This document shows positions 1 to 64,000 of a stretch of 64,000 nucleotides of DNA, in pieces (positions within the stretch are counted from its first letter, which is position 1; every line of letters starts with the position of its first letter). A program made the position numbers and the translations under genes. The stretch is taken from positions 19,975 through 83,974 of the forward strand of contig JACRDT010000012.1 in the NCBI GenBank assembly GCA_016212795.1, given 5' to 3'. The DNA comes from Elusimicrobiota bacterium (GTDB lineage: Bacteria; Elusimicrobiota; Elusimicrobia; UBA1565; UBA9628). The notes beneath the pieces were generated by a model. That model worked only from the letters and a program-made list of their open reading frames with translations, had not been told where the DNA came from and did no database searches.

Positions 1-1
1 C

Positions 2-886
2 GGCATCCCCGTCCAGGGCACGGTCGCCAAGGAGGTGAAGGGCGGCTTCGAGGTCCGCATCGGCGGCGGCGTGCGGGCCTTCTGCCCCTTCTCCCAGATG
101 GGAGTCCGCAAGGACGAGAACCAGGCCGAGTACGTCGGGAAATCCCTCATGTTCAAGATCACCGAGTGCGCGGAGCGCAACGTCGTCGTCTCCCGGAAGG
201 CCATCCTGGAGGTCGAGCGTCAGGAGAAGGCGCGGGCGCTGAAAGAGTCGATGAAGGTGGGGATGCGGGTAGAGGGGAAGGTGACCTCCATCCAGAAGTT
301 CGGCGCCTTCGTCGACCTCGGCGGCGTGGAGGGGCTGATCCCGGTCTCCGAGATCGCCTGGGGCAGGACGGAGAAGGTGGGCGACAAGCTCTCGGTGGGC
401 CAGGCCGTCGAGGTGGTCGTCAAGAAGCTGGACTGGGAGAGCAACAGGGTGTCGTTGAGCATGAAGGACGCCCTCCCCGACCCCTGGGAGCGCGCGGCCG
501 AGCTCTGGCCCGTGGGCTCCTACCATCACGGGACCGTCGTCAGGCTCGCCACGTTCGGCGCGTTCGTCTCCATGGGCGAGGGGGTCGACGGGCTCGTCCA
601 CATCTCCAGGATGGCCTCCGGCAGGAGGATCGGCCATCCGCGCGAGGTGCTGAAAGAAGGGCAGACCGTCGAGGTCCGGGTGGAGGCGGTCGACCGAGAG
701 GGCAAGAAGCTCTCGCTCTCCCTGGCGGCGATCACCCGCGCGGCGGAGGAGGAAGCCGCCACCCTGAAAGCCTACCAGGACCAGGCTTCGGCCGCCCCGC
801 AGAACATCGGGTCGCTGGGGGAGATGCTCAAGGCCAAGCTGGGGCAGGAAGAAGACCCGGCGCGGGACGCGGACGAGACGGAGTAG
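2..886 (+). CDS. rpsA: 30S ribosomal protein S1, C-terminal portion (5' end lies upstream of window)
   Basis: Frame-2 ORF open from the first base; repeated S1 OB-fold motifs (..GxV..I.KFGAFVDLGGVEGLIPVSEI.., ..GTVVRLATFGAFVSMGEGVDGLVHISRM..); stop TAG 884-886. Confidence 0.8.
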   Translation, partial: GIPVQGTVAKEVKGGFEVRIGGGVRAFCPFSQMGVRKDENQAEYVGKSLMFKITECAERNVVVSRKAILEVERQEKARALKESMKVGMRVEGKVTSIQKFGAFVDLGGVEGLIPVSEIAWGRTEKVGDKLSVGQAVEVVVKKLDWESNRVSLSMKDALPDPWERAAELWPVGSYHHGTVVRLATFGAFVSMGEGVDGLVHISRMASGRRIGHPREVLKEGQTVEVRVEAVDREGKKLSLSLAAITRAAEEEAATLKAYQDQASAAPQNIGSLGEMLKAKLGQEEDPARDADETE

Positions 887-905
887 GCGTCCGGGCGGGA
901 CCGCC

Positions 906-2912
906 ATGCCCGGCAAGAAGAAGCTGCGCGTGGCGTTGTGCTCCTGGGAGACCGGCCGCGCCGGCGAGGGCCTGGGGGTCAAGGTCGGGGGCCTGGGCCA
1001 GGTGGTCGAGGAACTCCCGCCGGAACTGATCCTCGCCGCGGCCCGCCAGGGCCTGGCGCTCGAGGTGGAGACCCTCTCCCCGTGCTTCGCCCACTACGAC
1101 CGCAGCAGGCTCAGGAAGCTCCCTCTCAGGGTCCCGGCCGCCATCGAGGGTCACGCGTTCGAGTTCGACGTCTACGAGCACCGTTTCCTCGAATCGGTCG
1201 AATCCCCCGATGAGACCACGGCGGAGGTGGGGTTCAAGTCCGTCTATTTCTGGGACGAAGGGCAGCTGCATTGGACCAAGGCCGACGCCGTCTACCCGCA
1301 CGACCCCTGGCTGGGGCTCAAGATGTACTCGGCCGTCGCCCAGGCCATGGCCGGCTACATCCGACAGGGGGGCTTCCAGACCGTGCACTTGCACGACTAC
1401 CACGTGGGGCTGGTGCCGTTCTTCCTCGGGGACGGCTTCCTGCGGCGGGTCCCGGCGCACCTGACCATCCACAACGCCAGCTACCAGGGCGTCACGCCTC
1501 TCCAGGGGGGAGGGTACGCCACGCTGGACCGCGTGGGCCTGCCCGGCGAGAAGCTGTTCCACAAGTACTTCGACTTCTTCGACAACGTGAACCTTCTCAA
1601 GGGGTGCATGCTCAAGGTCGCCGAGCACGGCGGCCGGGTCACGACGGTGAGCGGCGACCTCGCGGGCTCCTGGGGCTACGCCGCCGAGCTGCAAGAGAGC
1701 CACGCCGCGCTCCTCGAGCGGGCCCGGCGCATCGCGGGCCGCGAGCCCGGCCGGGTCTTTCTGCCCAACCGCCATCTCGACGTCCTGGAGAAGCTGCCCG
1801 TGGCGGGCATCACCAACGGCCTGCGCCGCCGCCACCGGCCGGAGTCCATGCCTGAGATCGATTGCGTGCACCTGCGGGAGGAGTCGGACCGCCTCAAGGC
1901 GCGCTACGGGAGCGGCGTGCGCCTGTTCGGGAGCGACGAGGTCGAGCGGGAGATGCTCGCCCGCGACCACCGTTTCGACGCGGGCCGCCTCGAGGTCAAG
2001 GCCGAGCTCAAGCGCCTGCTCCACCTGGAGGTCTTCGGCCGCCCGGCGCCTCCGGGCGACCCTTGCGACCTGCGGCACCGGGCGAGAGGAGAACATCCGC
2101 GCCCGGCGCCTCCGGGCGGCCCTTGCGCCCTGCGGCACCGGGCGAGAGGAGAACATCCGCGCCCGGCCCGGGGCGCGCCCGCCGTCTTCGGCGTGGTGGG
2201 CAGGCTCGTGGAGCAGAAGAACCTCGGGCTCGTCGCCGACATCGCCGACCGCGTCCTGGGCCACGACGCCATGGCGCGCTTCGTCGTCCTGGCCTCCGCC
2301 CCCCTCGACGACGCCTGGGCCCGGGGCGTGGAGGGCCGGTTCCGCGACCTGGCCGGCCGCCACCCGGGGCGGGTCTGCTTCAACAACGGGTTCGACCCGT
2401 GCCTGGGCAAGCTCATCCTGGCCGGCTCGGACTTCATCCTGCTGCCCTCGCGCTTCGAGCCCTGCGGCCTGGTGGACTACGAGGCCGCGCTCCTGGGCAC
2501 CATCCCCGTCGGCCGGGCCACCGGGGGCCTGACGAAGACCCGCCACTGCGCTTACCTCTACGAGTGGCAGGACGTGGCCGACCCAGGCGGCGAGGCCGAG
2601 GCCTTCCTGGCCAAGATCAAGGAGGCCCTGGGCGTGTTCCGCGAGGACCACCCGCGCCACCAGGCGCTCATGCGCTCGGCCATGGCGACCGACACGGATT
2701 GGGGGCCGTCGGCCGCGCAGTACGTGGACCTCTACCGCTACGGCCTGCTGGCCCGGGACTGGGCGGCCGTGCGCCGGGGGTCCCCCGAGGAGTTCGCCGC
2801 GTCGCTCGGGCCCGACCGCGAGCTGTTCGCGCGCTTCTTCGCCCCGGCCCTGGCCGAATACGGCCACCCCTTCGACCGGGAGCTCGCGCGTCTCCTGGGC
2901 GAAGTTCTATAA
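906..2912 (+). CDS. glgA: Glycogen/starch synthase-like glycosyltransferase (GT5, GlgA family), unusually long (668 aa) with internal repeat insertion
   Basis: N-terminal KVGGLGQVV (cf. GlgA KxGGLxDVV) and HLHDYHVGLVPFFL (cf. HxHDWH); C-terminal GT-B motifs GRLVEQKN, SRFEPCGL, GTIPVGRATGGL; ATG 906 follows rpsA by 19 nt. Confidence 0.75.
   Translation: MPGKKKLRVALCSWETGRAGEGLGVKVGGLGQVVEELPPELILAAARQGLALEVETLSPCFAHYDRSRLRKLPLRVPAAIEGHAFEFDVYEHRFLESVESPDETTAEVGFKSVYFWDEGQLHWTKADAVYPHDPWLGLKMYSAVAQAMAGYIRQGGFQTVHLHDYHVGLVPFFLGDGFLRRVPAHLTIHNASYQGVTPLQGGGYATLDRVGLPGEKLFHKYFDFFDNVNLLKGCMLKVAEHGGRVTTVSGDLAGSWGYAAELQESHAALLERARRIAGREPGRVFLPNRHLDVLEKLPVAGITNGLRRRHRPESMPEIDCVHLREESDRLKARYGSGVRLFGSDEVEREMLARDHRFDAGRLEVKAELKRLLHLEVFGRPAPPGDPCDLRHRARGEHPRPAPPGGPCALRHRARGEHPRPARGAPAVFGVVGRLVEQKNLGLVADIADRVLGHDAMARFVVLASAPLDDAWARGVEGRFRDLAGRHPGRVCFNNGFDPCLGKLILAGSDFILLPSRFEPCGLVDYEAALLGTIPVGRATGGLTKTRHCAYLYEWQDVADPGGEAEAFLAKIKEALGVFREDHPRHQALMRSAMATDTDWGPSAAQYVDLYRYGLLARDWAAVRRGSPEEFAASLGPDRELFARFFAPALAEYGHPFDRELARLLGEVL
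2041..2170 (+). repeat. 60-bp in-frame tandem duplication (2 copies with 2 mismatches, plus a partial third) inside the glgA-like CDS
   Basis: 2041-2100 and 2101-2160 are near-identical (RPAPPGDPCDLRHRARGEHP / RPAPPGGPCALRHRARGEHP); partial third unit 2161-2170. Confidence 0.9.
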
Positions 2913-2933
2913 TACAGGTTCCAGCCGATCCCG

Positions 2934-5105
2934 ATGACCAGAACGAATCTCCTCGCGGCGTCGCTCGCCGGCCTGCTGCTTTGGGCGTGGGCCGCGGCAG
3001 CGGCCTCGCCGTCGGCCGCGGCGCCGGCCCCGCCTCCCGTGGAGGGGGCTTCCCGCCTGGCCAAGTCCCATTTCCTCAAGGGAAGCCTGCTCGAGAAGCG
3101 CGGGGAGTACGTTCAAGCCCTGCAGGAGTACGAGAAGGCGTTCTCGTACGACCCCGGGTCAGCGTACATCTGCCGGCAGGCGGCGCAGGCCGCCATCGAG
3201 GCGGGCAAGAACGACGACGCCGCCGTCTGGGTCGCGAAGCTCGACGCCCTCGACCCGGCGAACCCCCAGACCAAGGTGCTGGTGGGCCGGGTCCAGTGGG
3301 TCTCGGGCAAGGTGGAGGAGGCGGAGAGGACGTTCGAGGAAGCCTTGAAGCTCAACCCCCAGGCCAGCGACACCATCTTCTCGCTGGCCAGCCTCCTGAG
3401 CACCCGCTCCCCCGAGAAGGCCAAGAAGCTCTTCTTGCGCTACATGGAGGAGGATCCGGACAACGCGGTCGAAGGGCATTACCAGATCGGCCTCATGGAG
3501 GCGCGCGAGGGCAAGGTCAAGGAGGCGGAGGCGAGCTTCCGGGCGGCGTTGGGGCTGGAGCCGGACTCCCTGTCCATCAGGTACAGCCTCGCCGAGCTCT
3601 ACGAGGTCGCCAGGGACACCGACGCGGCCCTGGCCGAGTATCTTGAGATCCAGAGGCTCGACTCCCGGAACGTGGAGCTCGTCAACCATATCGGCGAGAT
3701 CTACCAGGTCAAGGGGATGCTCGACGAGGCCCGGGCCCAGTTCGAGTCCGCCAAGGCCCTCTCGCCGAGCGACCCCGTCTCCAGCCTGTACCTGGCCACG
3801 CTCTGCGAGGCCCGGGGCGAGCACGCCCGGGCCGCGGAGCACCTCAAGACCAGCGCGGCCCTCAAGGACGACATCTGGCTGAACCTGCGCCTGAGCTACT
3901 TCCTGACCCAGGCGGGCCGGCTCAAGGAGGCCGTCGCGGTCCTCGAGGACGCCGCCAGGCGCTGGCCCGCCAACGACGAGGTGGCGTATTATCTCTCGCT
4001 CGGCTATGACGACCTCAAGCTCGGCCCCAAGGCCATCGCGCTCCTGCGCTCCATCCTCGCCCGCAAGCCCGCCTATCGGGACGCCCGCTACCAGCTCGCC
4101 GTCCTGCTGGAGCGGTACGGGAAGATGGACGAGGCCGAGAAGGAGTTCCGCAGGCTGCTGGAGGCCAACCCCGACGACGCCGGCATCCTCAACTACCTGG
4201 GCTATTCCCTCGCCGACCGCGGGGCGAAGCTCGACGACGCGGAGGAGCTCATCGACAGGGCCGTGGAGCTCGACCCAAAGAACGGGGCCTTCCAGGACTC
4301 CCTCGGCTGGGTCTACTTCAAGCAGGGGAGGTCCACGGAGTCGGTGCGCGAGCTCGAAGGGGCCGTGCGCAAGCTGCCGGAGGACTCCACGATCTGGGAC
4401 CACCTCGGGGACGCCCACTCCCAGGCGGGCGACCCGGAGGCGGCGTGGCGCGCCTGGATGAAGGCCCAGTCCCTGGAGCCGTCGAGCGTCAAGTTCGGCA
4501 AGAAGGCCGCCCGCGTCCAGGACAAGTTCGACCCGGTCCGGCTGGGCGGGTTCTTCCTGGACCACGTCGGGCAGGTCCAGGGCGGCATCGAGAAATACAG
4601 CGGCCTTTGCGAGGTGAAGATGATGTTCCTCGGCAAGACCTTCACCTACAACGGCGTGCTGACCGCGCGGGGCGCCGCGCTCGACGTCGACATCCTGGGC
4701 CCGCTCTTCACGCCGATCATGCGCGCCCGCCTGGGCGAGGATGGGTTCACGATGGACCCCATCCGCATCGAGGGCGTCTCGACCGAGGCCCTCATGGACG
4801 AGGCCTTCCGGGCCTTCCAGACCATGAGCGACTACCTGTCGGGCAAGGTCTTCCGGGACAAGCCGGTCACCTACGGGGCGTCCTGGTTCAACCAATGGGT
4901 GGAGATGCCGGACTCGAGGCTCTTCCTCGGCGCCGACCGCCTGCGCGTGGAGCGGCTCGAGCCCAAGGACAAGGAAGGCGTCGGGCTGGCCCTGGGCGAC
5001 TTCGTCGTGCAGCGCGGGCGCCACGTCCCTTCGCGCCTGACCGTGGAGGGGAAAGGCTTCAGGCTCGCCATCAAGATGAAGGGCCTCAACGTCGTCTTCA
5101 AGTGA
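2934..5105 (+). CDS. Secreted TPR-repeat protein with C-terminal LolB/DUF4292-like lipoprotein-localisation fold
   Basis: Signal peptide MTRTNLLAASLAGLLLWAWAAAAA; many TPR-like repeats; C-terminal ~230 aa resemble LolB/DUF4292; position directly upstream of ispE matches classic lolB-ispE synteny. Confidence 0.65.
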   Translation: MTRTNLLAASLAGLLLWAWAAAAASPSAAAPAPPPVEGASRLAKSHFLKGSLLEKRGEYVQALQEYEKAFSYDPGSAYICRQAAQAAIEAGKNDDAAVWVAKLDALDPANPQTKVLVGRVQWVSGKVEEAERTFEEALKLNPQASDTIFSLASLLSTRSPEKAKKLFLRYMEEDPDNAVEGHYQIGLMEAREGKVKEAEASFRAALGLEPDSLSIRYSLAELYEVARDTDAALAEYLEIQRLDSRNVELVNHIGEIYQVKGMLDEARAQFESAKALSPSDPVSSLYLATLCEARGEHARAAEHLKTSAALKDDIWLNLRLSYFLTQAGRLKEAVAVLEDAARRWPANDEVAYYLSLGYDDLKLGPKAIALLRSILARKPAYRDARYQLAVLLERYGKMDEAEKEFRRLLEANPDDAGILNYLGYSLADRGAKLDDAEELIDRAVELDPKNGAFQDSLGWVYFKQGRSTESVRELEGAVRKLPEDSTIWDHLGDAHSQAGDPEAAWRAWMKAQSLEPSSVKFGKKAARVQDKFDPVRLGGFFLDHVGQVQGGIEKYSGLCEVKMMFLGKTFTYNGVLTARGAALDVDILGPLFTPIMRARLGEDGFTMDPIRIEGVSTEALMDEAFRAFQTMSDYLSGKVFRDKPVTYGASWFNQWVEMPDSRLFLGADRLRVERLEPKDKEGVGLALGDFVVQRGRHVPSRLTVEGKGFRLAIKMKGLNVVFK

Positions 5106-5962
5106 AGATCCAATGCCCCGCCCGCATCAGCCTCTTCCTTGACGCCGCGGCGGACTCGATCCCCGGAGCGGCGCTCTTCGCCAAGATCAACCTCTACGAC
5201 GACCTTGAGCTCGCCGTCTCGCGCTCCGGCGGCGTCGAGCTGGCCGCCGAGTCGCAAGACCCCCTGCCGCAGGGTCCGGGCAACAGCGTCCTGGCGGCGG
5301 TCCGCGCGTTCCGCCGGGCCTTCGGGGTGGGGCTGGGCGTGCGCCTGCGGCTGGTCAAGCGCATCCCCATCGGCGCGGGCTTGGGGGGGGCGGCGTCGGA
5401 CGCGGCCGGCGCTCTCCGGGGGATGGCAAGGCTGTTCGTGCCGTCCCCCGGAAGGGTCGGCGTCAAGCTCATGAAGCTGGCCAAAGAGCTTGGCCGTGAT
5501 GTTCCGTTCTTTCTTCAGCCCTCGCCTGTCTGCGCGGTGCGGGGAAGCCGGCTCCAGCCGGTGGCGGTGACGAGGGTCCTGCCGTACCTGATCGTGGTCT
5601 ACCCGGGCTTCCGGACGGCGGCGAGAGGGGGGCGGACGGTCTTTCCGAGGTCCCCTCGCCCCGTCGAATTGACAAGGCTTTCCCTTCTTGATAAACTGGT
5701 CCGCAGCCTGGAAGAAGGCAGGTCGCTCCCTCGGTGGGAGGAGTTCCTCTTCAACCGTTGGGAAGAGGCCGGTTCTCCCGTCCAGGCGCGGGTGGCCCAG
5801 GTCAGGCGCATCCTGGAGCGGCTGGGCTTGCGCGGCGTGCGGATGGCCGGGTCCGGGACGTCGGTTTTCGGGTTCGTTTCTTCCTTCACCGAAGGGGAGA
5901 GGCTGGTGAAGGTCCTCCGGGAATACCCTTGGAGGGCGTTCCTTACTTGCTGCAACGGTTAG
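5102..5962 (+). CDS. ispE: 4-diphosphocytidyl-2-C-methyl-D-erythritol kinase
   Basis: GHMP-kinase motif KRIPIGAGLGGAASDAAG; GTG start 5102 overlaps upstream stop (GTGA); length 286 aa typical of IspE. The listed 505-aa ORF 4445..5962 is the same frame read through the upstream gene in another frame. Confidence 0.8.
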   Translation: MKIQCPARISLFLDAAADSIPGAALFAKINLYDDLELAVSRSGGVELAAESQDPLPQGPGNSVLAAVRAFRRAFGVGLGVRLRLVKRIPIGAGLGGAASDAAGALRGMARLFVPSPGRVGVKLMKLAKELGRDVPFFLQPSPVCAVRGSRLQPVAVTRVLPYLIVVYPGFRTAARGGRTVFPRSPRPVELTRLSLLDKLVRSLEEGRSLPRWEEFLFNRWEEAGSPVQARVAQVRRILERLGLRGVRMAGSGTSVFGFVSSFTEGERLVKVLREYPWRAFLTCCNG

Positions 5963-5968
5963 ACAACT

Positions 5969-6274
5969 TTGGAAATCACTGAGATCCGCGTGCATCTTCG
6001 CCATGAGGACAAGCTCAAGGCTTTCGCCACCGTCACGTTCGATAATTGCTTCGTCGTGCGCAACATGAAGATCATCGAGGGCAACAAAGGCCTCATCCTA
6101 TGCATGCCTTCCCGCAAGCTGCCGGACGGGACCTACAAGGACATCGCCCATCCGATCAATGTCCCGTTCCGCAAGCTGCTGGAAGACAAGGTGATGTCCT
6201 GCTATCAGGAAGAAATCAAGAAGGCCGGCAAGAACCCCCCGCCGGCCCCCGGTCCGCACGACGACGGGGAATGA
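5969..6274 (+). CDS. spoVG: Septation protein SpoVG
   Basis: MEITEIRVHL..KLKAFATVTFDNCFVVRNMKIIEGNKGLILCMPSRKLPDGTYKDIAHPIN is a near-canonical SpoVG sequence; TTG start 6 nt after ispE stop. Confidence 0.85.
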   Translation: MEITEIRVHLRHEDKLKAFATVTFDNCFVVRNMKIIEGNKGLILCMPSRKLPDGTYKDIAHPINVPFRKLLEDKVMSCYQEEIKKAGKNPPPAPGPHDDGE

Positions 6275-6336
6275 TGGCACAGCGCGTTCCCCGCGGAAGG
6301 AAGGCCTGATGAAACATTATGTCCCCCCCGGACGGA

Positions 6337-6363
6337 GTCGTCCCCCCCGCGGGGGGGGACGAC
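6337..6363 (+). repeat. Perfect 12-bp G/C homopolymer hairpin (GTCGTCCCCCCC-GCG-GGGGGGGACGAC); variant of the C7-GCG-G7 hairpin family
   Basis: 6337-6348 is the exact reverse complement of 6352-6363 with a GCG loop; lies 63 nt after spoVG stop and 7 nt before tRNA-Gln. Confidence 0.85.
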
Positions 6364-6369
6364 GACATC

Positions 6370-6440
6370 TCCCAGGTGGTGAAACGGTATCACAGCGGAC
6401 TTTGAATCCGTTATTCCTGGTTCAAGTCCAGGCCTGGGAA
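6370..6440 (+). tRNA. tRNA-Gln (anticodon TTG)
   Basis: Hand-folded cloverleaf: acceptor TCCCAGG/CCTGGGA (7 bp), D-arm GTGA-AACGGTA-TCAC, anticodon arm GCGGA-CTTTGAA-TCCGT (T33, anticodon TTG, A37), T-arm CCTGG-TTCAAGT-CCAGG, discriminator A; T-arm and variable region closely match E. coli tRNA-Gln. Confidence 0.8.
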
Positions 6441-6454
6441 TACCTGGTGAAGCC

Positions 6455-7861
6455 ATGAACAGGATAGGACGCAAGCCAGCCCGCTCGACGGGCGTGCTCA
6501 TCCTGGCCGCGGGCCAGGGCACCAGGATGGAGTCGGCGTTGCCCAAGGTCCTCCACCCCGTCGGCGGCCGGCCGATGATCTACTACATCCTGAGGGTCGC
6601 CAACGCCCTCAAGCCGGCGGCCATCGGCGTCGTGGTCGGGCACGAGGCCCAGGCCGTCAAGGACGAGGTCCTCCAGATCGCCAAGGACTGCGGCATCGTG
6701 CGCCCCATCCAGTTCATCCAGCAGAAAAAGCCGCTGGGCAGCGGCAACGCGGTGGTGGAGTCGATCCCTTTCCTCAGGAAGGCCACGGGCGCGATGGTGC
6801 TCTGCGGCGACACGCCGCTCCTGACCTACGAGAGCCTGGCGTCGCTCCAGCGCATCCACGAGGAGCAGAAGGCCCAGGCGACGCTCCTGACGGCGCGCCT
6901 CGTCCACCCCAAAGGCTACGGCAGGATCCTCCGCAGCCCCACCGGCGACGTGCTGCGCATCGTCGAGGAGTCGGTCGCGACCCCCAAGGAGGCCGCGATC
7001 AACGAGGTCAACTCGGGGGCCTACTGCTTCGAGGTCGCCGCCCTCCTGGCGGGCCTGGGCGAGATCGGGGCCAAGGGGCCCAAGGCGGAGCATTTCCTGA
7101 CGGACATCCTGGAGCTGGTGCGCAACAAGGGGGGGAGGATCAACGCCCATCTGAGCTCCACCCCGGAGGAGGTCCTGGGCATCAACAACCGCGTCCAGCT
7201 GGCCACCGCCGAGCGCATCATCAACCGGAGGATGCTCGAGAGGCTGATGCTCTCGGGCGTCACCGTCCTCGACCCGTCCTCCACCCACGCGGACGCCGAC
7301 GTCGAGGTGGGGCAGGACTCGGTCATCGAGCCGTTCACCGTCCTGCGGGGCAGGACCAAGATCGGGACCCGCTGCCGCGTCGGGCCGTTCTGCTTCCTGG
7401 AGAACGCCCAGGTCGGCAACGAGTGCGACATCCGCCTCTCGCAGGTGCGGGACTGCCGGATCCTGGAGAAGTGCTCGATCGGGCCGTACAGCAACATCCG
7501 GCCGGAGTGCGTGATCGGGCCCCGCGCCAAGGTCGGCAATTTCTCCGAGGTCAAGGCCTCGCGGGTGGGGTTCGGGTCCAAGGTCCCCCACCTCAGCTAC
7601 ATCGGCGACGCGGAGATCCGCGAGGACGTGAACGTCGGGGCGGGCACCGTGACCTGCAACTACGACGGCAAGCAGAAGCACAAGACGACGATCGAGGCGG
7701 GGGCCTTCATCGGGAGCGGGACCATGCTGGTCGCCCCCGTGCGGGTCGGCAAGAAGGCCGTCACCGGCGCCGGGGCGGTCGTCACCAGGGACGTCGCCGA
7801 CGGGACGACGGTCGTGGGCGTGCCGGCCAGGCCCTTCGCCAGGAATGGCGCGAAGGCATGA
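6455..7861 (+). CDS. glmU: Bifunctional UDP-N-acetylglucosamine pyrophosphorylase / glucosamine-1-phosphate N-acetyltransferase
   Basis: N-terminal LILAAGQGTRMESALPKVLH; C-terminal left-handed beta-helix hexapeptide repeats (VGPFCFLENAQVGNECDIRLSQVRDCRI..); 468 aa. Confidence 0.9.
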   Translation: MNRIGRKPARSTGVLILAAGQGTRMESALPKVLHPVGGRPMIYYILRVANALKPAAIGVVVGHEAQAVKDEVLQIAKDCGIVRPIQFIQQKKPLGSGNAVVESIPFLRKATGAMVLCGDTPLLTYESLASLQRIHEEQKAQATLLTARLVHPKGYGRILRSPTGDVLRIVEESVATPKEAAINEVNSGAYCFEVAALLAGLGEIGAKGPKAEHFLTDILELVRNKGGRINAHLSSTPEEVLGINNRVQLATAERIINRRMLERLMLSGVTVLDPSSTHADADVEVGQDSVIEPFTVLRGRTKIGTRCRVGPFCFLENAQVGNECDIRLSQVRDCRILEKCSIGPYSNIRPECVIGPRAKVGNFSEVKASRVGFGSKVPHLSYIGDAEIREDVNVGAGTVTCNYDGKQKHKTTIEAGAFIGSGTMLVAPVRVGKKAVTGAGAVVTRDVADGTTVVGVPARPFARNGAKA

Positions 7862-7940
7862 AGCTTTGATGCCCAGTCCGGAGCTCCCTGGGAGCCGCGA
7901 AGCGGCCGCCAGGGGATCACGCAGGAAAAGGGGGTCGTGC

Positions 7941-8957
7941 ATGAGTCCTCAGATCGTCTGGCCGGAGACCATGGTGAGCGCGAAGCCCGAGGCGAAGCCC
8001 GGCGCCGCGCCCCAAGTCCGGCTCTTCGGGCAGTTGAAGCTCTTCTCGGGGAACGCCAACCGGCCGTTGTCCGAGGCGATCGCCAAGTACCTCAAGACGG
8101 ACCTGAGCAGCGCGGACGTCGGACGCTTCGCGGACGGCGAGATCAGCGTCCGGATCGAGGAGAACGTCCGGGGCTGCGACTGCTACGTGATCCAGCCGAC
8201 CTGCCGCCCGGCCAACGAGCACTTGATGGAGCTGCTGGTCATGCTCGACGCCCTCCGGCGGGCGTCGGCGGGGCGCATCACCGCGGTCATCCCCTACTTC
8301 GGCTACGCCCGCGCGGACCGCAAGACCGCCCCGAGGATGCCGATCGCCGCCAAGCTCATGGCCAACCTGATCACGACGGCCGGCGCGAACCGGGTCATCA
8401 CCATGGACCTGCACGCGGGCCAGATCCAGGGCTTCTTCGACATCCCGGTGGACCATCTTTACGCGGCGCCCGTCGTCATCGAGTACATGAAGAGGAAGAG
8501 GCTCGTCAACCCCGTGGTCGTGTCGCCCGACGTTGGCGGCGTCGAGCGGGCGCGCGCCTTCGCCAAGAGGCTCACGGCGGACCTGGCGATCATCGACAAG
8601 CGACGGCCGCGGCCCAACGAGGCCTCGGTCTACAACCTCATCGGCGACGTGAAGGGGCGGGTGGCGGTCATCCTCGACGACATCGTGGACACCGGCGGGA
8701 CGCTGACCAAGGTGGCCAGCAAGATCCGCGAGTCCGGCGCCGTCAAGGTGTACGCCGCGTGCGTGCACGGCGTGCTGTCGGGCTGCGCGGCGGACCTGGT
8801 GAAGAAGTCGGATCTCGAGGAGCTGATCCTGACCGACTCCATCCCCGTCTCGCACCTGGCGGGCAGCAAGATCAGGGTGTTGTCCATCGCGCCGCTCATG
8901 GGAGAAGCGATCTCCCGCAATCACCAGGGACAATCCATCAGCGCGCTCTTCGTCTGA
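7941..8957 (+). CDS. prs: Ribose-phosphate pyrophosphokinase
   Basis: KLFSGNANRPLSEAIAKYL, PRPP-binding site VAVILDDIVDTGGTL; ATG 7941 preceded by AAAGGGGG Shine-Dalgarno (alternative in-frame ATG at 7971); upstream part of the listed ORF (from 7845) overlaps glmU and is rejected. Confidence 0.85.
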   Translation: MSPQIVWPETMVSAKPEAKPGAAPQVRLFGQLKLFSGNANRPLSEAIAKYLKTDLSSADVGRFADGEISVRIEENVRGCDCYVIQPTCRPANEHLMELLVMLDALRRASAGRITAVIPYFGYARADRKTAPRMPIAAKLMANLITTAGANRVITMDLHAGQIQGFFDIPVDHLYAAPVVIEYMKRKRLVNPVVVSPDVGGVERARAFAKRLTADLAIIDKRRPRPNEASVYNLIGDVKGRVAVILDDIVDTGGTLTKVASKIRESGAVKVYAACVHGVLSGCAADLVKKSDLEELILTDSIPVSHLAGSKIRVLSIAPLMGEAISRNHQGQSISALFV

Positions 8958-8981
8958 GCGCGGCAATCAAGGGGTAGCGTC

Positions 8982-9794
8982 ATGACAGAGCAGATCCAGA
9001 TCGATGCGAAGATTAGGGAAGGCGGCGGGCGCGACACGCGCAAGGTCCTCTCCGACCTGCGGGCCAAGGCCAGCATCCCGGGCGTCGTCTACGGCGGGAA
9101 GAAGCCGTCCGTGAAGGTGTCGCTGTGCGTCAAGGACCTCATGACGGCCAGGAAGAAGGGGGGCGTCAACGCCATCCTGCGCCTGAAGCTCGGCGCGGAC
9201 GTCGAGACCGTCATCGTCAAGGACATCCAGCGCCACCCGGTCACCGAGGCTCCGATCCACGCCGATTTCCAGCGGATCTCGCTCACCGAGAAGATCGAGG
9301 CCAAGGTGCCGGTCCACATCGTGGGCGAGGCGCCGGGCGTCAAGTCCGAGGGCGGCATCCTGCAGCACGAGCTGCGCGTCATCACGGTGCGGGCCCTGCC
9401 GGCGGCCATCCCGCAGAACATCCCGGTGGACATCTCGAACCTCAAGCTCAACGACCGCTTCCTCGTCAAGGACCTCAAGGTCGGCGAGGGCGTGGAAGTG
9501 CTGCACAACCCGGAGCAGACCCTGGTCCATGTGACCATGGTCAAGGAAGAGGTCATCGAGGTGGCTCCTGTCGCGGGCGCGGAAGGCGTCGTCGCCGAGG
9601 GCGCCGAGCCCGAGGTCATCGCCAAGGGCAAGAAGCCCGTCGAGGGCGAGGAAGGCGAGGAGGCCGCCCCCGCGGAGAAGGGCAAGGCTCCCGCGGCGGC
9701 GGCGGGCAAGGCCCCCGCCGCGCCGGCGGGCAAGGCCCCTGCCGCGCCGGCGGGCAAGGCCCCGGCGGAGAAGCCCGGCAAGCCCGCCAAGTAG
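8982..9794 (+). CDS. rplY: 50S ribosomal protein L25 / general stress protein Ctc with Ala/Pro/Lys-rich C-terminal tail
   Basis: L25/Ctc beta-barrel N-domain (KASIPGVVYGGKKPSVKVSL..); C-terminal low-complexity repeats AGKAPAAPAGKAPAAPAGKAP. Confidence 0.85.
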   Translation: MTEQIQIDAKIREGGGRDTRKVLSDLRAKASIPGVVYGGKKPSVKVSLCVKDLMTARKKGGVNAILRLKLGADVETVIVKDIQRHPVTEAPIHADFQRISLTEKIEAKVPVHIVGEAPGVKSEGGILQHELRVITVRALPAAIPQNIPVDISNLKLNDRFLVKDLKVGEGVEVLHNPEQTLVHVTMVKEEVIEVAPVAGAEGVVAEGAEPEVIAKGKKPVEGEEGEEAAPAEKGKAPAAAAGKAPAAPAGKAPAAPAGKAPAEKPGKPAK

Positions 9795-9806
9795 GATACC
9801 GCTGGC

Positions 9807-10379
9807 GTGGCGCTGCGCCTGGTCGTCGGCCTGGGCAACCCCGGGCCGCGCTACGCCAGGACGCGACACAACGCGGGCTTCAGGGTCGTGGAGGCCCTGG
9901 CGGGTGCGGAGTCCCGCTGGCGGGACTTCCGGGGTCTCGGGCGTTGCGTCCGGCGGGAGGGGGTCGTGGTGGCCGAACCGCTGACCTACATGAACGACTC
10001 CGGGAGCTTCGTCTCGGCGCTCTGCCGCTTCCACAAGGTCCAGGCGGCCGAGCTGCTGGTGTGCTTCGACGACATCTCCCTGCCCCTGGGGAGGCTCCGG
10101 CTCAAGGCCGCGGGATCGTCCGGCGGCCAGAAGGGCATGGAGTCCATCATCGCGCACCTGGGGACCGCCGCCATCCCGAGGCTGCGCGTGGGGGTGGGGC
10201 CGCTGCCCCCGGGCTGGGAGGCGACCGACTTCGTCCTGGGGCGCTTCGCGGCGGCCGAGGAGACCGTGTTCGCCCGGGCGGTCCTGGACGCCGCCGACGC
10301 GGTGCGCGTCGCCCTCCAAGACGGGCTCGAGGCGGCGATGAACAGATTTAACTCGCCCCCCCCGCGGGGGGGCGAGTAG
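9807..10379 (+). CDS. pth: Peptidyl-tRNA hydrolase
   Basis: LVVGLGNPGPRYARTRHNAGF, MNDSG, CFDDISLPLG motifs; GTG start; the C-terminal ~8 codons run into the G/C hairpin repeat, so the true 3' end may be slightly variable. Confidence 0.85.
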   Translation: MALRLVVGLGNPGPRYARTRHNAGFRVVEALAGAESRWRDFRGLGRCVRREGVVVAEPLTYMNDSGSFVSALCRFHKVQAAELLVCFDDISLPLGRLRLKAAGSSGGQKGMESIIAHLGTAAIPRLRVGVGPLPPGWEATDFVLGRFAAAEETVFARAVLDAADAVRVALQDGLEAAMNRFNSPPPRGGE

Positions 10380-10465
10380 TGGGGGGGCATATTCTGTTTC
10401 ATAAGGAACTCCTTAATAAAACGGCATCGGCCCCCCGCTACTCGCCCCCCGCGGGGGGGCGAGTG
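10352..10465 (+). repeat. Composite ~115-bp imperfect palindrome built from two head-to-head copies of a ~48-bp unit (CGGCATYGG-Cn-GCTACTCG-C7-GCG-G7-CGAGTGA), each containing a C7-GCG-G7 hairpin
   Basis: 10352-10376 hairpin CTCG-C8-GC-G7-CGAG; 10441-10463 hairpin CTCG-C6-GCG-G7-CGAG; the left half is the reverse complement of the unit; central spacer AAGGAACTCCTT is itself palindromic; related copies at 30786-30826 and 49297-49375. Confidence 0.85.
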
Positions 10466-10500
10466 ACTTGGGGGCGAGTGACTTGGAGGCGAGTGATATG
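10457..10500 (+). repeat. Three tandem ~14-15 bp units G(G/A)GGCGAGTGA(C/T)(T/A)TG immediately 5' of, and overlapping, the ATG of the next gene
   Basis: gggcgagtgacttg / ggggcgagtgacttg / gaggcgagtgatATG read directly from the sequence. Confidence 0.8.
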
Positions 10501-10719
10501 AGCCCAGAGGCGAAGGTCATCGTCGGCATCGTCTTCCTGCTCCTGGGCCTGGGCTACACCTACCGGCCCGGCCTCATCCAGCGCATGAACGCTTTCCTGC
10601 GGGAATACGTGCTCAACGACGCCCGCATCGCGTTGGAGCGCAGGAAGTGGGGGATGTTCTTCCTCCTGATGAGCCTTCTGTTCATCTACATGGGCTACAC
10701 GGCCATGGGCCTGAGATGA
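10498..10719 (+). CDS. Small two-TM membrane protein (73 aa), hypothetical
   Basis: MSPEAKVIVGIVFLLLGLGYTY..FFLLMSLLFIYMGYTAMGLR; stop overlaps pmbA start (ATGA), implying translational coupling. Confidence 0.5.
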   Translation: MSPEAKVIVGIVFLLLGLGYTYRPGLIQRMNAFLREYVLNDARIALERRKWGMFFLLMSLLFIYMGYTAMGLR

Positions 10720-12074
10720 AGCGCGCTCTCGTCGACCTCGCCCTCCGCTCCCTGGACTGGATCAAAAAGCAGTCGGCCAGCCTCGAGGCCGAGGTGTTCC
10801 TGGCCTCGGGCGAGGACCGCGGCATCGAGCTGAGGAACGGGGTGCTCGAAAGCCTCCAGAGCGTCAAGTCCGAGGGCGTGGGGTTGAGGGTGCTCGACGG
10901 CGGCAGGGTGGGCTTCGCCTCGGCGGGGGGGATGGACCTGGAGACGGTCCAGGGCCTCTACCGGAAGGTCGCCGAGCTCATGGAGCACCTCGAGCCCGAC
11001 GACAAGATGGGCTTCCCCGCGGCCGCGAAGGACTTTTCCCCGGAGGAGGCGTTCGAGGCTTCCCTGTGGGACGACTCCTTGTTCGGCGGCAGGCTGGAGG
11101 GCTGGCAGCGGCGCCTCGGCGCGGTCCAGGCGCGGGTCATGGGCGGCGACAAGCGCATCCGGACGGTCCTGCGGCTCGGCTACGGCGAGTCGCGCGGCGA
11201 GGTGGTGGTCGCCAACACGAGAGGGGTCGCGGCCTACGAGAGGGGCTCGTCGGCCACGGTGGGGCTTTCGGTGCTCGCGGCGGGCAAGGATGAGGAGCTC
11301 CAGGTCGGGGCCGCCTTCCAGTCCTCCCGGCGCAAAGCCGATCTCGACCTCGACCGGCTCGCCGACGACGGCGCCCGGCGCGCCACCTCGCTCCTCGACG
11401 CCCGCAAGCTGCCGGGCGGCCGCCGGGCGGTGGTCATCGACCCCTGGGTGGCCGGCGAGCTGCTGGACCTGGTGGCGGAGCTCCTCTGCGCCGACTCGGT
11501 CCAGCGGGGAAAATCCATGCTGGCGGGCAGGATCGGCCGCCGGATCGGCTCGGAGCTCGTCACCATCGTCGATGACCCGAAGATCGCCGGCGGCATCGCC
11601 AGCTCCGTCTACGACGACGAGGGCTGCCCGACCGTCAGGAAGACCATGGTCGAGCGGGGCGTCCTGCGGGACTATTTCTACGACACGTACACGGCCAACA
11701 AGGATGGGCGCCCGTCCAACGCCAGCGCCAGCCGCGGCTCCTACAGGGGCATCCCCGGGCCCGCTCCCTCCAACCTCCACATGGCCGCGGGCTCGACTTC
11801 GCGCGAGAAGGTCATCGCGGACACCAACGACGGCATCCTGGTCCTCGACATCCTGGGGATGCACATGGTCGACCCGGTCGCCGGCGAGATCTCGGTCGGG
11901 GTCTCGGGCATCGCCATCGAAGGCGGGCGCTTGACCCACGCCGTCAAAGGTTGCATGATATCGGGCAACATCCTGGAGCTCCTCGGGGGGATCGACATGG
12001 TCGGTGATGACCTGACGTTCTACGGCGCGCTGGGCTCGCCCACGTTCCGGATATCGGAGATGACGGTGGCGTGA
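10716..12074 (+). CDS. pmbA: TldE/PmbA-family metalloprotease component (cytoplasmic, no HExxxH)
   Basis: 452 aa; PmbA/TldD fold signatures (..GYGESRGEVVVANTRGV.., ..GILVLDILGMHMVDPVAGEISVGVSGIAIEGG..); ATG 10716 overlaps upstream stop. Confidence 0.75.
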   Translation: MKRALVDLALRSLDWIKKQSASLEAEVFLASGEDRGIELRNGVLESLQSVKSEGVGLRVLDGGRVGFASAGGMDLETVQGLYRKVAELMEHLEPDDKMGFPAAAKDFSPEEAFEASLWDDSLFGGRLEGWQRRLGAVQARVMGGDKRIRTVLRLGYGESRGEVVVANTRGVAAYERGSSATVGLSVLAAGKDEELQVGAAFQSSRRKADLDLDRLADDGARRATSLLDARKLPGGRRAVVIDPWVAGELLDLVAELLCADSVQRGKSMLAGRIGRRIGSELVTIVDDPKIAGGIASSVYDDEGCPTVRKTMVERGVLRDYFYDTYTANKDGRPSNASASRGSYRGIPGPAPSNLHMAAGSTSREKVIADTNDGILVLDILGMHMVDPVAGEISVGVSGIAIEGGRLTHAVKGCMISGNILELLGGIDMVGDDLTFYGALGSPTFRISEMTVA

Positions 12075-12075
12075 C

Positions 12076-12249
12076 ATGGCGATCGACCCCGAGCTCCTGA
12101 AGATCCTGGCCTGCCCCGTCTGCAAGACCCCCGTGGACTACCGTCCCGCCGAGTCCGCGCTCTTCTGCGCCAAGTGCCGCCGGCGCTTCGCGGTCAAAGA
12201 CGACATCCCCAACATGCTGCCGGACGAGGCGACCGTCCTGCCGGAGTAG
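12076..12249 (+). CDS. Trm112/UPF0434 (DUF343) family small zinc-ribbon protein, 57 aa (not in supplied ORF track)
   Basis: MAIDPELLKILACPVCKTPVDYRPAESALFCAKCRRRFAVKDDIPNML matches the Trm112p-like family consensus (ELLxILxCPxCKgxL...CxxCxxxYPIxDgIPxLL); ATG 1 nt after pmbA stop. Confidence 0.65.
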   Translation: MAIDPELLKILACPVCKTPVDYRPAESALFCAKCRRRFAVKDDIPNMLPDEATVLPE

Positions 12250-12264
12250 TTGCTCCGCGTTGGC

Positions 12265-13920
12265 ATGACGAGCGAATCCCGCCGCTGGATCGCCGTCAGT
12301 TTCGGCGTCTTCATCGGCGTGGAGATCCTGCTGGGGGTCGTGGTGGCCAAGCTCCTCGTCGGGAGCTTCGTCAGCCATGTCACCGCCCTGAAGCTCGAGC
12401 TCATCCTCGTCCTGTCGAGCTATTTCCTCGGGGGCTACATCGTGGGGTACGTCTCCCCCTCGGTGCGGACCTGGGAGCCGGCCGTCGGGGCGGCGCTCGC
12501 CGTGGCGTTCACCTTCCTCATGGGCTTTTTCTCGCCGCTGTGCTTCTTCGGCTTGGCCCTCCGCAGGGCCGGGGTCGGGGCGGCCATCGCCTTCTGCCTG
12601 GCGCTCGCGGGGGCCAGGCTCGGGGAGAAAGCGGCCGCCAAGCATCTCCGGACGCTCGCCCTGGGCTTGCTTGCCGCGGCCTTCTCCCGCCAGGCGCTGG
12701 CCGCCTCGCCGGAGGCCGACAAGGCCATCCCGCAAGACCGCGCCGTGGCCATCTCCAGCCCGGCGCTGGCCGTCTCGCCGGAGGCCGACAAGGAGATCCC
12801 GCCAAGCCACGCCGTGCCTCTCTCCCTCTCGGCGGAGGCCGACAAGATCATCCTGCAGGGGCTTGACGCGGCCTACGGTTTCGACTTCGAGCGCGCCGCC
12901 TCGTTGTTCGCGGCTGTTTCCCAGGGGGCGCCGGAGCATCCCGCCGGTCCGTTCTTTCTCGCCTCCCTCCATTGGCTGGAGTTCTCCCAGAACGCCGACA
13001 TCCCCGGGACGATCGATGCCCTGGAGCCCAAGTTCAACGAGGTGATGGACGAGGCCTTCAGCCGGGCCAAGAAGATGCATGAGAAGAACCGTGACGACCC
13101 GGAGGCGAACTTCTACCTTGGGGCGGCCTACGGCATGAAGGGCCGCTGGCAGCTCCTCAAGCGGCAGTGGATACGCGCCGCTTCCAACGGCTACAAGGGC
13201 TACAAATACCTCCAGAGGACCATCGAGCTCTATCCTGGGTTCTACGACGCCTATCTTGGCCTCGGGATGTACGATTATTATTCCGACACGCTCCCCACCG
13301 TCCTGAAGTTCGCCGCGAACCTCATCGCCCGCGGCGACAAGCAGCGCGGACTGCGCTACATCGATCTGACCATGGCGAAGGGCCACTACAGCGTCACCGA
13401 GGCGAAGCTCTTCCTCGTCGGGGTCCTGGCCGGCTACGAGAAGCGGCCCCAGAGGGCTCTCGAGATCGTCCAAGAGCTGCGCCACGAGCGGCCCAACAAC
13501 CTTTTCTTCATCTTCATGGAGGTGATTGCCCGCATCAACTCCAAGGACTGGTTCGGGGCCATCGCCTTCGGCGAGTTCCTGATCCCGAGGGTGCGGGAGG
13601 TCCCCTATACGAAGCCGCATGTGAGCCTCTTCGACCTTTACCTCGGGGACGCCTATCTGGGAGCCAAGGACTACGACAGGGCGTTGGAGACCCTCAACCG
13701 CTGCATCGAGCAGGCCCCCGAGCCCCGCAAGGCCACGGTCACTTATTGCCGCCTGCGCATGGCGCAGGCCTTCGACCTGCTGGGGCGCCGGGAAGAGGCG
13801 CTGAAGTGCTACGCGGATGTCAAGCGCCGTCCTGATTTCTTCGACTCCCAAGACAAGGCCAAGCGCGGCCTCAAGCGCCCGCCGACCTACGATGAGGTCG
13901 TCGCGCAGTTCTTCGAGTAA
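12265..13920 (+). CDS. Membrane-anchored protein with short SPEADK(A/E)IP repeats and a C-terminal TPR-like (possibly DUF3808/TTC39-like) domain
   Basis: 4 predicted N-terminal TM helices; repeats ALAASPEADKAIPQD / LAVSPEADKEIPPS / LSAEADKIILQG; TPR-like C-terminus; start ATG 12265 or TTG 12250. Confidence 0.55.
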   Translation: MTSESRRWIAVSFGVFIGVEILLGVVVAKLLVGSFVSHVTALKLELILVLSSYFLGGYIVGYVSPSVRTWEPAVGAALAVAFTFLMGFFSPLCFFGLALRRAGVGAAIAFCLALAGARLGEKAAAKHLRTLALGLLAAAFSRQALAASPEADKAIPQDRAVAISSPALAVSPEADKEIPPSHAVPLSLSAEADKIILQGLDAAYGFDFERAASLFAAVSQGAPEHPAGPFFLASLHWLEFSQNADIPGTIDALEPKFNEVMDEAFSRAKKMHEKNRDDPEANFYLGAAYGMKGRWQLLKRQWIRAASNGYKGYKYLQRTIELYPGFYDAYLGLGMYDYYSDTLPTVLKFAANLIARGDKQRGLRYIDLTMAKGHYSVTEAKLFLVGVLAGYEKRPQRALEIVQELRHERPNNLFFIFMEVIARINSKDWFGAIAFGEFLIPRVREVPYTKPHVSLFDLYLGDAYLGAKDYDRALETLNRCIEQAPEPRKATVTYCRLRMAQAFDLLGRREEALKCYADVKRRPDFFDSQDKAKRGLKRPPTYDEVVAQFFE

Positions 13921-13950
13921 GAAGTCCGATGGCGCTCCCGCCGCGCCCGG

Positions 13951-15669
13951 CTACTTCGAGAAGTACGGGTGCCCCAGGACGGGGGGCTTGTCGGGCTTCT
14001 CCTCGGATCTCTTGAGCTCCAGCTCGGCCACCAGGACGTCGGGGTGCACGATGCTGGCGGCGACCTCGCCGCGCGCGTACCGGTAGGGGCCGAGCTGGTA
14101 GTAGTTGAAGACGTGCTCGGCGGAGCCTGCCAGCGCGATGTCCCGCAGGGCCCTCAGGGTCACGCTGGTGAACTGGGCGTTGCGCAAGAGCTCTTCCCGG
14201 CCGTCCTTGACGTAGACCTTGTAGACGAGGGCCGGGGCGGCCAGCATGTCGTTCTCCCCGCGTTTGGCTTCGTCGAAGATGCGCCGGATGACGACCCCGT
14301 AGTCGAGGCCGAAGGCCTTGGCGGCCTTGAGGAGCTCCTCTTTGAGCTCGGCGTCGCCGGCGGTCTTGTCGGCCTTGATGACGAGGTTGCCGATGTGGGC
14401 CGTCGGGAACTCCTCGAAGGCGCCCCGGCCGTGGCCGTTGGAGAGATTTCGCTCCTTCACCGGCGAGCGGCCCATGAGGAGGTCCTTGAGCGTCCCGCGC
14501 TCGATGAGGTCCACCTTCCGGGCGCGGATGCCCTCGTCGTCGACCTTGTAGTACCCGGCCAGGGGGGTGCCCCCGAACTCGCGCAAGGTCGGATCGTCGT
14601 AGACGCTCAGGATGGGCGAGACGACCCTCAGGCCCAGGCGGCTCGCGAAGGACCCCGAGTGGAAGTCGGGCTTCATGCGCTCCTCGTCCTCGAGCCACAG
14701 GGAGCGGGGGAAGGACAGGTTGCGCGCCAGCAACTGGTCGAAGAACTGCCCGGCCGCCTGCCCTTGGAGCAGGACGGGGCCCGTGTAGGGGTCCTCCCAG
14801 TTGGGCGCCGCGGCCAGGGCCGTCAGGTCCTTGGCCAGGGCCTGGGCCTCGGCCTCCAGGGCCTCGTAGGGGGGCAGGGACGCGGGGTCCTGGCGGATGA
14901 CGCGGCGGCGGTCGGAGAGCTTCATGCCGTCGGGCGCCTGGGCGGAGGCTTCCATGTAGACCTCGACGTCGTGGCTGTCCTTCACCACGTCCCGGCTCTG
15001 GCTGTCCGTGACGTAGAGGTGCTGCTGGGTCCAGAACAGGCTGACCTCGGACCGCTGGACGACCGGGTAGGCCTTGAAGACGGCCGAGAGCTTGCGGATG
15101 TTCTCCTCCCAGGCCGCCCGGTCGAAGGAGAGCACCGTCGGGTTCGTCAGGGAGGTGTCCGCCGGATCGGCCGACAGGTCCGGGAGCTCCTCCTTGATGA
15201 GCCGCCGCTGCTTGTAGGCCTTCTTCTTCGAGAGGGTCTCGTGGGCTTCCTTGTAGACCCGGTCCGTCGCCGACCAGAGGTCGAAGCGGAGGGCGTCGTA
15301 GTCGTCGTCGACCACGATCGACTCGGTGTCCGGGCCGAACCGCCAGCCGCCGCGCTCGACGTAGTGGGTGTTGTCGAAGGACGCGTTGCCGACGCGCAGG
15401 TCGACCTTGAGCCTGCGCGAGCGCTCGTCCTGGAAGTCCTTGATCGCGCCGAAGGACCCTTCGACCTCGATGCGGCGGACGTCGCGGGCCGTGTAGGACA
15501 CGAAGTAGGGCGTCCCCAGGCCTCCCATATCGAGGCGGGCCATGGTGCGCTTGAGCTCGTCTTTCATGGCTTTGAGCAGCACCGGGGAGCCCGGGTCCAC
15601 GCCCTCGCCGGAAACGCCGGGCGCGGGCAGGGCCAGGAGGCCGGTGAGGAGGAGTGTCATCGCGGTCAT
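13951..15669 (-). CDS. Secreted TldE/PmbA-like protein (no HExxxH) with signal peptide
   Basis: MTAMTLLLTGLLALPAPGVSG signal peptide; TldD/PmbA C-terminal signatures (..SNGHGRGAFEEFPTAHIGNLVIKADK..); GGGGAGG Shine-Dalgarno; 4-nt overlap with upstream tldD-like gene. Confidence 0.7.
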   Translation of the reverse strand: MTAMTLLLTGLLALPAPGVSGEGVDPGSPVLLKAMKDELKRTMARLDMGGLGTPYFVSYTARDVRRIEVEGSFGAIKDFQDERSRRLKVDLRVGNASFDNTHYVERGGWRFGPDTESIVVDDDYDALRFDLWSATDRVYKEAHETLSKKKAYKQRRLIKEELPDLSADPADTSLTNPTVLSFDRAAWEENIRKLSAVFKAYPVVQRSEVSLFWTQQHLYVTDSQSRDVVKDSHDVEVYMEASAQAPDGMKLSDRRRVIRQDPASLPPYEALEAEAQALAKDLTALAAAPNWEDPYTGPVLLQGQAAGQFFDQLLARNLSFPRSLWLEDEERMKPDFHSGSFASRLGLRVVSPILSVYDDPTLREFGGTPLAGYYKVDDEGIRARKVDLIERGTLKDLLMGRSPVKERNLSNGHGRGAFEEFPTAHIGNLVIKADKTAGDAELKEELLKAAKAFGLDYGVVIRRIFDEAKRGENDMLAAPALVYKVYVKDGREELLRNAQFTSVTLRALRDIALAGSAEHVFNYYQLGPYRYARGEVAASIVHPDVLVAELELKRSEEKPDKPPVLGHPYFSK

Positions 15670-17495
15670 GGGAGCCTCCCCATCCTGTCGTGGTGCGGCG
15701 GCGGCAGTATCGGAGGCTTCTCGGACGCCTTGAACTTCTTCTCCACCTCCACCTCGGTGAGCAGGAGGCTCGGGGCGATGGCCGAGACCGGCACGCTGCC
15801 GGACTCGGCGCCGCAGGTGCCGTTGAAGACGTCGTCGTCGTCCGCCGCGGCGACGATCTTCGTGAACGACGCCAGGGGCGTGCCCACGATGTCCACGCCG
15901 CGGACGACCTCGTCGGGCCTGCCGTCCGGGTAGACCCGGTAGACCAGCAGGGGGATGACCTTGAAGGACTGGGTGGCCCCCCGCCCGGTCATCGTGAACC
16001 CTCCCGAGATGTCGTCGAAGACCAGCCCGTAGGGCTTGCGCTGCAGCTTGATCTGGGCGATGAGCATCTCCCGGAGCTTCGCGTAGGGGACGCTGCGCGA
16101 GGCGGTGACGATGGTGTTGCCCATGCGGGCCACGATCGGGTGCCCGGGCTCCCGCCTGCCGTGCCCGTTGGAGGCCGGGAAGCCCTTGATGGGCGAGCGC
16201 GTCATGAGGAAGCCCTTGAGGATGCCGTTCTCGACCAGGGACACCCGCCGCGCGGGGACGCCCTCGTCGTCGAACTTGTAGAAGCCCCGCAGGAACTGGT
16301 CCTTGAAGCGGGGCAGGGTGGCGTCGTCGGCGACGCTGATGAAGTCCGCGGTGATGGGCTGGCCGAGCTTCTTGGTGAAGGTCTGGCCCTCCCGCTCGAG
16401 CTTCTGGCGGTGCCCCTCGACGCGGTGGCCCATGATCTCATGGAAATAGACCGCCGAGGCGCGGGCGCGGAAGATGGCCGGCCCCGTGTAGGGTTCGACG
16501 AGGGGGGCCTTGGTGAGCGCGTCGAGCTCCCTGGCGGAGCGCTCGATGTCCTGGAGGATCATCGCGTCCGCCGGCAGGCCTTCCAGGGCGTCGGAGTCGT
16601 AGCTCTGATGGCGCATGAGGTCCATGCCGTCGGCGGTCCGGGCCCTCAGGGAGTAGCTCAGGCGCGCGTAGCGGTTGCCGGTCACGACCTCGGTCCTCTC
16701 CGTGTTGACGATGTAGCGGTTGATGGCCTCGGCGTCGAGGCTGACGTGGGAGGCGATGATGAAGGGGTACTTCTTGAAGATGCCCGAGAGGTTCTTGAGG
16801 CGCCGGCGCCAGGCCTCCTTGTCGGGGGCGTGCGGGGGGACGGTCTCGTAGGAACGGGCGGGCTGCTGCAGGGAGAAGTCGTCGGACTTGTCCTCCTCCT
16901 CGGCGGTCACGGCCTTGTTCGTGAGGACCTTGGTGTAGTTCTCGCGGGCGGCCTTGAAGACCCTGTCCGTGTGGAGCCAGATGGCCGACCGGATGGCGTC
17001 CTCGTCGTCGGACTCCGGGAGGGAGGAGGAGCCGCTCCCGTCGCGGTCGAACCACCCGCCCATGCCCTTGACCTGGTGGGTGTTGTCGAACCGCCGGTCG
17101 CCGATGCGGGCGTCGATCGTGAGCTGGCGGGAGTGCCGGTCGGATTCGTAGCGGATGGCGCCGAGCAGGGCGCTCAGGTAGTACTCCTTGTCGTCCTCGA
17201 CCTCGTAGGAGAGGAAATAGAGGGGCGGCTTCTCCGCCAGCTGGAGCGGCTCGAAGGAGCGGCCGAGCTCCTTGCGCAGCGCCCGCAGCAGGGCGTCGTC
17301 GTCCGGCGACCGCGCGCCCTCCAGGGGCGCGCCGGGAGCGGAGGGGACGCTCGCGGGCGGCGCTTCCTTGCGCGAGGCCCCCTCCGGCGAGGGGGCGACG
17401 GCCGGCGCCTTCGGCTGCTGGGACGGCGGGCGCTTGCCTGCCGGCGCGGCGCTCAATGACAGGCACAGCGTGGCGATCCAAAACGGACCAATCAT
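15666..17495 (-). CDS. Secreted TldD-like zinc metalloprotease (HExxxH present)
   Basis: Signal peptide MIGPFWIATLCLSLSAAPA after AGGAGG Shine-Dalgarno; HEIMGHRVEGH motif; ..SNGHGRREPGHPIVARMGNTIV.. family signature; tandem with, and overlapping, the tldE-like gene. Confidence 0.7.
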   Translation of the reverse strand: MIGPFWIATLCLSLSAAPAGKRPPSQQPKAPAVAPSPEGASRKEAPPASVPSAPGAPLEGARSPDDDALLRALRKELGRSFEPLQLAEKPPLYFLSYEVEDDKEYYLSALLGAIRYESDRHSRQLTIDARIGDRRFDNTHQVKGMGGWFDRDGSGSSSLPESDDEDAIRSAIWLHTDRVFKAARENYTKVLTNKAVTAEEEDKSDDFSLQQPARSYETVPPHAPDKEAWRRRLKNLSGIFKKYPFIIASHVSLDAEAINRYIVNTERTEVVTGNRYARLSYSLRARTADGMDLMRHQSYDSDALEGLPADAMILQDIERSARELDALTKAPLVEPYTGPAIFRARASAVYFHEIMGHRVEGHRQKLEREGQTFTKKLGQPITADFISVADDATLPRFKDQFLRGFYKFDDEGVPARRVSLVENGILKGFLMTRSPIKGFPASNGHGRREPGHPIVARMGNTIVTASRSVPYAKLREMLIAQIKLQRKPYGLVFDDISGGFTMTGRGATQSFKVIPLLVYRVYPDGRPDEVVRGVDIVGTPLASFTKIVAAADDDDVFNGTCGAESGSVPVSAIAPSLLLTEVEVEKKFKASEKPPILPPPHHDRMGRLP

Positions 17496-17577
17496 GTGTC
17501 CTCCTGCAGACGGTAGATTGTAGTACACACGGCAAGGAGTCCGCTAGTTGACAGTCGGGTGGCATAGGAGGCATCAT

Positions 17578-18729
17578 GTGCGCGCGATGCGAATCCGGTG
17601 GCGCGGCGGGCTGGCGGCGGTCGCGGCGCTGGCGTTGGCCGGGTGCACGTCGCGGGCGGATCTGGCGGAGCGCGCCTACGGGCGGGGCGACTACGCCGAG
17701 GCCATGGGGCTGGCGCGGCCCCTGGGCGAAAAGGGCGACCCCAGGATGCAGAACCTCGTGGGGCTGATGTCCGCCAAGGGGGAGGGCGTGCCCGCCGACC
17801 CGACCCAGGGCGCCGTCTGGTACCGCCGGGCGGCGGAGCAAGGGCACCTCTCGGCCGCGATCAACCTGGGGGTGCTCTACGCGGACGGCCGGGGCGTCAC
17901 CAAGGACGGCGCCGAGGCGCTGAGGTGGCTCCGGGTGGCGGCGGACAAGGGCGAGGAAGTGGCCCAGAAGCTCATCGGGGACCTCTATCTCGACGGCGAT
18001 TGCGTCCCGAGGGACGACGCCGAGGCCGCCCGCTGGTACAAGAAGGCCGTGGACCACGAGTACAGCCCGTTCGACAAGGGCTACGCGCCGGCCCAGCATC
18101 GCCTGGGCCTGCTCTACGAGCGCGGCTGGGGCGTCCCCCGGTCCGGCGCGGAGGCGGCCAAGTGGATGCGCAAGGCCGCGGAGCAGGGCAACGCCGGCGC
18201 GCAGGTCGACCTCGGGCTGCTCTACCAGGGAAAGTCCGGCGTCAAGCGCGACTACGCCGAGGCGGCGCGCTGGTTCGGCAAGGCCGCGCTCGCGGGCGAC
18301 GCCTCCGCGCAGAACTTCCTCGGGGTCATATACGAGAGGGGCAACGGCGTGGCCAAGGACGAGACCGCGGCGTTGGCCTGGTACCTGAAGGCGGCGGACC
18401 AGGACCATCGGCTCGCCCAATACAACGCCGGCGTGCTCTATGACGAGGGGCGCGGCATCCGCCAGGACCTCGGCCAGGCGGTCGCCTGGCTGCGCAAGTC
18501 CGCGGAGGGAGGCGAGACCCGCGCTCAGAACCGCCTCGGGATGTCGTATTTCAAGGGGCGGGGGGTCCCGCGCGACTTGACGCTGGCCTATGTCTGGTGC
18601 TGGCGCGCCGGCAAGAAGGGCCTGACGGTCGGGCTGGAGAACGCGGCGGTCATCAAGAAGGCCATGACGGCCAAGCAGTCGGCCGAGGCCCGGAAGATGA
18701 TCGAGCTCGTCGACAAGAAGCGCCCGTGA
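17578..18729 (+). CDS. Sel1-like repeat (SLR) lipoprotein
   Basis: Lipobox LALAGCTS; about 8 Sel1 repeats (..AEAARWYKKAAEQGHAGAQ..LG.LY..G.GV..D); GTG 17578 is 6 nt after AGGAGG (ATG 17587 is an alternative start). Confidence 0.7.
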   Translation: MRAMRIRWRGGLAAVAALALAGCTSRADLAERAYGRGDYAEAMGLARPLGEKGDPRMQNLVGLMSAKGEGVPADPTQGAVWYRRAAEQGHLSAAINLGVLYADGRGVTKDGAEALRWLRVAADKGEEVAQKLIGDLYLDGDCVPRDDAEAARWYKKAVDHEYSPFDKGYAPAQHRLGLLYERGWGVPRSGAEAAKWMRKAAEQGNAGAQVDLGLLYQGKSGVKRDYAEAARWFGKAALAGDASAQNFLGVIYERGNGVAKDETAALAWYLKAADQDHRLAQYNAGVLYDEGRGIRQDLGQAVAWLRKSAEGGETRAQNRLGMSYFKGRGVPRDLTLAYVWCWRAGKKGLTVGLENAAVIKKAMTAKQSAEARKMIELVDKKRP

Positions 18730-18750
18730 CCCGCCGGGCTTCGCCTGCCG

Positions 18751-19392
18751 CTATTCGAGCGGCACGAGCTTGGCCGGGTCGTAGGCCGGGCCCGCCTTGG
18801 AGAAGACCAGCATGAGGTGGTTGACCCGGGTCTGGTCGTACTGGTCGTGCCAGCGGACGAGGAACTCGGCCTTCGGGATGAACGCGTAGTTGCCCAGGGT
18901 GGACGGGTCCATGAAGTAGAGGTTCCGTTCGTCGTGGCCGATGGCCACGGCGTAGTGCCCGTCGTCCCAAGCCCCGGCATAGTCGACGGCGCCCTCCGCC
19001 CAGGCCTGGAAGGCCACGATGACGGGCTTCCCGGCGTCCAGCGCCGCGGTGAGGTCCTCCAGCGGGGCGTCGAGCGCGGCCTTCGCGTCGATGCCGTGTT
19101 CGCGGGCGAGCTCGACGATCTTCCAGTAGCGCGTGCCCTGCTCCGGGTCGGACCCGAGCTTGCGGGCCAGCTCGTCTTCCCGGATGTCCTCCCCGTAGTA
19201 GCCGAGGATGGATTGGAGCGCGGCGGCGCCGCAGGTGTAGGGCGTGGATTGGCGCACCAAGGGAAGGCGGATGAGGTCCTTGGGGGCATGGGCGGCCGGA
19301 GCGGCGGACGGCCTGGCCGCCGAGCGGGGAGTCCGGGGCGACGCGGCGCAGCCGGCCAAGCCGACGGCGATCCCGAGGATGGCGGCTATCAT
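18751..19392 (-). CDS. C39-like (papain-fold) cysteine peptidase lipoprotein
   Basis: Lipobox GLAGC; catalytic Cys context STPYTCGAAALQSILGYYG and His context GHYAVAIGHD typical of the Peptidase_C39_2 family; start overlaps GNAT stop (ATGA). Confidence 0.6.
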   Translation of the reverse strand: MIAAILGIAVGLAGCAASPRTPRSAARPSAAPAAHAPKDLIRLPLVRQSTPYTCGAAALQSILGYYGEDIREDELARKLGSDPEQGTRYWKIVELAREHGIDAKAALDAPLEDLTAALDAGKPVIVAFQAWAEGAVDYAGAWDDGHYAVAIGHDERNLYFMDPSTLGNYAFIPKAEFLVRWHDQYDQTRVNHLMLVFSKAGPAYDPAKLVPLE

Positions 19393-20021
19393 GCCAGCAG
19401 CAGGCCCATGGCGTGGAGGGCCGCGCCCGCTTTGAGTTCGCCGCGCGCGAGCTCCCGGAAGCCCAGGCTTTCGTAGAACCCGCGGGGACCGTCGCCGCAG
19501 ACGAGGTGGACGCCCGGCACGCGCTCCTCCCTCAAGCGCAGGATGAAGAGGTCCATGAGGCGCCTGCCCACGCCCTTGCCGTGGAACGCGGGGTCCACGT
19601 TGACGTGCAGGTGGGCGGGATAGATGGTCAGGACGGCGCCGAGGAACTTGAGGGCGAGCCGCCGCGCCGGGTCGGCCTCCAGGCCGAGGAATTTCCTGCG
19701 GAAGGCCCGGGCGTCGGGGCTTTCCTTGAAGACGCCGAGCGACTTCCAGAGGAGGGGCCAGCGGTGCAGGAAATGACGGCGCAGGACGAACGGCGCCGTC
19801 GCCGGGCACCCGGTCAGGTAGCCGATGACCTTGCCGTCGTGCCGCGCGGTGTGCGTCCAGTCCGGCGCCCACCTCTCGTAGGGGCCGACCCAGTACTCGG
19901 CGAAGAACCCCCGGCGCTCCTCGGGGATCCCCTGGCCCGACGACGCCGTCCTGCAGCAGATCCCGCGGATCGCTTCCCAGTCCTGGGCCCCGCCCGGCTT
20001 GCCGTAGGCGATGTCCATCAT
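19389..20021 (-). CDS. GNAT-family N-acetyltransferase
   Basis: Acetyl-CoA binding motif HGKGVGRRLM; 210 aa; overlaps both neighbours by 4 nt. Confidence 0.65.
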   Translation of the reverse strand: MMDIAYGKPGGAQDWEAIRGICCRTASSGQGIPEERRGFFAEYWVGPYERWAPDWTHTARHDGKVIGYLTGCPATAPFVLRRHFLHRWPLLWKSLGVFKESPDARAFRRKFLGLEADPARRLALKFLGAVLTIYPAHLHVNVDPAFHGKGVGRRLMDLFILRLREERVPGVHLVCGDGPRGFYESLGFRELARGELKAGAALHAMGLLLA

Positions 20022-21610
20022 GGGCGCGTCCCTGCAGGGGATTTCCAGATCGCGCGGTAGCGCTCCAGGAGCTCCTCATAAGACCGGCGGGCCGATTCGG
20101 CGCGCTTGCGGTCGAGGTTCCCCCAGGCCTTGGCGGCGTTGAGGTAGGGCGGCGGCCAGGCCGGGTCGAGGGAGACGGCCGCGTCGAACTCCTCCGCGGC
20201 CTGGCGGAGCCGGCCGAGCTCGAGCAGCGCCGTGCCGAGGTCGTTGCGGATGCGGGCGTCGCGCGGGGCCAGCGCCGAGGCTTCCCGCAGCACGTCCTCG
20301 GCGCCGGCGTATTGGCGCAGCCCCAGCCGGGCCAGCCCGAGGTAGCGCAGGACGCCCGCGTCCCTCGGGGACAAGGCCCTGGCCCGGTCGAGGTCGTACG
20401 CGGCCCCCGGGAAATCCTCGGCCAGGAGGCGGTAGCATCCCCGCAGGTAATGGGAGAACGCGTTCTCCGGCGCGCAGGCGACCGTCTGGTCGCAGAACGC
20501 CTCAGGCTGGCGGTAGGCGCCGCTGCGGGCGGCCGACGAGCCGGCCCAGACCACGGCGACGGCGTAGAAGACGAGACGGCCCTTCATGCCGCGCAGGTGG
20601 GCGGCCAGGGCCAGGCAGGGGCCGGCGGCCGCCAGGTACAGATAGCGGTCGGCGACCGGGTTGTAGTGCGCGAACGCCACGACGTGGAGGAAGGGCGCCA
20701 GCGCGGCGACGGTCCAGGCCAGGCCGAAGAGCGTCGCGGGGTCGCGGCGGCGCAGCCAGGCCAGCGCGGCCGCGGCCGCGGGCAGGAGATAGAGCGCCGG
20801 CCCTGGCTTGAGCGAGCGGACCATGCACAAGGGGAACGGCCAGAGGATCGAGCCCAGGTACCAGCCGAGCGCGAGGTAGGGCTGCCTCGGGGCCGCGATG
20901 TCCAAGGGCCCGGGGGGGACGAGCCAGGCGAACCGCACGAGCAGGTAGAGCCCCGCCGCGGCGGCGTGGGGGAGGGCGGCCGCGAGCAGCCTCGCGCGGC
21001 GGCCGGGCCGCAGGATGGCGATGTCCGCCGCGATCAGGAGGAGCGCGGCCAGCCCCGTCTCCTTGGAGAGCAGCCCCACGACCAGGCAACTCCACGACGC
21101 CGCCAGCCAGGGCGCGGGCTTGCGGGCGCTGGCGGCGCGGTCCCAGCAGAGCCATGCCGCGACGCAGCACGCGGCGGCCATGATGTGCCCCTTGTAGGCC
21201 GAGACGGCGAGGGCCTCCGTGTGCGTCGGGAAGACGAGGAAGAGCGCTCCGGCCAGGGCCGCTTCCAGGCGGCCGGCGAAGCGTCGGGCCGCCAGGTACA
21301 CCGCGAACGAGGCCAGTGCGTGGAGGCCGAGGCCCGCGAGCCGGTAAGCCCAGGCCGGCTCGTGGAGGAAATAGTGGAACAGGGTGACCAGCGGCTGGTA
21401 GGTCCGTTCGGTCGTGAAGGCGAAGTAGCCCGGCGAGAAGAGCCCGGCCGCGAAGTTCCGCCAGGGGAGCTCGAAGACGCCCTGCTTGAGGACGTAGGAG
21501 AGGTCGTCGAGGAATACCGGGGCCGGCAGGATGGCGCCGTAGACGGCCAGGACGCCGGCCGAGTAGGCCGCCGCCACGACCGCCGAGAACCTGGCTTCTT
21601 CGGAGCGCAT
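20018..21610 (-). CDS. Polytopic membrane protein (GT-C/PMT-ArnT-like fold) with C-terminal TPR repeats
   Basis: About 11 TM helices followed by TPR repeats (..AYDLDRARALSPRDAGVLRYLGLARLG..); start taken at internal ATG 21610 (MRSEEARFSAVV..). Confidence 0.55.
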   Translation of the reverse strand: MRSEEARFSAVVAAAYSAGVLAVYGAILPAPVFLDDLSYVLKQGVFELPWRNFAAGLFSPGYFAFTTERTYQPLVTLFHYFLHEPAWAYRLAGLGLHALASFAVYLAARRFAGRLEAALAGALFLVFPTHTEALAVSAYKGHIMAAACCVAAWLCWDRAASARKPAPWLAASWSCLVVGLLSKETGLAALLLIAADIAILRPGRRARLLAAALPHAAAAGLYLLVRFAWLVPPGPLDIAAPRQPYLALGWYLGSILWPFPLCMVRSLKPGPALYLLPAAAAALAWLRRRDPATLFGLAWTVAALAPFLHVVAFAHYNPVADRYLYLAAAGPCLALAAHLRGMKGRLVFYAVAVVWAGSSAARSGAYRQPEAFCDQTVACAPENAFSHYLRGCYRLLAEDFPGAAYDLDRARALSPRDAGVLRYLGLARLGLRQYAGAEDVLREASALAPRDARIRNDLGTALLELGRLRQAAEEFDAAVSLDPAWPPPYLNAAKAWGNLDRKRAESARRSYEELLERYRAIWKSPAGTRP

Positions 21611-21759
21611 CCCCGCCACAATATACGAAAGGCGGCCCGAAGCCGCAACCTCGGAGGGCTTCACGGGAGGCCGGGAGCCCGTCCAGGGCGCCGGACTCAT
21701 AATGCTATAATCTTCCTCGCCGTCGGGTCCGTCTCTTCCCCGCGGGACCCCGTTTCGAT

Positions 21760-24339
21760 ATGTCCAACGCGCCGACCCTCAAGGACCCCGTCGCCGTCCT
21801 GCGCCGCTCCCGGCTGATGCAGTCCTTGCCGGAGGCCGGGCTGAAAGCCGTGTCGGCCGCCATGCGGCCCAGGGCGTTCGACCCTGGCCGGCTGCTCATC
21901 AAGCAAGGGGAGCCGGGCGGCTGCTTCTACCTCATCGCGTCCGGCTTGGTCGAGGTGCAGGTGCGCACGGAGGGGGGCACGACGGCCGTCGTGGCCACGC
22001 TGCGCGAGGGGGATTGCCTCGGGGAGATGTCCCTCCTGTCGGGCGACGTCACCTCGGCGGACGCGCGGGCTCTCGAGCGGACCGAGACCCTGGCGCTGGA
22101 AGCCGGCGCCTTCGACGCCCTCCTGCAGGCCCATCCCGAGCTGCTGCGCGAGTTCGTCCGCATCCTGTCGCGCCGGCTGGGCGCGACCGACGTCGCGGTG
22201 GGGCTGGCCCGGGAGGACGAGAAGGCCCTCGCCCAACTGCTGCGGGAAGGGAAGGCCGACCAGTACGGCGAGCTGATCGGCAAGCACGCGACGATGACAG
22301 CGCTGAACCGGGAGATCGACAAGCACGCGTCGTCGGATGACCCTTTGCTCGTCCTGGGCGAGCGCGGCACGGGCAAGGAGATCGTGGCCAGGCTGGCCCA
22401 CCTCCGGGGGCCCCGCAAGGACGCGCCGATCGTCAGCGTGCAGTGCGACCAGATCAGCGAGACGCCCTGGGGCGACAAGCTCTTCGGCCTCCACCACAAG
22501 GGCGCCGGCACCCCGCGCTCCCGCGGCGTGTGCTACATGACCCTGGCGGAAGGCGGGACGCTCGTCCTCAAGGATGTCGAGCTGCTCCCCGTCCCCATCC
22601 AGGAGCGGCTGGCGGAGTTCATCGAGAAGAACCCGGGGGCCAAGGCCGGCCTGCGGTTCATCGCGACCTCCCGGGCGCGCCTGGTCGAGCTGGCCCAGAC
22701 CGGGAAGGTGTCCGAGTCGCTGGCCCGGGCCTTCGCGGGCGGCGCCATCGTCGTGCCGCCGCTGCGGGACCGCAAGCGGGACATCGGCGAGCTGGCCCGC
22801 CATTTCGTCCGCCGGCACGCCGAGCGGCTCAACAAGCCGGTCCAGGGCCTCAGCGACCAGGCCATGACCAAGCTGGTCTCCCACGACTACCGCGGCGCCA
22901 ACATCCAGGAGCTCAAGGAAGCCCTGGAGCGCGCCGTGGTCCTCACGGACGACAAGACGGTCGGCGCCGAGGAGATCTTCCTCGGCCATCCCGCCAAGGC
23001 GCGGCGGCACATCTTCAACTTCCTGTCCCTCAAGACCGCGCTGGTGCGCCGGGCGCTGGTGGTGGTGCCGAGGATGGTGCGCCCCTTGAGCGCGGTCTTC
23101 TTCGCCTTCATCCTCTACCAGTGCTTCGCCGGGACCCCGCGGGACGGCGGCAACCTGGGCGTCGTGCTGGTGTGGGCGGTCTGGTGGCCGGCGCTGGCCC
23201 TGTCGTTCTTCGTCGTGGGGCGCCTGTGGTGCGCGGTCTGCCCGATGGCCCTGGCCGGGTCCGGAGCGCAGCGGGTCCGGGGGCTCAAGTGGCGCATCCC
23301 GGCGTGGCTGAAAGACCACGACACCTATCTCGCGCTGGCGGGCTTCACCGGCATCATCTGGCTCGAGGAGGCCACGGGGATGCGGCACGCGCCCGTCGCC
23401 ACGGGGCTGTTCCTGCTCTCCATCCTGGCGGGCGCCGCGACCGCGAGCGTCCTCTTCCCCCGTCGGACCTGGTGCCGGCATCTCTGCCCCCTGGGCTTCT
23501 TCGCCGGACTGTGCTCGGAGTCGGCCATGCTCGAGCTGCGGCCGACGGCGGACATCTGCTCGGCCAAGTGCACGGGCCATGCGTGCTACAAGGGCGACGA
23601 GCGGGTCGCGGGGTGCCCCGTGTTCAACCACGTGATGTTCATGGACTCGAACCAGCACTGCGTCCTGTGCATGAACTGCGTGCAGACCTGCCCCAACGAC
23701 TCGGTCCAGCTGAACCTGCGGCTGCCCGCCTCCGAGCTGTGGTCGCGGCCGAACGTGGAGAAGGGCGCGGCCAGGTTCTTCGCCGTGCTGCTGGGCCTTC
23801 TGCCGTGCCTGGCCTTCATCCAGCATTGGGATGCGACGCTCCAGGCGGGGTGGGCGTGGCTCCTGGCGGGGCACCGCACCGCGTCCCTGACCATCATCCT
23901 CGGCCTGGGCGTCGCGGCGCCTCTGGCCCTGCTCGAGTTGATCGTCCGCCCGCTCCACGACCCCGAGGACCCCTTGCCGGCCGAGCGGGTCTGGCGCAAG
24001 GTCCTGGCGTGGGGGCCCCTGGTGACGGCCGGGTTCGCGTGCTATCAGCTCGCCTATCTCCCCGGCATGGGCAACCTGCGGCTCGCCCTGGGGTTCCTGC
24101 CGCTCGAGGGAGGAGGGGTCCGGTCGCTGTGGCTGCCGGTGCTGGGCTTGAGCCGGGTCGCGATCATGGCCGCCGGGCTGATGACCTCCGCGGCCGTCAT
24201 GTGGAAGCTCGCGCATGACGCCAAGGGGAGCGGCGGCAAGAGGCGGCTCTGGGGGCATCTGCTGAACCTGGCCTGCGCCACGGCTTACGCGGCGGCCCTC
24301 ACCCTGCTCATGGTCAGACCCAGGTGGCTGGGATTATGA
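21760..24339 (+). CDS. Three-module protein: cNMP-binding (CAP effector) domain + sigma54-activator-type AAA+ ATPase lacking GAFTGA + NapH/NosR-like polytopic membrane polyferredoxin
   Basis: cNMP motifs GEPGGCFYLIASG..GEMSLL; Walker A GERGTGKE; bEBP core (..IVVPPLRDRKRDIGELARHF..DYRGANIQELKEALERAV) with the GAFTGA position reading GAGTPRS; no HTH; C-terminal TM region with CAVCP and CRHLCP (CX2-3CP) motifs plus one atypical cluster CSAKCTGHAC..GCP and one canonical 4Fe-4S cluster CVLCMNCVQTCP. Confidence 0.75.
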   Translation: MSNAPTLKDPVAVLRRSRLMQSLPEAGLKAVSAAMRPRAFDPGRLLIKQGEPGGCFYLIASGLVEVQVRTEGGTTAVVATLREGDCLGEMSLLSGDVTSADARALERTETLALEAGAFDALLQAHPELLREFVRILSRRLGATDVAVGLAREDEKALAQLLREGKADQYGELIGKHATMTALNREIDKHASSDDPLLVLGERGTGKEIVARLAHLRGPRKDAPIVSVQCDQISETPWGDKLFGLHHKGAGTPRSRGVCYMTLAEGGTLVLKDVELLPVPIQERLAEFIEKNPGAKAGLRFIATSRARLVELAQTGKVSESLARAFAGGAIVVPPLRDRKRDIGELARHFVRRHAERLNKPVQGLSDQAMTKLVSHDYRGANIQELKEALERAVVLTDDKTVGAEEIFLGHPAKARRHIFNFLSLKTALVRRALVVVPRMVRPLSAVFFAFILYQCFAGTPRDGGNLGVVLVWAVWWPALALSFFVVGRLWCAVCPMALAGSGAQRVRGLKWRIPAWLKDHDTYLALAGFTGIIWLEEATGMRHAPVATGLFLLSILAGAATASVLFPRRTWCRHLCPLGFFAGLCSESAMLELRPTADICSAKCTGHACYKGDERVAGCPVFNHVMFMDSNQHCVLCMNCVQTCPNDSVQLNLRLPASELWSRPNVEKGAARFFAVLLGLLPCLAFIQHWDATLQAGWAWLLAGHRTASLTIILGLGVAAPLALLELIVRPLHDPEDPLPAERVWRKVLAWGPLVTAGFACYQLAYLPGMGNLRLALGFLPLEGGGVRSLWLPVLGLSRVAIMAAGLMTSAAVMWKLAHDAKGSGGKRRLWGHLLNLACATAYAAALTLLMVRPRWLGL

Positions 24340-24749
24340 CGGGCAAGGGAGCGCGGGGCCCGCTCGTGCGGCTGCTCGTCCTCCTCATCGGGCTCCACAG
24401 CTGCGCTCTGGGCCTGCTGATGCTCTTCAAGCCGGGCCTGATGACGCGGCTGTTGGGATTCCCTGGGGGGATCCCGGTCTTCTTCCCGTCGCAGTCCGGC
24501 ATCTTCCTCCTCATCCTGGGGGCGTGCTACCTCCGGGCCCTGTCCGAGAGCTCCTACCTCTGTGTCATCGTCGGCTCGAAGGCGGCGGCCGTCCTCTTCC
24601 TCGTCGCGCACGCGGCCTTCCTCGGCGCGCCTCCCACCGTCTGGCTGGCGGCCGCCGGCGACGGCGGCATGCTGGCCGTCCTGGTCGCGGCATGGCGCTG
24701 GGAGAGCCTTCGGCCGGCGCCGCCGGTCGCGGCGTCCGACCGGCCGTAG
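24336..24749 (+). CDS. Small 4-TM membrane protein, hypothetical
   Basis: ATG 24336 overlaps stop of the fusion gene (ATGA); hydrophobic LVRLLVLLIGLHSCALGLLMLF.. Confidence 0.5.
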   Translation: MTGKGARGPLVRLLVLLIGLHSCALGLLMLFKPGLMTRLLGFPGGIPVFFPSQSGIFLLILGACYLRALSESSYLCVIVGSKAAAVLFLVAHAAFLGAPPTVWLAAAGDGGMLAVLVAAWRWESLRPAPPVAASDRP

Positions 24750-24759
24750 TCCGCGCGCC

Positions 24760-27147
24760 ATGATCGACCGCCCGTCGGCAGCCAGGCGCCGTCTCTCGGA
24801 CCGGGCCTTGGGCCGGGCGGTCTTCGCCGCGGGTTGGTGCGTATGGCTCGCGCTGGAGGCCTCGCTCCTGCCCGTCGACGTCATGGACCTGGCCTACCTC
24901 CTGTCGCTCGAGCACGGCAGGTGGGTCATCCAGGAGTTGGTCCACCCGGCGTTCGTGCCCCTGCTCGCCGGCTGGCGCGGGCTCCTGGGGCTCTTCGGCT
25001 ACTCGGGCGCGATGCTCTTGCCCGTCGGCGCTCTGAACCTGGCGGCCAGCGCCGGCCTGCTGGCGGGGCTGTTCTTGTGGGTGGAGAGCTGGACGGCCGA
25101 TTCCCTGGCCGCGGCCTTGAGCGTCCTGCTGGCCGGGTTCATGGAGGGCGTCGCCCCGGGCTGCTTGAGGCCCACGCCCTACGCCCTGGCGGCCTGCGCG
25201 AGCGCGGCGTGCCTGGTCCTGTTGTCCGGCCTGGCCCCTGGGGGCCAGGCCGTCGCAGGCGCCGGGAGTTCTTTGCGCTACGCCGCGTCCGGCGCCGCGG
25301 GGGGGCTTGCGGCCTCGCTCCACGCCTCCGCCATGTCCCTGGTCCCCGTCGCCGCGGCGGCCGTGTTCCTCGACGGCCGGGCGCGGCCGTCCCGCGGCCG
25401 CTCGCTGCTGGCGTGGGCGGGGGCGTTCCTGGCGGTGGTCCTCGCCAGCTGCGCCGCCCTCCGCGCCCGCCACGGCATCGGGTGGGAGTTCCTCAGGTCG
25501 ATCGACCCGGTTCGGGCGTTCTTCGCCGTGGAGCAGCACCCCCGGACCTCCATCTTCACGAGCGGGGACCTCGGCAAGCAAGTCGCGGACTATGGGTGGA
25601 CCCTGTTTTGGCAGGGAGGGCCTTTCTTGTTCCTCGTCGCGGCCATGGTGCCGGCCGCGTTCTTCCTCAGGCGCCGCGGTCCCGCCGGGTCGTCGGGATC
25701 CTCCACGCCCGCGCCCGCCTTGCCGCTGGCCGTGTCGTTCCTGAATCTCCTCGCTTTCGCGGCGTTCTTCCTTATCAACAACACCAGCAACGGCTTCATC
25801 TTCGCGGGCCTGCTCCTGCTTCCCCTGCCGCTGGCCCTGGCGGCCGCGGAGCCGCGATTGCGCCGGCTGTTCGTGCCGGCCTCCCTGGCGGCCCTGGCGT
25901 GGAGCGCCCTGTGCCTGCCTCGTCACACGATGGCGCGAAGCAACGACCCGATGCTCGCCGAGGTGCGGTCCCTGGAATCCTTGCTCGGCCCGCGCGACGT
26001 CCTGCTCCTGCCGGGCTCCCCCTATCCCGAGGCGCTCTACCTCCGGCATTTCAACATCCTGGACATCGGCGACTGGGATGACGGCCCGCCCTTCCCGGAG
26101 GTTCCGCGGGCGCGGCCCGGGCCAGGACTGCTGGAGAGGGTGGATTCCTATCTGCGCCGCGGGCGCAAGGTCTTCTTCTCTGCGGGTGATGTGGATTTCC
26201 TCCCGGCTTTGACCCTCCATGGCGCCTGGAAGGACCGCCAGGTCTTCATGCCGGCCAAGCTCGCGCCGGGGGACAGAAAGGAGGAGGCGGCCGGCCTCAT
26301 GCGGCTGTTCGGGTCCCGCTTCGAGCTCGCCGCGGCCGGCCGCTCGCCCCGCGGCGTGGTTTTTTATCGGTTGGCCAGGCGCGGCGTCCTCAGGACGGGC
26401 TCCGAGGTTGGCGCTGGCGGACTTCCCGGCGAGCGCCGCTTCTCCCTGGATGCCGGCCGTTGGCGGGTGGGGTACCTCCGGCGCTGGCTGGCGCTCGCGC
26501 CGGAAGACGAATATGCGCTGCGCGACTTGGACGAGGCGGTCGCCGAGTCGAAGGTATTTTTCCCCGCGGACAGGGGTCTCGTCGTCGAGGCCGCGAGCTT
26601 GGCCGGGCTCTGGGCCGTCCGGATGGGCAGGCCCCGGCTGGCCGCCTCGATCCTCGAGCGCGCGGCGCGGGCCCGGCCCGACGACGCCGAACTCCAGGGC
26701 GAGCTGGCGTCCGCGGCGTGGTCTTCAGGGCAAAGGGACGCGGCCCTTCGGGCCCTCTCCAGGGCCGAGTCGCTCCGGCCCGACGAGCGCAACCGGCACC
26801 GCATGGCCATCCTCCACATGGAGCTCGGCCGCCACCGGCCCGCTCTCGAGCTCCTCGACGGCTTGGTCCGCGAGCATCCGGTCGACGGCCGCTACCTCAG
26901 CGACCGCGGCATCGTCAAGGAATACCTGGGGCTGAGGAAGGAAGCCCTGCGGGACCTGCGGTCCGCGCTGGAGCGTGACCCCGGCTGCCTGCCAGCGGCG
27001 CTCAGCCTGGGCGGGATCTACTCCTCGCAGGGGCGCCCGCGGGAAGCCCTGGCCGTCTACGACAAGGCTCTCTCCCGCCCCTCCTCGGCCGAGCTGCGTC
27101 CCCTCCGGGAGCGGGTCCTCGCCGAGAGAGCGAAGCTGAAGCCCTGA
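24760..27147 (+). CDS. Polytopic membrane protein (GT-C-like) with C-terminal TPR repeats, paralogous in architecture to 20018..21610
   Basis: Multiple TM helices for ~450 aa, then TPR repeats (..LERAARARPDDAELQGELASAAWSSGQRDAALRAL..); ATG 24760. Confidence 0.55.
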   Translation: MIDRPSAARRRLSDRALGRAVFAAGWCVWLALEASLLPVDVMDLAYLLSLEHGRWVIQELVHPAFVPLLAGWRGLLGLFGYSGAMLLPVGALNLAASAGLLAGLFLWVESWTADSLAAALSVLLAGFMEGVAPGCLRPTPYALAACASAACLVLLSGLAPGGQAVAGAGSSLRYAASGAAGGLAASLHASAMSLVPVAAAAVFLDGRARPSRGRSLLAWAGAFLAVVLASCAALRARHGIGWEFLRSIDPVRAFFAVEQHPRTSIFTSGDLGKQVADYGWTLFWQGGPFLFLVAAMVPAAFFLRRRGPAGSSGSSTPAPALPLAVSFLNLLAFAAFFLINNTSNGFIFAGLLLLPLPLALAAAEPRLRRLFVPASLAALAWSALCLPRHTMARSNDPMLAEVRSLESLLGPRDVLLLPGSPYPEALYLRHFNILDIGDWDDGPPFPEVPRARPGPGLLERVDSYLRRGRKVFFSAGDVDFLPALTLHGAWKDRQVFMPAKLAPGDRKEEAAGLMRLFGSRFELAAAGRSPRGVVFYRLARRGVLRTGSEVGAGGLPGERRFSLDAGRWRVGYLRRWLALAPEDEYALRDLDEAVAESKVFFPADRGLVVEAASLAGLWAVRMGRPRLAASILERAARARPDDAELQGELASAAWSSGQRDAALRALSRAESLRPDERNRHRMAILHMELGRHRPALELLDGLVREHPVDGRYLSDRGIVKEYLGLRKEALRDLRSALERDPGCLPAALSLGGIYSSQGRPREALAVYDKALSRPSSAELRPLRERVLAERAKLKP

Positions 27148-27175
27148 TCCCGATCCCGGCTTGGCGTATGCGAGG

Positions 27176-27526
27176 TCAGTCCCACATGCGCCTGGTCGGG
27201 ACGCCGAGCGTCCTTTCCGCGATAACGGCGGATATGCGCTTGCGCGGGATCGGCAGCACGACCAGATCGCAATAGAGCGCGTCGAAGAGTTTGCGCAAGG
27301 TGGCGAGCTGCGGCTCGAAATGCCCTTTCTCCATCGACGCCAGGTTTCCCTGGGAGACTCCCGCGCGCCCAGCCAGCTGGCGCTGAGTCATGTGCAGAGC
27401 GACGCGCAGGGTCCGAACCCATTGGCCCGCCTCAAGGCGCACGGCGGCGGGCGGCGCGGCGCCGGCGCATTGGAGCCGGTGCAGGGCTCTCCTGTGAGCG
27501 ATCGTCACGCCGCTGAGCTTGGGCAA
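27176..27526 (-). CDS. XRE-family helix-turn-helix transcriptional regulator
   Basis: HTH LHMTQRQLAGRAGVSQGNLASMEKG; 116 aa. Confidence 0.7.
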   Translation of the reverse strand: MPKLSGVTIAHRRALHRLQCAGAAPPAAVRLEAGQWVRTLRVALHMTQRQLAGRAGVSQGNLASMEKGHFEPQLATLRKLFDALYCDLVVLPIPRKRISAVIAERTLGVPTRRMWD

Positions 27527-27553
27527 GGGGTCCTCCGAACCTCCATATGGCTA

Positions 27554-27573
27554 TGATTCGACATATCGAATCA
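27554..27573. promoter_or_regulatory. Operator-like palindrome TGATTCGA-CATA-TCGAATCA in the XRE promoter region
   Basis: 8-bp inverted arms with 4-bp spacer, 28 nt upstream of the XRE start; second copy at 27756-27775. Confidence 0.5.
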
Positions 27574-27663
27574 AAATCACACGGACATGAAAAGGGCCCC
27601 TGCCCCCGGTCGGAGAGCGGCGCCGCGCTTCGACCTCGGCGGGGGCGAAGGGTCGAAGTCCAC

Positions 27664-27716
27664 GATGACCGCCCACATGCGCCTGGTCGGACGTCTGGCG
27701 CCCTTCGTTTCGGCGC
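27664..27716 (-). pseudogene. Remnant of a second XRE gene 3' end (encodes ..PTRRMW..), part of a degenerate tandem duplication
   Basis: cccacatgcgcctggtcgg repeated at 27180-27200 and 27668-27688; minus-strand translation AETKGARRPTRRMWAV vs XRE C-terminus AERTLGVPTRRMWD. Confidence 0.3.
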
Positions 27717-27755
27717 TAAGCCCCGGAAGGCGTCGTTTGGGTTCCCATGCAGCTA

Positions 27756-27775
27756 TGATTCGACATGTCGAATCA
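27756..27775. promoter_or_regulatory. Second copy of the operator palindrome (perfect: TGATTCGA-CATG-TCGAATCA) within a degenerate duplicated segment
   Basis: About 55-bp segment 27751-27806 is ~85% identical to 27551-27605. Confidence 0.45.
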
Positions 27776-27891
27776 AAACGATATGGACATCAAAGGGGCC
27801 CCCCTTTGAACTCGGCGCCGTTGAGGTCAGTCGGGCCCTGCTTGGAGTCCTGAACGTCCTGTTTGGCAGTAGCGGCGGCGGTCTGATAGCG

Positions 27892-28377
27892 TCAGGAGCG
27901 GCCGGATTCGAGGGCCTTGATGCGGCCCTCGTGGTCCTTGACCTGGGCCTGGACTTCGGTCAGGGAGTGGCCGTGGAGCACGGCGGCCCGGTCGTAGCTC
28001 TGCGCCTTGCCGGCGAAGGAGTCGATGGCGCTAAGGATGCGCTGGATGTCCTCCTTGGTGGAGAGCCCTTTCATCGTTTGCTGAATGCCGCGGATATCTG
28101 ACTGCGTTTGCACGATTGCCTTGGCGAGGCGGTGCTGGACTCCTTCGATCTTTCCGTCCAGACGAGTCTCGACGGCCTTGAGCTCGCCGCGCAGGGCATC
28201 CGTGGTCGTCTTGATGTCGGACTTGAGCTCTCCGCGCACGGTGTCCGCGGTGGATTTGATCTCGCCGCGCAACATGGCCGCGGTGGCCTGAAGTTCTCCC
28301 CGCAGCATGGCTGCCGTGGCATCGAGGTGGCCCCGCGTGGCCGGGCTGCTCGCTTCAGCGTGAGTCATGTCGTCCAT
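27892..28377 (-). CDS. Coiled-coil protein with AAMLRGEL heptad-like repeats, hypothetical
   Basis: ..TAAMLRGELQATAAMLRGEIKSTADTVRGELKSDIKTTTDALRGELKAVETRLDGKIEG..; start ambiguous (ATG 28377 after a GGGGGAA Shine-Dalgarno, or upstream to 28461). Confidence 0.45.
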   Translation of the reverse strand: MDDMTHAEASSPATRGHLDATAAMLRGELQATAAMLRGEIKSTADTVRGELKSDIKTTTDALRGELKAVETRLDGKIEGVQHRLAKAIVQTQSDIRGIQQTMKGLSTKEDIQRILSAIDSFAGKAQSYDRAAVLHGHSLTEVQAQVKDHEGRIKALESGRS

Positions 28378-28589
28378 TATATCATTCCCCCGGAACCGCG
28401 TAAGAGTCGAAAGCCCCATCCGGCCGTGGGCCTCCGCCATGTATACGAATGAAAGGCCCATTTGGTTCCGCGCGCTGGAATGCCCACGATCTGGCGGTCA
28501 AGAGAAACGCTGCCCGATTCCCGCCTCTGCGTTGTCGAAATAGGATAGAATGAACCACTGACCGGACTCACGCAGGACGGGGTGGCACG

Positions 28590-30770
28590 ATGACGCTCTG
28601 CAGACGCTTCCGGCTCGTCGCATGGGTGCTGGCCCTTGGCGCCATGGGCGGCCCGGGAGCGACGGCCCAGGACCGGTGGCCGGACCTCGCCGCGCCCGCC
28701 AAGGCCGTGGGCGGGGGCGGGCACGACGCGGCCGTGGTGGTGGGCGTGGAGGATTACCTCCTCGTGGCCGACGTGCCGGGGGCCGAGGCCAACGCCAAGG
28801 CGTGGTACGACTACTTCACCGAGACGCGCGGGCTGCCGGTCCAGAACGTCAAGCTCGTGACCGGCGTGGACGCCACCCGCGAGGAGATGCTCGCCGCGGT
28901 GCGCAGCGCGGCCGGCAAGGCCGGGCAGGATGGGACGCTGTGGTTCGTGTTCATCGGGCACGGGGCGCCGTCCAAGGACGGCAAGGACGGGCTCCTGGTG
29001 GCCGTGGACGCCCAGCAGAAGGCCGCCACCCTCCAGGAGAGGAGCCTCAAGCGCTCGGAGCTCCTCAAGGCGCTCTCTGAGAGCCGCGCCGGCTCCATCC
29101 GGGTCGTGCTCGACGCGTGCTTCTCCGGCAGGCTGGCGGACGGCGGCTCGATCGCGCCGGGGCTTCAGCCCCTGGTCACGGTATCGATGGCCGATCCCAC
29201 CGACGCCAGGATGGTGGTCCTGACGGCAGCCAGAGGCAACCAGTTCGCCGGCGCCCTGCCTGGAGCCAGGCGACCCGCGTTCAGCTACCTGGTGCTGGGG
29301 GGGCTTCGCGGCTGGACCGGGAAGGCCACGGTGACTGCCGGGGACCTGTGGCGCTACGCCGTCGACGCCCTGGAGGCTACCCTGCGCGGCAGGGACCAGT
29401 GGCCCGAACTGATCGGCCGCCAGGACGCGGTGGTCGGCGCTGCCGCGGGCGAGAAGGGCCCGAACCTCGCCGGCCTGGCCAAAGCCACGGCAGGGGCAGG
29501 GGCGCAGGATGAGATGTTCCGGGTCTCGAACCTGCCGCGGGTCCCCAAGGCCCAGGCGCCCGCGGCCGTCGCGGACATGGCCGGCGGGGCGGATTTCCGC
29601 AACCTGGACGTGGAGGCGCTGGGGCGCTACGACGAAGCCACGAAGTTCGACGAGGGCGAGGCTTCTCCCGAGGAGAAGGCGTCCAAATGGCTCGAGCTGG
29701 CCAAGAGCGCGCCGCAGTTCGCCGGGAAAGCCGAGGCGAGGGCGGCCCAATGGGACCGCTACGCCCAGGAGCTCGCCGCGGGCCAGGAGGCGCGTCAGAA
29801 GCGCGCCGAGGCCATGGACAGGGACTGGGAGAAGTTGGGCAAGCTGTTGGCCATGAGGGTGGTGCCCGACGCGGACAAGAAGCGCTGGGCGGCGGCGTTC
29901 GTCGAGGCGTACGGCAGGACCTCGCGGGAGAACCCCTATGTCGCGGACCTGGCCAGGCACCTGCCGCCGGGGACGGTCAAGGTCGAGCCCGGAGCCAAGG
30001 CGTCCGCCGGCGGCCGCGCCGGGTCGGTCCAGGCCGGCAAAGCCGGCGTCGAGTGGGTGAGGATCCCGGGCGGGACCCTCGCGATGGGCGCCGACGACCG
30101 GCCGGAGACGAAGCCCCGGCATCCCGTGACGGTCAAGGCCTTCCAGCTGGCGAGGACCGAGGCGACCAACAAGCAGTACCGCGCCTGCGTCGAGGCCGGG
30201 GCCTGCTCCCCCGCGCATGCCTCGGACGGGACATGCCGGGTGTGGGACGGCGGCCAATGGGCTCTCGGCAGCCTGGCGGCCTCGTTCCAGGCCGACGACC
30301 ACCCCGTGGTGTGCGTGGACTGGGGCCAGGCGAAAGCCTTCGCCGAATGGGCCGGGGGGAGGCTCCCGAGCGAGGCGGAGTGGGAGCACGCGGCCCGCGG
30401 CGCCGGCAAGGAGCGGGCGTACCCCTGGGGCGACGAGGAGCCCACGTGCGAGCGGGCCGTGATGAGCCAGGACGACAACGGCTGCGCGAGGAACGCGACG
30501 TGGCCCGTGTGCTCGAAGGCCGCCGGGAACACGGCGCAGGGGCTCTGCGACATGGCGGGCAACGTCGGGGAGTGGACGCAGGACTGGTATCACGCCTCGT
30601 ACGACGGCGCGCCGGCCGACGGTCTCGCCTGGGAGAGGCCAGCGTCCGCGGCCCGGGTCGTCCGCGGCGGGGGCTGGGGCAACGACGCCGACGGCGTCCG
30701 GGCCGCGTACCGCGTCGGCTACGACCCGGGCGAGCTCAGCGACTACCTCGGCGTGCGTCCCGCCCGCTGA
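28590..30770 (+). CDS. Secreted caspase-like (peptidase C14) domain fused to a formylglycine-generating-enzyme (FGE-sulfatase/SUMF1-like) domain
   Basis: Signal peptide; caspase His/Cys dyad contexts FVFIGHGAP and RVVLDACFSG; C-terminal FGE fold (WVRIPGGTLAMGADD..HPVVCVDWGQAKAFAEWAGGRLPSEAEWEHAARG..GNVGEWTQDWY). Confidence 0.8.
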   Translation: MTLCRRFRLVAWVLALGAMGGPGATAQDRWPDLAAPAKAVGGGGHDAAVVVGVEDYLLVADVPGAEANAKAWYDYFTETRGLPVQNVKLVTGVDATREEMLAAVRSAAGKAGQDGTLWFVFIGHGAPSKDGKDGLLVAVDAQQKAATLQERSLKRSELLKALSESRAGSIRVVLDACFSGRLADGGSIAPGLQPLVTVSMADPTDARMVVLTAARGNQFAGALPGARRPAFSYLVLGGLRGWTGKATVTAGDLWRYAVDALEATLRGRDQWPELIGRQDAVVGAAAGEKGPNLAGLAKATAGAGAQDEMFRVSNLPRVPKAQAPAAVADMAGGADFRNLDVEALGRYDEATKFDEGEASPEEKASKWLELAKSAPQFAGKAEARAAQWDRYAQELAAGQEARQKRAEAMDRDWEKLGKLLAMRVVPDADKKRWAAAFVEAYGRTSRENPYVADLARHLPPGTVKVEPGAKASAGGRAGSVQAGKAGVEWVRIPGGTLAMGADDRPETKPRHPVTVKAFQLARTEATNKQYRACVEAGACSPAHASDGTCRVWDGGQWALGSLAASFQADDHPVVCVDWGQAKAFAEWAGGRLPSEAEWEHAARGAGKERAYPWGDEEPTCERAVMSQDDNGCARNATWPVCSKAAGNTAQGLCDMAGNVGEWTQDWYHASYDGAPADGLAWERPASAARVVRGGGWGNDADGVRAAYRVGYDPGELSDYLGVRPAR

Positions 30771-30785
30771 GGCCTGCGGCATGTG

Positions 30786-30826
30786 CCCCCCCCCGCTACT
30801 CGCCCCCCCGCGGGGGGGGCGAGTGA
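30786..30826 (+). repeat. Copy of the ~48-bp unit: C9-GCTACTCG-C7-GCG-G8-CGAGTGAC (hairpin 30799-30823)
   Basis: Read directly; 15 nt after the caspase-FGE stop and 46 nt before speD ATG. Confidence 0.85.
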
Positions 30827-30871
30827 CAGCTTGACACCGGGGCCGCGAGCTAGGCATGATGTCTGCCTGGC

Positions 30872-31810
30872 ATGTTCTTCGAGGGACGAGAGAAGAAGGT
30901 GGAGATCGCCTTGGCGCCGGGGAACCCTCCCCTGCGCGGCCGGGGGCGCGCGTACTGGGCGCGCATCGTGGCGGCCTCGCGCGCCCGGATCATCTCGGAG
31001 CTGTCCAACGACCGGATGGACGCGTACCTGCTCTCCGAGTCGAGCCTCTTCGTCACCGACCAGTGGCTCACCATGATCACGTGCGGCCGCACGGACCTGG
31101 CCGCCGCCGTCCTGCGGATGGCCGACGACCTGGGCGTCGAGAACCTCCAGTACCTGATTTACGAGCGCAAGAACGCCTTCTTCCAGGAGTTCCAGCCCAC
31201 CAACTTCCTCGACGACCTCAAGAAGCTCTCGCGGAGGATCCCGGGCCAATCCTACCGCTTCGGCGACGGGGACGACCACCACGTCTTCCTCTTCCACCTC
31301 GACCGGCCCCACCGGGCGGACCCCGACGACCGTACCCTCGAGATCCTCATGCACGGCATCGACGCGGCCGCCGCGCGCACCTTCATGGCCGGTCCCCAGC
31401 ACCGAGGGAAGTTCATCAGGGAGCGGTCCGGGGTGTGGTCCATCCTCCCGGGCTTCGAGGTCGACGACCACCTTTTCGAGCCCATGGGCTATTCGCTCAA
31501 CGCCGTCCGCGGGGCGAAGTACTACACGATCCACGTCACCCCGCAGAAGGTCGGCTCGTACGTGAGCTTCGAGACCAACCTGGTGGGGGCCGGCGCCAAC
31601 AAGACCGTCCGCCGGGTCCTGGACATCTTCAAGCCGCGCTCCTGCGACATCATCCTCTTCCAGCCCCTGGGCCAGCGGCGGGACATCCGGTGCTCCTACC
31701 TGCTCAAGCGGGCCGTCCGCCAGCACCTTTCCAACGGCTACCGGGTGACCTTCGACCACCGCTTCAGGCCCGTCAGGGTCCCGGCCCCGGCCGTCGAGGT
31801 GCTCCTGTGA
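30872..31810 (+). CDS. speD: S-adenosylmethionine decarboxylase proenzyme, eukaryotic-type (class II)
   Basis: MFFEGREKKVEI N-terminus and self-processing site LSESSLFV (cf. eukaryotic AdoMetDC ..YVLSESSMFV); 312 aa. Confidence 0.75.
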   Translation: MFFEGREKKVEIALAPGNPPLRGRGRAYWARIVAASRARIISELSNDRMDAYLLSESSLFVTDQWLTMITCGRTDLAAAVLRMADDLGVENLQYLIYERKNAFFQEFQPTNFLDDLKKLSRRIPGQSYRFGDGDDHHVFLFHLDRPHRADPDDRTLEILMHGIDAAAARTFMAGPQHRGKFIRERSGVWSILPGFEVDDHLFEPMGYSLNAVRGAKYYTIHVTPQKVGSYVSFETNLVGAGANKTVRRVLDIFKPRSCDIILFQPLGQRRDIRCSYLLKRAVRQHLSNGYRVTFDHRFRPVRVPAPAVEVLL

Positions 31811-32685
31811 CGGCCCCGCGCCCGGGCCGGCGCCCCAAGGCGGCCCGCTGGGTCGACGAGGTCTACCAGGGGGTCATCCGCACGGGCTTTCGGCTCGAGC
31901 GCCGGCTCTTCCTGGGCCGCAGCCCCCACCAGCGCGTCGAGGTGGTCGAGACCGCGGGGCACGGCAGGCTCCTCCTCATCGACGGGATGACCATGGTGTC
32001 GGAGCGCGACGAGTTCGTCTACCACGAGATGATCGCGCACGTCCCGCTCTGCGTGCACCCCCGGCCGCGGCGGGTCCTGGTCGTCGGCGGGGGGGACGGG
32101 GGCACGGTGCGGGAGGTCCTGCGCCACCCCAGCGTGGAGTCGTGCACCCTGGTCGAGATCGACGGGCTCGTGGTGGACGCCAGCCGCCGCTACCTGCCCC
32201 GGATCGCCCGGGCGCTGGCCGGCCCCCGCAGCCGGGTGCTCATCGAGGACGGCGTGAGCTTCGTGCGCCGCACCGCCGAGCGCTTCGACGTGGTCATCGT
32301 GGACTCGACCGAGCCTTGCGGCCCGGCCAAGGAGCTCTTCGGGCCGGCGTTCTACCGGGACGTTCGCCGCGTGCTGGCCGACGACGGGATCGTGGTCAGC
32401 CAGGCCGGCTCGCCGTTCTACGAGCTGGGCACCATCAAGAACCTGCTGGGCATCCTGCGGCCGGTCTTCCCGGTCGCCCAGCCCTACCTGTTCACCAATC
32501 TGACCTACCCCGGCGGGCTTTGGGCCTTCACGTACGCGTCCCGAGGCCTGCGCCCGGTGGCCGACCTCAAGCATGGCCGCAGCCGGGGCTTGAAGGGGTT
32601 GTCGTGGTACAGCCCGGCCGTGCACGCCGCCGCGTTCGTCCTGCCGGCGTTCATGGAGCGGGCTCTCGGACGGAGGTCGTCATGA
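31807..32685 (+). CDS. speE: Spermidine synthase
   Basis: VLVVGGGDGGTVREV and DVVIVDSTEP motifs; GTG start overlaps speD stop (GTGA). The supplied 609-aa ORF (30856..) is this frame extended upstream through speD in a different frame. Confidence 0.8.
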   Translation: MTAPRPGRRPKAARWVDEVYQGVIRTGFRLERRLFLGRSPHQRVEVVETAGHGRLLLIDGMTMVSERDEFVYHEMIAHVPLCVHPRPRRVLVVGGGDGGTVREVLRHPSVESCTLVEIDGLVVDASRRYLPRIARALAGPRSRVLIEDGVSFVRRTAERFDVVIVDSTEPCGPAKELFGPAFYRDVRRVLADDGIVVSQAGSPFYELGTIKNLLGILRPVFPVAQPYLFTNLTYPGGLWAFTYASRGLRPVADLKHGRSRGLKGLSWYSPAVHAAAFVLPAFMERALGRRSS

Positions 32686-33704
32686 GGCGCGTCCTCATCA
32701 ACAAGCCGGGGTCGCACGACGTGCTCAAGCTCGTCACGGAGGCGGACCCGCGTCCAGCGGCGGGCCAGGTGCTCGTGCGCGTCCGGGCCGCGGGCGTCAA
32801 CTTCGCGGACTGCATCGTGCGCATGGGGTACTACCAGGCCGCGCGGGGCCTCTACCCGATGACCCCGGGCTTCGAGTTCGCCGGCACGGTGGAAGCCCGC
32901 GGCGAGGGCGTGTCGGAGCCCGAATTGGGCGCGTCCGTCTTCGGCATCACCCGGTTCGGCGGCTACTCCAGCCACGTCGTGGCGGAGCCCTGGCAGGTCT
33001 GGCCCTGCCCGGAGGGCTGGGACGCGGCCGAGTGCGCGGCGTTCCCCGCGGTCGCCTTCACGGCGCACTACGGCCTCTTCCACGCCGCGAGGGTCGCGGC
33101 CGGCGAGTCGCTGCTCGTGCATTCCGCCGCGGGCGGCGTGGGGACCGCCCTGCTGCAGCTGGCCGCCATCGCGGGCTGCCGCAGCCTGGCCGTGGTGGGG
33201 TCGGCCCACAAGATCAGGCTGTGCCGGGAACTCGGCGCGTGGGACGTCATCGACCGCTCGACGGTGGAGCTCTGGGGCGAGGCGGACCGGCTCGTCCCGG
33301 AGGGCTTCGACGTCGTCTTCGACTCGGGCGGCGTGGAGACCCTCCGGGAGGGCTACAGGCGCCTGGCGCAGGGGGGCCGGCTGGTGACCTACGGCTTCGC
33401 CGAGATGTTCCCGAGGGGCAAGGACGTCAGCCTGCCGGGGCTGGCCCTCAGCTATCTGCGGATGCCCAGGTTCAACCCGCTCGAGCTCACCGCCGCCAAC
33501 CGCGGGGTCATCGGGTTCAACGTCGTGCACCTTTTCGGCAAGCGGGACATGGCGTCCAAGGCCATGGCCGAGCTCCTTGGGTGGATCCGGGAGAAGCGCA
33601 TCAGGAAGACCCCGGTGGCCCGCTACCCCATCGACGCCGTGATCGAGGCGCACCGCGCCCTCGAGTCGGGCCAGACCGTGGGCAAGCTCGTCTTGATGAT
33701 GTAG
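32682..33704 (+). CDS. qor: Zinc-independent medium-chain dehydrogenase/reductase (quinone oxidoreductase-like)
   Basis: MDR fold with NADPH motif AAGGVGTALLQLA; ATG overlaps speE stop (ATGA). Confidence 0.75.
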   Translation: MRRVLINKPGSHDVLKLVTEADPRPAAGQVLVRVRAAGVNFADCIVRMGYYQAARGLYPMTPGFEFAGTVEARGEGVSEPELGASVFGITRFGGYSSHVVAEPWQVWPCPEGWDAAECAAFPAVAFTAHYGLFHAARVAAGESLLVHSAAGGVGTALLQLAAIAGCRSLAVVGSAHKIRLCRELGAWDVIDRSTVELWGEADRLVPEGFDVVFDSGGVETLREGYRRLAQGGRLVTYGFAEMFPRGKDVSLPGLALSYLRMPRFNPLELTAANRGVIGFNVVHLFGKRDMASKAMAELLGWIREKRIRKTPVARYPIDAVIEAHRALESGQTVGKLVLMM

Positions 33705-33742
33705 CCGTCTGACCCCAAGGTCGGTCGGCGAGGAGGCGTTCG

Positions 33743-34939
33743 ATGAGGAATCTCATTCTCTGTCTTGCGTTGGCCGTGGCAGTCGCCGCTCCCCGGGCCT
33801 GGGCCGCGTTCGGCGTGCCGGGCTTCGAGCTGGCCGTCACCGTGCCGGTCGAGACCACGCTGGAGGCGCCGGACGTCCGGCCGGCGGCCGAGGTTTGGCC
33901 CGAGATGTTCGCCTCGGCCAAGAAGAGCATCGATGTGTGCGAATTCTATGTCACCCCCAAGGCCGGCGAGCCCCTGGAGCCGGCCCTGGCCGAGCTCGAG
34001 AAGGCGGGCAAGCGCGGGGTCAAGATCCGCTTCCTGGCCGAGAACAAGATGGCCAAGGCTTCCGCGGAGGGCTTCGAGCGCTTGAAGGCGATCCCGAGCC
34101 TGGAGCTGCGGGTCATCGACTTCGGCGCGGTCAAGAAGGACGGCATCGTGCACGCCAAGTACTTCGTCGTGGACGGCAAGGAGGCCTACCTCGGGAGCCA
34201 GAATTTCGACTGGCGCTCGCTCAAGCACATCCACGAGCTGGGCGTGAGGGTCTCGGAGGCGCGCATCGTCAAGCAGATGGCGGCCGTCTTCGAGACGGAC
34301 TGGCTCAACCAGGCCAAGGCCTCCTCCGGCAAGGCCGTCACCCCCCTCAACAAGGCCAGGCCCGCGGCGCAGGCGGGCGAGAAGGCTTACCTCGTGGCCA
34401 GCCCCTGGGCCTTCAACCCCGCCGGGGTGGGCGACTCCGAGAGCGAGCTCGTGCGCCTCATCGACGCGGCGCAGAAGGACGTCGCGATCCAGCTGCTGGA
34501 CTACGCCCCTCTGACGCGCGACAAGCGCTTCTACCCGCCGATCGACAACGCCCTGCGCGCCGCCGCGGCCCGCGGGGTCTCGGTCAAGCTCATGGTCTCC
34601 CATTGGAACACGGACCATCCCGCCGTCGACCACCTCAAGAGCCTCTCCCTCATCCCCGGCGTCGAGCTCCGGGTCGTGACCATCCCGGTGGCCAAGGAGG
34701 GCCCGATCCCGTTCTCCCGGGTCATCCACTCCAAGTACATGGTCGTGGACGGCAAGCTCCTTTGGCTGGGCACGAGCAACTGGAGCGGCGGCTACCTGGA
34801 CAATTCGAGGAACCTGGAGCTCGTGCTCAAGGATGAAGCCATGGCCGCCAAGGCCGCCTCCATCCACCGGCAGCTCTGGGAGTCGGCCTACGCCGAGAAG
34901 CTCGACGTCGGCAAGGAGTACCCCAAGCCCCAGAAGTGA
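33743..34939 (+). CDS. Secreted phospholipase D-family protein with two HKD motifs
   Basis: Signal peptide; HKD motifs VHAKYFVVDGKEAYLGSQNF and IHSKYMVVDGKLLWLGTSNW. Confidence 0.8.
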   Translation: MRNLILCLALAVAVAAPRAWAAFGVPGFELAVTVPVETTLEAPDVRPAAEVWPEMFASAKKSIDVCEFYVTPKAGEPLEPALAELEKAGKRGVKIRFLAENKMAKASAEGFERLKAIPSLELRVIDFGAVKKDGIVHAKYFVVDGKEAYLGSQNFDWRSLKHIHELGVRVSEARIVKQMAAVFETDWLNQAKASSGKAVTPLNKARPAAQAGEKAYLVASPWAFNPAGVGDSESELVRLIDAAQKDVAIQLLDYAPLTRDKRFYPPIDNALRAAAARGVSVKLMVSHWNTDHPAVDHLKSLSLIPGVELRVVTIPVAKEGPIPFSRVIHSKYMVVDGKLLWLGTSNWSGGYLDNSRNLELVLKDEAMAAKAASIHRQLWESAYAEKLDVGKEYPKPQK

Positions 34940-34975
34940 GCCGGCCGCCGGGGTTGACCGGGGGCGGAAGAGCCG

Positions 34976-37900
34976 TCATCGCTGCACCGCCACGGTGACG
35001 GTCCTGGAGCCTCCGGCTCCCTGGGCCAGGACGTGGTAGACCCCGCTGGCCACGGGCCGGCCATGCATGTTGGTCCCGTCCCAGGACGCCAGGCCGGCCG
35101 AGTTCGCGTTGAAATCCTTTATGAGCTCGCCGGTCTGGGTGTAGATTCTCAGCCTCGCGAGAGCCGGCAGGTTGAAGAAGCCCATGGCCGCGTGGCCCTG
35201 CGCGGGTCTCAACGGGTTGGGGATGGCTTTCACCCTGGAGAGCGTGTCGGCGGGGTTGGACACCATGATCTGGAACACCGAGAGGTGCCGGGTCGCGGCT
35301 GAGACCTTGTTGCCCGCGCCGTCCACGGTGGAGAGCAGCGGGACCCAGCCCAAGGCCGGGTCGTAGCGGGCCAGGATCAGCTTGCTCTCGTCCTTGCCCG
35401 CCACGTCCGAATCGCGGTATGGGACGGCGATCGTGACGCTGCGAAAGGGCTGGATGGGCTTGTCCAAGACCACCTCGAGCCCGACCGCGAGAGCGCTCAT
35501 GCCCGCGGGTGCCGGCCCGGTCGGGAAGGACGCGGGGGAACGCAGGGTGATGCCGACCGCCTCGGAGAAGGCCAGGGCCGGGATGGCCAGGGACGCCTCC
35601 CCGGTCGGGGAGACGTACGTCAGCGTGCCGCCCGCGGCCGCGCTGACGGCCGCGCTCGAGGGCTGGGTGACCATGACGGACGCGTCGGTCGACAGGTCCC
35701 CGAAGGCTTCCACTCCTTCCTGAAGGACCCGCCACTGGAAGTCGTAGGTCCCCGTCGCGGACGGCGCCTTGGCCGCCACCACCCAGGAGCCGGTCGCGCC
35801 CGGGAGCACCGAGACAGAGGCGCTCAAGGTGGACCGGCTCGTCCCCCATGTCGCGTTGTCATCCGGGTTCCTCGAAGCGAGCTTGTAGCCGCTGGCCGCG
35901 TCCCAGGTCAGGGTCCCGGCGTTGCGGAAGGCGACGGTCGCGCCGAAGACCTCGCCCGCCGTCACCGCGAGGGGAACGCTCTGCGAGACGAAGACGGACT
36001 GGTTGGGCGAGGAGGCGCCCGACTTGAGCTCGGAGAGCAGGCGGATGAGGAAGCCCGCCTCGCCGATGTGCCAGGTCCAGGCCCGCCCGGGCAGGAACTT
36101 GGCGCGCGTGCCGGCGTCGAAGCTCTCCACGGTCGCGAGGTCCCCGGCCGCCTTGCCGGCCACGGCCAGGGCCACCCACGGGAAAGGGTCGGCCTGGTTG
36201 GAGACCCAAGAGGACTTGTGGTTGTCCAGGAACTTCTGCCACAACGCGCCCTTGCGGGCCGCCGCTTCAGGCAGGCCGAAGACGATGGGCCAGAGGTTGG
36301 CCGCGGCGTCGGCGTAGAAGGTGGACCAGTCGGTCGACCCGCCGCGGAACTTCACGTAGTTGCCTTCCGCCGGCTTCCAGAGGTTCGTCTCGATGGCGGC
36401 GCGGACCGCCGCGGCCTTGGCTTGGTAGGTCGATGATGCGGCATCGCCCGCCGCTCCCAGGAGGAAGGCGAAGTCGAGATAACCCTTCCACACCTCCACG
36501 TTGTCCATGAGGAGCTCGAAGGCGTAGTCGGGCTTGCCGTAGGTGAGGTCGGTGGCCTGCAGGGTCGCGTCGATGGCGCCGGCCACGGTCTTGAGGTCCG
36601 CGAGGCTGGCCTGGACGAAGGCGAGGTCGCCGCTCACGTCGTAGTACGTCCTGAAGAGGGACAGGAAGGTGGCGGCATAGGAGTCGGAGGAGTCGTAGCT
36701 GCCGGCCGAGACCTCGTTGCCGGCCACGATGTCGTAGTCGTAGACCGTCCCATGGACGGCCAGATGGTCCGGGCGGTTCAGATGCGCCAGATACCACTGC
36801 AGGTACTGCTTGACTCTGGCGGCTCGGGACGGATCCGCCTTCAAGGCCTCGGTCAGGGCCAAGTTGGCGAAATAGGGAACGACCTTGCCGCCCGGAGCGT
36901 TCAGGAAGGAGCCCGTGGGCCTGGAGAGGTCCCCGAAGATCCAGGCCGCCTCGTCTTGGATGCGGCGGTCGTAGGAGGTCGAGCCGTGGAGGAAGTTCGA
37001 GAGCGCATGCCAGGCCGGGGCTTTGCTGCCGTCGGGCCGGAACAAGCCGAAGCCCGGGCAGGCCCCGGGAGGGTTGGGTTGGTCGTTCTGGCATTCGTTG
37101 TCGATGATCTGCCAGAAGAAGGCGAGCGGGATCCCGGCGTCGAGGAAGGCCCGGGCCGCGATGTCGGTGCGGTTCCCGGAATCCGCGAATTGGCCCTCGG
37201 TGAAGCCGTACTCGGCGATGAGGAGGTCCCTCCCTTGGGCCGACGGGTGGCGGCGGATGAAGGCCAGGTCGTCGAGTATCTTGCGCCGCAGGTTGGCGGT
37301 GGGGGTGCTCGAGATGGTCTGCCAGGAGGAATAGGACATGAGGTCGGAGTCGGCGCCGGCGAGCACGTCCTTGAGCCAGCATGGCCTGTCCCGGCGCGCG
37401 AACTCCACCTGGGTGAATTCCGCGGCGTCGAGCACCCGCACGCCCGGGAGCCCCGCAAGCTCGGTCCTGGCCTGAACGACGCCTTCGTGGCGGGCGTTGA
37501 GCCAGTCCGTGAAGGCCTGGGTCTGGGTCGCGTCGGGCTGGTAGTAGGGCTCGAAGTTCTCGTCCATGAGCCAGTCGCCTTCCCAGTTCTTGAGGATGAA
37601 GGTCTTGCCCGTGCCCTGGTAGGTCTGCAGGAGGTATTCCGCGAGGTCGTGGAACTCGGCCTTCTCGTTGGCGTATCTCGCGGGGCCCAGGGCGCCGCGG
37701 GGATGGGTGTTGATCCACGGTTCGTTCACGAAGGAGTGCGCCGTGACGACGAACGTCGTGAAGCTCATGCTGAAGAGCTGCTGGAACGGCGCGGTCTGGG
37801 CCAGGGCCTTGAGGCTGGCGATGGGGCCCGCGCCGAAGTCCGTGGCGGGGTAGACGGTCGGGTAGCCCGGGGTGAGGTAGACGAAGATCGCGTTGGGGTT

Positions 37901-38692
37901 GAGGTTGGCGACGAGCTTGGCCCCTTCGAAGAGGAAGGGCTCCGTGGTCAGGCGGTAGTCGCCCCCGCCGTGGAAAGCGCTCAGAGTCTGGGTGGCGATG
38001 GAAGGGACCGCCGCGGTCAGGCTCGCCTGGACGGCCAGATTGACCTTGCCGATGTGCCCTCCGATGGAGACCTGTCTGGTCCAGTACCCGGCGTCTTCGG
38101 CCGCCCAGGCGGGGCCCGAGCCCGTCCAATAGCCGTTGCCGTCCGTGGTCTGGCCCAGGTCAGCGTCGTTCTGGACTTGGACGCCGTTCTTCCAGCCGGA
38201 CCAGAGGATGGCGGCGCCGGCGGGCGCGCCGACCACGGTGTAGAAAGGCGTCTCGCCCGCCTGGTAGGCCGAGTGGTCGGAGTCGAGCCTCGGACGTACC
38301 GTGATGGACAGGTTGGGAGTCGTTTCCCCGAACCATTCCACCCCTTCCTGCACCATCCGCCATTGGAAGTTCGCGGGGCCGGGGGTGGGGGTGCCGAAGA
38401 CCCTGAAGGAGAAGGCGGCGTTCTGACCGGGAGCGACCGGGGCGGTCAACGCCACCCTGCCCGTGGTCTGCATCCAGATGCCGTTGTCTTGAGGGTTCTG
38501 CGACCCCAGCCGGTGGAGGGCGGCTTCGCTCCAGGTGGTGTCGCCGGTGTTCTTGAAAGTGACCTGGGCGTAGTAGGTGACGCCTGAGATCATCTCCGTG
38601 GGCACGTTCTGGGACACGAATTGGGCGTCGTTGAGGGCATGGCATGGGGCCGCCATCAGCCCGAGCAGGGCGCCGGCCAGGGCGTTTCTCAT
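34976..38692 (-). CDS. Large (1238 aa) secreted multi-domain glycoside-hydrolase-like protein with two NBR1/CARDB-like Ig domains and a C-terminal T9SS-type (Por_Secre_tail/FlgD-Ig-like) sorting domain
   Basis: Signal peptide; duplicated F(V)SQxVP..V.F.N.G..TW..FQWR(M/V)(V/L)QEGVE.FG domains at N-terminus and ~aa 830; central TIM-barrel/(alpha/alpha)6-like GH-type regions; C-terminal ..LRIYTQTGELIKDF..WDGTNMHGRPVASGVYHVLAQG.. resembles T9SS CTDs. Confidence 0.65.
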   Translation of the reverse strand: MRNALAGALLGLMAAPCHALNDAQFVSQNVPTEMISGVTYYAQVTFKNTGDTTWSEAALHRLGSQNPQDNGIWMQTTGRVALTAPVAPGQNAAFSFRVFGTPTPGPANFQWRMVQEGVEWFGETTPNLSITVRPRLDSDHSAYQAGETPFYTVVGAPAGAAILWSGWKNGVQVQNDADLGQTTDGNGYWTGSGPAWAAEDAGYWTRQVSIGGHIGKVNLAVQASLTAAVPSIATQTLSAFHGGGDYRLTTEPFLFEGAKLVANLNPNAIFVYLTPGYPTVYPATDFGAGPIASLKALAQTAPFQQLFSMSFTTFVVTAHSFVNEPWINTHPRGALGPARYANEKAEFHDLAEYLLQTYQGTGKTFILKNWEGDWLMDENFEPYYQPDATQTQAFTDWLNARHEGVVQARTELAGLPGVRVLDAAEFTQVEFARRDRPCWLKDVLAGADSDLMSYSSWQTISSTPTANLRRKILDDLAFIRRHPSAQGRDLLIAEYGFTEGQFADSGNRTDIAARAFLDAGIPLAFFWQIIDNECQNDQPNPPGACPGFGLFRPDGSKAPAWHALSNFLHGSTSYDRRIQDEAAWIFGDLSRPTGSFLNAPGGKVVPYFANLALTEALKADPSRAARVKQYLQWYLAHLNRPDHLAVHGTVYDYDIVAGNEVSAGSYDSSDSYAATFLSLFRTYYDVSGDLAFVQASLADLKTVAGAIDATLQATDLTYGKPDYAFELLMDNVEVWKGYLDFAFLLGAAGDAASSTYQAKAAAVRAAIETNLWKPAEGNYVKFRGGSTDWSTFYADAAANLWPIVFGLPEAAARKGALWQKFLDNHKSSWVSNQADPFPWVALAVAGKAAGDLATVESFDAGTRAKFLPGRAWTWHIGEAGFLIRLLSELKSGASSPNQSVFVSQSVPLAVTAGEVFGATVAFRNAGTLTWDAASGYKLASRNPDDNATWGTSRSTLSASVSVLPGATGSWVVAAKAPSATGTYDFQWRVLQEGVEAFGDLSTDASVMVTQPSSAAVSAAAGGTLTYVSPTGEASLAIPALAFSEAVGITLRSPASFPTGPAPAGMSALAVGLEVVLDKPIQPFRSVTIAVPYRDSDVAGKDESKLILARYDPALGWVPLLSTVDGAGNKVSAATRHLSVFQIMVSNPADTLSRVKAIPNPLRPAQGHAAMGFFNLPALARLRIYTQTGELIKDFNANSAGLASWDGTNMHGRPVASGVYHVLAQGAGGSRTVTVAVQR

Positions 38693-38714
38693 GGTGTCGT
38701 CGGTGCTCCAAGCA

Positions 38715-39707
38715 TTAGAACCTCGCCGAGACCGACGCGCGGTGGACCTGGCCCATGGAGCCGAAGGGCACGAGCCCGTAGTCCACGGAGAGCTTGTCGT
38801 AGGCGAGCCCCACGCCGAAAGAGAAGCCGGTGAACCCTCCCACCTCGCCGACCGTGCGCGAGTTGAAGCCGCTCCGGCCGGCCAGGGACCAGCCTCCCTT
38901 CACCGGGAAGACGTACTCGGACCCGAGGCCCACGAACGGGTCGGCGTCGTTCGGGAACCCGACGTCCATGGAGGCGGTCCAGCGCTCCGTGATGACGCCG
39001 GAGCTCCCCAGCCGGAACATGAGCGGCAGCCCGGCCGATTCCTGCTCGAACTTGAGGTCCCCGCCCATGTTGGCGGCCGTGGCGGCGAAGCGCAGGCGGC
39101 CGTCCCCATAGGCCGGCGTCAGGAGCCCAAAGTCCGCCGCCGCGGTCTGGTCCGAGTCGAGGAGCTTGGAGCGGATGAACTTGACCCCCAGCCCCGCGGA
39201 GAACCCGTCGAGGAAGGCCGGTTGCCCGACATCCCCCAGCCGGCAGGCGTAGCCCCAGGCGAGGGCCAGGTCGTAGGGAGTGAACGTGCCGACCTCCGTC
39301 CCGGTGGCGTCGTCGGTCTCCGTGATGCCGCCTGCAGAGAGGTACTGGAAGCTCGTCCCCAGAGCCCCGTGCTTGCCGAGGCTCTGGCCGTAGGCCGCGT
39401 ACTCGAAGTAGCTCGAGCCGATGCCTGAGGCGTGCATGAAGGTCGCCGAGCGCTTTTCGATCTCGGTCAAGCCGGCCGGGTTCCAGTATAGGGCGCTGGC
39501 ATCGTCGGCCACGGCCGAGTAGGCCTCGCCCATGGCGACGGCCCTCGCCCCCACGCCGAATTTGAGGAACCCCGCGGCCTTGGTGCCGCGGTCGCCTGAT
39601 CCGAAGGCCCAGACACGGCATGGAGCCAGAAGGGCGAAGAGAATTGCCAGGAGCCCATACGTCGCGACGGCGAACGCGCCCAGGATCCTCGGTGTTCTTG
39701 CTGGCAT
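38715..39707 (-). CDS. FadL/PorV-family outer-membrane beta-barrel protein
   Basis: Signal peptide; hatch-domain motif GARAVAMGEAYSAVADDASALYWNPAGL (cf. FadL [26 protein letters not shown]); C-terminal aromatic residue; 23 nt upstream of the large secreted protein on the same strand. Confidence 0.6.
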   Translation of the reverse strand: MPARTPRILGAFAVATYGLLAILFALLAPCRVWAFGSGDRGTKAAGFLKFGVGARAVAMGEAYSAVADDASALYWNPAGLTEIEKRSATFMHASGIGSSYFEYAAYGQSLGKHGALGTSFQYLSAGGITETDDATGTEVGTFTPYDLALAWGYACRLGDVGQPAFLDGFSAGLGVKFIRSKLLDSDQTAAADFGLLTPAYGDGRLRFAATAANMGGDLKFEQESAGLPLMFRLGSSGVITERWTASMDVGFPNDADPFVGLGSEYVFPVKGGWSLAGRSGFNSRTVGEVGGFTGFSFGVGLAYDKLSVDYGLVPFGSMGQVHRASVSARF

Positions 39708-39864
39708 GGCCGCAGATGGGCTCGGCGAACCCGATCCCAATCCTACAAAAAGGACACGTTTTCGGACCAGAGTCGAGGTCGCCAACGGAGCCTCGGGGCC
39801 CGAAATTTCTCGCCGCGGCCGGGCGGGCGTAGAGTTTCGGTTCCGTAATTGCTATTAAAACAGC

Positions 39865-41976
39865 ATGGCGGCCCGCGGCATCCTCTTCCTGGTCACCACG
39901 GACAACGCCTTGGTCAACGAGATGGCCGGCTCGGACCGGGGCAAGGAGTTCGAGCTCGTCGTCTCGGCAACCCTCGAAGAGGCCGAGAAGCAGATGTCCA
40001 CGCGCTTCGACCGCCGCCTCATGAGCGTGATGGTCTTCGACCTGGGGAGCGTGGACGAGAAGGCTTGCCGCCGGCAGGTCGACCTCCAGAACAGCCGCGC
40101 CCGGGGCTCCACCTTCTTCCTGAAGCCCGAGCCCGACGTCTCGGCCTCCAAGCCCGGCCCCCTCCGGGAGCTCGGCTGGCCCCTGCCCGCCGCGTTCGTC
40201 GACGAGGCCGCGCTGGTCCAGCGGCCCGTCGTGTTCCTGGCGTCCAGGCCGGTCTTTTTGGCGCGCGCCATCGAGCTGAGCTTCAAGCCCACCGGGATCC
40301 AGCCTGTGGTCCTGCAGACCGCGGAGGGCATCGCGGAGTTCATCCAGCAGTCGCCCAGCCCCATCCTGGGCAAGGGCAGGGGCATCTACGGCAGGCTGCT
40401 CGAGGGCCTCTTCGGCAAGGAGCCCGAGGCCCCGCAGCAGCCCGCGGCGGGGCCCCCCGGCATCCCCCCGAGCCTCCTGGGGCACGTCGTGGTCGCCTTG
40501 TTCGACGGCACCCGTTCGGAGGCCGAGAGCCTCGACGCGAAGCTGCGCGCCTCCATGCCGGAAGCGGTATGCTACCGGGTGACCAACGCCGACCCTCTCG
40601 TCGAGGCGGGCCGGGCCCTCGAGAACGGCATGCCGGTCGTCCTGGGCCGCGGCCTGGCCAGGCACATCGTCCCCATGCTGGTGTGCTCCGACATCAAGTC
40701 GTTCGCCCCGGTCAAGGTCCCGGTCCTGATGGTCGACCGGGAGCCGGACAAGGTGGCCGACCTCGCCAGGGCGCTGATGGCCGACGGGTACCAGGTGGAG
40801 GTCGTCAAGACCGAGGAGGAGGCGCTGCGGCTGGCGGGGGCCAAGGGCCGCTTCCACGTCGTCGTGATCGGCGTCTCCTTCGCGATGTCCTTCACCTACG
40901 CCGTGGACGCCGGCCCCGGCCTCGCGCGCAAGTTCCACGACCTCGACCCCGACCTGAGGTTCGTCTTCGTCATGGACCTCTACCCGCTCGAGCGCTCGGT
41001 GCGCGAGATGAGCCGGCTCATCGAGCTCGGGGCCGACGACATCATCCTCAAGCCCGTCGAGCCCACGCGCCTGGTGATGGCCGTGGACCGGTCCGTCAAG
41101 CGCCGGTCGCTCGCCATCGAGCAGTCGCGCCTGGGCCAGGCGGGCCTCGTCCAGGCCGCCTTCGGGCAGGCCTCCCAGACCGTCAGCCTCGTGGGGGGGC
41201 GCTACGACATGGTGCTCCAGCTCGGCGAGGGGGGGATGGGGATCGTCTTCCTGGCCACGGACCGGCAGCTGGGCCGCAAGGTCGCCATCAAGAAGATGCG
41301 CGCGGAGGTCCGGGCCAACGCCGCCCACCGCGACAGGTTCATGGAGGAGGCCAGGCTGGTCTCGCGCCTGGTGCACCCCTACATCGTGGGCGTCCACGAC
41401 GTGCTCGAGCACCGGGGGGAGATCTACCTCGTGCTCGACTTCGTCGACGGCAAGCCGCTCTCCGACCTGCTGGCGGACAAGCGGCGCATGACCTTCGACC
41501 AGGGCCGCAAGGTCCTGGAGCAGGTCTGCCAGGGCATCGATTTCGCCCACCGCAACAACATCCTGCACCGGGACCTGAAGCCCTCCAACATCATGATCGA
41601 CAAGAACGGCTACGCCAAGGTCATGGATTTCGGGCTGGCCCGCGAGTTCAAGGACGCCGTCTCCATGCTGACGCAGAAAGACGCCGGCGGCACCCTGGCC
41701 TACATGGCGCCGGAGCAGCACCTGGGCCGGTGCGGGAAGGCCTCGGACGTCTACTCCCTCGGGATCTGCTGGTACGAGATGCTCAGCGGCGAGCGGCCAT
41801 TCAAGGGGCCGGACTTCCTGGCTCAGAAGGAGCGCATGCACTACCCCACCCTGTCCAGCCTGGTCCCCGGCCTGCCGCCGACGACCGACCAGGTCGTGGC
41901 GCGCGTCTTCGAGCCCGACCCCCACAAGAGGATCTCGGGCGCGGCGGGCTTCTACGACGCCGTGCGGGCGTTGTAG
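39865..41976 (+). CDS. Multi-receiver (REC-like) domain protein fused to a C-terminal Hanks-type Ser/Thr protein kinase
   Basis: Kinase motifs GEGGMGIVFLA..VAIKKM, HRDLKPSNIMID, DFGLAR, APE; N-terminal ~440 aa contain CheY-like segments (..PVLMVDREPDKVADLARALMADGYQVEVVKTEEEALRL..). Confidence 0.8.
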   Translation: MAARGILFLVTTDNALVNEMAGSDRGKEFELVVSATLEEAEKQMSTRFDRRLMSVMVFDLGSVDEKACRRQVDLQNSRARGSTFFLKPEPDVSASKPGPLRELGWPLPAAFVDEAALVQRPVVFLASRPVFLARAIELSFKPTGIQPVVLQTAEGIAEFIQQSPSPILGKGRGIYGRLLEGLFGKEPEAPQQPAAGPPGIPPSLLGHVVVALFDGTRSEAESLDAKLRASMPEAVCYRVTNADPLVEAGRALENGMPVVLGRGLARHIVPMLVCSDIKSFAPVKVPVLMVDREPDKVADLARALMADGYQVEVVKTEEEALRLAGAKGRFHVVVIGVSFAMSFTYAVDAGPGLARKFHDLDPDLRFVFVMDLYPLERSVREMSRLIELGADDIILKPVEPTRLVMAVDRSVKRRSLAIEQSRLGQAGLVQAAFGQASQTVSLVGGRYDMVLQLGEGGMGIVFLATDRQLGRKVAIKKMRAEVRANAAHRDRFMEEARLVSRLVHPYIVGVHDVLEHRGEIYLVLDFVDGKPLSDLLADKRRMTFDQGRKVLEQVCQGIDFAHRNNILHRDLKPSNIMIDKNGYAKVMDFGLAREFKDAVSMLTQKDAGGTLAYMAPEQHLGRCGKASDVYSLGICWYEMLSGERPFKGPDFLAQKERMHYPTLSSLVPGLPPTTDQVVARVFEPDPHKRISGAAGFYDAVRAL

Positions 41977-42061
41977 CCCCGTTGGTCTGTATGTTGCAAA
42001 GGGATGAGGTGACGGGGGGCCGCGGGAGCGTTCGGGCGGCCCGAGACCAGGAGGGATTGTC

Positions 42062-43063
42062 ATGGACATCATCAACGAATTGCGCGCGAAGGCCAAGGCC
42101 AAGCGCCGCCGGATCGTGCTCCCGGAGGGGGACGAGCCCCGGACCGTGCAGGCCGCCGCGATCCTGACGAAGGAGGCGATCGCGGACGTCATCCTCGTGG
42201 GCGACCGGGACAGGATCGCCAAGGTCGCCAAGGAGAAGGCCGCCGACATCTCCAAGGCGCAGGTCCTCGACCCTGCCAAGGACCCCAGGCGCGCCGAGTA
42301 CGCCGCGGCGTTCTTCGAGGCCCGCAAGCACAAGGGCGTCAGCGAGGCCGACGCGGCCAAGCAGATGGACGACCCCCTGACCTACGGGATCATGATGGTC
42401 AACGCGGGCGCGGCCGACGGCTACCTGAGCGGCGCGGACCACGCCACGGGCGACACGGTGCGCCCCGCGCTCCAGATCATCAAGCCCGCCAAGGGCGCGG
42501 CCACCATCTCGAGCTTCTTCATCATGGTCTTCGCCGACAAGAAGATCGGCGAGAACGGGATCCTGATCTTCGCCGACTGCGCCATCGTCCCCGACCCCCC
42601 GCCGCTCAAGCTGGCGTCCATCGGCGTCGCCTCGGCCCGGGCCGCCAAGATCCTCTGCGGGTTCGAGCCCAAGGTGGCGTTCCTCTCGTTCTCGACCGCC
42701 GGCTCCGCGAAGCACGAGTACGTCGACCGCGTGGTGGAGGCCGTCAGGATCGCCCGGGAGAAGGCCCCGGACCTGCAGATCGACGGCGAGATGCAGGCCG
42801 ACGCGGCCCTCGTCTCGGCCATCGGCTCCAAGAAGTTCCCGGGGAGCAAGGTGGCGGGCGTCGCCAACGTGCTGGTGTTCCCGGACCTCAACGCCGGCAA
42901 CATCGGCTACAAGCTCGTCCAGCGCCTGGCCGGCGCCGAGGCCATCGGCCCCATCCTGACCGGCTTCAACAAGCCGGTCAACGACCTCTCGCGGGGCTGC
43001 AGCGTCGACGACATCGTGACCATGGCCGCCGTGACCTCGATGCAGACCGAGATCAAATTCTGA
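42062..43063 (+). CDS. pta: Phosphate acetyl/butyryl-transferase (short-form Pta)
   Basis: 333 aa; Pta family signatures (..GADHATGDTVRPALQII.., ..VLVFPDLNAGNIGYKLVQR..). Confidence 0.8.
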   Translation: MDIINELRAKAKAKRRRIVLPEGDEPRTVQAAAILTKEAIADVILVGDRDRIAKVAKEKAADISKAQVLDPAKDPRRAEYAAAFFEARKHKGVSEADAAKQMDDPLTYGIMMVNAGAADGYLSGADHATGDTVRPALQIIKPAKGAATISSFFIMVFADKKIGENGILIFADCAIVPDPPPLKLASIGVASARAAKILCGFEPKVAFLSFSTAGSAKHEYVDRVVEAVRIAREKAPDLQIDGEMQADAALVSAIGSKKFPGSKVAGVANVLVFPDLNAGNIGYKLVQRLAGAEAIGPILTGFNKPVNDLSRGCSVDDIVTMAAVTSMQTEIKF

Positions 43064-43208
43064 CGCCGCTCGAGGCGCTGCGCCGGAAGGGGCGCCGCTC
43101 CCGGTAGGACGCCCGCCTCGTCGGGATGACGCGGTTTGTCGGGACTTGCGGGGCCAACTATGTCTATAATTACGTTGACATGACGCCCAGGCCCCCGAAG
43201 GCGCGGCG

Positions 43209-52095: not shown

Positions 52096-53016
52096 ATGCT
52101 GAGACTCGCCGCGCTCGCCTTGTGCTTTGCCGTCCCCTCGTTCGCGACGCCTGCCGTGCCCGTCCACGACGCCGAGTTCGCCGGGACGGTCGCCAAGATC
52201 GCCTCCGAGGCCAAGGGCCTGGCCGCCGATTTCTTCGCCGCGTCCCATTGGATGCAGGACCGGGAGGTCGTGGCCCTGCTGCGCGACCAGGACCCGCAGG
52301 TGCGCGTCGCGGCCCTGAAGTACGCCCGCTCCATGCCCCTCATCCAGGACGTCGACGTGCGCCGCGAGGTCGGCGCCATGGCCTCCAACGAGCGCGTCCT
52401 CGACGTGCGCCTGGAGGCCGTCAGGACGCTCTACTGGGTGGCGCAGTACAACGACTTCCAGCGCCAGCTCTTCGACCTGGCCCGCCACGACGCGCAGCCG
52501 CGGGTGCGCGCCATGGCCTACAAGGCCCTGCATAGCGCGGCCGCCCACAGCTCGTCGGTGTGGAGGTACATGCTCTACGCGGCCCGCAACGAGAAGAACC
52601 TCGAGGTCCAACAGGCCGTGGCCTGGTCGCTGTTCGAGTGCTCCGGCCAGCCGGACGTGCGTCGGGAGCTCGAGCGAACGGCGTGGAACGCCGGTCTCGA
52701 CGCGGGCCTGCGCCTCGAGGCGGTCAAGAGCCTCTACGGCGCCATGGTGTACAGCGAGATCAGCCGCGGGATGATCCGCCTCGCCTACGACGTCGGCCAG
52801 CCCAAGGATCTGCGCCTGGCCGCCATCCTGGCCCTGAGCGCGGTCACCGGCTCGGAGGTCTCGCGCGCCATCGAGGGCCTGCTGCGCGATCCCGACCCCG
52901 GGATCCGCGCCGCGGCCGTCCAGGCCGCCGGGGGGCTGTCCGAGGAGTTGCGCCGGTTCTTCCACCTCGGGTACAAGCTCAACGACCGGTACGTCAGCCC
53001 CATCGAGAACGAGTAG
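52096..53016 (+). CDS. Secreted HEAT/PBS-lyase-type repeat protein
   Basis: Signal peptide MLRLAALALCFAVPSFA; repeated ..D..VR..A...L.. HEAT-like units (DPQVRVAALKYA, VRLEAVRTLY, QPRVRAMAYKAL, LRLEAVKSLY). Confidence 0.6.
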   Translation: MLRLAALALCFAVPSFATPAVPVHDAEFAGTVAKIASEAKGLAADFFAASHWMQDREVVALLRDQDPQVRVAALKYARSMPLIQDVDVRREVGAMASNERVLDVRLEAVRTLYWVAQYNDFQRQLFDLARHDAQPRVRAMAYKALHSAAAHSSSVWRYMLYAARNEKNLEVQQAVAWSLFECSGQPDVRRELERTAWNAGLDAGLRLEAVKSLYGAMVYSEISRGMIRLAYDVGQPKDLRLAAILALSAVTGSEVSRAIEGLLRDPDPGIRAAAVQAAGGLSEELRRFFHLGYKLNDRYVSPIENE

Positions 53017-53039
53017 GCTCGCCGCCTGAAGGGTCGTCC

Positions 53040-56000
53040 CTACGCCGCCTCAGGCTGGGCTGGCTGGCCGAACACTGCCGCGAGCTCGGCCAGGAGGGCC
53101 TTCATGCCCGGAGGCCTGGCCGAAGGGTCCGCCTTGAGGCATCGGACGACCAGGTCCTTGAGCTTCTCTGGCACGGCGTCGGGCAGGGCGGCGTAGGACT
53201 CCCGCTCTTTGACCTCGCGCAGGCCCTTGCCGGTCAGGAAGGGCAGGTCGCCGGTGAGGAGCTCGTAGGCGGTCACGCCCAGGCTGTAGACGTCGCACGC
53301 GTAGCCCGGCCTGCCCGCGTGCTGCTCGGGCGCCATGTAGGCCGGCGTGCCAGTGGCCTGGGTCTGCTCGAGCCCGACCGCGTCCACGTGCCGGGCGATG
53401 CCGAAGTCCATCATCTTGACCGCTCCCTTGCGGTCCATCATGATGTTGGCGGGCTTGACGTCCAGGTGCGCGACTCCCTTCTCGTGGGCGTGGCCGAGCG
53501 CCTCGCAGGCCAAACTCAGCAGGCGCACGCACTGCCTGGGCTGGAACGCGCCCCGGCAGGCCAGGAGGTCGGCGACGGTCTCGCCGTCGACGTACTCGAA
53601 CACCAGGTAGGTGGACCCCTCGTGCTCGACCGTCTCGTGGAAACCCACGATGCCCGCGTGCTTGAGCTCGGCCAGGGTGGCGGCCTCGTCCAGGAGGAGC
53701 CGCCTGTGCTCGGGGTCCCGGGCGATGCTCTGGCGCAGGCGCTTGAGCGCGACCTCGCGGCCGGTTTGGCGGTCTCTCGCCTTGTACACCAGGCCCATGC
53801 CGCCCACGCCCAGGGGCCTTAGGATCTCGTAGCGGGAGGCCACCATGGCGGCGGCGGGCGGCTCGGTCTCTGGCACGACGGCCCCGGCGGCGGAGGCGGC
53901 CGCGCGGGTGTCCCGCATGGCCATGACCGTGGTCAGATGCGTCAGCTCGTCGGGCGAGATGGCGTCGATGCGCTGGAGCCTGACGTCGGCGTCCTTGTAG
54001 CCTCGCGTCTTCTTGAGGAGCTCCTGGTAGGTCGCCTTGGCCCGCCCGAAATCGCCGTGGCGCTCGCAGAACACGGCCCAGTAGTAGCGCAATTCGGGCG
54101 CGGCCTCGACGGCGATGCGGCTCTGCGCGTCCTGGAACAAAGCCCTGGCCTGTTCGAAGCGGTCCTGCCGCTGGAGGGCTCTCAAGGCGCAGCCGTATTC
54201 GCGGGCGCTCCAGCGGCTCCGGGAGACCTTCTCCAGCGCGTCCATCGCCGGCGCTTCCTTGCCGTCCTCGATGAGCGCCTCGGCGAGGAGGACGCGCTTG
54301 TCCTCGGGCAGCTCGTCGGCGGCCAGCTCCTCCAGGCTCCCGTCCTTGGCGTGCAGGGAGACCAGCAGCCCCCAATCCTCGCCCTCGAGCGCGGGCTTCT
54401 TCTTGAGCAGGACGAGCCCGGCCCCGGCCCGCCCTCGCTGCAGGAACGCCTGGGCATAGCCCGAGTAGAACCCGGGCGGCCGGCCCGTCCCCGCCTGGGC
54501 CGCGAAGTCGTCGGCTTGGCCCGCGTCGTCGAACACCTGGGCCACCAGGTAGGAGTCCGTCTCCGCTTTCCAGGCGGTGTCCACGACGGCGCCCAGGACG
54601 CCAGCGGCCTCCCGGCCGAGCTTGAGCGAGTCGAGCTGGTTGGCGATGCCGAGGCGCTCGCCGTAGGCGACGAACTCGGTGGAGAGCGCCCCGGCCCTGC
54701 GCAGGGAGATGACGCGGTGGAGCACCTTGTAGGCCGCGGCTTCCTTGCCCGTCGGGCGGCAGTCCTTGAGCAGTTCGTGCGCCGCGTCGTAGGCCCCGGC
54801 CCGCAAGAAAGCCATGGCAAAGGCGGCGCGGGCGGGTTCGGCCAGGCCCGAGGCAGTCTGCGGGAAGTCGCGCGACCGGCCGGCCTTGACGTAGTCGAGC
54901 GCCACCCGATCCATCTCCGCCTCGTGGCGCGACGCGGCCGTGAGCTCCGCCTCGGTCCGGGGCCTGAAAGCCGCCGACCCAAGCCGGCCGGTCGAGGAAC
55001 CGGCCGCGGCGGCGGCGAACGGCAGGCTCTCGGGTTCCTTCTCCTGCGGCGGGGCGGCCTTGGACCTGCGGCCCGCCGCCACCCCCACGCCGACCAAGAA
55101 CACGAGCACGATGACCCCGGCGACCAGCCAGATCAGGTTCTCCCGGCGCTGTTCGGCCTGCTTGCGGGACTGCTCTCGAAGGGATTCCAGCTTCTCCACG
55201 ACGGTCGGCAGGTCGAGGGCCTTTTGGGCGGCTTCGACCTCCACGATCGCGGCCTGGAGATCCTCCTTGTCCTCGAACCCCTGGGCGACGGCCAGGCGGC
55301 GCTCATATTCTGCAATCCTGCCCAGCATCGCCTTGGCTTCGGCGCGCAGGTCGCCTCCGGCCCGGGATCGGCCGTCCAGCGCTTTCTTGATGGTCTCCTT
55401 CGCTTCCGCCAGCCGGCCTGTCGTCGCCAGGCACAGGCCCCGGTAGTCGTTCCAGACCGCGTCCGGCCTTGAGGAGAGCACGACGTCGAAGTCGGCCATC
55501 GCCGCCGCGTGCTCGCCCTGGTGGTATTTCGCGGCCCCGAGCAGGTTCCTGATCCCGGCGTCCGACGGGTCGAGCTGTGCCGCCCTGTCGAGGATGAGAT
55601 GGGCCAGCTTCGGGTCGGTCTTCACCAGCGGGCCGGCTCTGGCCAGGAGCGCGGCGGCCGTGGTTCGGCGGTACTGCTGGTTATCGGGCGAGAGCTCGAC
55701 GGCCTTGTTGAGGGAGTCGATGGCCTGCTCGACGTCGCCCTGGGCGAGCAAGCGCTCCCCGTCCTTGAAATGGCCGGCGGCCGCGGTCTCGGTGCCGGCC
55801 CGGAGGGCGGCCCTGGCGGCGTCGCGGTGCTCGGCCGCCTCGGAGACGGCGGGATTGAGCTCGAGGGCCTTGTCGTAATCCTTGATCGCGCGCTCGTACT
55901 GCCTGAGGCCTGCGTAGGCGAACCCGCGATTAGCGAAGGCAAGGGCGAGACGAGGGTCGAGTTCGATGGCTTTATCAAAATCCCGGATCGCGCGATCGTA

Positions 56001-56768
56001 TTGCTTAAGGCTGGCGTAGTGGAAGCCGCGGTTGTTGTGGGGCATGGCAAGATTCGGTTGGAGTAGGATGACCTTGTCGTCATCCTGTATTGCGCGGTCG
56101 TATTGGCCGAGGACACCGTAGAGTATGCCGCGGTTCTGGTAGGCATCGACATAGTCCGGCTTGAGTTTGATGGCCGTGTCCAAATCTTGAATCGCGCGGT
56201 TGTATCGTTTGAGTTCGATGTTGACTGTGGCGCGCACAAGGAAGACATTACTCATGGTATCGGAATTCATGCGCGACTTTTTCGACAACAGGATGGCTTT
56301 GTCGAGGTCTTGTGTTGCCCGATTATATTGCTTGAGGCTGGCGTAAGTGACACCGCGACTGGCGTAGGCCTCGGCGAAATTCGCATTGAGTTCGATGGCC
56401 GTGTCCAAGTCCTGTATCGCCGGATCGAATTGGTTGAGGCTGGCATAGTTGGCGCCGCGCTTCATGTGAGCCCAGGCCTTGTAATACACCTCGTCCTCGG
56501 GGGTCCACTGCGCCAGCGCCTTGGTGTAGAGCTGAATCTTTTCGGCGGGGTTCGCGGCCTCTTCGCCCGCGTTGAACAGGTCGCGGAAGCCGCTAGGGTT
56601 GGCCGCGGGGGCCGCGGCGCTGGAGCTCAGCGAGCGGCCTCCCAGCTTGGGGGTACTCCAGCGGCGCTCCTCGGCTCTCGCGGATGGGACCATGGCCAGG
56701 ACGAGCGCGAGGGCCGCGAGCCGGCGCGCCGAGGGTCTAGTCATCGGGAGTCGCCATCCCGCCAGCAT
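53040..56768 (-). CDS. Receptor-type Ser/Thr protein kinase: signal peptide, periplasmic TPR array, single TM, cytoplasmic TPR-like region and C-terminal kinase domain
   Basis: TPR repeats with AIQDLDTAIELNANFAEAYASRG consensus; TM IWLVAGVIVLVFLVGVGVAAG; kinase motifs GVGGMGLVYKA..VALKRL, HLDVKPANIMMD (non-RD), DFGIAR, APE; start ATG 56768 or 56744. Confidence 0.8.
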   Translation of the reverse strand: MLAGWRLPMTRPSARRLAALALVLAMVPSARAEERRWSTPKLGGRSLSSSAAAPAANPSGFRDLFNAGEEAANPAEKIQLYTKALAQWTPEDEVYYKAWAHMKRGANYASLNQFDPAIQDLDTAIELNANFAEAYASRGVTYASLKQYNRATQDLDKAILLSKKSRMNSDTMSNVFLVRATVNIELKRYNRAIQDLDTAIKLKPDYVDAYQNRGILYGVLGQYDRAIQDDDKVILLQPNLAMPHNNRGFHYASLKQYDRAIRDFDKAIELDPRLALAFANRGFAYAGLRQYERAIKDYDKALELNPAVSEAAEHRDAARAALRAGTETAAAGHFKDGERLLAQGDVEQAIDSLNKAVELSPDNQQYRRTTAAALLARAGPLVKTDPKLAHLILDRAAQLDPSDAGIRNLLGAAKYHQGEHAAAMADFDVVLSSRPDAVWNDYRGLCLATTGRLAEAKETIKKALDGRSRAGGDLRAEAKAMLGRIAEYERRLAVAQGFEDKEDLQAAIVEVEAAQKALDLPTVVEKLESLREQSRKQAEQRRENLIWLVAGVIVLVFLVGVGVAAGRRSKAAPPQEKEPESLPFAAAAAGSSTGRLGSAAFRPRTEAELTAASRHEAEMDRVALDYVKAGRSRDFPQTASGLAEPARAAFAMAFLRAGAYDAAHELLKDCRPTGKEAAAYKVLHRVISLRRAGALSTEFVAYGERLGIANQLDSLKLGREAAGVLGAVVDTAWKAETDSYLVAQVFDDAGQADDFAAQAGTGRPPGFYSGYAQAFLQRGRAGAGLVLLKKKPALEGEDWGLLVSLHAKDGSLEELAADELPEDKRVLLAEALIEDGKEAPAMDALEKVSRSRWSAREYGCALRALQRQDRFEQARALFQDAQSRIAVEAAPELRYYWAVFCERHGDFGRAKATYQELLKKTRGYKDADVRLQRIDAISPDELTHLTTVMAMRDTRAAASAAGAVVPETEPPAAAMVASRYEILRPLGVGGMGLVYKARDRQTGREVALKRLRQSIARDPEHRRLLLDEAATLAELKHAGIVGFHETVEHEGSTYLVFEYVDGETVADLLACRGAFQPRQCVRLLSLACEALGHAHEKGVAHLDVKPANIMMDRKGAVKMMDFGIARHVDAVGLEQTQATGTPAYMAPEQHAGRPGYACDVYSLGVTAYELLTGDLPFLTGKGLREVKERESYAALPDAVPEKLKDLVVRCLKADPSARPPGMKALLAELAAVFGQPAQPEAA

Positions 56769-56890
56769 TATACCCCGCCCTTGGCCGGCCAGCAAGGCCG
56801 CTGGCTGGCATATGTTCTGGCCGGCGGAAGCCGTCCGGCGATCAGAAAGGTTCGGGTGGAACTTTCTTGCCGCCTCGATCGTATGCATAG

Positions 56891-58111
56891 GTGGGCGCTG
56901 ATCCCAGGCTGAAAGGAGGTCCCTTGGACTTGCTTGCGAGCAGTGTCGCCGTGCCAGACGATGGGGAGTTATCCACCGAACTTTCCCGGGAAAGTCCGGT
57001 GGATAAGTCGCCTGGCCGACAGCTTGTCGTTCCAGGCGCGATCCCCGCGGACCTCTCCGGCTTGGATGATTCGGAGGTTCTCCGGTGGGTCCGAACGTTC
57101 GCGGTTCGAGAGAGGCGCGCGACGGTCGCCTTGCTCGCGGTCCTGGGCGAGGTGGAGCGGCGGGGCCTTCACCTCCGGGAGGGTTATGCATCGCTTTTCA
57201 TGTTCTGCGTGAAGGACTTGCGCCACTCGGAGGGCGCCGCCTACAAGAGGGTCCACGCGGCCCGGGCGGGAAGGCGGTTCCCCGAGATATACTCGCTGCT
57301 TCGCGACGGAGCTCTGTCGCTCAGCGCGGTGGCCATGCTCGAGCCGCATCTGACGCCCGAGAATAAGGACATGCTGCTGACCCGAAGTCAGGGTCTCGGC
57401 AAGAGGCAGCTCGAGATGGTCATCGTCGGCATGGCGCCCCGGCCGGAAACGCGGGATGCCGTGCGGAGGCTGGACGTCGCTGCAGGCGCGACGGCGGCGG
57501 AGCACCCTCGGCTGTCTACGGGCGCGTCCGTTGGGGCGGCTCAGGCGGAACTTGGCGGCGGGAATGGAAGCTCGCTGGAGGGGCTGTCATGCCAGCCTTT
57601 GGGGCTATCAGGTTCCAGCCCGGACCATTCCCTGGCGCGCATCCAGCCGCTTTCTCCGGGTCGGGTCAAGTTCAGCTTCACGGGCAGCTCGGAGCTGCTT
57701 GAAATGGTCGAACGGGCGCGGGACCTGCTCAGGCACAAGCATCCGGAGGGGGGGCTTGCGAACGTCTTTGCGGAACTGGCTCGATTCTACCTGGACAGGA
57801 AAGATCCAAGCCGCAAGGTGCGCGCGGGTCGCGCACGACCGCGGGGGAGGAAGTCCGGTGGGAACGCCCGGCGCATCCCGGAGGCCGTCAAGCGCGAGGC
57901 ATGGACGCGCGACCAGGGGCGCTGCGCGTACGTCTCGCCTTCGGGCCGCAGGTGCGGGGCGGCGGCTTGGCTCGAGTACGATCACATCAGGCCATGGGCG
58001 CTCGGCGGGAGGTCGGATGACGGGGGGAACATCCGGCTTCTATGTCGGGCGCACAATCAGTGGGAGGCGCGAGCGCGATTCGGGGAGGGGCGCTTCAAGA
58101 GGCGGGGGTAG
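56891..58111 (+). CDS. DUF222-family protein with C-terminal HNH endonuclease domain (13E12-repeat-family-like)
   Basis: HNH motif CAYVSPSGRRCGAAAWLEYDHIRPWALGGRSDDGGNIRLLCRAHN; N-terminal DUF222-like region; third codon positions visibly less GC-biased than in neighbouring genes; true start uncertain (GTG 56891, or GTG 56996 inside the palindrome). Confidence 0.6.
   Translation: MGADPRLKGGPLDLLASSVAVPDDGELSTELSRESPVDKSPGRQLVVPGAIPADLSGLDDSEVLRWVRTFAVRERRATVALLAVLGEVERRGLHLREGYASLFMFCVKDLRHSEGAAYKRVHAARAGRRFPEIYSLLRDGALSLSAVAMLEPHLTPENKDMLLTRSQGLGKRQLEMVIVGMAPRPETRDAVRRLDVAAGATAAEHPRLSTGASVGAAQAELGGGNGSSLEGLSCQPLGLSGSSPDHSLARIQPLSPGRVKFSFTGSSELLEMVERARDLLRHKHPEGGLANVFAELARFYLDRKDPSRKVRAGRARPRGRKSGGNARRIPEAVKREAWTRDQGRCAYVSPSGRRCGAAAWLEYDHIRPWALGGRSDDGGNIRLLCRAHNQWEARARFGEGRFKRRG
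56970..57005. promoter_or_regulatory. 36-bp imperfect palindrome TATCCACCGAACTTTCCC|GGGAAAGTCCGGTGGATA in the divergent region between the kinase gene and the HNH gene
   Basis: 18-bp arms with 2 symmetric mismatches; both strands therefore encode the mirror peptide YPP(D/N)FPGKVRWI in the spurious ORFs. Confidence 0.6.
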
Positions 58112-58226
58112 CCATAGGCCTGTCCCAGCGGGTCCGGGCGGCGGCCGCGGGACTGTCGGCCGCGTGTCTTGATCGGTCTTGACCGGCGGGCTTTTCCGGG
58201 CAGGGCCCAAATGGTACCATGGGCCG

Positions 58227-58964
58227 ATGGCCAGGCCGGGGTTCAGGGCTCAGATGGACGCGCTCATCGGCCGCAACATCGCCATCCATTTCGGGGCGGC
58301 CGGCACCCTGCTCCTCATGGTCGCGCAGGCCCCCATCATCGGCTACTTCATCGGCCTGGGCTGGAAGGGCCAGGAGGCCGTCCCGCAGACCTACTTCATC
58401 ATGTCCGTGGCGGCGCTGTGGATGGGCTGCATGAACGCCTGCACCTCCATCGTGGTCGAGCGGCAGGTCTACCTGAGGGAGCGCATGTTCGACCTGAACA
58501 TCTGGTCCTACCTGTTCTCCAAGATGAGCGTGCTGGCGGTCGTGGGCGGCCTCCAGAGCCTCCTTCTGCTGGCGACGCAGGGCCGCTTCATGCATCTGAA
58601 GAGCTCCGTGCTCGCCCAACTGCTCTTCTTCGTCAGCCTTTCCATGACCGGCCTGGCCGCGGGCGCGTTGGGGCTGCTCATCTCGTCTTTGGCCAGGACG
58701 TCCTACGGGGCCGTGGTGGCGGTGCCCATCGTGCTGCTGCCGCAGGCCATCTTCACCGAGGTCCTGCTGGGGGAGAACGTCAAGAACGCCGTTCCGGCCG
58801 TCATCGAGAAGCTGACCCTCACCAAGTGGTGCTACCAGGCGCTCATGGACGTCCACCAGGGCGTCCATGTCCTCGACCAGGCCAAGAGCCTGGCCGCCCT
58901 CGCCTTGGCCCTCGGGCTGTTCCTCGCCCTGGCGGCCGGCAAGCTCAAGCTGGAGGAGAGTTGA
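58227..58964 (+). CDS. ABC-2 type transporter permease
   Basis: 6 TM helices; ABC-2 family signature region (..LYLRERMFDLNIWSYLFSKMSV..). Confidence 0.6.
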   Translation: MARPGFRAQMDALIGRNIAIHFGAAGTLLLMVAQAPIIGYFIGLGWKGQEAVPQTYFIMSVAALWMGCMNACTSIVVERQVYLRERMFDLNIWSYLFSKMSVLAVVGGLQSLLLLATQGRFMHLKSSVLAQLLFFVSLSMTGLAAGALGLLISSLARTSYGAVVAVPIVLLPQAIFTEVLLGENVKNAVPAVIEKLTLTKWCYQALMDVHQGVHVLDQAKSLAALALALGLFLALAAGKLKLEES

Positions 58965-59419
58965 TGAAGAGGCTGTTCGCCATCGTCGTCGTGCTGGCCG
59001 CCGGGACCGGGGCCGCCTTCCTCATGTCCGAGGGCTACGTGCCGGGCTGGCCGAGCGACAAGGCGGCCATCAGGCAGAAGTCCGTGCGCTTCCTCGAGTG
59101 CCTGAAGTTCAAGAACTTCGAGGAGGCGGCCGTGTTCCATACGCCGGCCGAGCTCAAGGACCACCCGAACATCCCCAAGCAGCTCGAGAGCTTCTTCAAG
59201 ATCCCGCACGAGAACCTGGACATCCAGGACATCAACATCGACTTCATGGAGTTCGACTCGACCGGAGCTCGCGCCAAGGTCAAGACCACCACGGGCGTCC
59301 ACGTCCTCAACAGCAAGGAGGACCGGCGGGTGGAGGCGATGATCTATTGGAAGAAGGTGGACGGGCAGTGGTTCATGGACCTGCGGACCACGCTTGAGCG
59401 CGGCGCCGGCGGGCTTTGA
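58964..59419 (+). CDS. Small secreted protein (151 aa), hypothetical
   Basis: Signal peptide MKRLFAIVVVLAAGTGAAF; start overlaps permease stop (TGATG). Confidence 0.5.
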   Translation: MKRLFAIVVVLAAGTGAAFLMSEGYVPGWPSDKAAIRQKSVRFLECLKFKNFEEAAVFHTPAELKDHPNIPKQLESFFKIPHENLDIQDINIDFMEFDSTGARAKVKTTTGVHVLNSKEDRRVEAMIYWKKVDGQWFMDLRTTLERGAGGL

Positions 59420-59541
59420 GTTTGCGAGCGCAGCGAGCGAACCACCCGCTGTAAGCGCCCTCGAAATGGCCGTTTTGTCCCCAACGCAACGGCCGGTCCC
59501 CCGCAGGGGACCGGCCGTTGCGCGTGGCCTTCGGCCCCGCG

Positions 59542-60543
59542 CTACAAGCCCTTCCAGAGCGCCTGGCCCTTGAGGGTCGAGAGGACGGACTCGGGCGCTC
59601 CCAGCGACTTGACCGCGGCGCCGGCCACCGGCTTGCCGAGCATGTCCTCCGGCAGGTCCGCGGCGACGGGCGGCTTGTACCAGCACAGGGGCCTGGTCCC
59701 CAGCTTGTCGCCGGCGCTGGCGTTGCAGGTCCCTGGGACCGGGTCCTTGTCGCTGACTTCCTGCGAGAGGGGCTTGTCGCACAGCGAGCCCTGGAAGTAG
59801 GTGTCGAGGCGGCACTGGGTCTTGGGGTGCTTCTCGTACATGGTGGACACCACGGACGGGTCGGGCGTCTCGAACTTGTACTCCTTCTCGTCGTTGCCCA
59901 AGGCCTTGAACAGGGCGGTGACGGACTTGCCCGCCATGGAGCCCCTCAGGCAGAGGGCGCGGTCCTTGCCGCCGGCGAAGGTGTCGTCGCAGTACTTCTC
60001 GGCGTATGGGTCCGCCGCCAGCTTGGGCCGGCTGAACTTGGCGGCGGCGACGTCGGCGAAGACCCGGCGGAGGCACTTGAGGTTGGCGGCGTAATCGGCC
60101 TGGCCCTCGATCGTGGCCCAGGAGCCGAACCAGCCCGACGATTTCGGGGCGCCGCCCAGGTGGTGGGACATCTCGTGGCAGGCCACCAGGGTGAAGCCGT
60201 CCTGCGTGATGGCGGCGTGGCGGGCGAGCCCGCCGAACATCGAGATGATGTACTTGTTGCCCTGCTGCTGGGCGTAGGCGTTGACCGTGCCGTCGTCCCA
60301 CTTGCGCTCGATGCTGAGGACGGCGCCGCGGGCCGCCACGATGGGTTTGTAGATCTTCTCGACGGCGTCGAGCACGGCGTTGAACTGGGACTGGTCGATG
60401 CCTTTGTCGTCCTTGGACCCGGCCAGGATGACCATGTCGTTCTCCGGCAGGAAGCCTGGACAGACGTCGACGGCGGGCTGGCGGACGGCGGCGCCGCCGA
60501 AGACGAGCGCGGCGATCAGGGACATCAGGACGGATCGCGTCAT
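59542..60543 (-). CDS. Secreted cysteine-rich putative zinc metallopeptidase (HExxH)
   Basis: Signal peptide MTRSVLMSLIAALVFGGAAV; HEMSHHLGG zincin motif; GGAGG Shine-Dalgarno 8 nt upstream; 10 Cys residues. Confidence 0.55.
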   Translation of the reverse strand: MTRSVLMSLIAALVFGGAAVRQPAVDVCPGFLPENDMVILAGSKDDKGIDQSQFNAVLDAVEKIYKPIVAARGAVLSIERKWDDGTVNAYAQQQGNKYIISMFGGLARHAAITQDGFTLVACHEMSHHLGGAPKSSGWFGSWATIEGQADYAANLKCLRRVFADVAAAKFSRPKLAADPYAEKYCDDTFAGGKDRALCLRGSMAGKSVTALFKALGNDEKEYKFETPDPSVVSTMYEKHPKTQCRLDTYFQGSLCDKPLSQEVSDKDPVPGTCNASAGDKLGTRPLCWYKPPVAADLPEDMLGKPVAGAAVKSLGAPESVLSTLKGQALWKGL

Positions 60544-60563
60544 GGGTGCACCTCCGAGGCTAT

Positions 60564-61844
60564 TCATTTTCCCATCTCCACGAGATAGGCGACGGCGACT
60601 TTGGCGAACTTGAAAGCGTGCAGGGAGTTCCCTCCCGACTGGGCGAGGGTGTCGTTGGCCGTATGGATGTTCGGGTTGTCCTCGTCGAACTTGGCTTCGA
60701 AGGGGAGGGAGGCGCTGTAGCCGTTCCTGGTCCAGGAGGCGTGGTCCGAGCACGCGTAGCCGCACTTGGTCGTCCCGACGCGGTAGTCGGTGTAGGCCGC
60801 GATGAGCTTGCCCAGGAAGGCGTTCTGGGCCTCGCTGACGTTGTCGGCGATCAGGTAGATGTCGTCGGCCGACCCTCTGTAGTTGGTCATGTCGAACTGG
60901 AGGACTCCCTGGACGGCGACGCCGTTCTGCTTGAAGTTGTCGGCGATCTCCCGGGAGCCCCGCAAGCCGGCCTCTTCCGCGGCGTAGGCGATGAACTTGA
61001 CCGTGGACCCGGGCTTGTAGCCGGAGGCCACGATGACCCTCGCGGACTCGGTGAGGACGGCGATCCCCGAGGCGTCGTCGTCCGCGCCGGGCGCGACGTT
61101 GTCGCCGCCCCCCCAGCCGGCGATGGAATCCAGGTGGCCGCCCAGGACCACGACCTTCCCGGGCTCGGCTTTCCCGCGGACCGTCAGGATCACCGACTCC
61201 TGGGCCCAGCCGCCGTGGCGGAAGAGCTCGACCGTGATGTCCGGCCTGCCCTTCGAGAGCTCCTGCCAGTAGTCCCGCAGCCATCGGGCGGAGGCCGCGC
61301 CCGTCTCCGAGCGGTAGTACCGGTTCTTGAACGCGGCAAGGCGTTTGATCGTCTCCGTGATGGCGGCCTCGTCCACGAGCTTGAGCATGGGCACGACGGT
61401 CTCCCGCTGGTCGATCTCGTAGGCCCGAGCCATGGCGAGGGGCGGCTCGGCCATGTCGGCTTTGGCGGCCCGCAGGGTCGGATGCGCGAAGAACCCTCCG
61501 CACTTGCGGAGCCGATGGTGCATGATGTCCGAGAGGGCGTCGAGCTCGGCCACCGTGACCTCGAAGATGGAGACCAGGCTGTTCTGGCTGACGGGGACGC
61601 GCCGGGAGAAGTCGAATTCCCCTTTCAGCGCGGCCACGTCGGCGTTGGAGACGCTGATCCAGACGGCATCGTCGGCGCGCTCCGGCGACGATGCCAGGCG
61701 CCGGCCCGTCATGCCCGCGGCTTCTCGGGCGGTCGCGATGGCGGGGCGGACGTCCACCCCCTGGTCGAACCCGGCGTCGGGCGCGGCCGAAGACGTGGCC
61801 GCGGCCATGAAAGTCAATACGAGGAACGTCCGAAGTCCGCCCAT
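60564..61844 (-). CDS. Secreted M28-family aminopeptidase
   Basis: M28 metal-ligand motifs GGHLDS, DDDASG, EEAGLRGS, CSDH; signal peptide MGGLRTFLVLTFMAAATSSA. Confidence 0.8.
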   Translation of the reverse strand: MGGLRTFLVLTFMAAATSSAAPDAGFDQGVDVRPAIATAREAAGMTGRRLASSPERADDAVWISVSNADVAALKGEFDFSRRVPVSQNSLVSIFEVTVAELDALSDIMHHRLRKCGGFFAHPTLRAAKADMAEPPLAMARAYEIDQRETVVPMLKLVDEAAITETIKRLAAFKNRYYRSETGAASARWLRDYWQELSKGRPDITVELFRHGGWAQESVILTVRGKAEPGKVVVLGGHLDSIAGWGGGDNVAPGADDDASGIAVLTESARVIVASGYKPGSTVKFIAYAAEEAGLRGSREIADNFKQNGVAVQGVLQFDMTNYRGSADDIYLIADNVSEAQNAFLGKLIAAYTDYRVGTTKCGYACSDHASWTRNGYSASLPFEAKFDEDNPNIHTANDTLAQSGGNSLHAFKFAKVAVAYLVEMGK

Positions 61845-61967
61845 AACCACCCCCAACCCCAGCGGTTTAGGCCCCGGCGGGACCATTGGGCCTATTATAG
61901 CATAGGACCAATGGCCCCCTGTCAAGGAAAATCTGCGGCCCTGCGGTTGCGCGGGGCGGGAGGGCGG

Positions 61968-62765
61968 TCAGGCGGCCGGCGGGGGCTGCTCGGGGGCCTT
62001 GAGGGCCTTGAGCGCCAACGCCAGGTAGATGCCGACGACGACCAGCGCGATGACCGCGAAGTACGGCGGCACCGAGGGCGTGAAGAGGACGACGGTCTGG
62101 AGCGCGATGACCAGGGTCTGGGCGTAGAGCGTGACGCCCAGGAGGGAGGCGTAGGATACGTTGGCGTCGAAGGCGGCGTTGAGCATGAGCCCGACCAGCG
62201 AGTAGAACAGGGTCGCGCCGACCTTCCAGCAGACGAACGCGAAGGGCGTGACGAACAGCAGGGAGACGTAGACGATGATCGGCACGATCCGCCCGAATTC
62301 CCGGTAGGTGTTGGCGTCGACCGTGACGGGCTTGGCGCTCGGCGTCTTGGAGAGGTCGTTGACCTCGATCTTGCCGGGCTGGCGCATGAGGTAGACGGCG
62401 TTGCTCGTGAGGTAGACCTGGACCTTGTTCTCCTCCATGATGGCGGGGGTGACAGGGTCGACGCGCGTCGTATCGATGAGCATCCCGACGTCGGGGAGCT
62501 TGGGGTAGCGCAGGGTGATCGGCGACGGGGACGGGCTGGTGACCTTGCCGTCGGCGAAGGTCAGCTGGGGGACGTTCTGGGCGAGCCAATCCGTGACCTC
62601 GACGATGGCCGGGGCCAGGCGCACCTTTGCGGCCAGGACCATGGCCAGGGTGAAGATGGCCGAGAGATAAAGAAGGTATAGGAAGGACCTCTTCAAGGAC
62701 TGCTGGGCGACCTTCCGATAGAACTTGATGCTCGTGATGCCGTTGATGGGGTCGAGGATGAACAT
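61968..62765 (-). CDS. DUF1189-like polytopic membrane protein
   Basis: MFILDPINGITSIKFYRKVAQQSL N-terminus and 5-6 TM helices; start at ATG 62765 (upstream low-complexity extension rejected). Confidence 0.55.
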   Translation of the reverse strand: MFILDPINGITSIKFYRKVAQQSLKRSFLYLLYLSAIFTLAMVLAAKVRLAPAIVEVTDWLAQNVPQLTFADGKVTSPSPSPITLRYPKLPDVGMLIDTTRVDPVTPAIMEENKVQVYLTSNAVYLMRQPGKIEVNDLSKTPSAKPVTVDANTYREFGRIVPIIVYVSLLFVTPFAFVCWKVGATLFYSLVGLMLNAAFDANVSYASLLGVTLYAQTLVIALQTVVLFTPSVPPYFAVIALVVVGIYLALALKALKAPEQPPPAA

Positions 62766-62781
62766 GATGGGGGAATGATAC

Positions 62782-62806
62782 AAAAAAAACCCACGGGTTG
62801 CCGTGG
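62782..62806 (-). terminator. Hairpin CCACGG-CAAC-CCGTGG followed by T8 on the minus strand (A8 + hairpin on plus), 17 nt upstream of the DUF1189 start
   Basis: Read directly; lies in a divergent intergenic region, so its role is unclear. Confidence 0.35.
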
Positions 62807-62907
62807 CCGTGCGGCGGCTGCGGCGTGGGGCGTAGGCCCTTGGGCCCGGCTCGAGGTAGGGCTTAGGCCTCTGGATGGAGGGCTCGGAATCTGGCATCTA
62901 TATAGGA

Positions 62908-64000
62908 ATGCTATCGCCCTCGATCCTCCTCGCCTGCCTCGCCGCCCTGGGTCCCGCCGTCGGAGCCGTGCCGACGCAGGAGGCTTGGTCGGCCGAGAGG
63001 CTCGACTCCCTCTTCGACGGGGCGCTGGCCGCGGCCGGCACGCCGCTGCCGGTCCCGGCGCAGGCCGCGGGCGTCTCCCCGGGCGCCGCGCCGGACCAGG
63101 CGGCCGCCGCCCCGGACTCGGACCCGGGCAAGGTCTCGCCGGTCAAGGGCGTCTCCAGCACGGGCCGGGTGAACCTCTCCGGCCCGGACGAGGACGCCGG
63201 CAAGAGCCCGGTCTCGCCCATGGGGCTGAGGCCCCCGGTCGATGAGATCCCGAACAGCGATTGGCGGACCGTGGGCCACATCGAGGACGCCATCGCCGAC
63301 CAGAACCCCTCGTCGCGCGAGAAGCAGGACTTCTGGGACAAGCTGCGCAACCAGGCCTTCTGGCATGACGTGGGCGACCAGCTCTGCCAGCAAGCCAAGA
63401 TCCCGCTCGATTACGCGCTCAAGGTCGGTGACCATCTCAGCGGCAAGCCCGGCTTCCAGCGGTCCTTGCGCACGGGCGTGGACGGGAAGATCGTGCTGGT
63501 GGACCGCGCGGAGCTGCGCTTGAGCCTGGGGGGCTCCCTGAAGGCCACGGAGCTGGCGGGCTCGCCCGTGTCGGTGTCCGCGGGGGTCGACATCATCGGC
63601 ATGTCCATGGTGGCGCGGACCCTGAAGGGCGCGAAGGCCTGCCGCGAGCTCGACGAGCTCGTCGATTTTCGGACGATCAAGATGGTCTACCCGCTGGAGG
63701 CGGACCGGTTCGAGAAGATGGAGGTGGGCGAGCTCTGGTCCATGCCCCTGGTGATGAGGGCCAGTTTCGGGGCGGGCGTCGGGTACCCGGTCGCGGGCGT
63801 GACGCCGGTGACGGTCTCGTTCGGCTACTCCCGCGAGGGCGGGGTGAACGTGACCCTCAGGCGCCTGGACAAGGACTCCCTGCGCGTGCGCATCCGCATC
63901 GACTACGCCAGGGTCCACGGGCCGGGCGTCGGGCTGGACTACACCGTCACGGGGACGCATTGGTACGAGGAGTACCGGGTCCTCGGCCGCGACCTGGCGA
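62908..64000 (+). CDS. Secreted hypothetical protein, 3' end beyond window (not in supplied ORF track)
   Basis: ATG 62908 after AT-rich tctatatagga; signal peptide MLSPSILLACLAALGPAVGA; 364 codons open to the window end with host-like GC3-rich codons (..DYALKVGDHLSGKPGFQRSLRTGVDGKIVLVDRAELRLSLGGSLKATELAGSPVSVSAGVDIIGMS..). Confidence 0.6.
   Translation, partial: MLSPSILLACLAALGPAVGAVPTQEAWSAERLDSLFDGALAAAGTPLPVPAQAAGVSPGAAPDQAAAAPDSDPGKVSPVKGVSSTGRVNLSGPDEDAGKSPVSPMGLRPPVDEIPNSDWRTVGHIEDAIADQNPSSREKQDFWDKLRNQAFWHDVGDQLCQQAKIPLDYALKVGDHLSGKPGFQRSLRTGVDGKIVLVDRAELRLSLGGSLKATELAGSPVSVSAGVDIIGMSMVARTLKGAKACRELDELVDFRTIKMVYPLEADRFEKMEVGELWSMPLVMRASFGAGVGYPVAGVTPVTVSFGYSREGGVNVTLRRLDKDSLRVRIRIDYARVHGPGVGLDYTVTGTHWYEEYRVLGRDLA

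Follow-up and report, generated by a model that had tools for sequence, protein, structure and literature searches.

The short intergenic stretch between pth and a small membrane-protein gene, in which two hairpins of C and G homopolymers face each other and a tandem repeat runs up to the start codon, raises the question of whether it belongs to a dispersed family of repeats or is a structured leader that controls the downstream gene. The window analyzed here, a 64,000-nucleotide stretch of DNA from an Elusimicrobia MAG with a GC content of 69%, contains four full units, along with a diverged unit and a partial hairpin, spread over four intergenic sites. The original prediction had described same-orientation units at three loci, together with related hairpins, and all of these are present in the sequence and are scored by a covariance model of the unit, which was built in this analysis and searched with cmsearch, and which is the source of the bit scores given below. 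The evidence points to a short (~40–73 nt), non-autonomous, interspersed family of palindromic repeats, confined to one clade of high-GC uncultured Elusimicrobia, which has probably been copied into new sites, where it is tolerated as a translation-compatible sequence. The element behaves like selfish “junk” DNA that can be read by the ribosome, rather than a dedicated gene switch, and fits a probably mobile, interspersed palindromic repeat in the manner of REP or the Rickettsia RPE.

The features in the window are as follows, with the class of a copy given by the lengths of its first C-run, second C-run, and G-run (C1-C2-G):

6294-6369, plus strand: diverged full-length copy (cmsearch 24.3 bits, E 1.5e-5; hairpin -27.4 kcal/mol).
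10345-10417, minus strand: U4, full copy (cmsearch 75.5 bits, E 1.3e-20; hairpin -27.4 kcal/mol).
10400-10470, plus strand: U1, full copy of the 6-6-6 class (cmsearch 75.5 bits; hairpin -25.1 kcal/mol).
10403-10414, both strands: head-to-head junction AAGGA-AC-TCCTT, common to U4 and U1, read from the sequence.
10455-10496, plus strand: 15-nt tandem repeat of the 3' hairpin arm, 2.8 copies, consensus GGGGGCGAGTGACTT, found with TRF.
10498-10719, plus strand: small membrane-protein gene (73 aa), then pmbA at 10647-12074.
30771-30826, plus strand (cmsearch match 30788-30830): U2, with the truncated left arm CGGCATGTG (55.6 bits; hairpin -28.4 kcal/mol).
49293-49319, plus strand (hairpin 49299-49317): U5, partial unit, CTACTCG followed by the hairpin GCCTCCCC GCG GGGGAGGC (14 bits; -17.2 kcal/mol).
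49310-49382, plus strand: U3, full copy of the 7-7-7 class (cmsearch 72.6 bits).

The consensus of the unit reads AGGAG..CCTtATGAAACGGCATyrG - C6-7 - GCT - [ACTCG C6-7 GYG G6-7 CGAGT] - GA. Its left arm, AGGAG..CCTtATGAAACGGCAT, is kept across the copies, and the first C-run lies 8 nt before the hairpin. The unit had been taken to be ~48 bp long, and it is indeed repeated, but its length is ~70 nt with the left arm and the first C-run. The element as a whole is 40–73 nt long and has a core of at least 80% G+C; this 40-nt core is invariant, rather than covarying, in the 18 copies compared. The stems of the canonical copies are perfect, with 11–13 bp including the ACTCG/CGAGT flanks and folding energies of -22 to -28 kcal/mol, except for a single bulged U in U3. 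Pure C/G stems with a GCG loop had been reported throughout, a description that is too uniform, given that the loop is either GCG or GTG (GTG at 49362-49364), the stem at 49299-49317 is CCTCCCC/GGGGAGG, and the flanks take part in the pairing.

All 18 canonical copies read G-CTAC-TCG...CGA-GTGA, and GTAG occurs on the complementary strand alone, where it is 3' of the hairpin and overlaps the stem in part. The sequence that follows the hairpin is GA(C/T)..., or AGC-G7 on the other strand, and stop codons lie at both of the hairpin feet (GAG-TGA on one strand, GAG-TAG on the other). The three runs are 6-6-6 or 7-7-7 in 15 of the 18 copies (totals of 21 or 24), and the length classes of the element differ by exactly 3 nt; the outliers are C9 in U2, C8 in locus L006, and an odd total in L024. 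The motif CTACTCGCC occurs five times in the window against an expectation of 0.5, and a count of at least five was reached in none of 100 shuffles, which shows that this recurrence is not due to chance. The window has no other hairpin of this type (C≥5, short loop, G≥5), save an unrelated one at 17378-17395. Decayed old copies retain the hairpin, with 93.6% of cells paired and seven cells changed on both sides, a level reached in none of 500 shuffles, and the first C-run of these copies decays without compensation.

At the pth locus, the hairpin of U4 reads, on the plus strand, ACTCG (10351-10355) C8 GC G7 CGAGT (10373-10377), and is followed by a G7 run (10381-10387), corresponding to the first C-run of the opposite strand. 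The final codons of pth cross this hairpin to a TAG stop at 10377-10379, and the C-terminus of the NCBI protein (Pth, MBI5209571.1) is ...NRFNSPPPRGGE, with the tail ...SPPPRGGE. The parts of U1 are the left arm AAGGAACTCCTTAATAAAACGGCATCGG, C6 at 10431-10436, GCT, the hairpin at 10440-10464, and GA. A head-to-head composite with a palindromic spacer had been proposed; U4 is the reverse of U1, as claimed, but the spacer, AAGGAACTCCTT (10403-10414), is a palindrome of 5+5 nt, interrupted by a central AC that is not palindromic. On each strand, this junction provides AAGGAR, a Shine-Dalgarno-like sequence, 6–8 nt ahead of the ATG or ATA of its own unit, and in L033, where the orthologous site has a single forward unit, AAGGAGTTCCT is likewise found ahead of it. 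The fold of the whole 10335-10515 stretch has an energy of -108.6 kcal/mol (z -8.3). The tandem repeat that precedes the ATG at 10498, described initially as three 14-bp units, is real, but has a period of 15 nt and 2.8 copies. It shares its frame with the downstream ORF, and its last copy carries GGAGG (10485-10489), 8 nt ahead of the ATG, which is free of the hairpin by virtue of this position. An analogous 15-nt repeat, GGGGGCGAGTGACATG, was observed in L005.

The other sites of the window are more simply organized. U2 begins 1–5 nt past the stop codon (30768-30770) of an FGE-sulfatase-domain gene, and has its C9 at 30786-30794 and its hairpin at 30798-30824, with the start of speD at 30872. 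U3 occupies the divergent spacer between an amino-acid permease gene (47733-49220, minus strand) and the DUF1646 gene (49393-50430, plus strand), the start of which, at 49393, is supported by a 100% identical NCBI protein (P0121, MBI5209601.1). In the partial unit U5, the 3' arm places GGAGG 8 nt ahead of the ATG that opens the mini-ORF of U3 (described below), and a C-G to U-A double change in U5 is also present in L030a and L033. The diverged copy lies between spoVG (5969-6274) and tRNA-Gln (6370-6440), and has an ATG at 6309, C7 at 6323-6329, a 12-nt spacer, and the hairpin GTCGT C7 GCG G7 ACGAC (6337-6363), the stem flanks of which are unlike ACTCG/CGAGT, yet still paired.

Scans for the consensus, as proposed with the original prediction, recovered the same core in at least five Elusimicrobia MAGs and in metagenome contigs, so the copies in the window are not the only ones. 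A fixed-length pattern with three mismatches gave no matches, given the variation in run length, and a gapped pattern was used instead. In the public scans, the identical 40-nt core was found in high-GC Elusimicrobia only, at nine genome loci from at least five MAGs and in five distinct metagenome contigs. The carrier MAGs are the one that encodes MBI5209571.1, from which the window derives, and JACQWX01, JACRNU01, JACRDR01, JBGFSC01, and JAPLKK01. The genome scan returned 12 loci, with full flanks at 9/9 of those from Elusimicrobia, while the three from other phyla are bare hairpins. The metagenome scan added L017, L018, L024, L028, and L029, together with duplicates of L005; 10 of the 17 matches to the metagenome pattern CCCCCCNCTACTCGCCCCCC are unrelated poly-C DNA. 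No copy was found in the viral contigs scanned for the element. Copy density amounts to six in the 64-kb window and at least 2–4 in the fragments examined of other MAGs; no second canonical copy was found in the ~78 kb of loci fetched by the element itself, and the element is absent from the 8–34 kb inspected in each of three relatives. The literature searched yielded no interspersed repeat family in Elusimicrobia.

A number of candidates were discarded. An assembly or poly-G sequencing artefact was ruled out by the presence of the same unit in mid-contig in at least six independent projects. An integron attC site was dropped on anatomy (no R'/R'' cores), a DNA uptake sequence on the low copy density, and retron/DGR and CRISPR systems on the absence of RT or cas genes in the window.

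Across the carriers, the positions of the core are mostly non-orthologous, and orthologous sites may be filled or empty. At the junction of pth and the membrane-protein gene, there are two canonical copies in the window and a degenerate sense copy in both L030 and L033, while L031 and L032 are empty, with the genes overlapping directly (GTGA). The Pth proteins of L033 (copy present) and L031 (no copy) are 84% identical. The spacer between spoVG and tRNA-Gln in L031 and L033 is ~70 nt shorter and without the element, and these spacers are too diverged to be aligned in search of a target-site duplication. Upstream of DUF1646, there is no copy in L034 or L035. The REP/MITE-like family suggested initially holds in the broad sense of recurrence at non-orthologous sites, in both orientations, with presence/absence polymorphism, but not as a strict REP (no 5' GTAG) or MITE (no terminal inverted repeats, and no target-site duplication at the one filled/empty pair aligned). 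As a lineage marker with this polymorphism, the element should be useful for the tracking of strains or populations in groundwater metagenomes.

The genomic context of the 23 copies is varied, with 11 in sense just upstream of a gene or tRNA, eight antisense between co-directional genes, one convergent, two intragenic, and one partial. The operon spacers occupied include those of rplO-secY, ribH-nusB, and rpmF-plsX, the last of which consists wholly of the element. The sense copies upstream of nusB, plsX, secY, and a dNK-family gene are 3–6 nt from the true start codons (the Pfam matches begin at residues 1–7), and the ribH stop codon overlaps the ATG of the mini-ORF described below. The genes downstream of the copies (secY, nusB, plsX, a dNK-family kinase, speD, the DUF1646 transporter, and a tRNA) are unrelated. 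The antisense copies and the copy of the convergent pair (L030 5695-5767) lie 0–3 nt past stop codons, and upstream genes read into copies to give C-terminal tails on Pth, TsaD, and a Trm112-like protein. L024 was considered as a third intragenic copy and ruled out, as the tsaD reading frame continues into the element, to a stop codon in its left arm. In annotation, the element generates false or modified protein ends, as in Pth (...SPPPRGGE), TsaD, and the Trm112-like protein, and its homopolymer runs probably disrupt MAG assembly and gene calling.

The description of the repeat as intergenic is mostly correct, but two copies lie in frame within genes, that is, lpxI (L018) and a preA-like gene (L005), where the element inserts 7–24 residues into the proteins. 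The LpxI loop in L018 reads EI-TRPPRGGASSGG-A, against ELA-R-GKGG in a protein (P0241) with 86% identity, and the LpxI_C profile spans the insertion with an E-value of 8e-44. This copy is a short form of the element without the left arm. Comparison of the filled (L018) and empty (L036) lpxI sites indicates a net gain of 21 nt and the replacement of ~16–18 nt of native sequence; no direct repeat or target-site duplication was found in this single pair, which, with ~17% DNA divergence, is a weak basis for such a search. The native site, CTCGCCCGCGG, is similar to the core of the element, so the L018 copy might derive from local expansion or conversion, rather than insertion. In L005, the copy sits between two 4Fe-4S motifs, in one frame with a GC3 of 0.86/0.87 on either side, and positions 1–50 of the Fer4_7 profile stretch over 71 residues.

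The sense unit also has the anatomy of a mini-cistron, with AGGAG, 6–9 nt, an ATG, and a reading frame of ~16 codons across the hairpin (MKRHQPPRYSPPRGGGE-like), which closes with a stop codon 1–14 nt ahead of the next start codon, or overlapping it. This coupling-cassette anatomy is present in L007, L008, L011, L002, L006, L030, L033, and U3. The mini-ORF is intact, with its stop 2 nt past the hairpin, in L002, L007, L008, L011, L028, and U3; in U3, it spans 49325-49378, encodes MKRHWPPRYSPPRGGVE*, and stops 14 nt ahead of the ATG at 49393, while its start in U1 is degenerate (ATA). The degenerate copies of L030 and L033, which differ by a 9-nt indel, still have an open mini-ORF, with ATGA/GTGA overlaps at both ends. 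For the gene that follows a sense unit, the only Shine-Dalgarno-like sequence is the G-run held in the hairpin. RNA unfolding and reinitiation are both established models of translational coupling (PMC12548453), and the sense unit, judged by its sequence, may relay such coupling.

Caution is needed in the interpretation of this anatomy. In GC-rich DNA, most frames are open by chance, and the excess of intact mini-ORFs in sense copies (8/10, against 2/5 in antisense copies) is not significant. Copies in an antisense context (L028, U4) also keep an intact mini-ORF, which may thus simply reflect the consensus, and not selection at the individual site. Conservation of the peptide is lacking, with ~7 non-synonymous against two synonymous positions between L030 and L033. 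A 12-bp G-C stem right at a ribosome-binding site could also simply be deleterious or silencing. The equality of C1, C2, and G also raised the idea that the first C-run forms a C+.G-C triple helix or pairs in some alternative way, which was set aside, as the 3-nt frame argument covers the same fact and C1 decays uncompensated.

Within the favored reading of a tolerated, dispersed repeat, new copies would arise through copying into new sites, most likely by a hairpin-directed single-strand mechanism or microhomology-templated replacement, both of which are favored by the lack of terminal inverted repeats and target duplication. The copies would persist where they do little harm, that is, in very short operon spacers, at gene ends, and in the surface loops of proteins, given that the element is translation-compatible, with its 3-nt length classes, open frames where these are used, and stops at both feet. 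Ribosomes on the mini-cistron, or reading in from the upstream gene, would melt the -25 kcal/mol hairpin and then terminate beside the downstream start, relaying coupling across the insertion. In the antisense orientation, the element would be merely a stable hairpin 1–3 nt past a stop codon. At 10345-10470, the left of the two head-to-head units supplies the last eight codons of pth, and at 10455-10496, the triplication of 15 nt of the 3' arm provides the free GGAGG 8 nt before the membrane-protein ATG.

A further step, possible although tentative, would be to regard the element as a “translation-transparent” mobile cassette, in which a portable Shine-Dalgarno sequence, ATG, mini-ORF, and stop surround a hairpin that hides the Shine-Dalgarno sequence of the next gene, and the selfish repeat has been shaped by the ribosome, and not by a transposase alone. 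If so, the coupling relay would let the element colonize the tightest spacers of essential operons (rplO-secY, ribH-nusB, rpmF-plsX), and protein loops as well, being 3n long and open in frame, and the equal run lengths (C1 = C2 = G) would be kept by reading-frame selection. Were the relay by the mini-cistron true, this would be a selfish element shaped to be invisible to operon translation, and a compact, portable coupling part for synthetic operons.

Among the alternatives, the best placed, while unlikely, is that of a genuine REP/REPIN, in which the hairpins are recognized by a RAYT, an IS200/IS605-like Y1 transposase with a single gene copy elsewhere in the genome, and the pair at 10345-10470 is the mobile REPIN form. 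REP sequences are usually lineage-specific, and this core is common to several species. The GC-rich hairpin with conserved tetranucleotides at its feet (CTAC...GTGA), the folding of the inverted doublet as one long hairpin, and the lack of terminal inverted repeats or target-site duplication all agree with this possibility, but the 5' side reads CTAC, the stem is free of mismatches, and GTAG is placed 3' of the hairpin, on the complementary strand. Some of the copies are inside genes, and a Pfam scan of the window genes revealed no transposase, Y1, or RT domain (no PF01797-like match). The coexistence of singletons and a doublet is as in REP/REPIN populations (PMC3116915, PMC3337134), although the doublet is found here at one of ~20 loci, and all the others are singletons.

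It is improbable that the element is primarily a dedicated cis-regulatory 5'-leader, the second possibility raised by the original prediction, in which a leader peptide and a hairpin that sequesters the Shine-Dalgarno sequence would form a translational attenuator, thermometer, or riboswitch-like switch. The sense copies do lie 3–14 nt ahead of starts, with the G-run as the sole Shine-Dalgarno-like sequence and a conserved Shine-Dalgarno sequence, ATG, and short Pro/Gly-rich ORF through the hairpin, and the real GGGAGG Shine-Dalgarno sequence of L033 is a predicted pairing partner of the first C-run. However, an antisense orientation relative to the neighbors is seen in about half of the copies, two are within coding sequences, the downstream genes have no common function, and orthologous genes in close relatives lack the element (L031, L032, L034, L035, and L036). 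The stem (-22 to -28 kcal/mol) is far too stable for a thermometer, the core is invariant, and no conserved unpaired region resembling a ligand pocket is apparent. The Rfam search that had been envisaged returned no family at gathering score on the window except tRNA-Gln; in E-value mode, 10300-10550 gave only miRNA-precursor-like matches below threshold, which fall on the long hairpin of the composite (THF-II scored 21.6, with a cut-off of 41, and 6C scored 15.7, with a cut-off of 47). An amino-acid-sensing leader peptide (Pro/Gly/Arg or EF-P dependent) was rejected as the primary function, given the unrelated genes downstream and the lack of peptide conservation between the orthologous copies of L030 and L033. 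Given that the element is a dispersed repeat, there is no reason to annotate a riboswitch for speD, pmbA, or the DUF1646 transporter.

Even less credible is that these are ordinary transcription terminators, or 3'-end hairpins that stabilize the mRNA, made alike by convergent selection for strong G-C pairing in a genome of high GC content. In favor are the high stability of the hairpins, the position of the antisense and convergent copies 0–3 nt past stop codons, and the reported stabilization of upstream mRNA by REP-type hairpins in work on malE-malF of E. coli. Convergence is excluded by the 40 invariant nucleotides, which include the non-stem flanks and the first C-run. The original prediction had held that these are not simple terminators, a view confirmed by the lack of a U-tract after the hairpin and by the copies in the essential rplO-secY, ribH-nusB, and rpmF-plsX operons, to which the copies in a divergent spacer and inside genes can be added. 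Scans for sigma-70 promoters and intrinsic terminators found nothing at 10250-10600 or 49150-49450 (no terminator-like sites); at 30700-30950, TTGACA-18-CATGAT was matched and a hairpin was found where speD starts, both outside U2. Finally, tracts of 6–9 identical bases, as in these runs, are prone to slippage, outlier lengths occur (C9 in U2, C8 in L006, the odd total in L024), and changes of frame would alter the mini-ORF stop or the Pth tail, but phase-variation switches that toggle adjacent expression or the C-terminal frame are the least plausible reading of all, given the tight constraint on length (totals of 21 or 24 in 15/18 copies) and neighbors that are housekeeping, rather than surface or contingency, genes.

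The reading of a tolerated, probably mobile repeat can be set against four kinds of known system. Like the REP, BIME, and REPIN sequences of Enterobacteria, Pseudomonas, and Stenotrophomonas, the element is a short, GC-rich hairpin repeat found in operon spacers in both orientations, with conserved bases at the hairpin foot, occasional inverted doublets, and no terminal inverted repeats or target-site duplication. In the REP/REPIN-RAYT systems, a conserved GTAG (GTRG) lies directly 5' of the hairpin foot (PMC3479197). The element differs in the lack of this 5' GTAG and of the bulged, imperfect stem of REPs, having instead a stem of homopolymers, an additional upstream C-run, a left arm with a Shine-Dalgarno sequence and ATG, copies in coding sequences, and a core shared across species. 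Typical REP/REPIN systems have a RAYT gene, usually with REPs on its flanks, and tens to hundreds of extragenic copies per genome, with inverted doublets as the common form that replicates. No RAYT gene was found among the window genes.

The RPEs are ~100–150 bp long, AT-rich, and confined to Rickettsia, unlike the present element, which is 40–73 nt long, with a core of at least 80% G+C, and mostly intergenic. In behavior, the two are alike, as shown by the in-frame lpxI and preA-like copies, with domains intact on either side, and by the tails on Pth, TsaD, and the Trm112-like protein. The RPEs are palindromic repeats inserted in frame in unrelated housekeeping genes, where they add a short peptide to a tolerant loop, and are also found between genes (PMC10969869). 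The bacterial MITEs (Correia/NEMIS, ERIC, RUP, BOX) and the pneumococcal, terminator-like SPRITE are small, are transcribed together with the adjacent genes, can affect the stability or translation of the mRNA, and in some cases join ORFs (PMC10969869, PMC3184786). The element is likewise a small, non-autonomous, interspersed repeat, but it is much shorter than the MITEs and has no terminal inverted repeats, its left end (AGGAG..CCTtATGAAACGG) and right end (..CGAGTGAY) not being complementary, no target-site duplication in the one filled/empty pair examined, and no known parent IS.

The last comparison is with coupling by RNA unfolding or termination-reinitiation, and with leader-peptide attenuation (rpmI-rplT, MS2 coat-lysis, and the ermC type), in which an upstream ORF crosses a hairpin that hides a ribosome-binding site (PMC12548453, PMC6728339). 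The anatomy of the element, as read here from the sequence, is similar, with a stop and a start within a few nucleotides of one another, or overlapping as ATGA/GTGA. In contrast with these systems, in which the structure is specific to one locus and has evolved in place, the whole cassette of Shine-Dalgarno sequence, ATG, ORF, hairpin, and stop is, in this case, repeated and portable.

All of the hairpins listed in the original prediction were found in the window sequence (69% G+C), and the observation was confirmed with small corrections; the period of the tandem repeat, claimed to be 14 nt, was measured as 15 nt. The true unit, as defined by the alignment of the copies, consists of a variable left arm, (A/G)AGGAR..CCTtATGAAACGGCATyrG, a first C-run of 6-9 nt, GCT, and a hairpin, ACTCG-C6-8-G(C/T)G-G6-8-CGAGT, followed by GA(C/T). 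The 18 non-redundant copies aligned share an invariant 40-nt core and differ in the left arm. The covariance model built from this alignment recovered four full copies in the window, together with a diverged copy and a partial hairpin, and no other copy there:

6294-6369, diverged copy, spoVG / tRNA-Gln spacer
10345-10417, minus strand, full unit (U4), pth / membrane-protein junction
10400-10470, plus strand, full unit (U1), same junction
30771-30826, plus strand, full unit (U2), spacer between an FGE-sulfatase-domain gene and eukaryote-type speD (PF01536)
49293-49319, partial unit (U5; hairpin 49299-49317)
49310-49382, plus strand, full unit (U3), spacer between divergent amino-acid permease and DUF1646 genes

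In a regular-expression scan of the window, C5+/short loop/G5+ hairpins of the family type occurred only at 6342-6358, 10356-10372, 10445-10459, 30803-30819, and 49355-49370, and the CTACTCGCC flank occurs five times against 0.5 expected, with a count of five reached in none of 100 shuffles. The isolated hairpins have folding energies of -22 to -28 kcal/mol, and for the whole head-to-head composite (10335-10515) the value is -108.6 kcal/mol (z = -8.3). The same scan returned one further, unrelated hairpin (17378-17395), a GC hairpin (CCCCCTCC GGCG AGGGGG, 17377-17396) that overlaps the 5' end of a TldD-like gene (15666-17528, minus strand) and stops just before the 19-nt spacer to a divergent Sel1-repeat gene (17548-18729, plus strand).

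The gene order at the composite is spoVG, tRNA-Gln, glmU, prs, the L25 gene, pth, a 73-aa membrane-protein gene, and pmbA, and the window Pth and DUF1646 proteins are 99-100% identical to MBI5209571.1 and MBI5209601.1 (NCBI), both encoded on a single 109,972-bp contig of an Elusimicrobia MAG. The end of the pth reading frame (9807-10379) runs through the left hairpin, with the deposited Pth MBI5209571.1 terminating in ...NRFNSPPPRGGE; the repeat hairpin (10352-10379) encodes the final eight residues, SPPPRGGE, and the Pth orthologues end in ...AMNEYN or bear unrelated short tails. C-terminal tails of similar origin are found in TsaD and a Trm112-like protein (L024 and L030, respectively; L-numbers denote contigs or loci from other Elusimicrobia MAGs or metagenomes).

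Other features of the neighborhood were also recorded. Three PmbA/TldD-family genes lie within 7 kb (10647-12074; 13951-15669 and 15666-17528, both minus strand), an arrangement kept in the relatives L030-L033, and the Peptidase_C39 gene adjoining them in L031 and L032 hints at a peptide-maturation cluster. The AdoMetDC family of speD seems an unusual one for a bacterium. Just upstream of the speD ATG (30872) there is a promoter-like match (TTGACA-18-CATGAT, within 30831-30872), as well as a hairpin of 8 bp (30849-30871) that touches the start codon with its 3' end. The 172-nt spacer at 49221-49392 holds two repeat copies and a TATAAT (49281-49286) directly before the first hairpin, and the syntenic relative L035 (9399-10000) has a 177-aa gene, missing from the window, between the permease and DUF1646 genes. 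The protein encoded at 21760-24339 is sigma-54 activator-like and unexpectedly combines a cyclic-nucleotide-binding domain at its N terminus with a 4Fe-4S (Fer4_5) region at its C terminus. The 80-nt tRNA-Phe called by ARAGORN at 55734-55813, inside a 1383-aa TPR/protein-kinase ORF (53040-57191, minus strand) and without an Rfam match at gathering score, is probably spurious.

Outside the window, a palindrome-only scan of one genome per species recovered 12 loci, nine of them from Elusimicrobia MAGs (63-71% G+C, several independent projects). All nine also have the first C-run and GCTACTCG, and several have the AACGGCAT arm; the three matches in other phyla are bare hairpins without the flanks of the element. 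A second pattern identified five further distinct contigs in JGI metagenomes. The viral contigs scanned held no copy, the covariance model found no second canonical copy over 78 kb of the other loci, the element matches no Rfam family, and a literature search on Elusimicrobia repeats returned nothing relevant.

According to the ORFs supported by GC3, Pfam, and inspection of the junctions, 11 copies lie in the sense orientation directly 5' of a gene or tRNA. These include L008, where the copy is the entire 70-nt rpmF/plsX spacer, L007 (ribH/nusB, the ribH stop overlapping the ATG of the unit as ATGA), L011 (rplO/secY), and L002 (upstream of a dNK-family gene), with 3-6 nt between the hairpin foot and start codons confirmed by Pfam alignments. 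Another eight lie antisense between co-directional genes, with the hairpin lying 1-3 nt from the upstream stop codon or being read into by the gene (window Pth; L024 TsaD). One copy occupies a convergent spacer (L030 5695-5767), where both genes terminate within the element, two are in frame inside genes (L018, L005), and one is partial (U5).

At the pth junction, where the window has two canonical copies and the tandem repeat, the element is absent from L031 and L032, which have a GTGA gene overlap, and L030 and L033 carry a degenerate sense copy (25 and 37 bits). On this single-gene evidence, the distribution is not that of one simple gain, because the L033 and L031 Pth, with and without the copy, are 84% identical and the window Pth is more distant from both. 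The spoVG/tRNA-Gln copy is not present in L031 or L033, and L034 and L035 have no copy before their DUF1646 orthologues, nor anywhere in their 31 kb. The hairpin is kept by double changes in the degenerate copies, CCTCCCC/GGGGAGG in L030, L033, and U5, and GTCGT/ACGAC at 6337-6363; pairing holds in 93.6% of the cells, both sides are changed in seven cells, and the observed covariation was reached in none of 500 shuffles.

Because canonical copies are identical across species, older copies are decaying in place, and orthologous sites are empty, the pattern is the signature of a repeat that propagates, and not of a locus-specific regulatory motif. The REP/MITE-like alternative of the original prediction was right in spirit, given the dispersal, both orientations, and empty sites, but the element lacks the features of a strict REP (5' GTAG, bulge) and of a strict MITE (TIR, and TSD at the one filled/empty pair aligned). 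Its other alternative, a 5'-UTR regulator, is not supported as the nature of the element. Nor is it an intrinsic terminator, as no U-tract follows the hairpins in the stretches scanned (10250-10600 and 49150-49450).

The two in-gene copies show the element within coding sequence. In L018, an LpxI_C-domain loop holds the core (...RAGEI-TRPPRGGASSGG-ALVVVK), where an 86% identical LpxI homologue without a copy (P0241) reads ...RAGELA-R-GKGG-LVVVK. Relative to the empty L036 site, the L018 DNA is longer by 21 nt, and no direct repeat flanks the core. As the empty site (L036:1105-1265 vs L018:380-560), GAGCTCGCCCGCGGCAAAGGCGGGC, already resembles a compressed core (ACTCGCC..CGCGG..GGGC), the copy may have arrived through microhomology or through gene conversion, not by cut-and-paste. 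In L005, whose sequence was also assembled independently as L013 and L016, a PreA-like protein carries the long form and a 15-nt repeat between its two 4Fe-4S motifs, with a third-position G+C of 0.86/0.87 in a single frame on the two sides.

The design of the unit appears compatible with translation. In 15 of the 18 copies, the three runs measure 6-6-6 or 7-7-7 nt, so the length classes are exactly 3 nt apart. In the sense consensus, an SD-like AGGAG is followed after 6-9 nt by an ATG, and the frame is open across both C-runs and the hairpin (e.g., MKRHQPPRYSPPRGGGE or MKQTVRPPATRPPRGGE) to a GAG-TGA or GAG-TAG stop, 2 nt beyond the hairpin and 1-14 nt from the next start (UAG-C-AUG, UGA-CCCC-AUG, etc.). 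This mini-ORF is intact in L002, L007, L008, L011, L028, and U3. In U1, its start is degenerate (ATA for ATG), and the 3' arm, triplicated in 15-nt units, gives a GGAGG, with no complementary C-run, 8 nt before the ATG at 10498, a putative freed SD. The sole SD-like sequence upstream of secY, nusB, and plsX is the G-run of the hairpin 3' arm. Sense copies very probably influence the translation of the next gene.

RNA unfolding and termination-reinitiation are established models of translational coupling (PMC12548453). An SD within the hairpin G-run fits these models, by which a ribosome on the predicted mini-cistron would open the hairpin and pass over to the next gene. Such a relay is a tentative suggestion, and rather doubtful as the function of the element. 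The mini-ORF is also intact in the antisense-context copies L028 and U4, and frames are often open by chance in GC-rich DNA. In the degenerate orthologous copies of L030 and L033, which differ by a 9-nt indel, the ORF is open in another frame, with ATGA/GTGA overlaps with the neighbors, and the peptide is not conserved between them.

Overall, we consider it likely that this is a small interspersed palindromic repeat element, set apart by its unusual stem of homopolymers, its three runs, and the putative mini-cistron that it carries. It resembles REP/REPIN systems in its hairpin repeats in operon spacers, in both orientations, in its one inverted doublet among about 20 loci, and in having neither TIR nor TSD, an absence that also speaks against a strict MITE. 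However, REPs are defined by a 5' GTAG and a bulged stem (PMC3479197), both of which the element lacks, and no RAYT, nor any transposase, Y1, or reverse-transcriptase domain, was seen in the window genes scanned. Like the Rickettsia RPEs, which enter coding sequences in frame (PMC10969869), it is also found in frame inside coding sequences, a likeness of behavior and not of compared sequence, although it is much shorter and G+C-rich.

Follow-up and report, generated by a model that had tools for sequence, protein, structure and literature searches.

A TldD-like metallopeptidase subunit and its catalytically dead paralogue encoded by a putatively exported gene pair in an Elusimicrobiota bacterium

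Introduction

Two adjacent genes of an Elusimicrobiota bacterium, known from a metagenome-assembled genome (MAG), raise the question of whether a peptidase of the TldD family, otherwise known only from the cytoplasm, can be exported, and of where its inactive subunit would have come from. In Escherichia coli, TldD needs TldE for its activity, and unfolded peptides are cleaved within a closed shell (PMC5810440). The genes considered here lie in a stretch of 64,000 nucleotides (GCA_016212795.1 JACRDT010000012.1:19975-83974), called the window below, and appear to belong to an exported branch of the family. A preliminary description had read them as an exported heterodimer of a TldD-type and a TldE/PmbA-type subunit, with a third family member elsewhere in the window.

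Results

Gene order and translational coupling

The pair comprises an upstream gene, A, and a downstream gene, B:

15666..17495, minus strand: gene A, predicted exported TldD-like catalytic subunit (ORF, 609 aa)
13951..15669, minus strand: gene B, predicted exported paralogue of A, catalytically dead (ORF, 572 aa)
15666..15669, minus strand: ATGA overlap of the A stop and the B start (read from the sequence)
17500..17505, minus strand: Shine-Dalgarno AGGAGG for A, 4 nt 5′ of the A ATG (read from the sequence)
15675..15681, minus strand: Shine-Dalgarno GGGGAGG for B, 5 nt 5′ of the B ATG and within the 3′ end of A

The ATG of B (15669..15667) and the TGA of A (15668..15666) share 4 nt, and this ATGA overlap indicates translational coupling of the two genes. 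Adjacent minus-strand frames overlapping by 4 nt and strong Shine-Dalgarno sites had both been reported in the preliminary description and are borne out by the features listed. The neighbours within the window are housekeeping genes and genes for TPR and Sel1 repeat proteins. At NCBI the product of A is matched by a 100% identical Elusimicrobia MAG protein labelled “peptidase U62.”

Family, fold and metal site of A

Both products match Pfam PF19289 (gathering cut-off 22), A with 98.9 bits (E 3e-28) and B with 63.7 bits (E 1.8e-17); chance resemblance to the family is dismissed because of these E-values and that of the gene at 10716..12074 (7e-71, see below). Neither A nor B matches PF01523 or PF19290 at E ≤ 0.01. 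Sequence divergence has carried their N-terminal halves out of reach of the Pfam models of domains 1 and 2, although the fold is still present in the predicted structures. The single-chain AlphaFold models (pLDDT 87.4 for A and 93.9 for B) have E. coli TldD as their best Foldseek match in the PDB, 5njf_A for A (E 1.2e-30, TM-score 0.76, 535 columns) and 5nj5_A for B (E 7.6e-28, TM-score 0.73, 554 columns). All 16 significant PDB matches of the two models are TldD/TldE chains, and the B model fits TldD chains slightly better than TldE chains. Against the NCBIfam TldD equivalogs, A scores 64.3 bits with the bacterial model NF008006 (cut-off 513) and 77.8 bits with the archaeal model NF040952 (cut-off 635).

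Alignment to E. coli TldD places the metal site of A as follows:

16410..16442, minus strand: HEIMGHRVEGH zinc-binding/catalytic motif, A residues 352-362
15813..15815, minus strand: codon of A Cys561, predicted third zinc ligand (GTCGAES alignment)

The motif HEIMGHRVEGH aligns with HEAVGHGLEGD of E. coli TldD (His262, Glu263, His267, Glu270), HEIMGH at residues 352-357 standing opposite residues 262-267. Across 50 A-type sequences, residues H352, E353, G356, H357 and E360 do not vary, and HExxxH is present in every one of the 120 best A homologues. The segment GTCGAES aligns with GVCGKEG of E. coli TldD, in which Cys454 is a metal ligand (PMC5810440), and Cys561 is invariant across the A family. 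By alignment, the zinc site of TldD is complete in A, with both HExxxH and Cys; the first of these elements had been recognised in the upstream gene before, and Cys561 can now be added to it. In E. coli TldD the clamp is tethered by a salt bridge from Lys456 to Glu270 and Asp272 (PMC5810440). At the corresponding positions of A, Glu270 is retained as E360, Asp272 is replaced by His (Gln in some homologues) and Lys456 by Ala.

Gene B and its origin

At the metal-ligand positions B reads DQLLAR for HEIMGH and LG for CG, and all three ligands are lost; the position of the third ligand Cys is held by Leu or Val. An HExxxH at the catalytic position occurs in none of the B parts of the best 120 B homologues. 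Only two of these 120 contain the motif anywhere, in the A half of a fusion (P0159) and by chance at residue 488 (P0184). The reported absence of the zincin motif from the downstream gene is confirmed. B is conserved over its full length, with 26 invariant positions across phyla, and evolves faster than A (340 bits across phyla versus about 580). Both families share a conserved C-terminal KPPxL..P tail.

The assignment of B to the TldE/PmbA type does not hold by descent. A and B are 32% identical over 570 residues (E 6e-78), and phmmer gives 250-300 bits for A versus B as compared with 52-65 bits for A versus E. coli TldD. B itself reaches 250-340 bits with A- and B-type proteins, at most 15 bits with E. 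coli TldD or TldE (at most 14 with TldE), and at most 19 bits with E. coli TldE and the PmbA-like protein of the window. Profile comparison of B is equivocal, with E 1.3e-9 for TldE and 6.4e-7 for TldD. The NCBIfam PmbA model NF008268 does not match B. Near its C-terminus B retains the TldD-type clamp insertion (LGPYRYARGEVAASIVHP), a segment that is missing from E. coli TldE and from the PmbA-like protein of the window.

In a neighbour-joining tree with only three canonical sequences, exported and canonical proteins were separated in 100/100 bootstraps, and A grouped with E. coli TldD, and B with TldE, in 0/100. The phylogeny thereby speaks against ordinary tldD and tldE genes, while recovering B as monophyletic in only 4/100 bootstraps of the same tree. 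These comparisons identify A and B as mutual closest relatives and B as no orthologue of TldE/PmbA. Because B is close to A and has kept the TldD-type insertion, the inactive partner probably arose via a separate duplication within the exported lineage, and not from TldE.

Presequences

Each protein begins with a hydrophobic segment, followed in A by a linker:

17448..17495, minus strand: A presequence, putative Sec signal peptide, residues 1-16 (MIGPFWIATLCLSLSA); hydrophobic segment, then small-x-small
15607..15669, minus strand: B presequence, putative Sec signal peptide, residues 1-21 (MTAMTLLLTGLLALPAPGVSG); hydrophobic segment, homologues Sec-type here
17310..17447, minus strand: Pro/Ala-rich disordered linker of A, residues 17-62 (composition, low pLDDT)

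The layout expected of a Sec signal, a core of about 10-15 hydrophobic residues with small residues behind it at positions -3 and -1, is displayed by both proteins. By inspection and hydropathy window, the core of A is FWIATLCLSLSA, with L-S-A before a putative site between MIGPFWIATLCLSLSA and APAGK, and that of B is LLLTGLLALPA, with V-S-G before a putative site between MTAMTLLLTGLLALPAPGVSG and EG. The same core and small-residue layout is seen throughout the A and B families. The hydropathy heuristic is non-discriminating alone, passing 20 of the 38 window genes. A hydrophobic N-terminal segment is present in 112 of 120 proteins of the A family and in 107 of 120 of the B family, and by inspection the N-termini of homologues are mostly classic positive / hydrophobic / AxA presequences. 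Most homologues possess a positively charged n-region (e.g., MNRRSLAVLTLIL and MKKTIITALIL). No Lys or Arg precedes the hydrophobic core in A or B of the window, which is atypical for Sec; because they have no Arg, the window presequences cannot be Tat signals. The preliminary description had given both proteins cleavable signal peptides: hydrophobic presequences are indeed found on both reading frames, a positive n-region is found on neither, and cleavage is putative.

The start codons leave little latitude. For B no in-frame start codon precedes 15669; its next ATG comes at codon 4. A may start at GTG 17528 or ATG 17495; the next option is a TTG inside the hydrophobic stretch, without a ribosome-binding site. 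Because no alternative start avoids them, the hydrophobic segments of A and B are necessarily translated, and misassigned starts, a possibility raised in the preliminary description, are excluded. In both proteins the first conserved helix begins directly past the presequence, for which AlphaFold gives a low pLDDT in A and one of about 50 in B. The linker of A contains 12 Pro and 11 Ala among 46 residues, has pLDDT <50 at residues 17-55 and is missing from most homologues. Neither A nor B of the window has a lipobox.

Distribution, pairing and fusions

Genomes of at least 597 species, spread over about ten phyla, carry A, and the exported clade comprises 1198 clusters at 50% identity. B follows on the same strand in 75 of the 80 species loci kept; at two loci A has no detectable B nearby. 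The 4-nt overlap of the A stop with the B start recurs at 48 of 66 analysable loci in many phyla, Terriglobia included. Single-chain A-to-B fusions account for 54 of the 150 best cluster representatives. Each fusion bears one HE motif, located in the N-terminal half. Most begin with a signal, the only one in the chain, and a short linker takes the place of the B presequence. Across the 80 loci no genes conserved beside the pair in different phyla were found, and the pair is a self-contained module. A search for a curated family or a paper on the exported TldD-like branch found none; the branch is large, widespread and apparently unstudied. The localisation, earlier called unusual, is so relative to the characterised E. 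coli enzyme but not within this clade.

The third family member

10716..12074, plus strand: canonical PmbA/TldE-type gene, outside the exported pair (matches to Pfam domains 1, 2 and 3)

The product of this gene matches PF19289 with 238.3 bits (E 7e-71, cut-off 22), and its best solved relative is Thermotoga maritima PmbA (1vl4, E 4e-38). It has no HExxxH and, in line with its earlier listing as a family member lacking a signal peptide, no presequence, and its similarity to A and B is only remote (E ~1e-5). A catalytic TldD partner for it is absent within the window. The separate PmbA-like gene is real but unremarkable.

Discussion

We favor, with a probability of roughly 0.6, the reading that A and B constitute a two-gene operon whose products are the paired subunits of an exported TldD/TldE-fold metallopeptidase, engaged in caged peptide degradation in the periplasm. 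The exported heterodimer of a catalytic and a non-catalytic subunit put forward in the preliminary description is supported by the comparative data, namely presequences, pairing, overlap and fusions across phyla. A and B would be exported unfolded through Sec, and signal peptidase I would cleave off both presequences. From the conserved 4-nt overlap and the 54 fusion clusters we infer that in the periplasm the subunits may form a 1:1 complex, a hollow and pseudo-symmetric shell resembling that of E. coli TldD/E. In this shell the one zinc site, on A, would point into the cavity, and B would be the pseudo-enzyme partner, duplicated inside the exported lineage. Cleavage would be largely sequence-independent and limited to unfolded peptides threading a narrow entrance. 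The most likely role would be periplasmic breakdown of oligopeptides, either imported nutrient peptides or the debris of exported proteins, which may be functionally comparable to that of caged periplasmic peptidases such as pitrilysin.

As an alternative to a soluble periplasmic location, the exported complex might sit on a membrane through a signal anchor that stays uncleaved or through a lipid, or else might reach the cell surface or the surrounding medium. The window presequences without a positive n-region, and with a cleavage that is only putative, are compatible with this, as are the few homologues with a lipobox-like sequence before Cys (VVAC in P0011, VSAC in the B gene of L054). The KPPxL..P tail on both subunits could also sort or anchor them, and A has a tether-like Pro/Ala-rich linker. 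We nevertheless hold such an arrangement to be unlikely: hydrophobic cores of 10-16 residues followed by small-x-small are of the cleaved-signal type and do not have the length of a stable membrane helix, the lipobox is missing from the window's own proteins, and Pfam detects no known secretion-system domain.

TldD/E-like pairs act as N-deacetylases in lincosamide biosynthesis, and A and B might be a non-peptidase amidohydrolase acting on a small molecule or the cell wall, or might be dedicated to processing one exported substrate, such as a natural-product leader or a toxin. The E. coli TldD/E enzyme processes microcin B17 and CcdA (PMC5810440). Homologues recur in ribosomal peptide natural product clusters, and the active site of A differs from that of E. 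coli TldD at Asp272 and Lys456. Against a dedicated substrate, no gene for a precursor peptide, modification enzyme or transporter is conserved beside the pair in the 80 loci, the window neighbours are of the housekeeping and repeat-protein kinds, and a general function better suits a clade spread over at least 597 species. A specialised role of this kind is likewise improbable.

It is very doubtful that A acts alone, for example as a homodimer, and that B has an unrelated function, for instance in binding or inhibition, or is a duplicate in decay. A homodimeric active TldD has been reported for Sulfolobus, a report discussed and disputed in PMC5810440, B does evolve faster, and two loci have A without a nearby B. 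B is, however, of full length with its 26 invariant positions and a very confident model (pLDDT 93.9), its translation is in most genomes coupled to that of A, and 54 independent cluster representatives have it fused to A; because it is conserved, coupled and fused, the decaying-duplicate reading is rejected. That A and B are ordinary cytoplasmic tldD and tldE with wrong starts, as their membership of a superfamily whose characterised members lack signal peptides might suggest, is scarcely credible, being contradicted by presequences that no usable start avoids and that both families retain (only fusions with B behind A have dropped one), by the 100/100 split from the canonical proteins, and by scores far under the TldD and PmbA equivalog cut-offs.

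Comparison with known systems

For the periplasmic peptidase that we favor, pitrilysin (PtrA) is an analogue of the proposed role only, its fold being unrelated and no homology being claimed. A zinc peptidase of the periplasm, pitrilysin takes small unfolded peptides into an enclosing chamber; it is a single chain with an inverted HxxEH motif. TldD/E-like proteases are also encoded in ribosomal peptide natural product clusters, such as those for biphenomycin and ammosamide. These are likewise paired TldD-like and TldE-like genes whose products act jointly on peptides, but they lie in biosynthetic clusters and are cytoplasmic, whereas A and B have putative export signals and no conserved cluster genes.

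The canonical homodimeric PmbA/TldE structures (T. maritima 1VL4, Pseudomonas aeruginosa 3QTD, Bacteroides thetaiotaomicron 1VPB) represent non-catalytic proteins with this fold, a type to which the third gene of the window also belongs, and B likewise is without ligands. B differs from canonical PmbA/TldE in its presequence, its TldD-type insertion and its scores of at most 19 bits with E. coli TldE and with the PmbA-like product of 10716..12074.

The closest comparison is with E. coli TldD/TldE (PDB 5NJ5; PF01523, PF19290 and PF19289; formerly MEROPS U62), whose two-domain fold A and B are predicted to share. The metal site of E. coli TldD is that of A, with equivalents of HExxxH, Glu270 and Cys454, and both systems combine one catalytic subunit with one that has no ligands at all. 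Unlike E. coli TldD/TldE and the other characterised family members, which have no signal peptide, A and B carry putative export presequences. Their genes adjoin with a 4-nt overlap, whereas tldD and tldE are distant from each other in E. coli. A and B also diverge through the extra KPPxL..P tail, the frequent fusions and the loss of the Asp272-Lys456 pair in A. Finally, B is a close paralogue of A (32% identity) with the TldD-type clamp insertion, which E. coli TldE lacks.

Gene organization and presequences

The TldD-like gene A and its paralogue B are adjacent on the minus strand, separate from a third, PmbA/TldE-type gene on the plus strand.

15666..17495, minus strand: gene A, ORF of 609 aa
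17448..17495, minus strand: presequence of A
13951..15669, minus strand: gene B, ORF of 572 aa
15607..15669, minus strand: presequence of B
10716..12074, plus strand: third gene

The two frames share a 4-nt overlap (ATGA), in which the ATG of B (15669..15667) lies on the TGA of A (15668..15666). Each start is preceded by a Shine-Dalgarno sequence, AGGAGG, 4 nt 5′ of the ATG, for A, and GGGGAGG, 5 nt 5′ of the ATG, for B. The preliminary description had reported this arrangement, the HEIMGHRVEGH motif in A, its absence from B, and a third family member without a presequence at 10716..12074; all were found in the sequence. It had further proposed cleavable signal peptides. Hydrophobic presequences are present on A (MIGPFWIATLCLSLSA followed by APAGK) and on B (MTAMTLLLTGLLALPAPGVSG followed by EG); these would be cleaved off.

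Incorrect starts had been raised as a reason to reject secretion. No in-frame ATG, GTG or TTG occurs upstream of 15669 for B, and the only possible starts of A are GTG at 17528 and ATG at 17495, the next being a TTG within the hydrophobic stretch that has no ribosome-binding site. The hydrophobic N-termini are thus not attributable to start misassignment, as alternative start codons cannot remove these segments.

A hydrophobic N-terminal segment was found in 112 of the 120 best homologues of A and in 107 of the 120 best homologues of B. Inspection shows most of these to be textbook Sec signals, with Lys/Arg, 10–15 hydrophobic residues and Ala-x-Ala (for example MNRRSLAVLTLILIPLFLAGPSSA and MKKTIITALILTAALAAARG), and the Sec-like pattern was repeated when the B presequences of 66 loci were re-derived from DNA. 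Directly behind the presequence, both families enter their first conserved helix; an extension of this kind is absent from the canonical E. coli TldD and TldE and from the PmbA-like protein of the window. A simple hydropathy threshold is passed by 20 of the 38 genes in the window and is too permissive alone; what carries the case for export is where the presequences lie and how well they are conserved, together with the start codons and the gene fusions. From these we infer cleavage and the final location of A and B, the periplasm being the default in a diderm organism.

The presequences of the window proteins lack Lys and Arg, which is atypical for Sec, nearly all homologues having Lys/Arg in the n-region. 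Bacteroidota carry TldD/PmbA pairs with Tat signals; Tat export of the window proteins was ruled out because their presequences contain no Arg, as was lipoprotein status because there is no lipobox. In A, a disordered Pro/Ala-rich linker of 46 residues (residues 17-62; 17310..17447, minus strand) separates the presequence from the first conserved helix, and only the closest relative, P0002, was seen to have a similar insert.

Family membership, fold and active site

Proteins 100% identical to A and B occur in an Elusimicrobiota MAG, under the NCBI names "peptidase U62" and "hypothetical protein," respectively; the G+C content of the window is approximately 69%. Database labels of such proteins are generic ("metallopeptidase TldD-related protein," "peptidase U62," "predicted Zn-dependent protease"), and no curated family model specific to A or B was found in Pfam or NCBIfam.

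Matches of the three window proteins to family models

Pfam PF19289, C-terminal domain: A, 3e-28; B, 2e-17; third gene, 7e-71
Pfam PmbA/TldD domains 1 and 2: A, no match; B, no match; third gene, both match
NCBIfam TldD/PmbA equivalogs: A, 64 vs cut-off of 513; B, far below cut-offs; third gene, 107 vs cut-off of 438

AlphaFold models of A (mean pLDDT 87.4, pTM 0.85) and B (mean pLDDT 93.9, pTM 0.92) were compared to the PDB using Foldseek. The only significant matches of both were 16 TldD/TldE/PmbA chains, the best being E. coli TldD in each case (A: 5njf_A, E 1.2e-30, TM 0.76; B: 5nj5_A, E 7.6e-28, TM 0.73); for B, the TldE chains rank behind TldD at E ~1e-23. The alignments each span approximately 540 columns, so that the family fold extends through the N-terminal half of both models despite the lack of a Pfam match there. 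The model of A shows a short helix at residues 1-16 followed by disorder at residues 17-55.

E. coli TldD uses His262, Glu263, His267 and Cys454 as metal ligands and catalytic base (PMC5810440); in A, HEIMGH and Cys561 align with these residues. An equivalent of Glu270 is also present in A, and the Asp272-Lys456 pair of the E. coli protein is not conserved, the residues being His and Ala. In B, Asp-Gln...Arg replaces His-Glu...His and Leu replaces Cys, which makes B a dead copy.

A and B have conserved C-terminal KPPxL..P tails (A: residues ~586-609, 15669..15740; B: residues ~555-572, 13954..14007), with P595, L597 and P600 of A and P568 of B invariant. The monomer models are of low confidence here, and in fused proteins the tail runs straight into B. 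It may contact the partner or serve as a sorting signal.

The third gene encodes a canonical PmbA/TldE-type protein in which all three Pfam domains match, its best solved relative being T. maritima PmbA (E 4e-38). It has neither HExxxH nor a presequence and shows only remote similarity to A and B (E ~1e-5). No catalytic TldD partner for it was found within the window; this presumably lies elsewhere in the genome. An 83-aa ORF at 10468..10719 (plus strand), with two predicted membrane helices and no Pfam match, overlaps its start by ATGA, which suggests a small membrane protein translationally coupled to a cytoplasmic PmbA/TldE-type protein.

Distribution and locus architecture

Against a library of 1.84 billion representative proteins, A matched 1198 clusters (at 50% identity) with a threshold of E <= 1e-30, the count rising to 3172 for E <= 1e-10 and to 5977 for E <= 1e-3. 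A mixed alignment of A and B gave no conserved stretch; the species scan used an A-only alignment and one genome per species. A-type proteins were found in at least 597 species genomes, from phyla including Elusimicrobiota, Acidobacteriota, Planctomycetota, Verrucomicrobiota, Myxococcota, Calditrichota, Aminicenantes, Eisenbacteria, Melainabacteria/Cyanobacteria and Chloroflexota.

In 75 of the 80 loci kept, the HE-motif gene is followed by a motif-less paralogue on the same strand; of the other five, one is fused, two are cut by a contig end and two have no B within 2–4 kb. The last are L018, from a contig labelled uncultured Clostridia, and L049, from a Bryobacteraceae MAG, in which tblastn detected no B-type gene within 2–4 kb downstream. 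Coupling by overlap is common to many phyla: at 48 of 66 analysable loci, the B start and the A stop share exactly 4 nt. The layout is repeated with this 4-nt overlap on a Terriglobia contig, and with a 78-nt gap on a Phycisphaerae contig. Locus L032, from an Oculatellaceae cyanobacterial MAG (~5875..9765), carries a normal plus-strand A-B pair together with long minus-strand ORFs that are strongly similar to A and B and overlap the B gene, which could be an inverted second copy or an assembly artefact.

Clustering of the flanking ORFs of the 80 loci revealed no gene conserved beside the pair across phyla; synteny is lineage-specific only, as in 15 Bryobacteraceae-type loci. The neighbours in the window are uninformative: besides the housekeeping genes glmU, prs, L25 and pth, they comprise a GNAT gene and genes for TPR and Sel1 repeat proteins and for a C39-like lipoprotein. 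Divergent from A, at 17587..18729 (plus strand), lies a gene whose product contains eight Sel1 repeats and the lipobox LALAGC; directly upstream of it is the sole sigma-70-like match in the region (17548..17577, TTGACA-18-CATCAT). Among the other phyla examined, this gene is not conserved beside the pair. At 18751..19392 and 19389..20021, both on the minus strand, the end of a GNAT acetyltransferase gene is overlapped through ATGA by the start of a C39-like cysteine peptidase gene, the product of which has a lipoprotein-type N-terminus (MIAAILGIAVGLAGC); such a coupled pair is odd near A and B.

Single-chain fusions

Proteins fusing A to B were found in the first searches (P0087, P0159 and P0174) and in the genome scan (L083, an ORF of 1186 aa). 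They account for 54 of the 150 best representative clusters, each protein being at least 1000 aa and most approximately 1100 aa. In all 54, HExxGH occurs once, within the N-terminal half; an N-terminal signal peptide is present in most. Among the representatives P0241-P0390, one fusion is annotated from Alistipes (P0366, 1338 aa; Bacteroidota), and approximately 200 extra residues are carried by one. Fusions, about a third of the best representatives, seem to extend to Bacteroidota. At the junction, the tail of A (..KPPLLPPP..) passes through a short linker into the first conserved helix of B, and the B presequence is gone, as would be expected of a segment that serves solely for export. The halves of fusion P0241 (1119 aa) adjoin window A and window B, respectively, in the tree, which suggests that fusions arose more than once.

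Relation to canonical TldD and TldE

A and B share 32% identity over 570 residues (E 6e-78) and are far closer to each other than to the canonical proteins.

Pairwise phmmer scores (bits)

A vs A across phyla: 565-607
B vs B across phyla: ~340
A vs B: 250-300
A vs E. coli TldD: 52-65
B vs E. coli TldD or TldE: <=15
E. coli TldD vs E. coli TldE: 52

A neighbour-joining tree (100 bootstraps) was built from A-type, B-type and fusion-half sequences with only three canonical ones, namely E. coli TldD, E. coli TldE and the window's PmbA-like protein. With this sampling, the exported and canonical proteins separate in 100/100 bootstraps, which argues against A and B being ordinary tldD and tldE, and neither A with TldD nor B with TldE is grouped in any (0/100 each). 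A-type proteins, including the fusion N-halves, are monophyletic in 100/100 bootstraps and B-type proteins in 4/100. The clamp, a TldD-type insertion around the position of Cys454, is kept in B; both E. coli TldE and the PmbA-like protein of the window lack it. The B family profile is equivocal between the E. coli subunits (TldE, E 1.3e-9; TldD, E 6.4e-7).

The downstream gene had been called TldE/PmbA-type in the preliminary description. This is correct in that it lacks the motif; as to descent, the failure to group with TldE, the retained clamp and the identity to A speak against it. In our reading, the exported lineage would have left canonical TldD-like proteins and duplicated, after which one copy lost the metal site, so that the active/inactive pairing is apparently a second origin of that arrangement.

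Proposed function and significance

The E. coli enzyme is active only when both subunits are present, and together these make up a hollow shell that has one active site (PMC5810440). Both A and B would be exported through Sec and cut by signal peptidase I, and would assemble 1:1 and be loaded with metal in the periplasm, where unfolded peptides threading into the cavity would be cleaved independent of sequence. Beyond the observed gene structure, motifs, fold, conservation and fusions, the most likely role of the pair is general turnover of periplasmic oligopeptides. The most far-reaching interpretation, to which we tentatively assign a probability of about 0.4, is that A and B constitute an independent second active-plus-dead shell in the TldD/E superfamily, derived from a duplicated exported TldD-like gene and repeatedly fused into one chain, and perhaps the general caged periplasmic oligopeptidase of many non-proteobacterial diderm phyla. 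These may comprise Elusimicrobiota, Acidobacteriota, Planctomycetota, Verrucomicrobiota, Myxococcota and Bacteroidota, and such an enzyme would fill a role for which none has been described in them.

The proteins might instead be membrane-tethered or secreted. The pair might also be a dedicated processing enzyme or a non-peptidase amidase. Alternatively, A could act alone. That A and B are misannotated cytoplasmic genes is essentially excluded by their start sites and the split from canonical proteins.

If a caged oligopeptidase is indeed exported, the large branch to which A belongs (at least 597 species, ~1200 clusters at 50% identity) implies that this design is also used outside the cytoplasm. 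The dead partner, which apparently arose for the second time from a catalytic copy, offers a natural replicate on why the fold needs an inactive partner, and the natural fusions are ready single-chain constructs for structure and biochemistry. In annotation, A and B belong with the peptidases that environmental phyla have in the periplasm or outside the cell, and should not be listed as "modulators of DNA gyrase."

The TldD/E family is nearly universal. To our knowledge, its biochemistry and solved structures cover cytoplasmic members only, and in the full-text literature, of which coverage was incomplete, incidental mentions and no description of the exported clade were found. The fold and chemistry of A and B are familiar; as far as we found, no description exists of their location, of the way the operon is built, of a dead partner with a separate derivation or of the frequent occurrence as a single chain. 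Noteworthy to the specialist rather than startling, A and B provide tractable handles on the purpose of TldD/E enzymes.

Follow-up and report, generated by a model that had tools for sequence, protein, structure and literature searches.

The window analysed in this work, a stretch of 64,000 nucleotides from an Elusimicrobiota bacterium, harbors at positions 21760..24339 (+ strand, as are all features described below) one gene for a protein of 859 amino acids, in which a sensor resembling cyclic-nucleotide-binding (CNB) domains, a pseudo-version of the AAA+ domain of bacterial enhancer-binding proteins (bEBPs) and a NapH-like polyferredoxin with nine transmembrane (TM) helices follow one another, as judged from the ORF call, the Pfam scan and the AF2 model. 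The reading frame is the one that had been delimited in an earlier interpretation of the letters alone (hereafter the sequence-only reading), and its product is identical to the MAG protein P0001 of NCBI, which was named 'sigma 54-interacting transcriptional regulator [Elusimicrobia bacterium]'. The stop codon of this main gene overlaps by ATGA (24336-24339) with a small gene (24336..24749), for which sequence and hydropathy indicate a 4-TM protein of 137 aa, and a further gene (24760..27147), recognized as encoding a TM+TPR protein by its TPR matches in Pfam, starts 10 nt past the stop of the small gene.

The suspicion that an assembly error or a frameshift has joined two separate genes carries next to no probability and was ruled out, since full-length colinear homologues exist in many independent assemblies (more than 100 sequences, some of them from complete genomes), the junction between the AAA+ part and the membrane part is conserved among these homologues, and the AF2 model of the full-length protein (mean pLDDT 89.4) runs unbroken and confidently over this junction, while its pTM of 0.66 leaves the mutual orientation of the domains uncertain. 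Nothing was found in favor of such an artefact, the sole comparable case being locus L013, where a homologue apparently runs into the partner gene via seemingly out-of-frame sequence; no frameshift, of which the sequence-only reading had been wary, was found in the 859-aa frame. The same colinear architecture of three modules is shared by more than 200 clusters of proteins and by the genomes of at least 459 species, cyanobacteria included, and the family occurs in anammox Planctomycetes, Desulfosporosinus, Desulfobulbales, Nitrospirae and filamentous cyanobacteria, being abundant in the cyanobacteria. The combination of CNB domain, pseudo-bEBP AAA+ domain and NapH-like membrane part is not rare, and constitutes a large, misannotated family: in hundreds of genomes its members are labelled as 'sigma 54-interacting transcriptional regulator' or 'NtrC family response regulator', even in cyanobacteria, a phylum reported to be devoid of sigma-54 and its activators (PMC3162934). 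A literature search retrieved no published description of this architecture, in agreement with the sequence-only reading, which had not recognised it as described.

At the N-terminus, the proposed CAP-type CNB-like beta-barrel is borne out by Pfam, where PF00027 (cNMP_binding) matches aa 38-125 (21871..22134) with an E value of 2.5e-21 and 75.9 bits against a cut-off of 27.5. Within the phosphate-binding cassette of this domain G88-E89 are kept, and T98 replaces the phosphate-binding Arg, a residue that is required for cyclic nucleotide binding in the CAP, PKA and CNG domains. A census of 111 sequences gave Thr (69), Ala (29), Val (5) and Arg (1) at position 98, and the canonical Arg was encountered in just 5-6 of 77 genomic homologues. 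Class III cyclase genes adjoin the main-gene homologue at 8 loci, and in all three anammox loci such a gene is located directly upstream on the same strand. The attribute 'cyclic-nucleotide-gated', as had been suggested from the sequence, can appeal to the adjacent cyclase genes, but gating of the main protein by cyclic nucleotides must be considered unproven because the CNB pocket is without its phosphate-binding Arg (Thr98), and a cyclic nucleotide may or may not be the ligand. The sensor is connected with the AAA+ domain through a long linker helix (aa 126-166; 22135..22257; H126-166 in the AF2 secondary structure), and the best Foldseek match is the inactive-state structure of the receiver and AAA+ domains of NtrC1 (1ny5, 288 aligned columns).

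The fold of the AAA+ domain is that of the sigma-54 activators. Its alpha/beta subdomain (aa 172-334; 22273..22761) is matched by PF00158 (Sigma54_activat) over aa 172-309, corresponding to profile positions 1-138 of 168, with an E value of 2.1e-21 and 76.8 bits against a cut-off of 20.2, and by the ZraR structure 1ojl with an E value of 8e-35, and it is followed by the lid subdomain AAA_lid_14 (PF25601, E 1.3e-16) at aa 336-406 (22765..22977). The domain shares 28-37% identity and target-normalised TM-scores of about 0.8-0.86 with NtrC1, ZraR, PspF and FleQ (the fold is matched by NtrC1, ZraR and PspF in Foldseek, with 0.86 reached for NtrC1), and VpsR is also among its structural matches. 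As in the bEBPs, moreover, the sensor comes first, the linker helix second and the AAA+ domain third, and one sensor (REC, GAF) can take the place of another. The Walker A motif GERGTGKE (aa 200-207; 22357..22380), which had been pointed out before, is present and conserved in the census of 111 sequences, where G200 and G203 are invariant and position 206 is Lys in 91% and Arg in 9%.

In contrast with the bEBPs, the catalytic residues and those acting between subunits are all missing from the main protein, so that the earlier description of a 'complete bEBP AAA+ core' turned out to be wrong. The Walker B motif is degenerate (GTLVLKDV, aa 266-273; 22555..22578), with K271-D272 in place of the Asp-Glu pair of bEBPs; position 271 was Asn in 60, Lys in 33, Arg in 8 and Asp in none of the sequences counted, and the pair 'DE' was found in 0 of 166 family sequences. 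The arginine-finger positions are occupied by Ser and Ala, and arginine fingers are absent family-wide; the sensor II position is Gln (Q383 in ANIQELKE) instead of Arg, and the pre-sensor-I hairpin is shortened. The sensor II Arg has been lost in the clade of the main protein and in the deep variants but is kept by the cyanobacterial clade, while the losses of the Walker B DE pair, the arginine fingers and GAFTGA hold even in the deep GAF/REC variants. In the L1 loop (GDKLFGLHHKGAGTPRS, aa 238-254; 22471..22521), which is degenerate here and deleted in the cyanobacterial clade, the alignment to ZraR (1ojl) and NtrC1 (1ny6) places HHKGAGTPRS at the position of GAFTGA, and no GAFTGA-like motif exists among 264 family sequences, as the sequence-only reading had anticipated for this one protein. 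The AAA+ domain is nevertheless 47-58% identical within clades and is therefore under selection rather than decaying. Judged from its motifs, it probably binds nucleotide without hydrolysing it.

These features bear directly on the proposal that the protein is a cyclic-nucleotide-gated membrane machine for redox chemistry or remodelling that is driven by ATP hydrolysis. The AAA+ fold with its intact Walker A motif, a CNB domain scoring above the Pfam cut-off and the cyclase genes adjoining the main gene in some lineages all speak for it, but an ATP-driven action is unlikely because Walker A survives without the Walker B pair, without arginine fingers and, as far as this clade is concerned, without the sensor II Arg, and since the phosphate-binding Arg of the CNB domain is also missing from about 99% of the family members aligned, this proposal as a whole is left with a very small likelihood. 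The reading implied by the database label, a membrane-tethered regulator of transcription that interacts with sigma-54, is still less credible. It can rely on the PF00158 match and on many NCBIfam bEBP models (E 1e-23 to 1e-39), all of which score far below their equivalog cut-offs (at best FlbD, 136.5 bits against 750), whereas the main protein is without GAFTGA and catalytic residues, no HTH family was matched anywhere in its 859 aa by Pfam at E <= 0.01, and the family inhabits many cyanobacteria, in which sigma-54 does not occur (PMC3162934). In place of the HTH domain of bEBPs, the C-terminal 440 aa form an Fe-S domain with nine TM helices. The main protein is almost certainly not a regulator of transcription despite its label, and on this point, as on the missing HTH, the sequence-only reading had been right. 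Homologues of bEBPs in which the sigma-54 contact motif has likewise been lost, namely TyrR, DhaR, HupR and VpsR, are sigma-54-independent and commonly misannotated as sigma-54 activators (PMC3162934); unlike the present family of integral membrane proteins without a DNA-binding domain, however, they still possess a DNA-binding domain at the C-terminus and work as transcription factors that depend on sigma-70.

The membrane part is entered through a conserved juxtamembrane linker (L421 and L422 at >=90%) and begins with a NapH-like core of four helices, TM1-TM4 (aa 427-579; 23038..23496), which is supported by hydropathy, the AF2 model, TIGR02163 and two stretches of Fer4_5 (PF12801; cut-off 22 bits, score 36.7 or, with the domain taken in isolation, 39.3). 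Both the CAVCP motif (C491-P495, with C491 and C494) and the CRHLCP motif (C572-P577, with C572 and C576) are predicted to lie on the cytoplasmic side, while the conserved residues W472/W475/W476/P477 and E536/E537 are located on the predicted periplasmic face of this core. TM4 is followed by a ferredoxin-like domain, likewise predicted to be cytoplasmic (aa 590-655; 23527..23724), with 8 invariant Cys, which are arranged in an atypical motif (C600-x3-C604-x4-C609-x9-C619-P) and a canonical one (C634xxC637xxC640xxxC644P), each of the ferredoxin type that would hold a putative [4Fe-4S] cluster; Pfam adds a weak Fer4 match at aa 633-647. It is the most conserved domain of the protein (67-80% identity within clades), and the 12 Cys of the CxxCP, CxxxCP and two cluster motifs are invariant in 111 homologues, so that all the Cys motifs that had been named from the sequence were recovered. 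The C-terminal bundle (aa 668-852; 23761..24315; hydropathy and AF2) contributes five more TM helices and a beta-hairpin at aa 774-793, which brings the total to about nine (four NapH-like and five more) rather than the 'roughly 6' of the sequence-only reading. AF2 modelled the membrane domain with a pLDDT of 91.9 and a pTM of 0.90, and fold searches found no solved structural relative of it. The main protein is by prediction an N-in protein with about nine TM helices, in which TM1-TM4 and the Cys motifs form a NapH-like electron-transfer module.

The kinship with NapH/MauN, the membrane-bound quinol-dehydrogenase ferredoxin subunit of the periplasmic nitrate reductase, is supported by TIGR02163 (E 9.7e-9, profile positions 74-253 of 255) and NF007013 (E 1.2e-7). 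Both share two Fer4_5 stretches and four TM helices, of which each pair precedes a Cx(2-3)CP motif, and then two ferredoxin-type motifs, all of these motifs being predicted to face the cytoplasm. The scores, however, stay well below the family cut-offs (35.1 bits against 213 for TIGR02163 and 31.1 against 234 for NF007013), by which the main protein is rated as significantly homologous to NapH/MauN and yet not a member, a qualification to the NapH-like Fe-S domain that had rightly been claimed for the C-terminal half. It also differs in its first motif, which is CxxCP instead of CxxxCP (the second is CxxxCP), in the atypical Cx3Cx4Cx9CP of its first cluster motif, and in having five extra C-terminal TM helices and a cytoplasmic sensor/AAA+ head of 420 aa; moreover, nap genes are not near the main gene. 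The NapH-like polytopic Fe-S core is further shared with NosR/NirI and PceC/RdhC (family described in PMC8238504), for which, as for the main protein, the question is 'regulator or electron conduit' and which have long been debated in these terms, but the N-terminus of the main protein is a cytoplasmic CNB and AAA+ region without a periplasmic FMN-binding domain, and its loci are without nos, nir or rdh context. CcoG, a membrane polyferredoxin with two [4Fe-4S] clusters and metal sites formed by Cys motifs (PMC7558416), resembles it together with YccM and FtrD in being a membrane polyferredoxin, although neither CcoG nor FtrD models matched the main protein at E <= 1, and the main gene is without cbb3-oxidase or ftrABC context.

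The link to this last group runs through relatives in which the membrane module stands alone (proteins of about 450 aa) or is fused to a periplasmic domain of redox or metal type (a SoxA/TsdA cytochrome c, cupredoxin and COX2, or YHS), and the gene of one stand-alone relative belongs to a heavy-metal operon that also encodes YtkA, ArsR, an HMA P-type ATPase and, beside it, an FtrD-like protein. This metal or Cu context comprises one locus and three fusion types and belongs to the stand-alone relatives rather than to the sensor-fused family; the occurrence of these forms was counted as support for the membrane module being a redox unit in its own right. In the relative P0263 the membrane module is N-terminal to an RsbW-like HATPase_c_2 domain, an arrangement that one would predict for an Fe-S module with a sensory function. 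Among the relatives that carry the AAA+ domain, the input domains vary (CNB, HisKA+REC, CNB+GAF, AIM24+CNB) and the AAA+/Fer4_5 core is constant. Varying inputs on a constant core usually mark the effector in signalling proteins, and for this reason the AAA+/Fer4_5 core looks like the effector.

As to the gene neighbourhood, the small 4-TM gene coupled through ATGA, which had been noticed before, proved to be more than a local feature, as it is found in 12 distinct other loci. Its product is 50-56% identical to the products of genes adjoining main-gene homologues in L002, L006 and L008 and falls, together with 179 homologues of which none contains a Pfam domain, into a conserved membrane protein family annotated as 'hypothetical'. 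Look-ups that started from the partner gene led to an adjacent main-gene homologue in 3 of 3 cases, and both gene orders occur, the partner being upstream in L019 and L028. Within its own clade, the main protein has a dedicated partner in this small 4-TM protein. The TM+TPR gene at 24760..27147 may be co-transcribed with the two genes here and has no counterpart at the corresponding position of other loci. TPR domains were confirmed by Pfam in both proteins flanking the main gene, but their TM parts gave no Pfam match, which leaves the epithet 'GT-C-like' without support, and these flanking genes do not recur as a conserved feature of the other loci examined. In 77 loci of the fused family there was no conserved gene for a periplasmic reductase, oxidase or other redox enzyme; the recurring neighbours are generic signalling genes for histidine kinases, Ser/Thr kinases, FHA proteins and cyclases, with no napA, napB, napC or napG in the window and no nap or reductase genes among the recurrent Pfam-annotated neighbours.

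Taken together, the main protein is proposed to be a signal-regulated membrane polyferredoxin of the NapH/CcoG/FtrD type and a sigma-54-independent 'pseudo-enhancer-binding protein', to which a probability of roughly 0.45 is assigned. The input domain would, via the long linker helix, shift the conformation or oligomeric state of a nucleotide-bound, non-hydrolysing AAA+ domain, following the same switching logic as in NtrC1-type activators, and this change would pass through the conserved juxtamembrane linker to turn electron transfer in the Fe-S membrane module on or off. The electron path would link the cytoplasm or the quinone pool with a donor or acceptor outside the cytoplasm, for which a metal ion, a cupredoxin or a cytochrome is plausible, and the conserved Trp/Glu site at the periplasmic face may participate in this path. 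The direction of signal flow from the sensor through the AAA+ domain to the Fe-S module is itself inferred.

With signalling genes as neighbours and no conserved redox enzyme among them, a respiratory role fits no better than a signalling one, and the flow might be reversed. The Fe-S domain would then respond to the quinone pool, to O2 or NO, or to the redox state of a metal, the CNB domain would provide a second input, and the dead AAA+ domain would bind or sequester a soluble regulator or enzyme, resembling the regulatory role first proposed for NosR and NirI. Such a scheme would suit the predominance of signalling genes beside the fused family, P0263 with its C-terminal RsbW-like kinase domain on the same membrane module, the predicted position of the Fe-S clusters in the cytoplasm beside the AAA+ domain, and the conserved surface of a non-hydrolysing AAA+ domain that could serve as a binding platform. 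It is made less probable than the signal-regulated polyferredoxin, however, by the sole conserved partner being a 4-TM membrane protein, with no candidate soluble partner co-occurring, by the classical inputs REC, GAF and CNB at the N-terminus, which would give the protein two or three input domains but nothing recognisable as an output, and by the L1 loop, the bEBP contact with its target, being degenerate or deleted.

Returning to the signal-regulated polyferredoxin, it is tentatively suggested that the family could be a hitherto unrecognised class of signal transducers, in which a hydrolysis-dead, nucleotide-bound bEBP AAA+ assembly, serving as a switch of conformation or oligomeric state, would couple second-messenger or phosphorylation inputs directly to the gating of a transmembrane Fe-S conduit for electrons, in some members jointly with the dedicated 4-TM partner. 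If true, this would amount to a post-translational, signal-controlled switching of extracytoplasmic electron transfer or metal-redox activity, and the bEBP motor domain would have taken a new evolutionary course in lineages without sigma-54.

The main family is a real, very widespread and unstudied group of membrane iron-sulfur proteins with a sensor and a disabled ATPase. By the present evidence its sigma-54-regulator label is wrong, and any inferences on regulons or sigma-54 built on this label would be wrong as well. The family would illustrate clearly that a bEBP AAA+ domain can be kept for something other than the ATP-driven remodelling of sigma-54. In the polyferredoxins of the NapH, NosR and CcoG type both the electron path and its regulation are poorly understood, and a variant that brings its own signalling head gives access to the question of how such modules are turned on and off. 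Gating of a membrane redox step by signals would, if true, be of physiological interest in environmentally important anaerobes, anammox Planctomycetes among them, and in filamentous cyanobacteria.

The main gene (21760..24339, + strand) is a single open reading frame of 859 aa in a window with a G+C content of about 70%, and its product is identical to P0001, a protein from an NCBI metagenome-assembled genome deposited as 'sigma 54-interacting transcriptional regulator [Elusimicrobia bacterium]'. The domain order consists of a cyclic-nucleotide-binding-like (CNB) barrel, an AAA+ domain of the type found in sigma-54 bacterial enhancer-binding proteins (bEBPs), and a membrane Fe-S domain; the Pfam scan assigned cNMP_binding to aa 38-125 (E 2.5e-21), Sigma54_activat to aa 172-309 (E 2.1e-21, covering only profile positions 1-138 of 168), AAA_lid_14 to aa 336-406, Fer4_5 to two stretches and, weakly, Fer4 to aa 633-647. 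These assignments, together with matches to NapH/MauN models, agree with the modules proposed in the sequence-only reading, whose quoted motifs (GERGTGKE, DKLFGLHHKGAGTPRS, CAVCP, CRHLCP, a canonical CxxCxxCxxxCP and an atypical Cys-rich motif) were all recovered, as was its ATGA overlap with a small membrane-protein gene at 24336-24339. No HTH family was matched by Pfam anywhere in the protein, as that reading had also held for the C-terminus.

A search of 5.8 billion proteins with the main protein matched 205 clusters, nearly all of which are 780-930 aa long with an identical precomputed Pfam set, and which derive from Elusimicrobia, Armatimonadota, Acidobacteria, Firmicutes (Thermincola ferriacetica and Desulfitobacterium metallireducens) and many cyanobacteria, including Geitlerinema sp. 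PCC 7407, Coleofasciculaceae and Pleurocapsa. Homologues include P0080 of Geitlerinema sp. PCC 7407 and WP_006717148 (P0059) of D. metallireducens. When a single genome of each species was scanned, relatives were detected in at least 459 genomes, among them anammox Planctomycetes, Desulfosporosinus, Dehalococcoidia, Nitrospirae, Desulfobulbales, Desulfomonile and Chondromyces as well as the cultured cyanobacteria Nostoc, Calothrix, Fischerella, Scytonema and Leptolyngbya. The same architecture thus recurs in related genomes, where the sequence-only reading had advised looking for it. That reading had also asked whether a frameshift or an assembly error might have fused two separate genes, an explanation that is now scarcely conceivable, since full-length homologues align colinearly through the AAA+/membrane junction, with a conserved juxtamembrane linker, and the AlphaFold2 model of the whole chain is continuous with a mean pLDDT of 89.4.

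The residues of the AAA+ domain were read from HMMER alignments to ZraR (1ojl, E 8e-35) and NtrC1 (1ny6), and the complete bEBP core described earlier did not withstand this comparison: Walker A and the fold are kept, but the Walker B DE, the arginine fingers and the sigma-54 contact motif GAFTGA are lost. Walker B reads GGTLVLKDV in the main protein versus GGTLFLDEI in bEBPs, the arginine-finger segment GKVSESLARAF versus GKFREDLYYRL, and sensor II ANIQELKE versus GNVRELKN, while the GAFTGA position is occupied by GAGTPR. Among 111 aligned homologues, Walker A is nearly invariant (G200 and G203 in 100%; K in 91% and R in 9% at position 206), whereas the Walker B Asp position holds N in 60, K in 33, R in 8 and D in none, and the Glu position N in 86, D in 13 and E in 5; the arginine-finger columns are unconserved, and the sensor II Arg is kept in the cyanobacterial clade only. 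When all 264 family sequences were considered, including those found by the membrane domain alone, none of the 166 recognisable Walker B strands carried 'DE', and no GAFTGA-like motif was present. In those deep-branching variants that keep the pre-sensor-I hairpin and GAFTGA remnants (EGAFISS, SGAFSFAS), the catalytic residues are absent too.

The fold itself is intact, with target-normalised TM-scores of 0.8-0.86 to NtrC1, ZraR, PspF and FleQ and the inactive NtrC1 receiver+AAA+ structure as the closest match, and the domain is 47-58% identical within clades, which indicates that it is maintained by selection. Judged by its residues, it is a catalytically dead domain of bEBP type, and the simplest reading is that it binds nucleotide without hydrolysing it. 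An ATP-driven function of the main protein, as first proposed, would draw on the conserved Walker A and the preserved fold; given the loss of the catalytic residues it is improbable.

The database name implies a sigma-54-dependent regulator, and the NCBIfam models matched by the N-terminal 420 aa are indeed nearly all named bEBP models, with every match far under cut-off (the top one reaching 136 bits versus 750). Lacking GAFTGA, the catalytic residues and an HTH, and scoring below the model cut-offs, the main protein falls outside the bEBPs, and the annotated role is very improbable. TyrR, DhaR, HupR and VpsR are likewise GAFTGA-less bEBP derivatives that are commonly mislabelled; unlike them, the main protein lacks a DNA-binding domain and is a membrane-integral Fe-S protein. 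The family is also abundant in cyanobacteria, a phylum reported to be devoid of sigma-54 and its activators (PMC3162934).

The CNB barrel has a good Pfam score and retains Gly-Glu in its phosphate-binding cassette. The Arg through which CAP, PKA and CNG domains contact the cyclic phosphate is Thr98 in the main protein; at this position the family shows T in 69, A in 29, V in 5 and R in 1 of 111 sequences. The canonical R-[ST]-A was seen in only 5-6 of 77 genomic homologues, from Nitrospirae, Dehalococcoidia and one member of the Desulfobulbales, and the cyanobacterial clade has lost the Gly-Glu pair as well. Class III adenylate/guanylate cyclase genes adjoin the family gene in 8 distinct loci, including L079 (2542-4956), L025 and L031 of anammox Planctomycetes, L005 (10976-12148), and L047, L050 and L083 (cyanobacteria); in 3/3 anammox loci the gene immediately upstream, in the same orientation, encodes a CHASE2-cyclase. 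The barrel may or may not bind a cyclic nucleotide. The anammox homologues beside these CHASE2-cyclases carry Cys at the phosphate-binding Arg position (GEPCCATV), and such proteins may possess a non-canonical cNMP pocket.

The sensors are interchangeable: HisKA+REC, CNB+GAF and AIM24+CNB serve as alternative input domains, and the AAA+/Fer4_5 core stays constant while the N-terminal domains vary. At a Planctomycetota locus (L011, 2930-9121), a HisKA-REC variant and the small membrane-protein gene come before a same-strand gene for an FHA-GAF-PAS histidine kinase, with a 4-nt overlap between the start of the kinase gene and the stop of the small gene, and a stand-alone receiver gene lies 72 nt further on; this arrangement looks like an operon that would place the core under two-component control.

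The membrane domain (aa 421-859), modelled alone, gave a pLDDT of 91.9 and a pTM of 0.90. Hydropathy, the AlphaFold2 helices and the positive-inside rule predict about nine transmembrane (TM) helices rather than the six or so first estimated, in an N-in/C-out orientation. TM1-TM4 (aa 427-566) carry CAVCP after TM2 and CRHLCP after TM4, both on the predicted cytoplasmic side, and are followed by a predicted cytoplasmic ferredoxin-like domain (aa 590-655) and five more helices (aa 668-852), among which a beta-hairpin occupies aa 774-793. In none of 111 sequences is any of the 12 motif cysteines replaced; W472, E536 and R594 are equally invariant, and W475, W476, P477 and E537 are conserved in at least 90%. 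The predicted topology would place both the Trp cluster and the Glu pair on the periplasmic face. The proposed NapH likeness was borne out as homology (TIGR02163, E 9.7e-9; NF007013, E 1.2e-7), yet at scores far under the family cut-offs, and fold searches found no solved structural relative. Under these cut-offs and without nap context, the protein is not NapH proper; the only assignments it supports are the broad Fer4_5 'NapH-like' class and the CNB fold.

An exhaustive HMMER search with the membrane domain returned 1631 representatives, 325 of them at E <= 1e-30. The module exists independently as stand-alone proteins of about 450 aa in Heliobacteria and Symbiobacteriaceae, named '4Fe-4S binding protein', and fused to redox or metal domains (SoxA/TsdA cytochrome c, cupredoxin+COX2 and YHS) or, in one case, to an RsbW-like HATPase_c_2 domain; P0452, P0465, P0228 and P0263 are among these stand-alone and fused proteins. 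At L092 (1-7452), the one locus examined for a stand-alone relative and one with a heavy-metal context, the relative's gene is overlapped by 4 nt by a YtkA-like gene in an operon that also encodes an FtrD-like protein, an ABC transporter, an ArsR regulator and an HMA P-type ATPase. Within the broad Fer4_5 class, NapH-like systems pass electrons to or from extracytoplasmic redox partners (PMC8238504), and CcoG reduces Cu(II) (PMC7558416).

The linked partner gene (24336..24749, + strand) encodes a 137-aa, 4-TM protein with 179 homologues, all 'hypothetical' and none with a Pfam domain. It lies immediately downstream in L002, L006 and L008, where the stop and start codons overlap or nearly touch, and 3/3 look-ups begun from the partner led to a sensor-AAA+-Fer4_5 gene directly upstream, in one case the Planctomycetes HisKA-REC variant. 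A six-frame profile search placed it in 12 distinct loci; the gene order is reversed in L019 and L028 (Thermodesulfobacteriota/deltaproteobacterial), and the partner was absent beside the cyanobacterial, Firmicutes and Nitrospirae homologues examined. Conserved polar positions in the partner are H21, S22, Q53, Y65, K82, H92 and D109. A bis-His haem site was dropped because H21 and H92 are predicted in opposite leaflets, and no homology to the C-terminal 5-TM bundle was found (hhalign probability 0.3%). In an Armatimonadetes assembly (L013, 2030-5092), the homologue's frame continues into that of the partner through an Arg/Gly-rich stretch; the joining segment appears out-of-frame, the run-on is probably a frameshift in the assembly, and it was not counted as a Rosetta-stone fusion.

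Besides the partner, no conserved neighbour was found at the loci examined. The TM+TPR genes flanking the system in the window recur at no other locus; their TPR repeats stand, whereas the 'GT-C-like' label does not, the TM parts of both having no Pfam match. The downstream one (24760..27147) starts 10 nt past the partner's stop and may be co-transcribed with it. The upstream one is divergently transcribed across only 59 nt (21701-21759), in which a perfect TATAAT occurs at 21705-21710 and a consensus promoter scan found no full -35/-10 site. On the minus strand, a 442-aa frame (18751-20079) with a Peptidase_C39-like domain (aa 272-411) is overlapped in another frame by a 210-aa GNAT acetyltransferase (19389-20021); its N-terminal half is Arg/Pro-rich, as for a wrong frame in high-GC DNA, and the lipoprotein-like signal (MIAAILGIAVGLAGC) that comes after an internal Met suggests that the true C39-like product is a lipoprotein of roughly 210 aa, encoded downstream of the GNAT gene. 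Of the other neighbours, at 15666-17528 (-), 17548-18729 (+), 28590-30770 (+) and 27892-28461 (-), one is a metallopeptidase of the TldD/PmbA type (PF19289, E 3e-28) and another contains 8 Sel1 repeats; a protein of 726 aa has an FGE-sulfatase/SUMF1-like domain at its C-terminus (E 3e-54), and one of 189 aa contains repeated 'LRGELK...' heptad-like units. None of the four recurs beside homologues elsewhere.

The literature found on this architecture and on NapH-like structures, whose coverage was incomplete so that an earlier description is possible, holds no account of the combination. Each of the domains belongs to a known type, and databases already list the family, though under a misleading name. 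Synechocystis slr1529, a possible member, is annotated as 'nitrogen assimilation regulatory protein (ntrX)' despite the lack of sigma-54 in cyanobacteria. In the literature found, this candidate appears only in expression tables or mutant screens: published arrays show its repression under high copper and under iron deprivation, and its knockout has metabolic changes.

All-vs-all ORF clustering of 77 loci revealed no conserved redox-enzyme neighbour, the top clusters being generic histidine kinases, TPR proteins and lineage-specific housekeeping synteny. This absence, the signalling genes in which the neighbourhoods are rich and the HATPase_c_2 fusion speak for the main rival, a reversed flow in which the Fe-S module would be a redox sensor and the AAA+ domain a binding output, which is possible though rather unlikely. 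The tentative best explanation, to which a probability of about 45% is assigned, is that the sensor acts through the nucleotide-bound AAA+ domain to control electron transfer. The sensor would set the conformation or oligomeric state of that domain via a 40-residue linker helix, and this change of state would in turn govern electron transfer through the NapH/CcoG-like module.

What the first reader, a model, noticed from the sequence alone, without database searches (positions are those of the whole stretch)
28590..30770. Secreted caspase (C14) - FGE-sulfatase fusion next to an XRE regulator and coiled-coil gene
**Seen in sequence.**
- Signal peptide, then a caspase domain with the His/Cys dyad (FIGHGAP, LDACFSG).
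- A full FGE/SUMF1-type domain follows at the C-terminus.

**Established knowledge.** FGE-sulfatase domains recur as fusion partners of caspases and kinases in several phyla, with no known function.

**Inference.** The caspase may process or activate a substrate recognised by the FGE-like lectin/oxidase fold. The neighbourhood (XRE, degenerate duplication, coiled-coil protein) has a mobile or phage-remnant flavour.
Basis: partly seen in the sequence, partly recalled or inferred. Interest (0 to 1): 0.55.

Follow-up and report, generated by a model that had tools for sequence, protein, structure and literature searches.

The report
Secreted caspase protease with lectin-like tail
This gene of an uncultured groundwater bacterium (Elusimicrobia) encodes an exported caspase-type protease tied by a helical stalk to a non-enzymatic, lectin-like binding domain; it is a fairly ordinary member of a large, uncharacterised family, and one relative has its binding surface hypermutated by a retroelement.

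Summary
ORF 28590-30770 (+) encodes 726 aa: a signal peptide, a caspase-fold domain with a conserved His124/Cys177 dyad, a confident helical stalk, and a complete FGE-sulfatase fold.

Pfam's Peptidase_C14 model misses this protein. NCBIfam and PADLOC caspase models, a profile alignment to the yeast metacaspase His, and a fold search (MALT1, metacaspases) all support the caspase call.

The FGE domain lacks the copper-binding Cys pair, so it is not a formylglycine-generating enzyme. It is most likely a C-type-lectin-like ligand binder.

The protein belongs to a large, mostly Elusimicrobia family. The exported caspase head is constant. The tail varies: FGE, Sel1, MORN, Kelch or prolyl isomerases.

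Neighbours are not conserved, so the XRE and coiled-coil genes are incidental.

One relative (L005) is a clear diversity-generating retroelement (DGR) target, with Avd and a template repeat (21 of 22 mismatches at template adenines). The homologous positions are the most variable in the family, and 15 of 16 are NNC codons here. The window holds no template repeat or reverse transcriptase.

Best reading: an extracytoplasmic protease aimed by a variable binding domain. It is a new member of a known kind and of moderate interest.

The parts
28590..30770 (+). Whole gene, 726 aa plus stop: signal peptide, caspase-fold domain, helical stalk, FGE/CLec-like domain
   Evidence: ORF list. 100% identical to an NCBI Elusimicrobia MAG protein named 'SUMF1/EgtB/PvdO family nonheme iron enzyme'. 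AF2 model has mean pLDDT 90.2.
28590..28670 (+). Predicted Sec signal peptide (aa 1-27, cleavage after A-T-A); no lipobox
   Evidence: Read from the sequence: RRFR, hydrophobic core LVAWVLALGAM, then ATA|Q. Low-pLDDT N-terminal helix in the model. Equivalent hydrophobic N-termini in relatives. Inferred; no predictor was run.
28722..29489 (+). Caspase (clan CD, C14-like) domain, aa 45-300
   Evidence: NF047832 E 6.7e-23. PADLOC caspase E 4.8e-13. Foldseek to MALT1, metacaspases and CED-3, E down to 1.6e-11. Profile alignment to Yca1.
28959..28961 (+). Codon of His124, the predicted catalytic histidine (FIGHGAP)
   Evidence: Aligned to the catalytic His of yeast metacaspase Yca1 (YSGHGG). Invariant in 69 relatives. 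Sits just after strand 116-122.
29118..29120 (+). Codon of Cys177 (TGC), the predicted catalytic cysteine (LDACFSG). Asp175, two residues before it, is invariant.
   Evidence: At least 90% conserved. Sits just after strand 169-175. The D-x-C-x-S-G motif has the same form as the metacaspase DSCHSG (established knowledge). One relative, P0100, has lost both His and Cys.
29592..29969 (+). All-helical stalk or spacer domain (about aa 335-460), with conserved K363, W367, R384, W388, D412, W413. No known family.
   Evidence: AF2 helices 341-354, 360-373, 375-421, 427-441 and 451-457, with block pLDDT means mostly 83-95. No Pfam hit. An extra copy of the helical repeat is inserted in P0020, P0059, P0111 and L005.
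30051..30767 (+). FGE-sulfatase fold (C-type-lectin-like), aa 488-726. Non-catalytic: it lacks the Cu-binding Cys pair of formylglycine-generating enzymes.
   Evidence: PF03781 E 2.6e-54. Foldseek to FGE and PvdO. Profile alignment shows the 'ylC...syC' cysteines of S. coelicolor, T. curvata and human FGE have no counterpart. Family-specific cysteines are conserved: C533 and C539 invariant in 29 relatives, C620, C632, C641 and C653 at 90% or more.
30678..30749 (+). Hypervariable C-terminal segment (aa 697-720, GNDADGVRAAYRVGYDPGELSDYL). It is homologous to the DGR variable region of relative L005 and is the predicted ligand-binding face.
   Evidence: Columns homologous to L005 template-adenine codons have entropy 3.04 vs 1.17 bits for the rest of the domain (Mann-Whitney p 3e-9). 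15 of 16 codons are NNC (P 0.003 given the amino acids). No template repeat in the window.
27176..27526 (-). Neighbour, not shown to be linked: XRE-family HTH regulator (116 aa)
   Evidence: HTH_3 E 2.5e-10. Weak match to TIGR02612 'mobile mystery protein A'. Homologs flank one other family member, L126.
27543..27802 (.). Neighbour: XRE promoter/operator plus a decayed second copy. Two 58-nt repeats each carry the palindrome GATTCGACATRTCGAATC. A 19-nt copy of the XRE 3' end lies at 27672-27690.
   Evidence: Repeats D2 and D13. Palindrome found only at 27555 and 27757, with 0.01 expected by chance.
27892..28461 (-). Neighbour, not shown to be linked: 189-aa coiled-coil protein with 15-residue repeats, transcribed divergently
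   Evidence: Only weak, below-cutoff Pfam matches to other coiled-coil proteins (Apolipoprotein, Baculo_PEP_C). 45-nt tandem repeats. A weak homolog (24% identity, E 2e-4) sits next to the L005 family member only.

Best explanation
The gene encodes an exported (periplasmic or secreted) cysteine endopeptidase of the caspase/metacaspase fold. An active His124/Cys177 head is held on a rigid helical stalk. The C-terminal FGE-fold domain is not an enzyme but a C-type-lectin-like ligand-binding module.

Proposed mechanism:
- The C-terminal face of the FGE-like domain (aa 697-720) binds a specific protein or glycan ligand outside the cytoplasm.
- Binding brings, or activates by clustering, the caspase head, which then cleaves the bound target or a neighbouring one.
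- Cleavage is probably after a basic residue, because the Asp-x-Cys motif is the metacaspase/paracaspase form rather than the caspase Gln-x-Cys form.

The protein is one member of a large family, mostly from Elusimicrobia. The exported caspase head is constant and the targeting tail is swapped.

Shown: the domain folds, dyad conservation, absence of the FGE cysteines, family modularity, hypervariability of the binding face, and DGR targeting of that face in one relative.

Inferred: export, proteolytic activity, P1 preference, ligand-directed action and the biological role.
For: Caspase fold and dyad:
- Model hits and profile alignment.
- H124 is invariant and C177 is at least 90% conserved in 69 relatives.
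- Only one relative seen has lost both residues (P0100).

Non-catalytic FGE domain:
- Full fold, but the Cu-binding Cys pair is missing.
- EgtB, PvdO, SenA and GldK models score 79-89 bits against cutoffs of 350-500, and match only the shared fold.

Binding role:
- In relative L005 the same C-terminal segment is a DGR variable region. 21 of 22 VR/TR mismatches lie at template adenines, and a bAvd gene sits between VR and TR.
- DGRs diversify ligand-binding faces of CLec folds (PMC10907252, PMC7159879).
- The homologous columns are by far the most variable in the family (p 3e-9).

Extracytoplasmic location:
- Signal peptide.
- Conserved extra cysteines in the FGE domain.
- Sister architectures with Cys-rich Sel1 repeats, FkpA-like FKBP_N+FKBP_C and cyclophilin.

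Stand-alone, modular gene:
- Neighbours differ in every locus inspected.
- The caspase head has 857 representative clusters at E<=1e-30.
- Among 69 complete members, tails are FGE 26, MORN 4, Sel1 3, FKBP 2, cyclophilin 1, Kelch 1 and PEGA 1.
Against: - No biochemical data exist for any member.
- Pfam's own C14 model does not recognise this protein, and the NCBIfam score is below its cutoff. The domain is therefore a divergent caspase.
- The residue aligned to the second S1-pocket Asp of metacaspases is Asn68, so basic P1 specificity is uncertain.
- Export rests on sequence reading, not on a predictor.
- No substrate or partner gene is identifiable because no neighbour is conserved.
- Coordinates of the model could not be inspected, so the His-Cys distance was not measured.
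Confidence: 0.6

Rival explanations
1. The gene is, or recently was, a target of a diversity-generating retroelement whose template repeat and reverse transcriptase lie outside the 64-kb window. On this reading the protein is a hypervariable extracytoplasmic receptor fused directly to a caspase effector. This is an add-on to the best explanation, not an alternative to it.
For: - Relative L005 has target-VR-bAvd-TR, with 21 of 22 mismatches at template adenines.
- The window's aa 697-720 align in register with that VR/TR.
- These positions are the most variable columns of the domain in the family.
- 15 of 16 codons there are NNC, as expected from mutated AAC codons (binomial 1.4e-4; 0.003 conditional on the amino acids).
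- K, E, Q, M and W, which NNC codons cannot encode, are half as frequent there as elsewhere in the domain (10.5% vs 20.2%).
Against: - There is no template repeat anywhere in the window and no DGR-type reverse-transcriptase motif.
- No Avd fits: only 101 nt separate the stop codon from the next gene.
- Only 1 of 26 FGE-type relatives has a VR/TR pair within its flanks.
- L005's FGE domain is of a divergent subtype, as in P0111, which lacks the family's extra cysteines.
- Many relatives carry K, E, Q or W at these positions.
- One relative's protein (P0059) is identical on at least 24 contigs, so it is not hypermutating.
- The NNC test was post hoc.
Confidence: 0.18
2. The FGE domain is catalytic. 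It would be either a formylglycine-generating or other copper/iron oxidase (as the public name 'SUMF1/EgtB/PvdO family nonheme iron enzyme' and the first reader's 'oxidase' suggest). The caspase domain would then process the oxidase's substrate.
For: - Strong PF03781 match and FGE-like fold.
- Best PDB sequence hits include FGEs, PvdO and EgtB.
Against: - Both Cu-binding cysteines are absent in the whole family.
- EgtB, OvoA and SenA need an N-terminal DinB-type iron domain that is not present. The matches cover only the C-terminal fold, at 79-89 bits against cutoffs of 360-420.
- The equivalent surface is hypermutated by a DGR in a relative, which is incompatible with a fixed active site.
Confidence: 0.05
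3. It is a cytoplasmic or membrane-associated abortive-infection effector of the EACC1-caspase or STAND/vWA 'conflict system' type. The FGE domain would sense phage proteins inside the cell, and the caspase would cleave a pore-forming partner.
For: - The best caspase model is NCBIfam 'caspase, EACC1-associated type', and a PADLOC caspase model also hits.
- FGE-type sensors and caspase effectors are recurrent in such systems (PMC7159879, PMC10907252, PMC13581612, bioRxiv 10.1101/2025.11.14.688446).
Against: - The score is below the family cutoff (81 vs 140 bits).
- The protein has a signal peptide.
- There is no co-directional upstream EACC1-like gene. The upstream gene is divergent, is a soluble coiled coil, and gives no EACC1 hit.
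- No MoxR, vWA or STAND partners appear in any of the loci inspected.
- Sister tails are periplasm-type modules.
Confidence: 0.05
4. The caspase-like domain is a non-catalytic scaffold (a pseudo-protease), and the protein is purely an adhesin or binding protein.
For: - Pseudo-orthocaspases are known in bacteria (PMC6426788; listed).
- One relative (P0100) has Gln and Ser in place of the dyad.
- Pfam C14 fails on this protein.
Against: - The dyad and surrounding motifs are invariant or nearly so in 69 relatives, including this one: GHG, D-A-C-F-S-G and RPAFSYLxLGxLRGW. Such conservation is not expected without catalysis.
Confidence: 0.08

Closest known systems
Prokaryotic metacaspase/orthocaspase-FGE-sulfatase fusions (Asplund-Samuelsson et al. 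2012, PMC3501461)
   Same: Same two-domain logic: an N-terminal C14-type caspase homolog and a C-terminal PF03781 domain. It was reported as the fifth most common partner domain (33 of 671 sequences), and some carry N-terminal hydrophobic helices that may be signal peptides.
   Different: - Those were detected with the Pfam C14 model, which does not hit this protein.
- This family has an additional conserved helical stalk and a clear signal peptide.
- It belongs to an Elusimicrobia-centred radiation with interchangeable tails.
- That paper assumed formylglycine chemistry, but the catalytic cysteines are absent here.
DGR-diversified CLec/FGE-type sensors fused or linked to peptidase effectors in bacterial conflict systems (Kaur et al. 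2020, PMC7159879; Dore et al. 2024, PMC10907252)
   Same: - An FGE-type C-type-lectin fold sits at the C-terminus and the effector domain at the N-terminus.
- The variable binding face lies in the last 40 or so residues.
- One relative (L005) carries VR, bAvd and TR with adenine-specific changes.
   Different: - There are no MoxR, vWA, STAND or EAD partners.
- The protein is exported rather than mainly cytoplasmic.
- The window gene itself has no template repeat, Avd or reverse transcriptase within 64 kb.
- Most relatives lack them too.
MALT1 paracaspase and type I metacaspases (Yca1, TbMCA2), and the bacterial GSU0716 structure
   Same: These are the best structural matches for aa 28-300. They share the catalytic His in a GHG motif, and an Asp two residues before the catalytic Cys, as in Arg/Lys-specific C14B enzymes.
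   Different: - Identity is only 15-19%.
- The second S1 Asp of metacaspases is Asn68 here.
- There is no death, Ig or proline-rich prodomain.
- The protein has an extracytoplasmic setting.
PvdO, and the PorK/GldK FGE-fold proteins
   Same: FGE-fold proteins that PvdO and PorK/GldK exemplify. That they work in the periplasm and lack the FGE catalytic cysteines is from my own knowledge, not tested here. PvdO is the top PDB sequence hit (E 1.1e-19).
   Different: NCBIfam scores are far below the equivalog cutoffs (88 vs 500 and 89 vs 350). There is no lipoprotein signal and no pyoverdine or T9SS gene context.

Membership tests
Peptidase family C14 (caspase, metacaspase, orthocaspase; clan CD) | Caspase/hemoglobinase fold | tested here: met
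   AF2 model of aa 28-300 (pLDDT 86, pTM 0.90). Foldseek to MALT1, GSU0716, metacaspases and CED-3 at probability 1.00, E 1.6e-11 to 1e-8.
Peptidase family C14 (caspase, metacaspase, orthocaspase; clan CD) | His-Cys catalytic dyad at the ends of the two central strands | tested here: met
   H124 aligns to the Yca1 catalytic His. H124 follows strand 116-122 and C177 follows strand 169-175. H124 is invariant and C177 at least 90% conserved in 69 relatives. The His-Cys distance was not measured.
Peptidase family C14 (caspase, metacaspase, orthocaspase; clan CD) | Match to Pfam PF00656 at its gathering score | tested here: not met
   No hit for this protein, even at E<=10. 13 of 29 and 15 of 69 relatives match at E<=0.01 and E<=0.001 respectively.
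Peptidase family C14 (caspase, metacaspase, orthocaspase; clan CD) | Peptidase activity and P1 specificity | not testable with these tools
   Needs enzyme assays. The D175-x-C177 motif suggests a basic P1, but this is inference.
NCBIfam NF047832 caspase, EACC1-associated type (EACC1-caspase two-gene system) | Score at or above the 140-bit cutoff | tested here: not met
   81.3 bits, E 6.7e-23, covering aa 47-263 against model positions 2-210 of 211.
NCBIfam NF047832 caspase, EACC1-associated type (EACC1-caspase two-gene system) | Co-directional upstream gene encoding the small single-TM EACC1 protein | tested here: not met
   The upstream gene (27892-28461) is on the opposite strand and is a 189-aa coiled coil with no EACC1 hit at E<=1 in NCBIfam.
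Formylglycine-generating enzyme (SUMF1/FGE) | FGE-sulfatase fold | tested here: met
   PF03781 E 2.6e-54 over the full profile length. Foldseek TM about 0.7 to FGE structures.
Formylglycine-generating enzyme (SUMF1/FGE) | Pair of copper-binding catalytic cysteines after the RGGS motif | tested here: not met
   In profile alignments to S. coelicolor, T. curvata and human FGE, the first Cys lies in an insert absent here and the second aligns to a non-Cys position. The window sequence is RGGGWGNDADGVRAAYR.
EgtB/OvoA/SenA sulfoxide or selenoxide synthases (the 'nonheme iron enzyme' of the public annotation) | N-terminal DinB-like domain with the iron-binding His triad, and an equivalog-level score | tested here: not met
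   TIGR03440 scores 89 vs 360 and NF041186 scores 79 vs 420. The matches cover only the C-terminal FGE-like half of those models. The N-terminal part of this protein is a caspase domain plus helices.
DGR variable (target) protein | C-terminal CLec/FGE-type fold with the variable-region scaffold | tested here: met
   Gap-free, in-register alignment of 30662-30767 to the L005 template repeat. The variable columns coincide with L005 template-adenine codons.
DGR variable (target) protein | Cognate template repeat differing from the VR only at adenines | tested here: not met
   None in the 64-kb window. It is met in relative L005, with 21 of 22 mismatches at adenines. The rest of the genome was not available.
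DGR variable (target) protein | Nearby reverse transcriptase and Avd | tested here: not met
   There is no DGR RT motif in the window or in any family locus. bAvd is present only in L005.
DGR variable (target) protein | Codon signature of mutated AAC codons (NNC) at variable positions | tested here: inconclusive
   15 of 16 codons are NNC, P 0.003 given the amino acids. The test was post hoc and made in a GC-rich genome.

The most novel reading that the evidence does not exclude
Elusimicrobia may carry an extracytoplasmic counterpart of the 'variable receptor plus caspase' logic. In this reading, the exported protein's lectin-like binding face (aa 697-720) is, or recently was, rewritten by a diversity-generating retroelement acting in trans. 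Each lineage would then display a different recognition specificity wired directly to a protease outside the cytoplasm, for example against phage particles, competitors or host surfaces.
Probability: 0.15. Interest if true: 0.7.

Novelty: new member of a known kind. Interest (0 to 1): 0.4.

Why it matters
Caspase-FGE fusions have been catalogued since 2012 without any function, and the public record calls this protein a 'nonheme iron enzyme', which the sequence does not support. The results here give a concrete and testable picture.
- The FGE part is a cysteine-less, hypervariable binder.
- In one relative it is a bona fide DGR target.
- The caspase head keeps an invariant dyad.
- The whole protein is exported.

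The result would be a protease whose target is set by a swappable or mutable lectin-like module. If confirmed, the annotation of hundreds of Elusimicrobia proteins would be corrected. The 'sensor plus caspase' theme of bacterial conflict systems would also be extended to the cell exterior. As it stands, the window gene is an ordinary member of that family with no conserved partners.

Tried and rejected
1. Pfam Peptidase_C14 on the protein and on its N-terminal part alone gave no hit. Other models, a profile alignment and the fold were needed.
2. Neighbourhood conservation was tested in five homolog loci inspected gene by gene, and by tblastn of the XRE and coiled-coil proteins against 83 family loci. 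No conserved partner emerged.
3. The XRE operator palindrome was sought upstream of the caspase gene and is absent there.
4. A template repeat was sought in the window by sensitive blastn. The best non-self hit (3210-3258) has random mismatches and is chance.
5. A DGR reverse-transcriptase motif scan of the window and 165 loci found it only in three unrelated FGE-only loci (L022, L046, L064).
6. The repeats near L097, L131, L133 and L140 lack adenine-specific mismatches and are probably copies of paralogous sequence, not template repeats.
7. The genome-contig scan was dominated by the generic FGE motif and returned only one full-length relative.
8. Exact look-ups of the window protein and of P0003 found no record.
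10. A paralog search found none in the window.
11. PADLOC and PHROGs gave only generic caspase, FGE and HTH matches.
Full report
**1. What is in the sequence**

The + strand ORF 28590..30770 encodes 726 aa. The window has about 69% GC, and an 826-aa ORF overlaps on the opposite strand. Only the + frame has domain hits and homologs.

The protein is 100% identical to an NCBI protein from an Elusimicrobia metagenome-assembled genome. That record is named 'SUMF1/EgtB/PvdO family nonheme iron enzyme'.

The N-terminus is MTLCRRFRLVAWVLALGAMGGPGATA|Q. It reads as a Sec signal peptide without a lipobox. In the model it is a low-confidence helix. Relatives have equivalent hydrophobic N-termini before a conserved WPDL motif.

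**2. The caspase domain**

Pfam's Peptidase_C14 model does not hit this protein, even at E<=10 on the N-terminal part alone. Five other lines of evidence agree that it is a caspase-fold domain:
- NCBIfam NF047832 ('caspase, EACC1-associated type') matches aa 47-263 at E 6.7e-23. This is 81 bits, below the 140-bit cutoff.
- A PADLOC caspase model matches aa 48-281 at E 4.8e-13.
- 13 of 29 and 15 of 69 relatives match PF00656.
- A profile of the domain aligns FIGH124G onto the YSGHG catalytic-His motif of yeast metacaspase Yca1.
- An AlphaFold model of aa 28-300 (pLDDT 86, pTM 0.90) finds MALT1 paracaspase, Geobacter GSU0716, metacaspases and CED-3 at probability 1.00 and E down to 1.6e-11.

His124 and Cys177 each sit just after a central strand. 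H124 is invariant and C177 is at least 90% conserved in 69 relatives. One relative (P0100) has lost both.

Asp175, two residues before the Cys, is invariant. This is the D-x-C form found in Arg/Lys-specific metacaspases and paracaspases, not the Q-x-C form of caspases (established knowledge). The residue aligned with the second S1 Asp of metacaspases is Asn68. A basic P1 preference is therefore only an inference.

**3. The FGE domain**

PF03781 covers aa 488-726 over the full profile at E 2.6e-54. The fold matches FGE and PvdO structures.

In profile alignments to S. coelicolor, T. curvata and human FGE, the two copper-binding cysteines (GGSylCHdSYCnRYR) have no counterpart. The first lies in an insert that the family lacks. 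The second aligns to a non-Cys position. The window sequence reads RGGGWGNDADGVRAAYR.

The EgtB, SenA, PvdO and GldK models score 79-89 bits against cutoffs of 350-500, and only over the shared fold. No DinB-type iron domain is present.

The domain is therefore not a formylglycine-generating enzyme or a sulfoxide synthase, and the public name is misleading. Family-specific conserved cysteines (C533 and C539 invariant in 29 relatives; C620, C632, C641 and C653 at 90% or more) fit a disulfide-bonded extracytoplasmic domain.

**4. A third domain**

**5. The family**

The full-length search gave 825 hits at E<=1e-5, and nearly all named ones are from Elusimicrobia. The caspase-plus-stalk part alone finds 857 representative clusters at E<=1e-30 and 9286 at E<=1e-3.

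The C-terminal module is interchangeable. Among 69 complete members from metagenomes:

| C-terminal module | Members |
|---|---|
| FGE-sulfatase | 26 |
| MORN | 4 |
| Sel1 | 3 |
| FKBP_N+FKBP_C | 2 |
| Cyclophilin | 1 |
| Kelch propeller | 1 |
| PEGA | 1 |
| No recognised tail | most of the rest |

Other arrangements also occur: double FGE (P0004), FGE plus cyclophilin (P0019), Cys-rich Sel1 (P0102) and no tail (P0088). All of these tails are binding or chaperone-type modules, several of them typical of the periplasm (established knowledge for FkpA-like FKBP).

**6. The neighbourhood**

Neighbours differ in every related locus inspected. Across 83 family loci, a weak homolog of the coiled-coil protein recurs only in L005. 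The XRE homolog recurs only in L126, as two copies flanking a caspase-Sel1 gene.

The XRE gene's 18-bp palindrome GATTCGACATRTCGAATC occurs only at 27555 and 27757. The first site is in its own promoter. The second lies in a decayed second copy, which also retains a 19-nt copy of the XRE 3' end at 27672-27690. No such site lies upstream of the caspase gene.

Several relatives sit beside toxin-antitoxin genes, integrases or prophage genes. The family therefore tends to lie in variable regions, but no partner is conserved. Within the window, the flanking genes beyond these neighbours look like ordinary chromosomal genes: a TPR membrane protein, SAM decarboxylase and spermidine synthase.

**7. 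The DGR lead**

The last 40 or so residues fit the scaffold of DGR variable regions in FGE-type C-type-lectin folds.

Relative L005 is an Elusimicrobia MAG protein with 42% identity, the same three-domain architecture and a signal peptide. Its features are:
- The 3' 124 nt of the gene (11487-11610) are repeated 559 nt downstream (12046-12169).
- 21 of the 22 differences lie at adenines of the downstream copy.
- The ORF between the two copies is a bAvd (PF22296, E 8.8e-15, above cutoff).
- No reverse transcriptase lies in the locus.

This is the signature of mutagenic retrohoming. It makes sense only if that surface binds ligands.

The window's positions homologous to L005's template-adenine codons (aa 697-720) have a column entropy of 3.04 bits, against 1.17 bits for the rest of the FGE domain (Mann-Whitney p 3e-9). 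In the window gene, 15 of those 16 codons are NNC (P 1.4e-4 against the gene-wide rate; P 0.003 given the amino acids).

Several results argue against an active DGR acting on the window gene:
- The window has no template repeat, no RT motif and no room for an Avd.
- Only 1 of 26 FGE-type relatives has a VR/TR pair.
- L005's FGE domain is of a divergent subtype, as in P0111, which lacks the family cysteines.
- Many relatives carry residues that NNC codons cannot encode.
- One relative's protein is identical on at least 24 contigs.

**8. Interpretation**

The best-supported mechanism is an exported caspase-fold cysteine endopeptidase, held on a helical stalk, whose target is chosen by a non-catalytic, hypervariable lectin-like FGE domain (confidence about 0.6). 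Activity, export, P1 preference and the nature of the ligand are inferred.

The rivals and their estimated confidences are:
- A remote or former DGR target (0.18; compatible with the main reading).
- A pseudo-protease (0.08).
- A catalytic FGE or iron enzyme (0.05).
- A cytoplasmic EACC1/STAND-type abortive-infection effector (0.05).

**9. Comparison with what is known**

The caspase-FGE architecture was described in 2012 (PMC3501461). FGE-type CLec domains have been proposed as sensors, often diversified by DGRs and combined with caspase or trypsin effectors (PMC7159879, PMC10907252, PMC13581612).

This protein is a new, divergent and exported member of that kind. It lacks the partner genes that define those conflict systems. 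It fails the membership tests for true FGE, EgtB, PvdO, GldK and the EACC1-associated caspase family. It passes the fold and dyad tests for C14.

**10. Verdict**

The finding is a new member of a known kind, of moderate interest (0.4).

The more novel reading is a DGR-rewritten extracytoplasmic receptor-protease. It is not excluded (probability about 0.15) and can be tested directly on the rest of the genome and on the reads.

Noticed in passing
L005:11487-12169 (Elusimicrobia MAG contig JACRDO010000026.1): A full-length relative of the window protein is a DGR target. The VR at the gene's 3' end and a TR 559 nt downstream differ at 22 positions, 21 of them at TR adenines, and a bAvd gene lies between them. 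No reverse transcriptase is found in the 21.6-kb locus, so the RT is either remote or lost.
   Followed up: yes
window 27543-27802: The XRE gene (27176-27526, minus strand) has an 18-bp palindromic operator-like site at 27555. A decayed second copy of the cassette follows, with a 19-nt copy of the gene's 3' end at 27672-27690 and a second palindrome at 27757. In L126, two intact paralogs of this XRE flank another family member.
   Followed up: partly
window 27892-28461 (minus strand); L005:12397-12723 (minus strand): A coiled-coil protein with 15-residue repeats has no family assignment. A weak homolog (24% identity, similar C-terminal 'HG..L......KDH..R..ALE.GR' end) lies next to the L005 family member, and in no other of the 83 loci.
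   Followed up: partly
L003:869-7325 and L004:678-7134: In one relative's locus, the caspase-FGE gene lies just downstream of a cluster of radical-SAM genes, two Oxidored_nitro (NifD/K-like) genes and a NifH-like gene. From memory, this resembles the nitrogenase-paralog cluster described for groundwater Elusimicrobia.
   Followed up: no
L166:10414-13974 and L167:9699-14547: The relative P0059 is encoded by an identical protein on at least 24 contigs. It borders an integrative element or prophage carrying a D12 methyltransferase, ORF6N, an integrase in one locus and an intein-containing portal in the other. A similar integrase, HTH_3 and ORF6N set lies upstream of relative P0038.
   Followed up: no
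window 30872-31810 and downstream to about 32685: The gene gives a strong match to Pfam PF01536 SAM_decarbox (209 bits), which from memory is the eukaryote-type S-adenosylmethionine decarboxylase. The frame that follows reads like a spermidine synthase (my reading of the translation, not run against any family library).
   Followed up: no
window 21760-24339: An 859-aa protein has an unusual architecture. It combines a cNMP-binding domain, a sigma-54 AAA+ activator domain and a C-terminal multi-pass membrane region with 4Fe-4S (Fer4_5) motifs.
   Followed up: no
window 34976-38692 (minus strand): A 1238-aa predicted secreted protein lies close downstream. It was not analysed.
   Followed up: no
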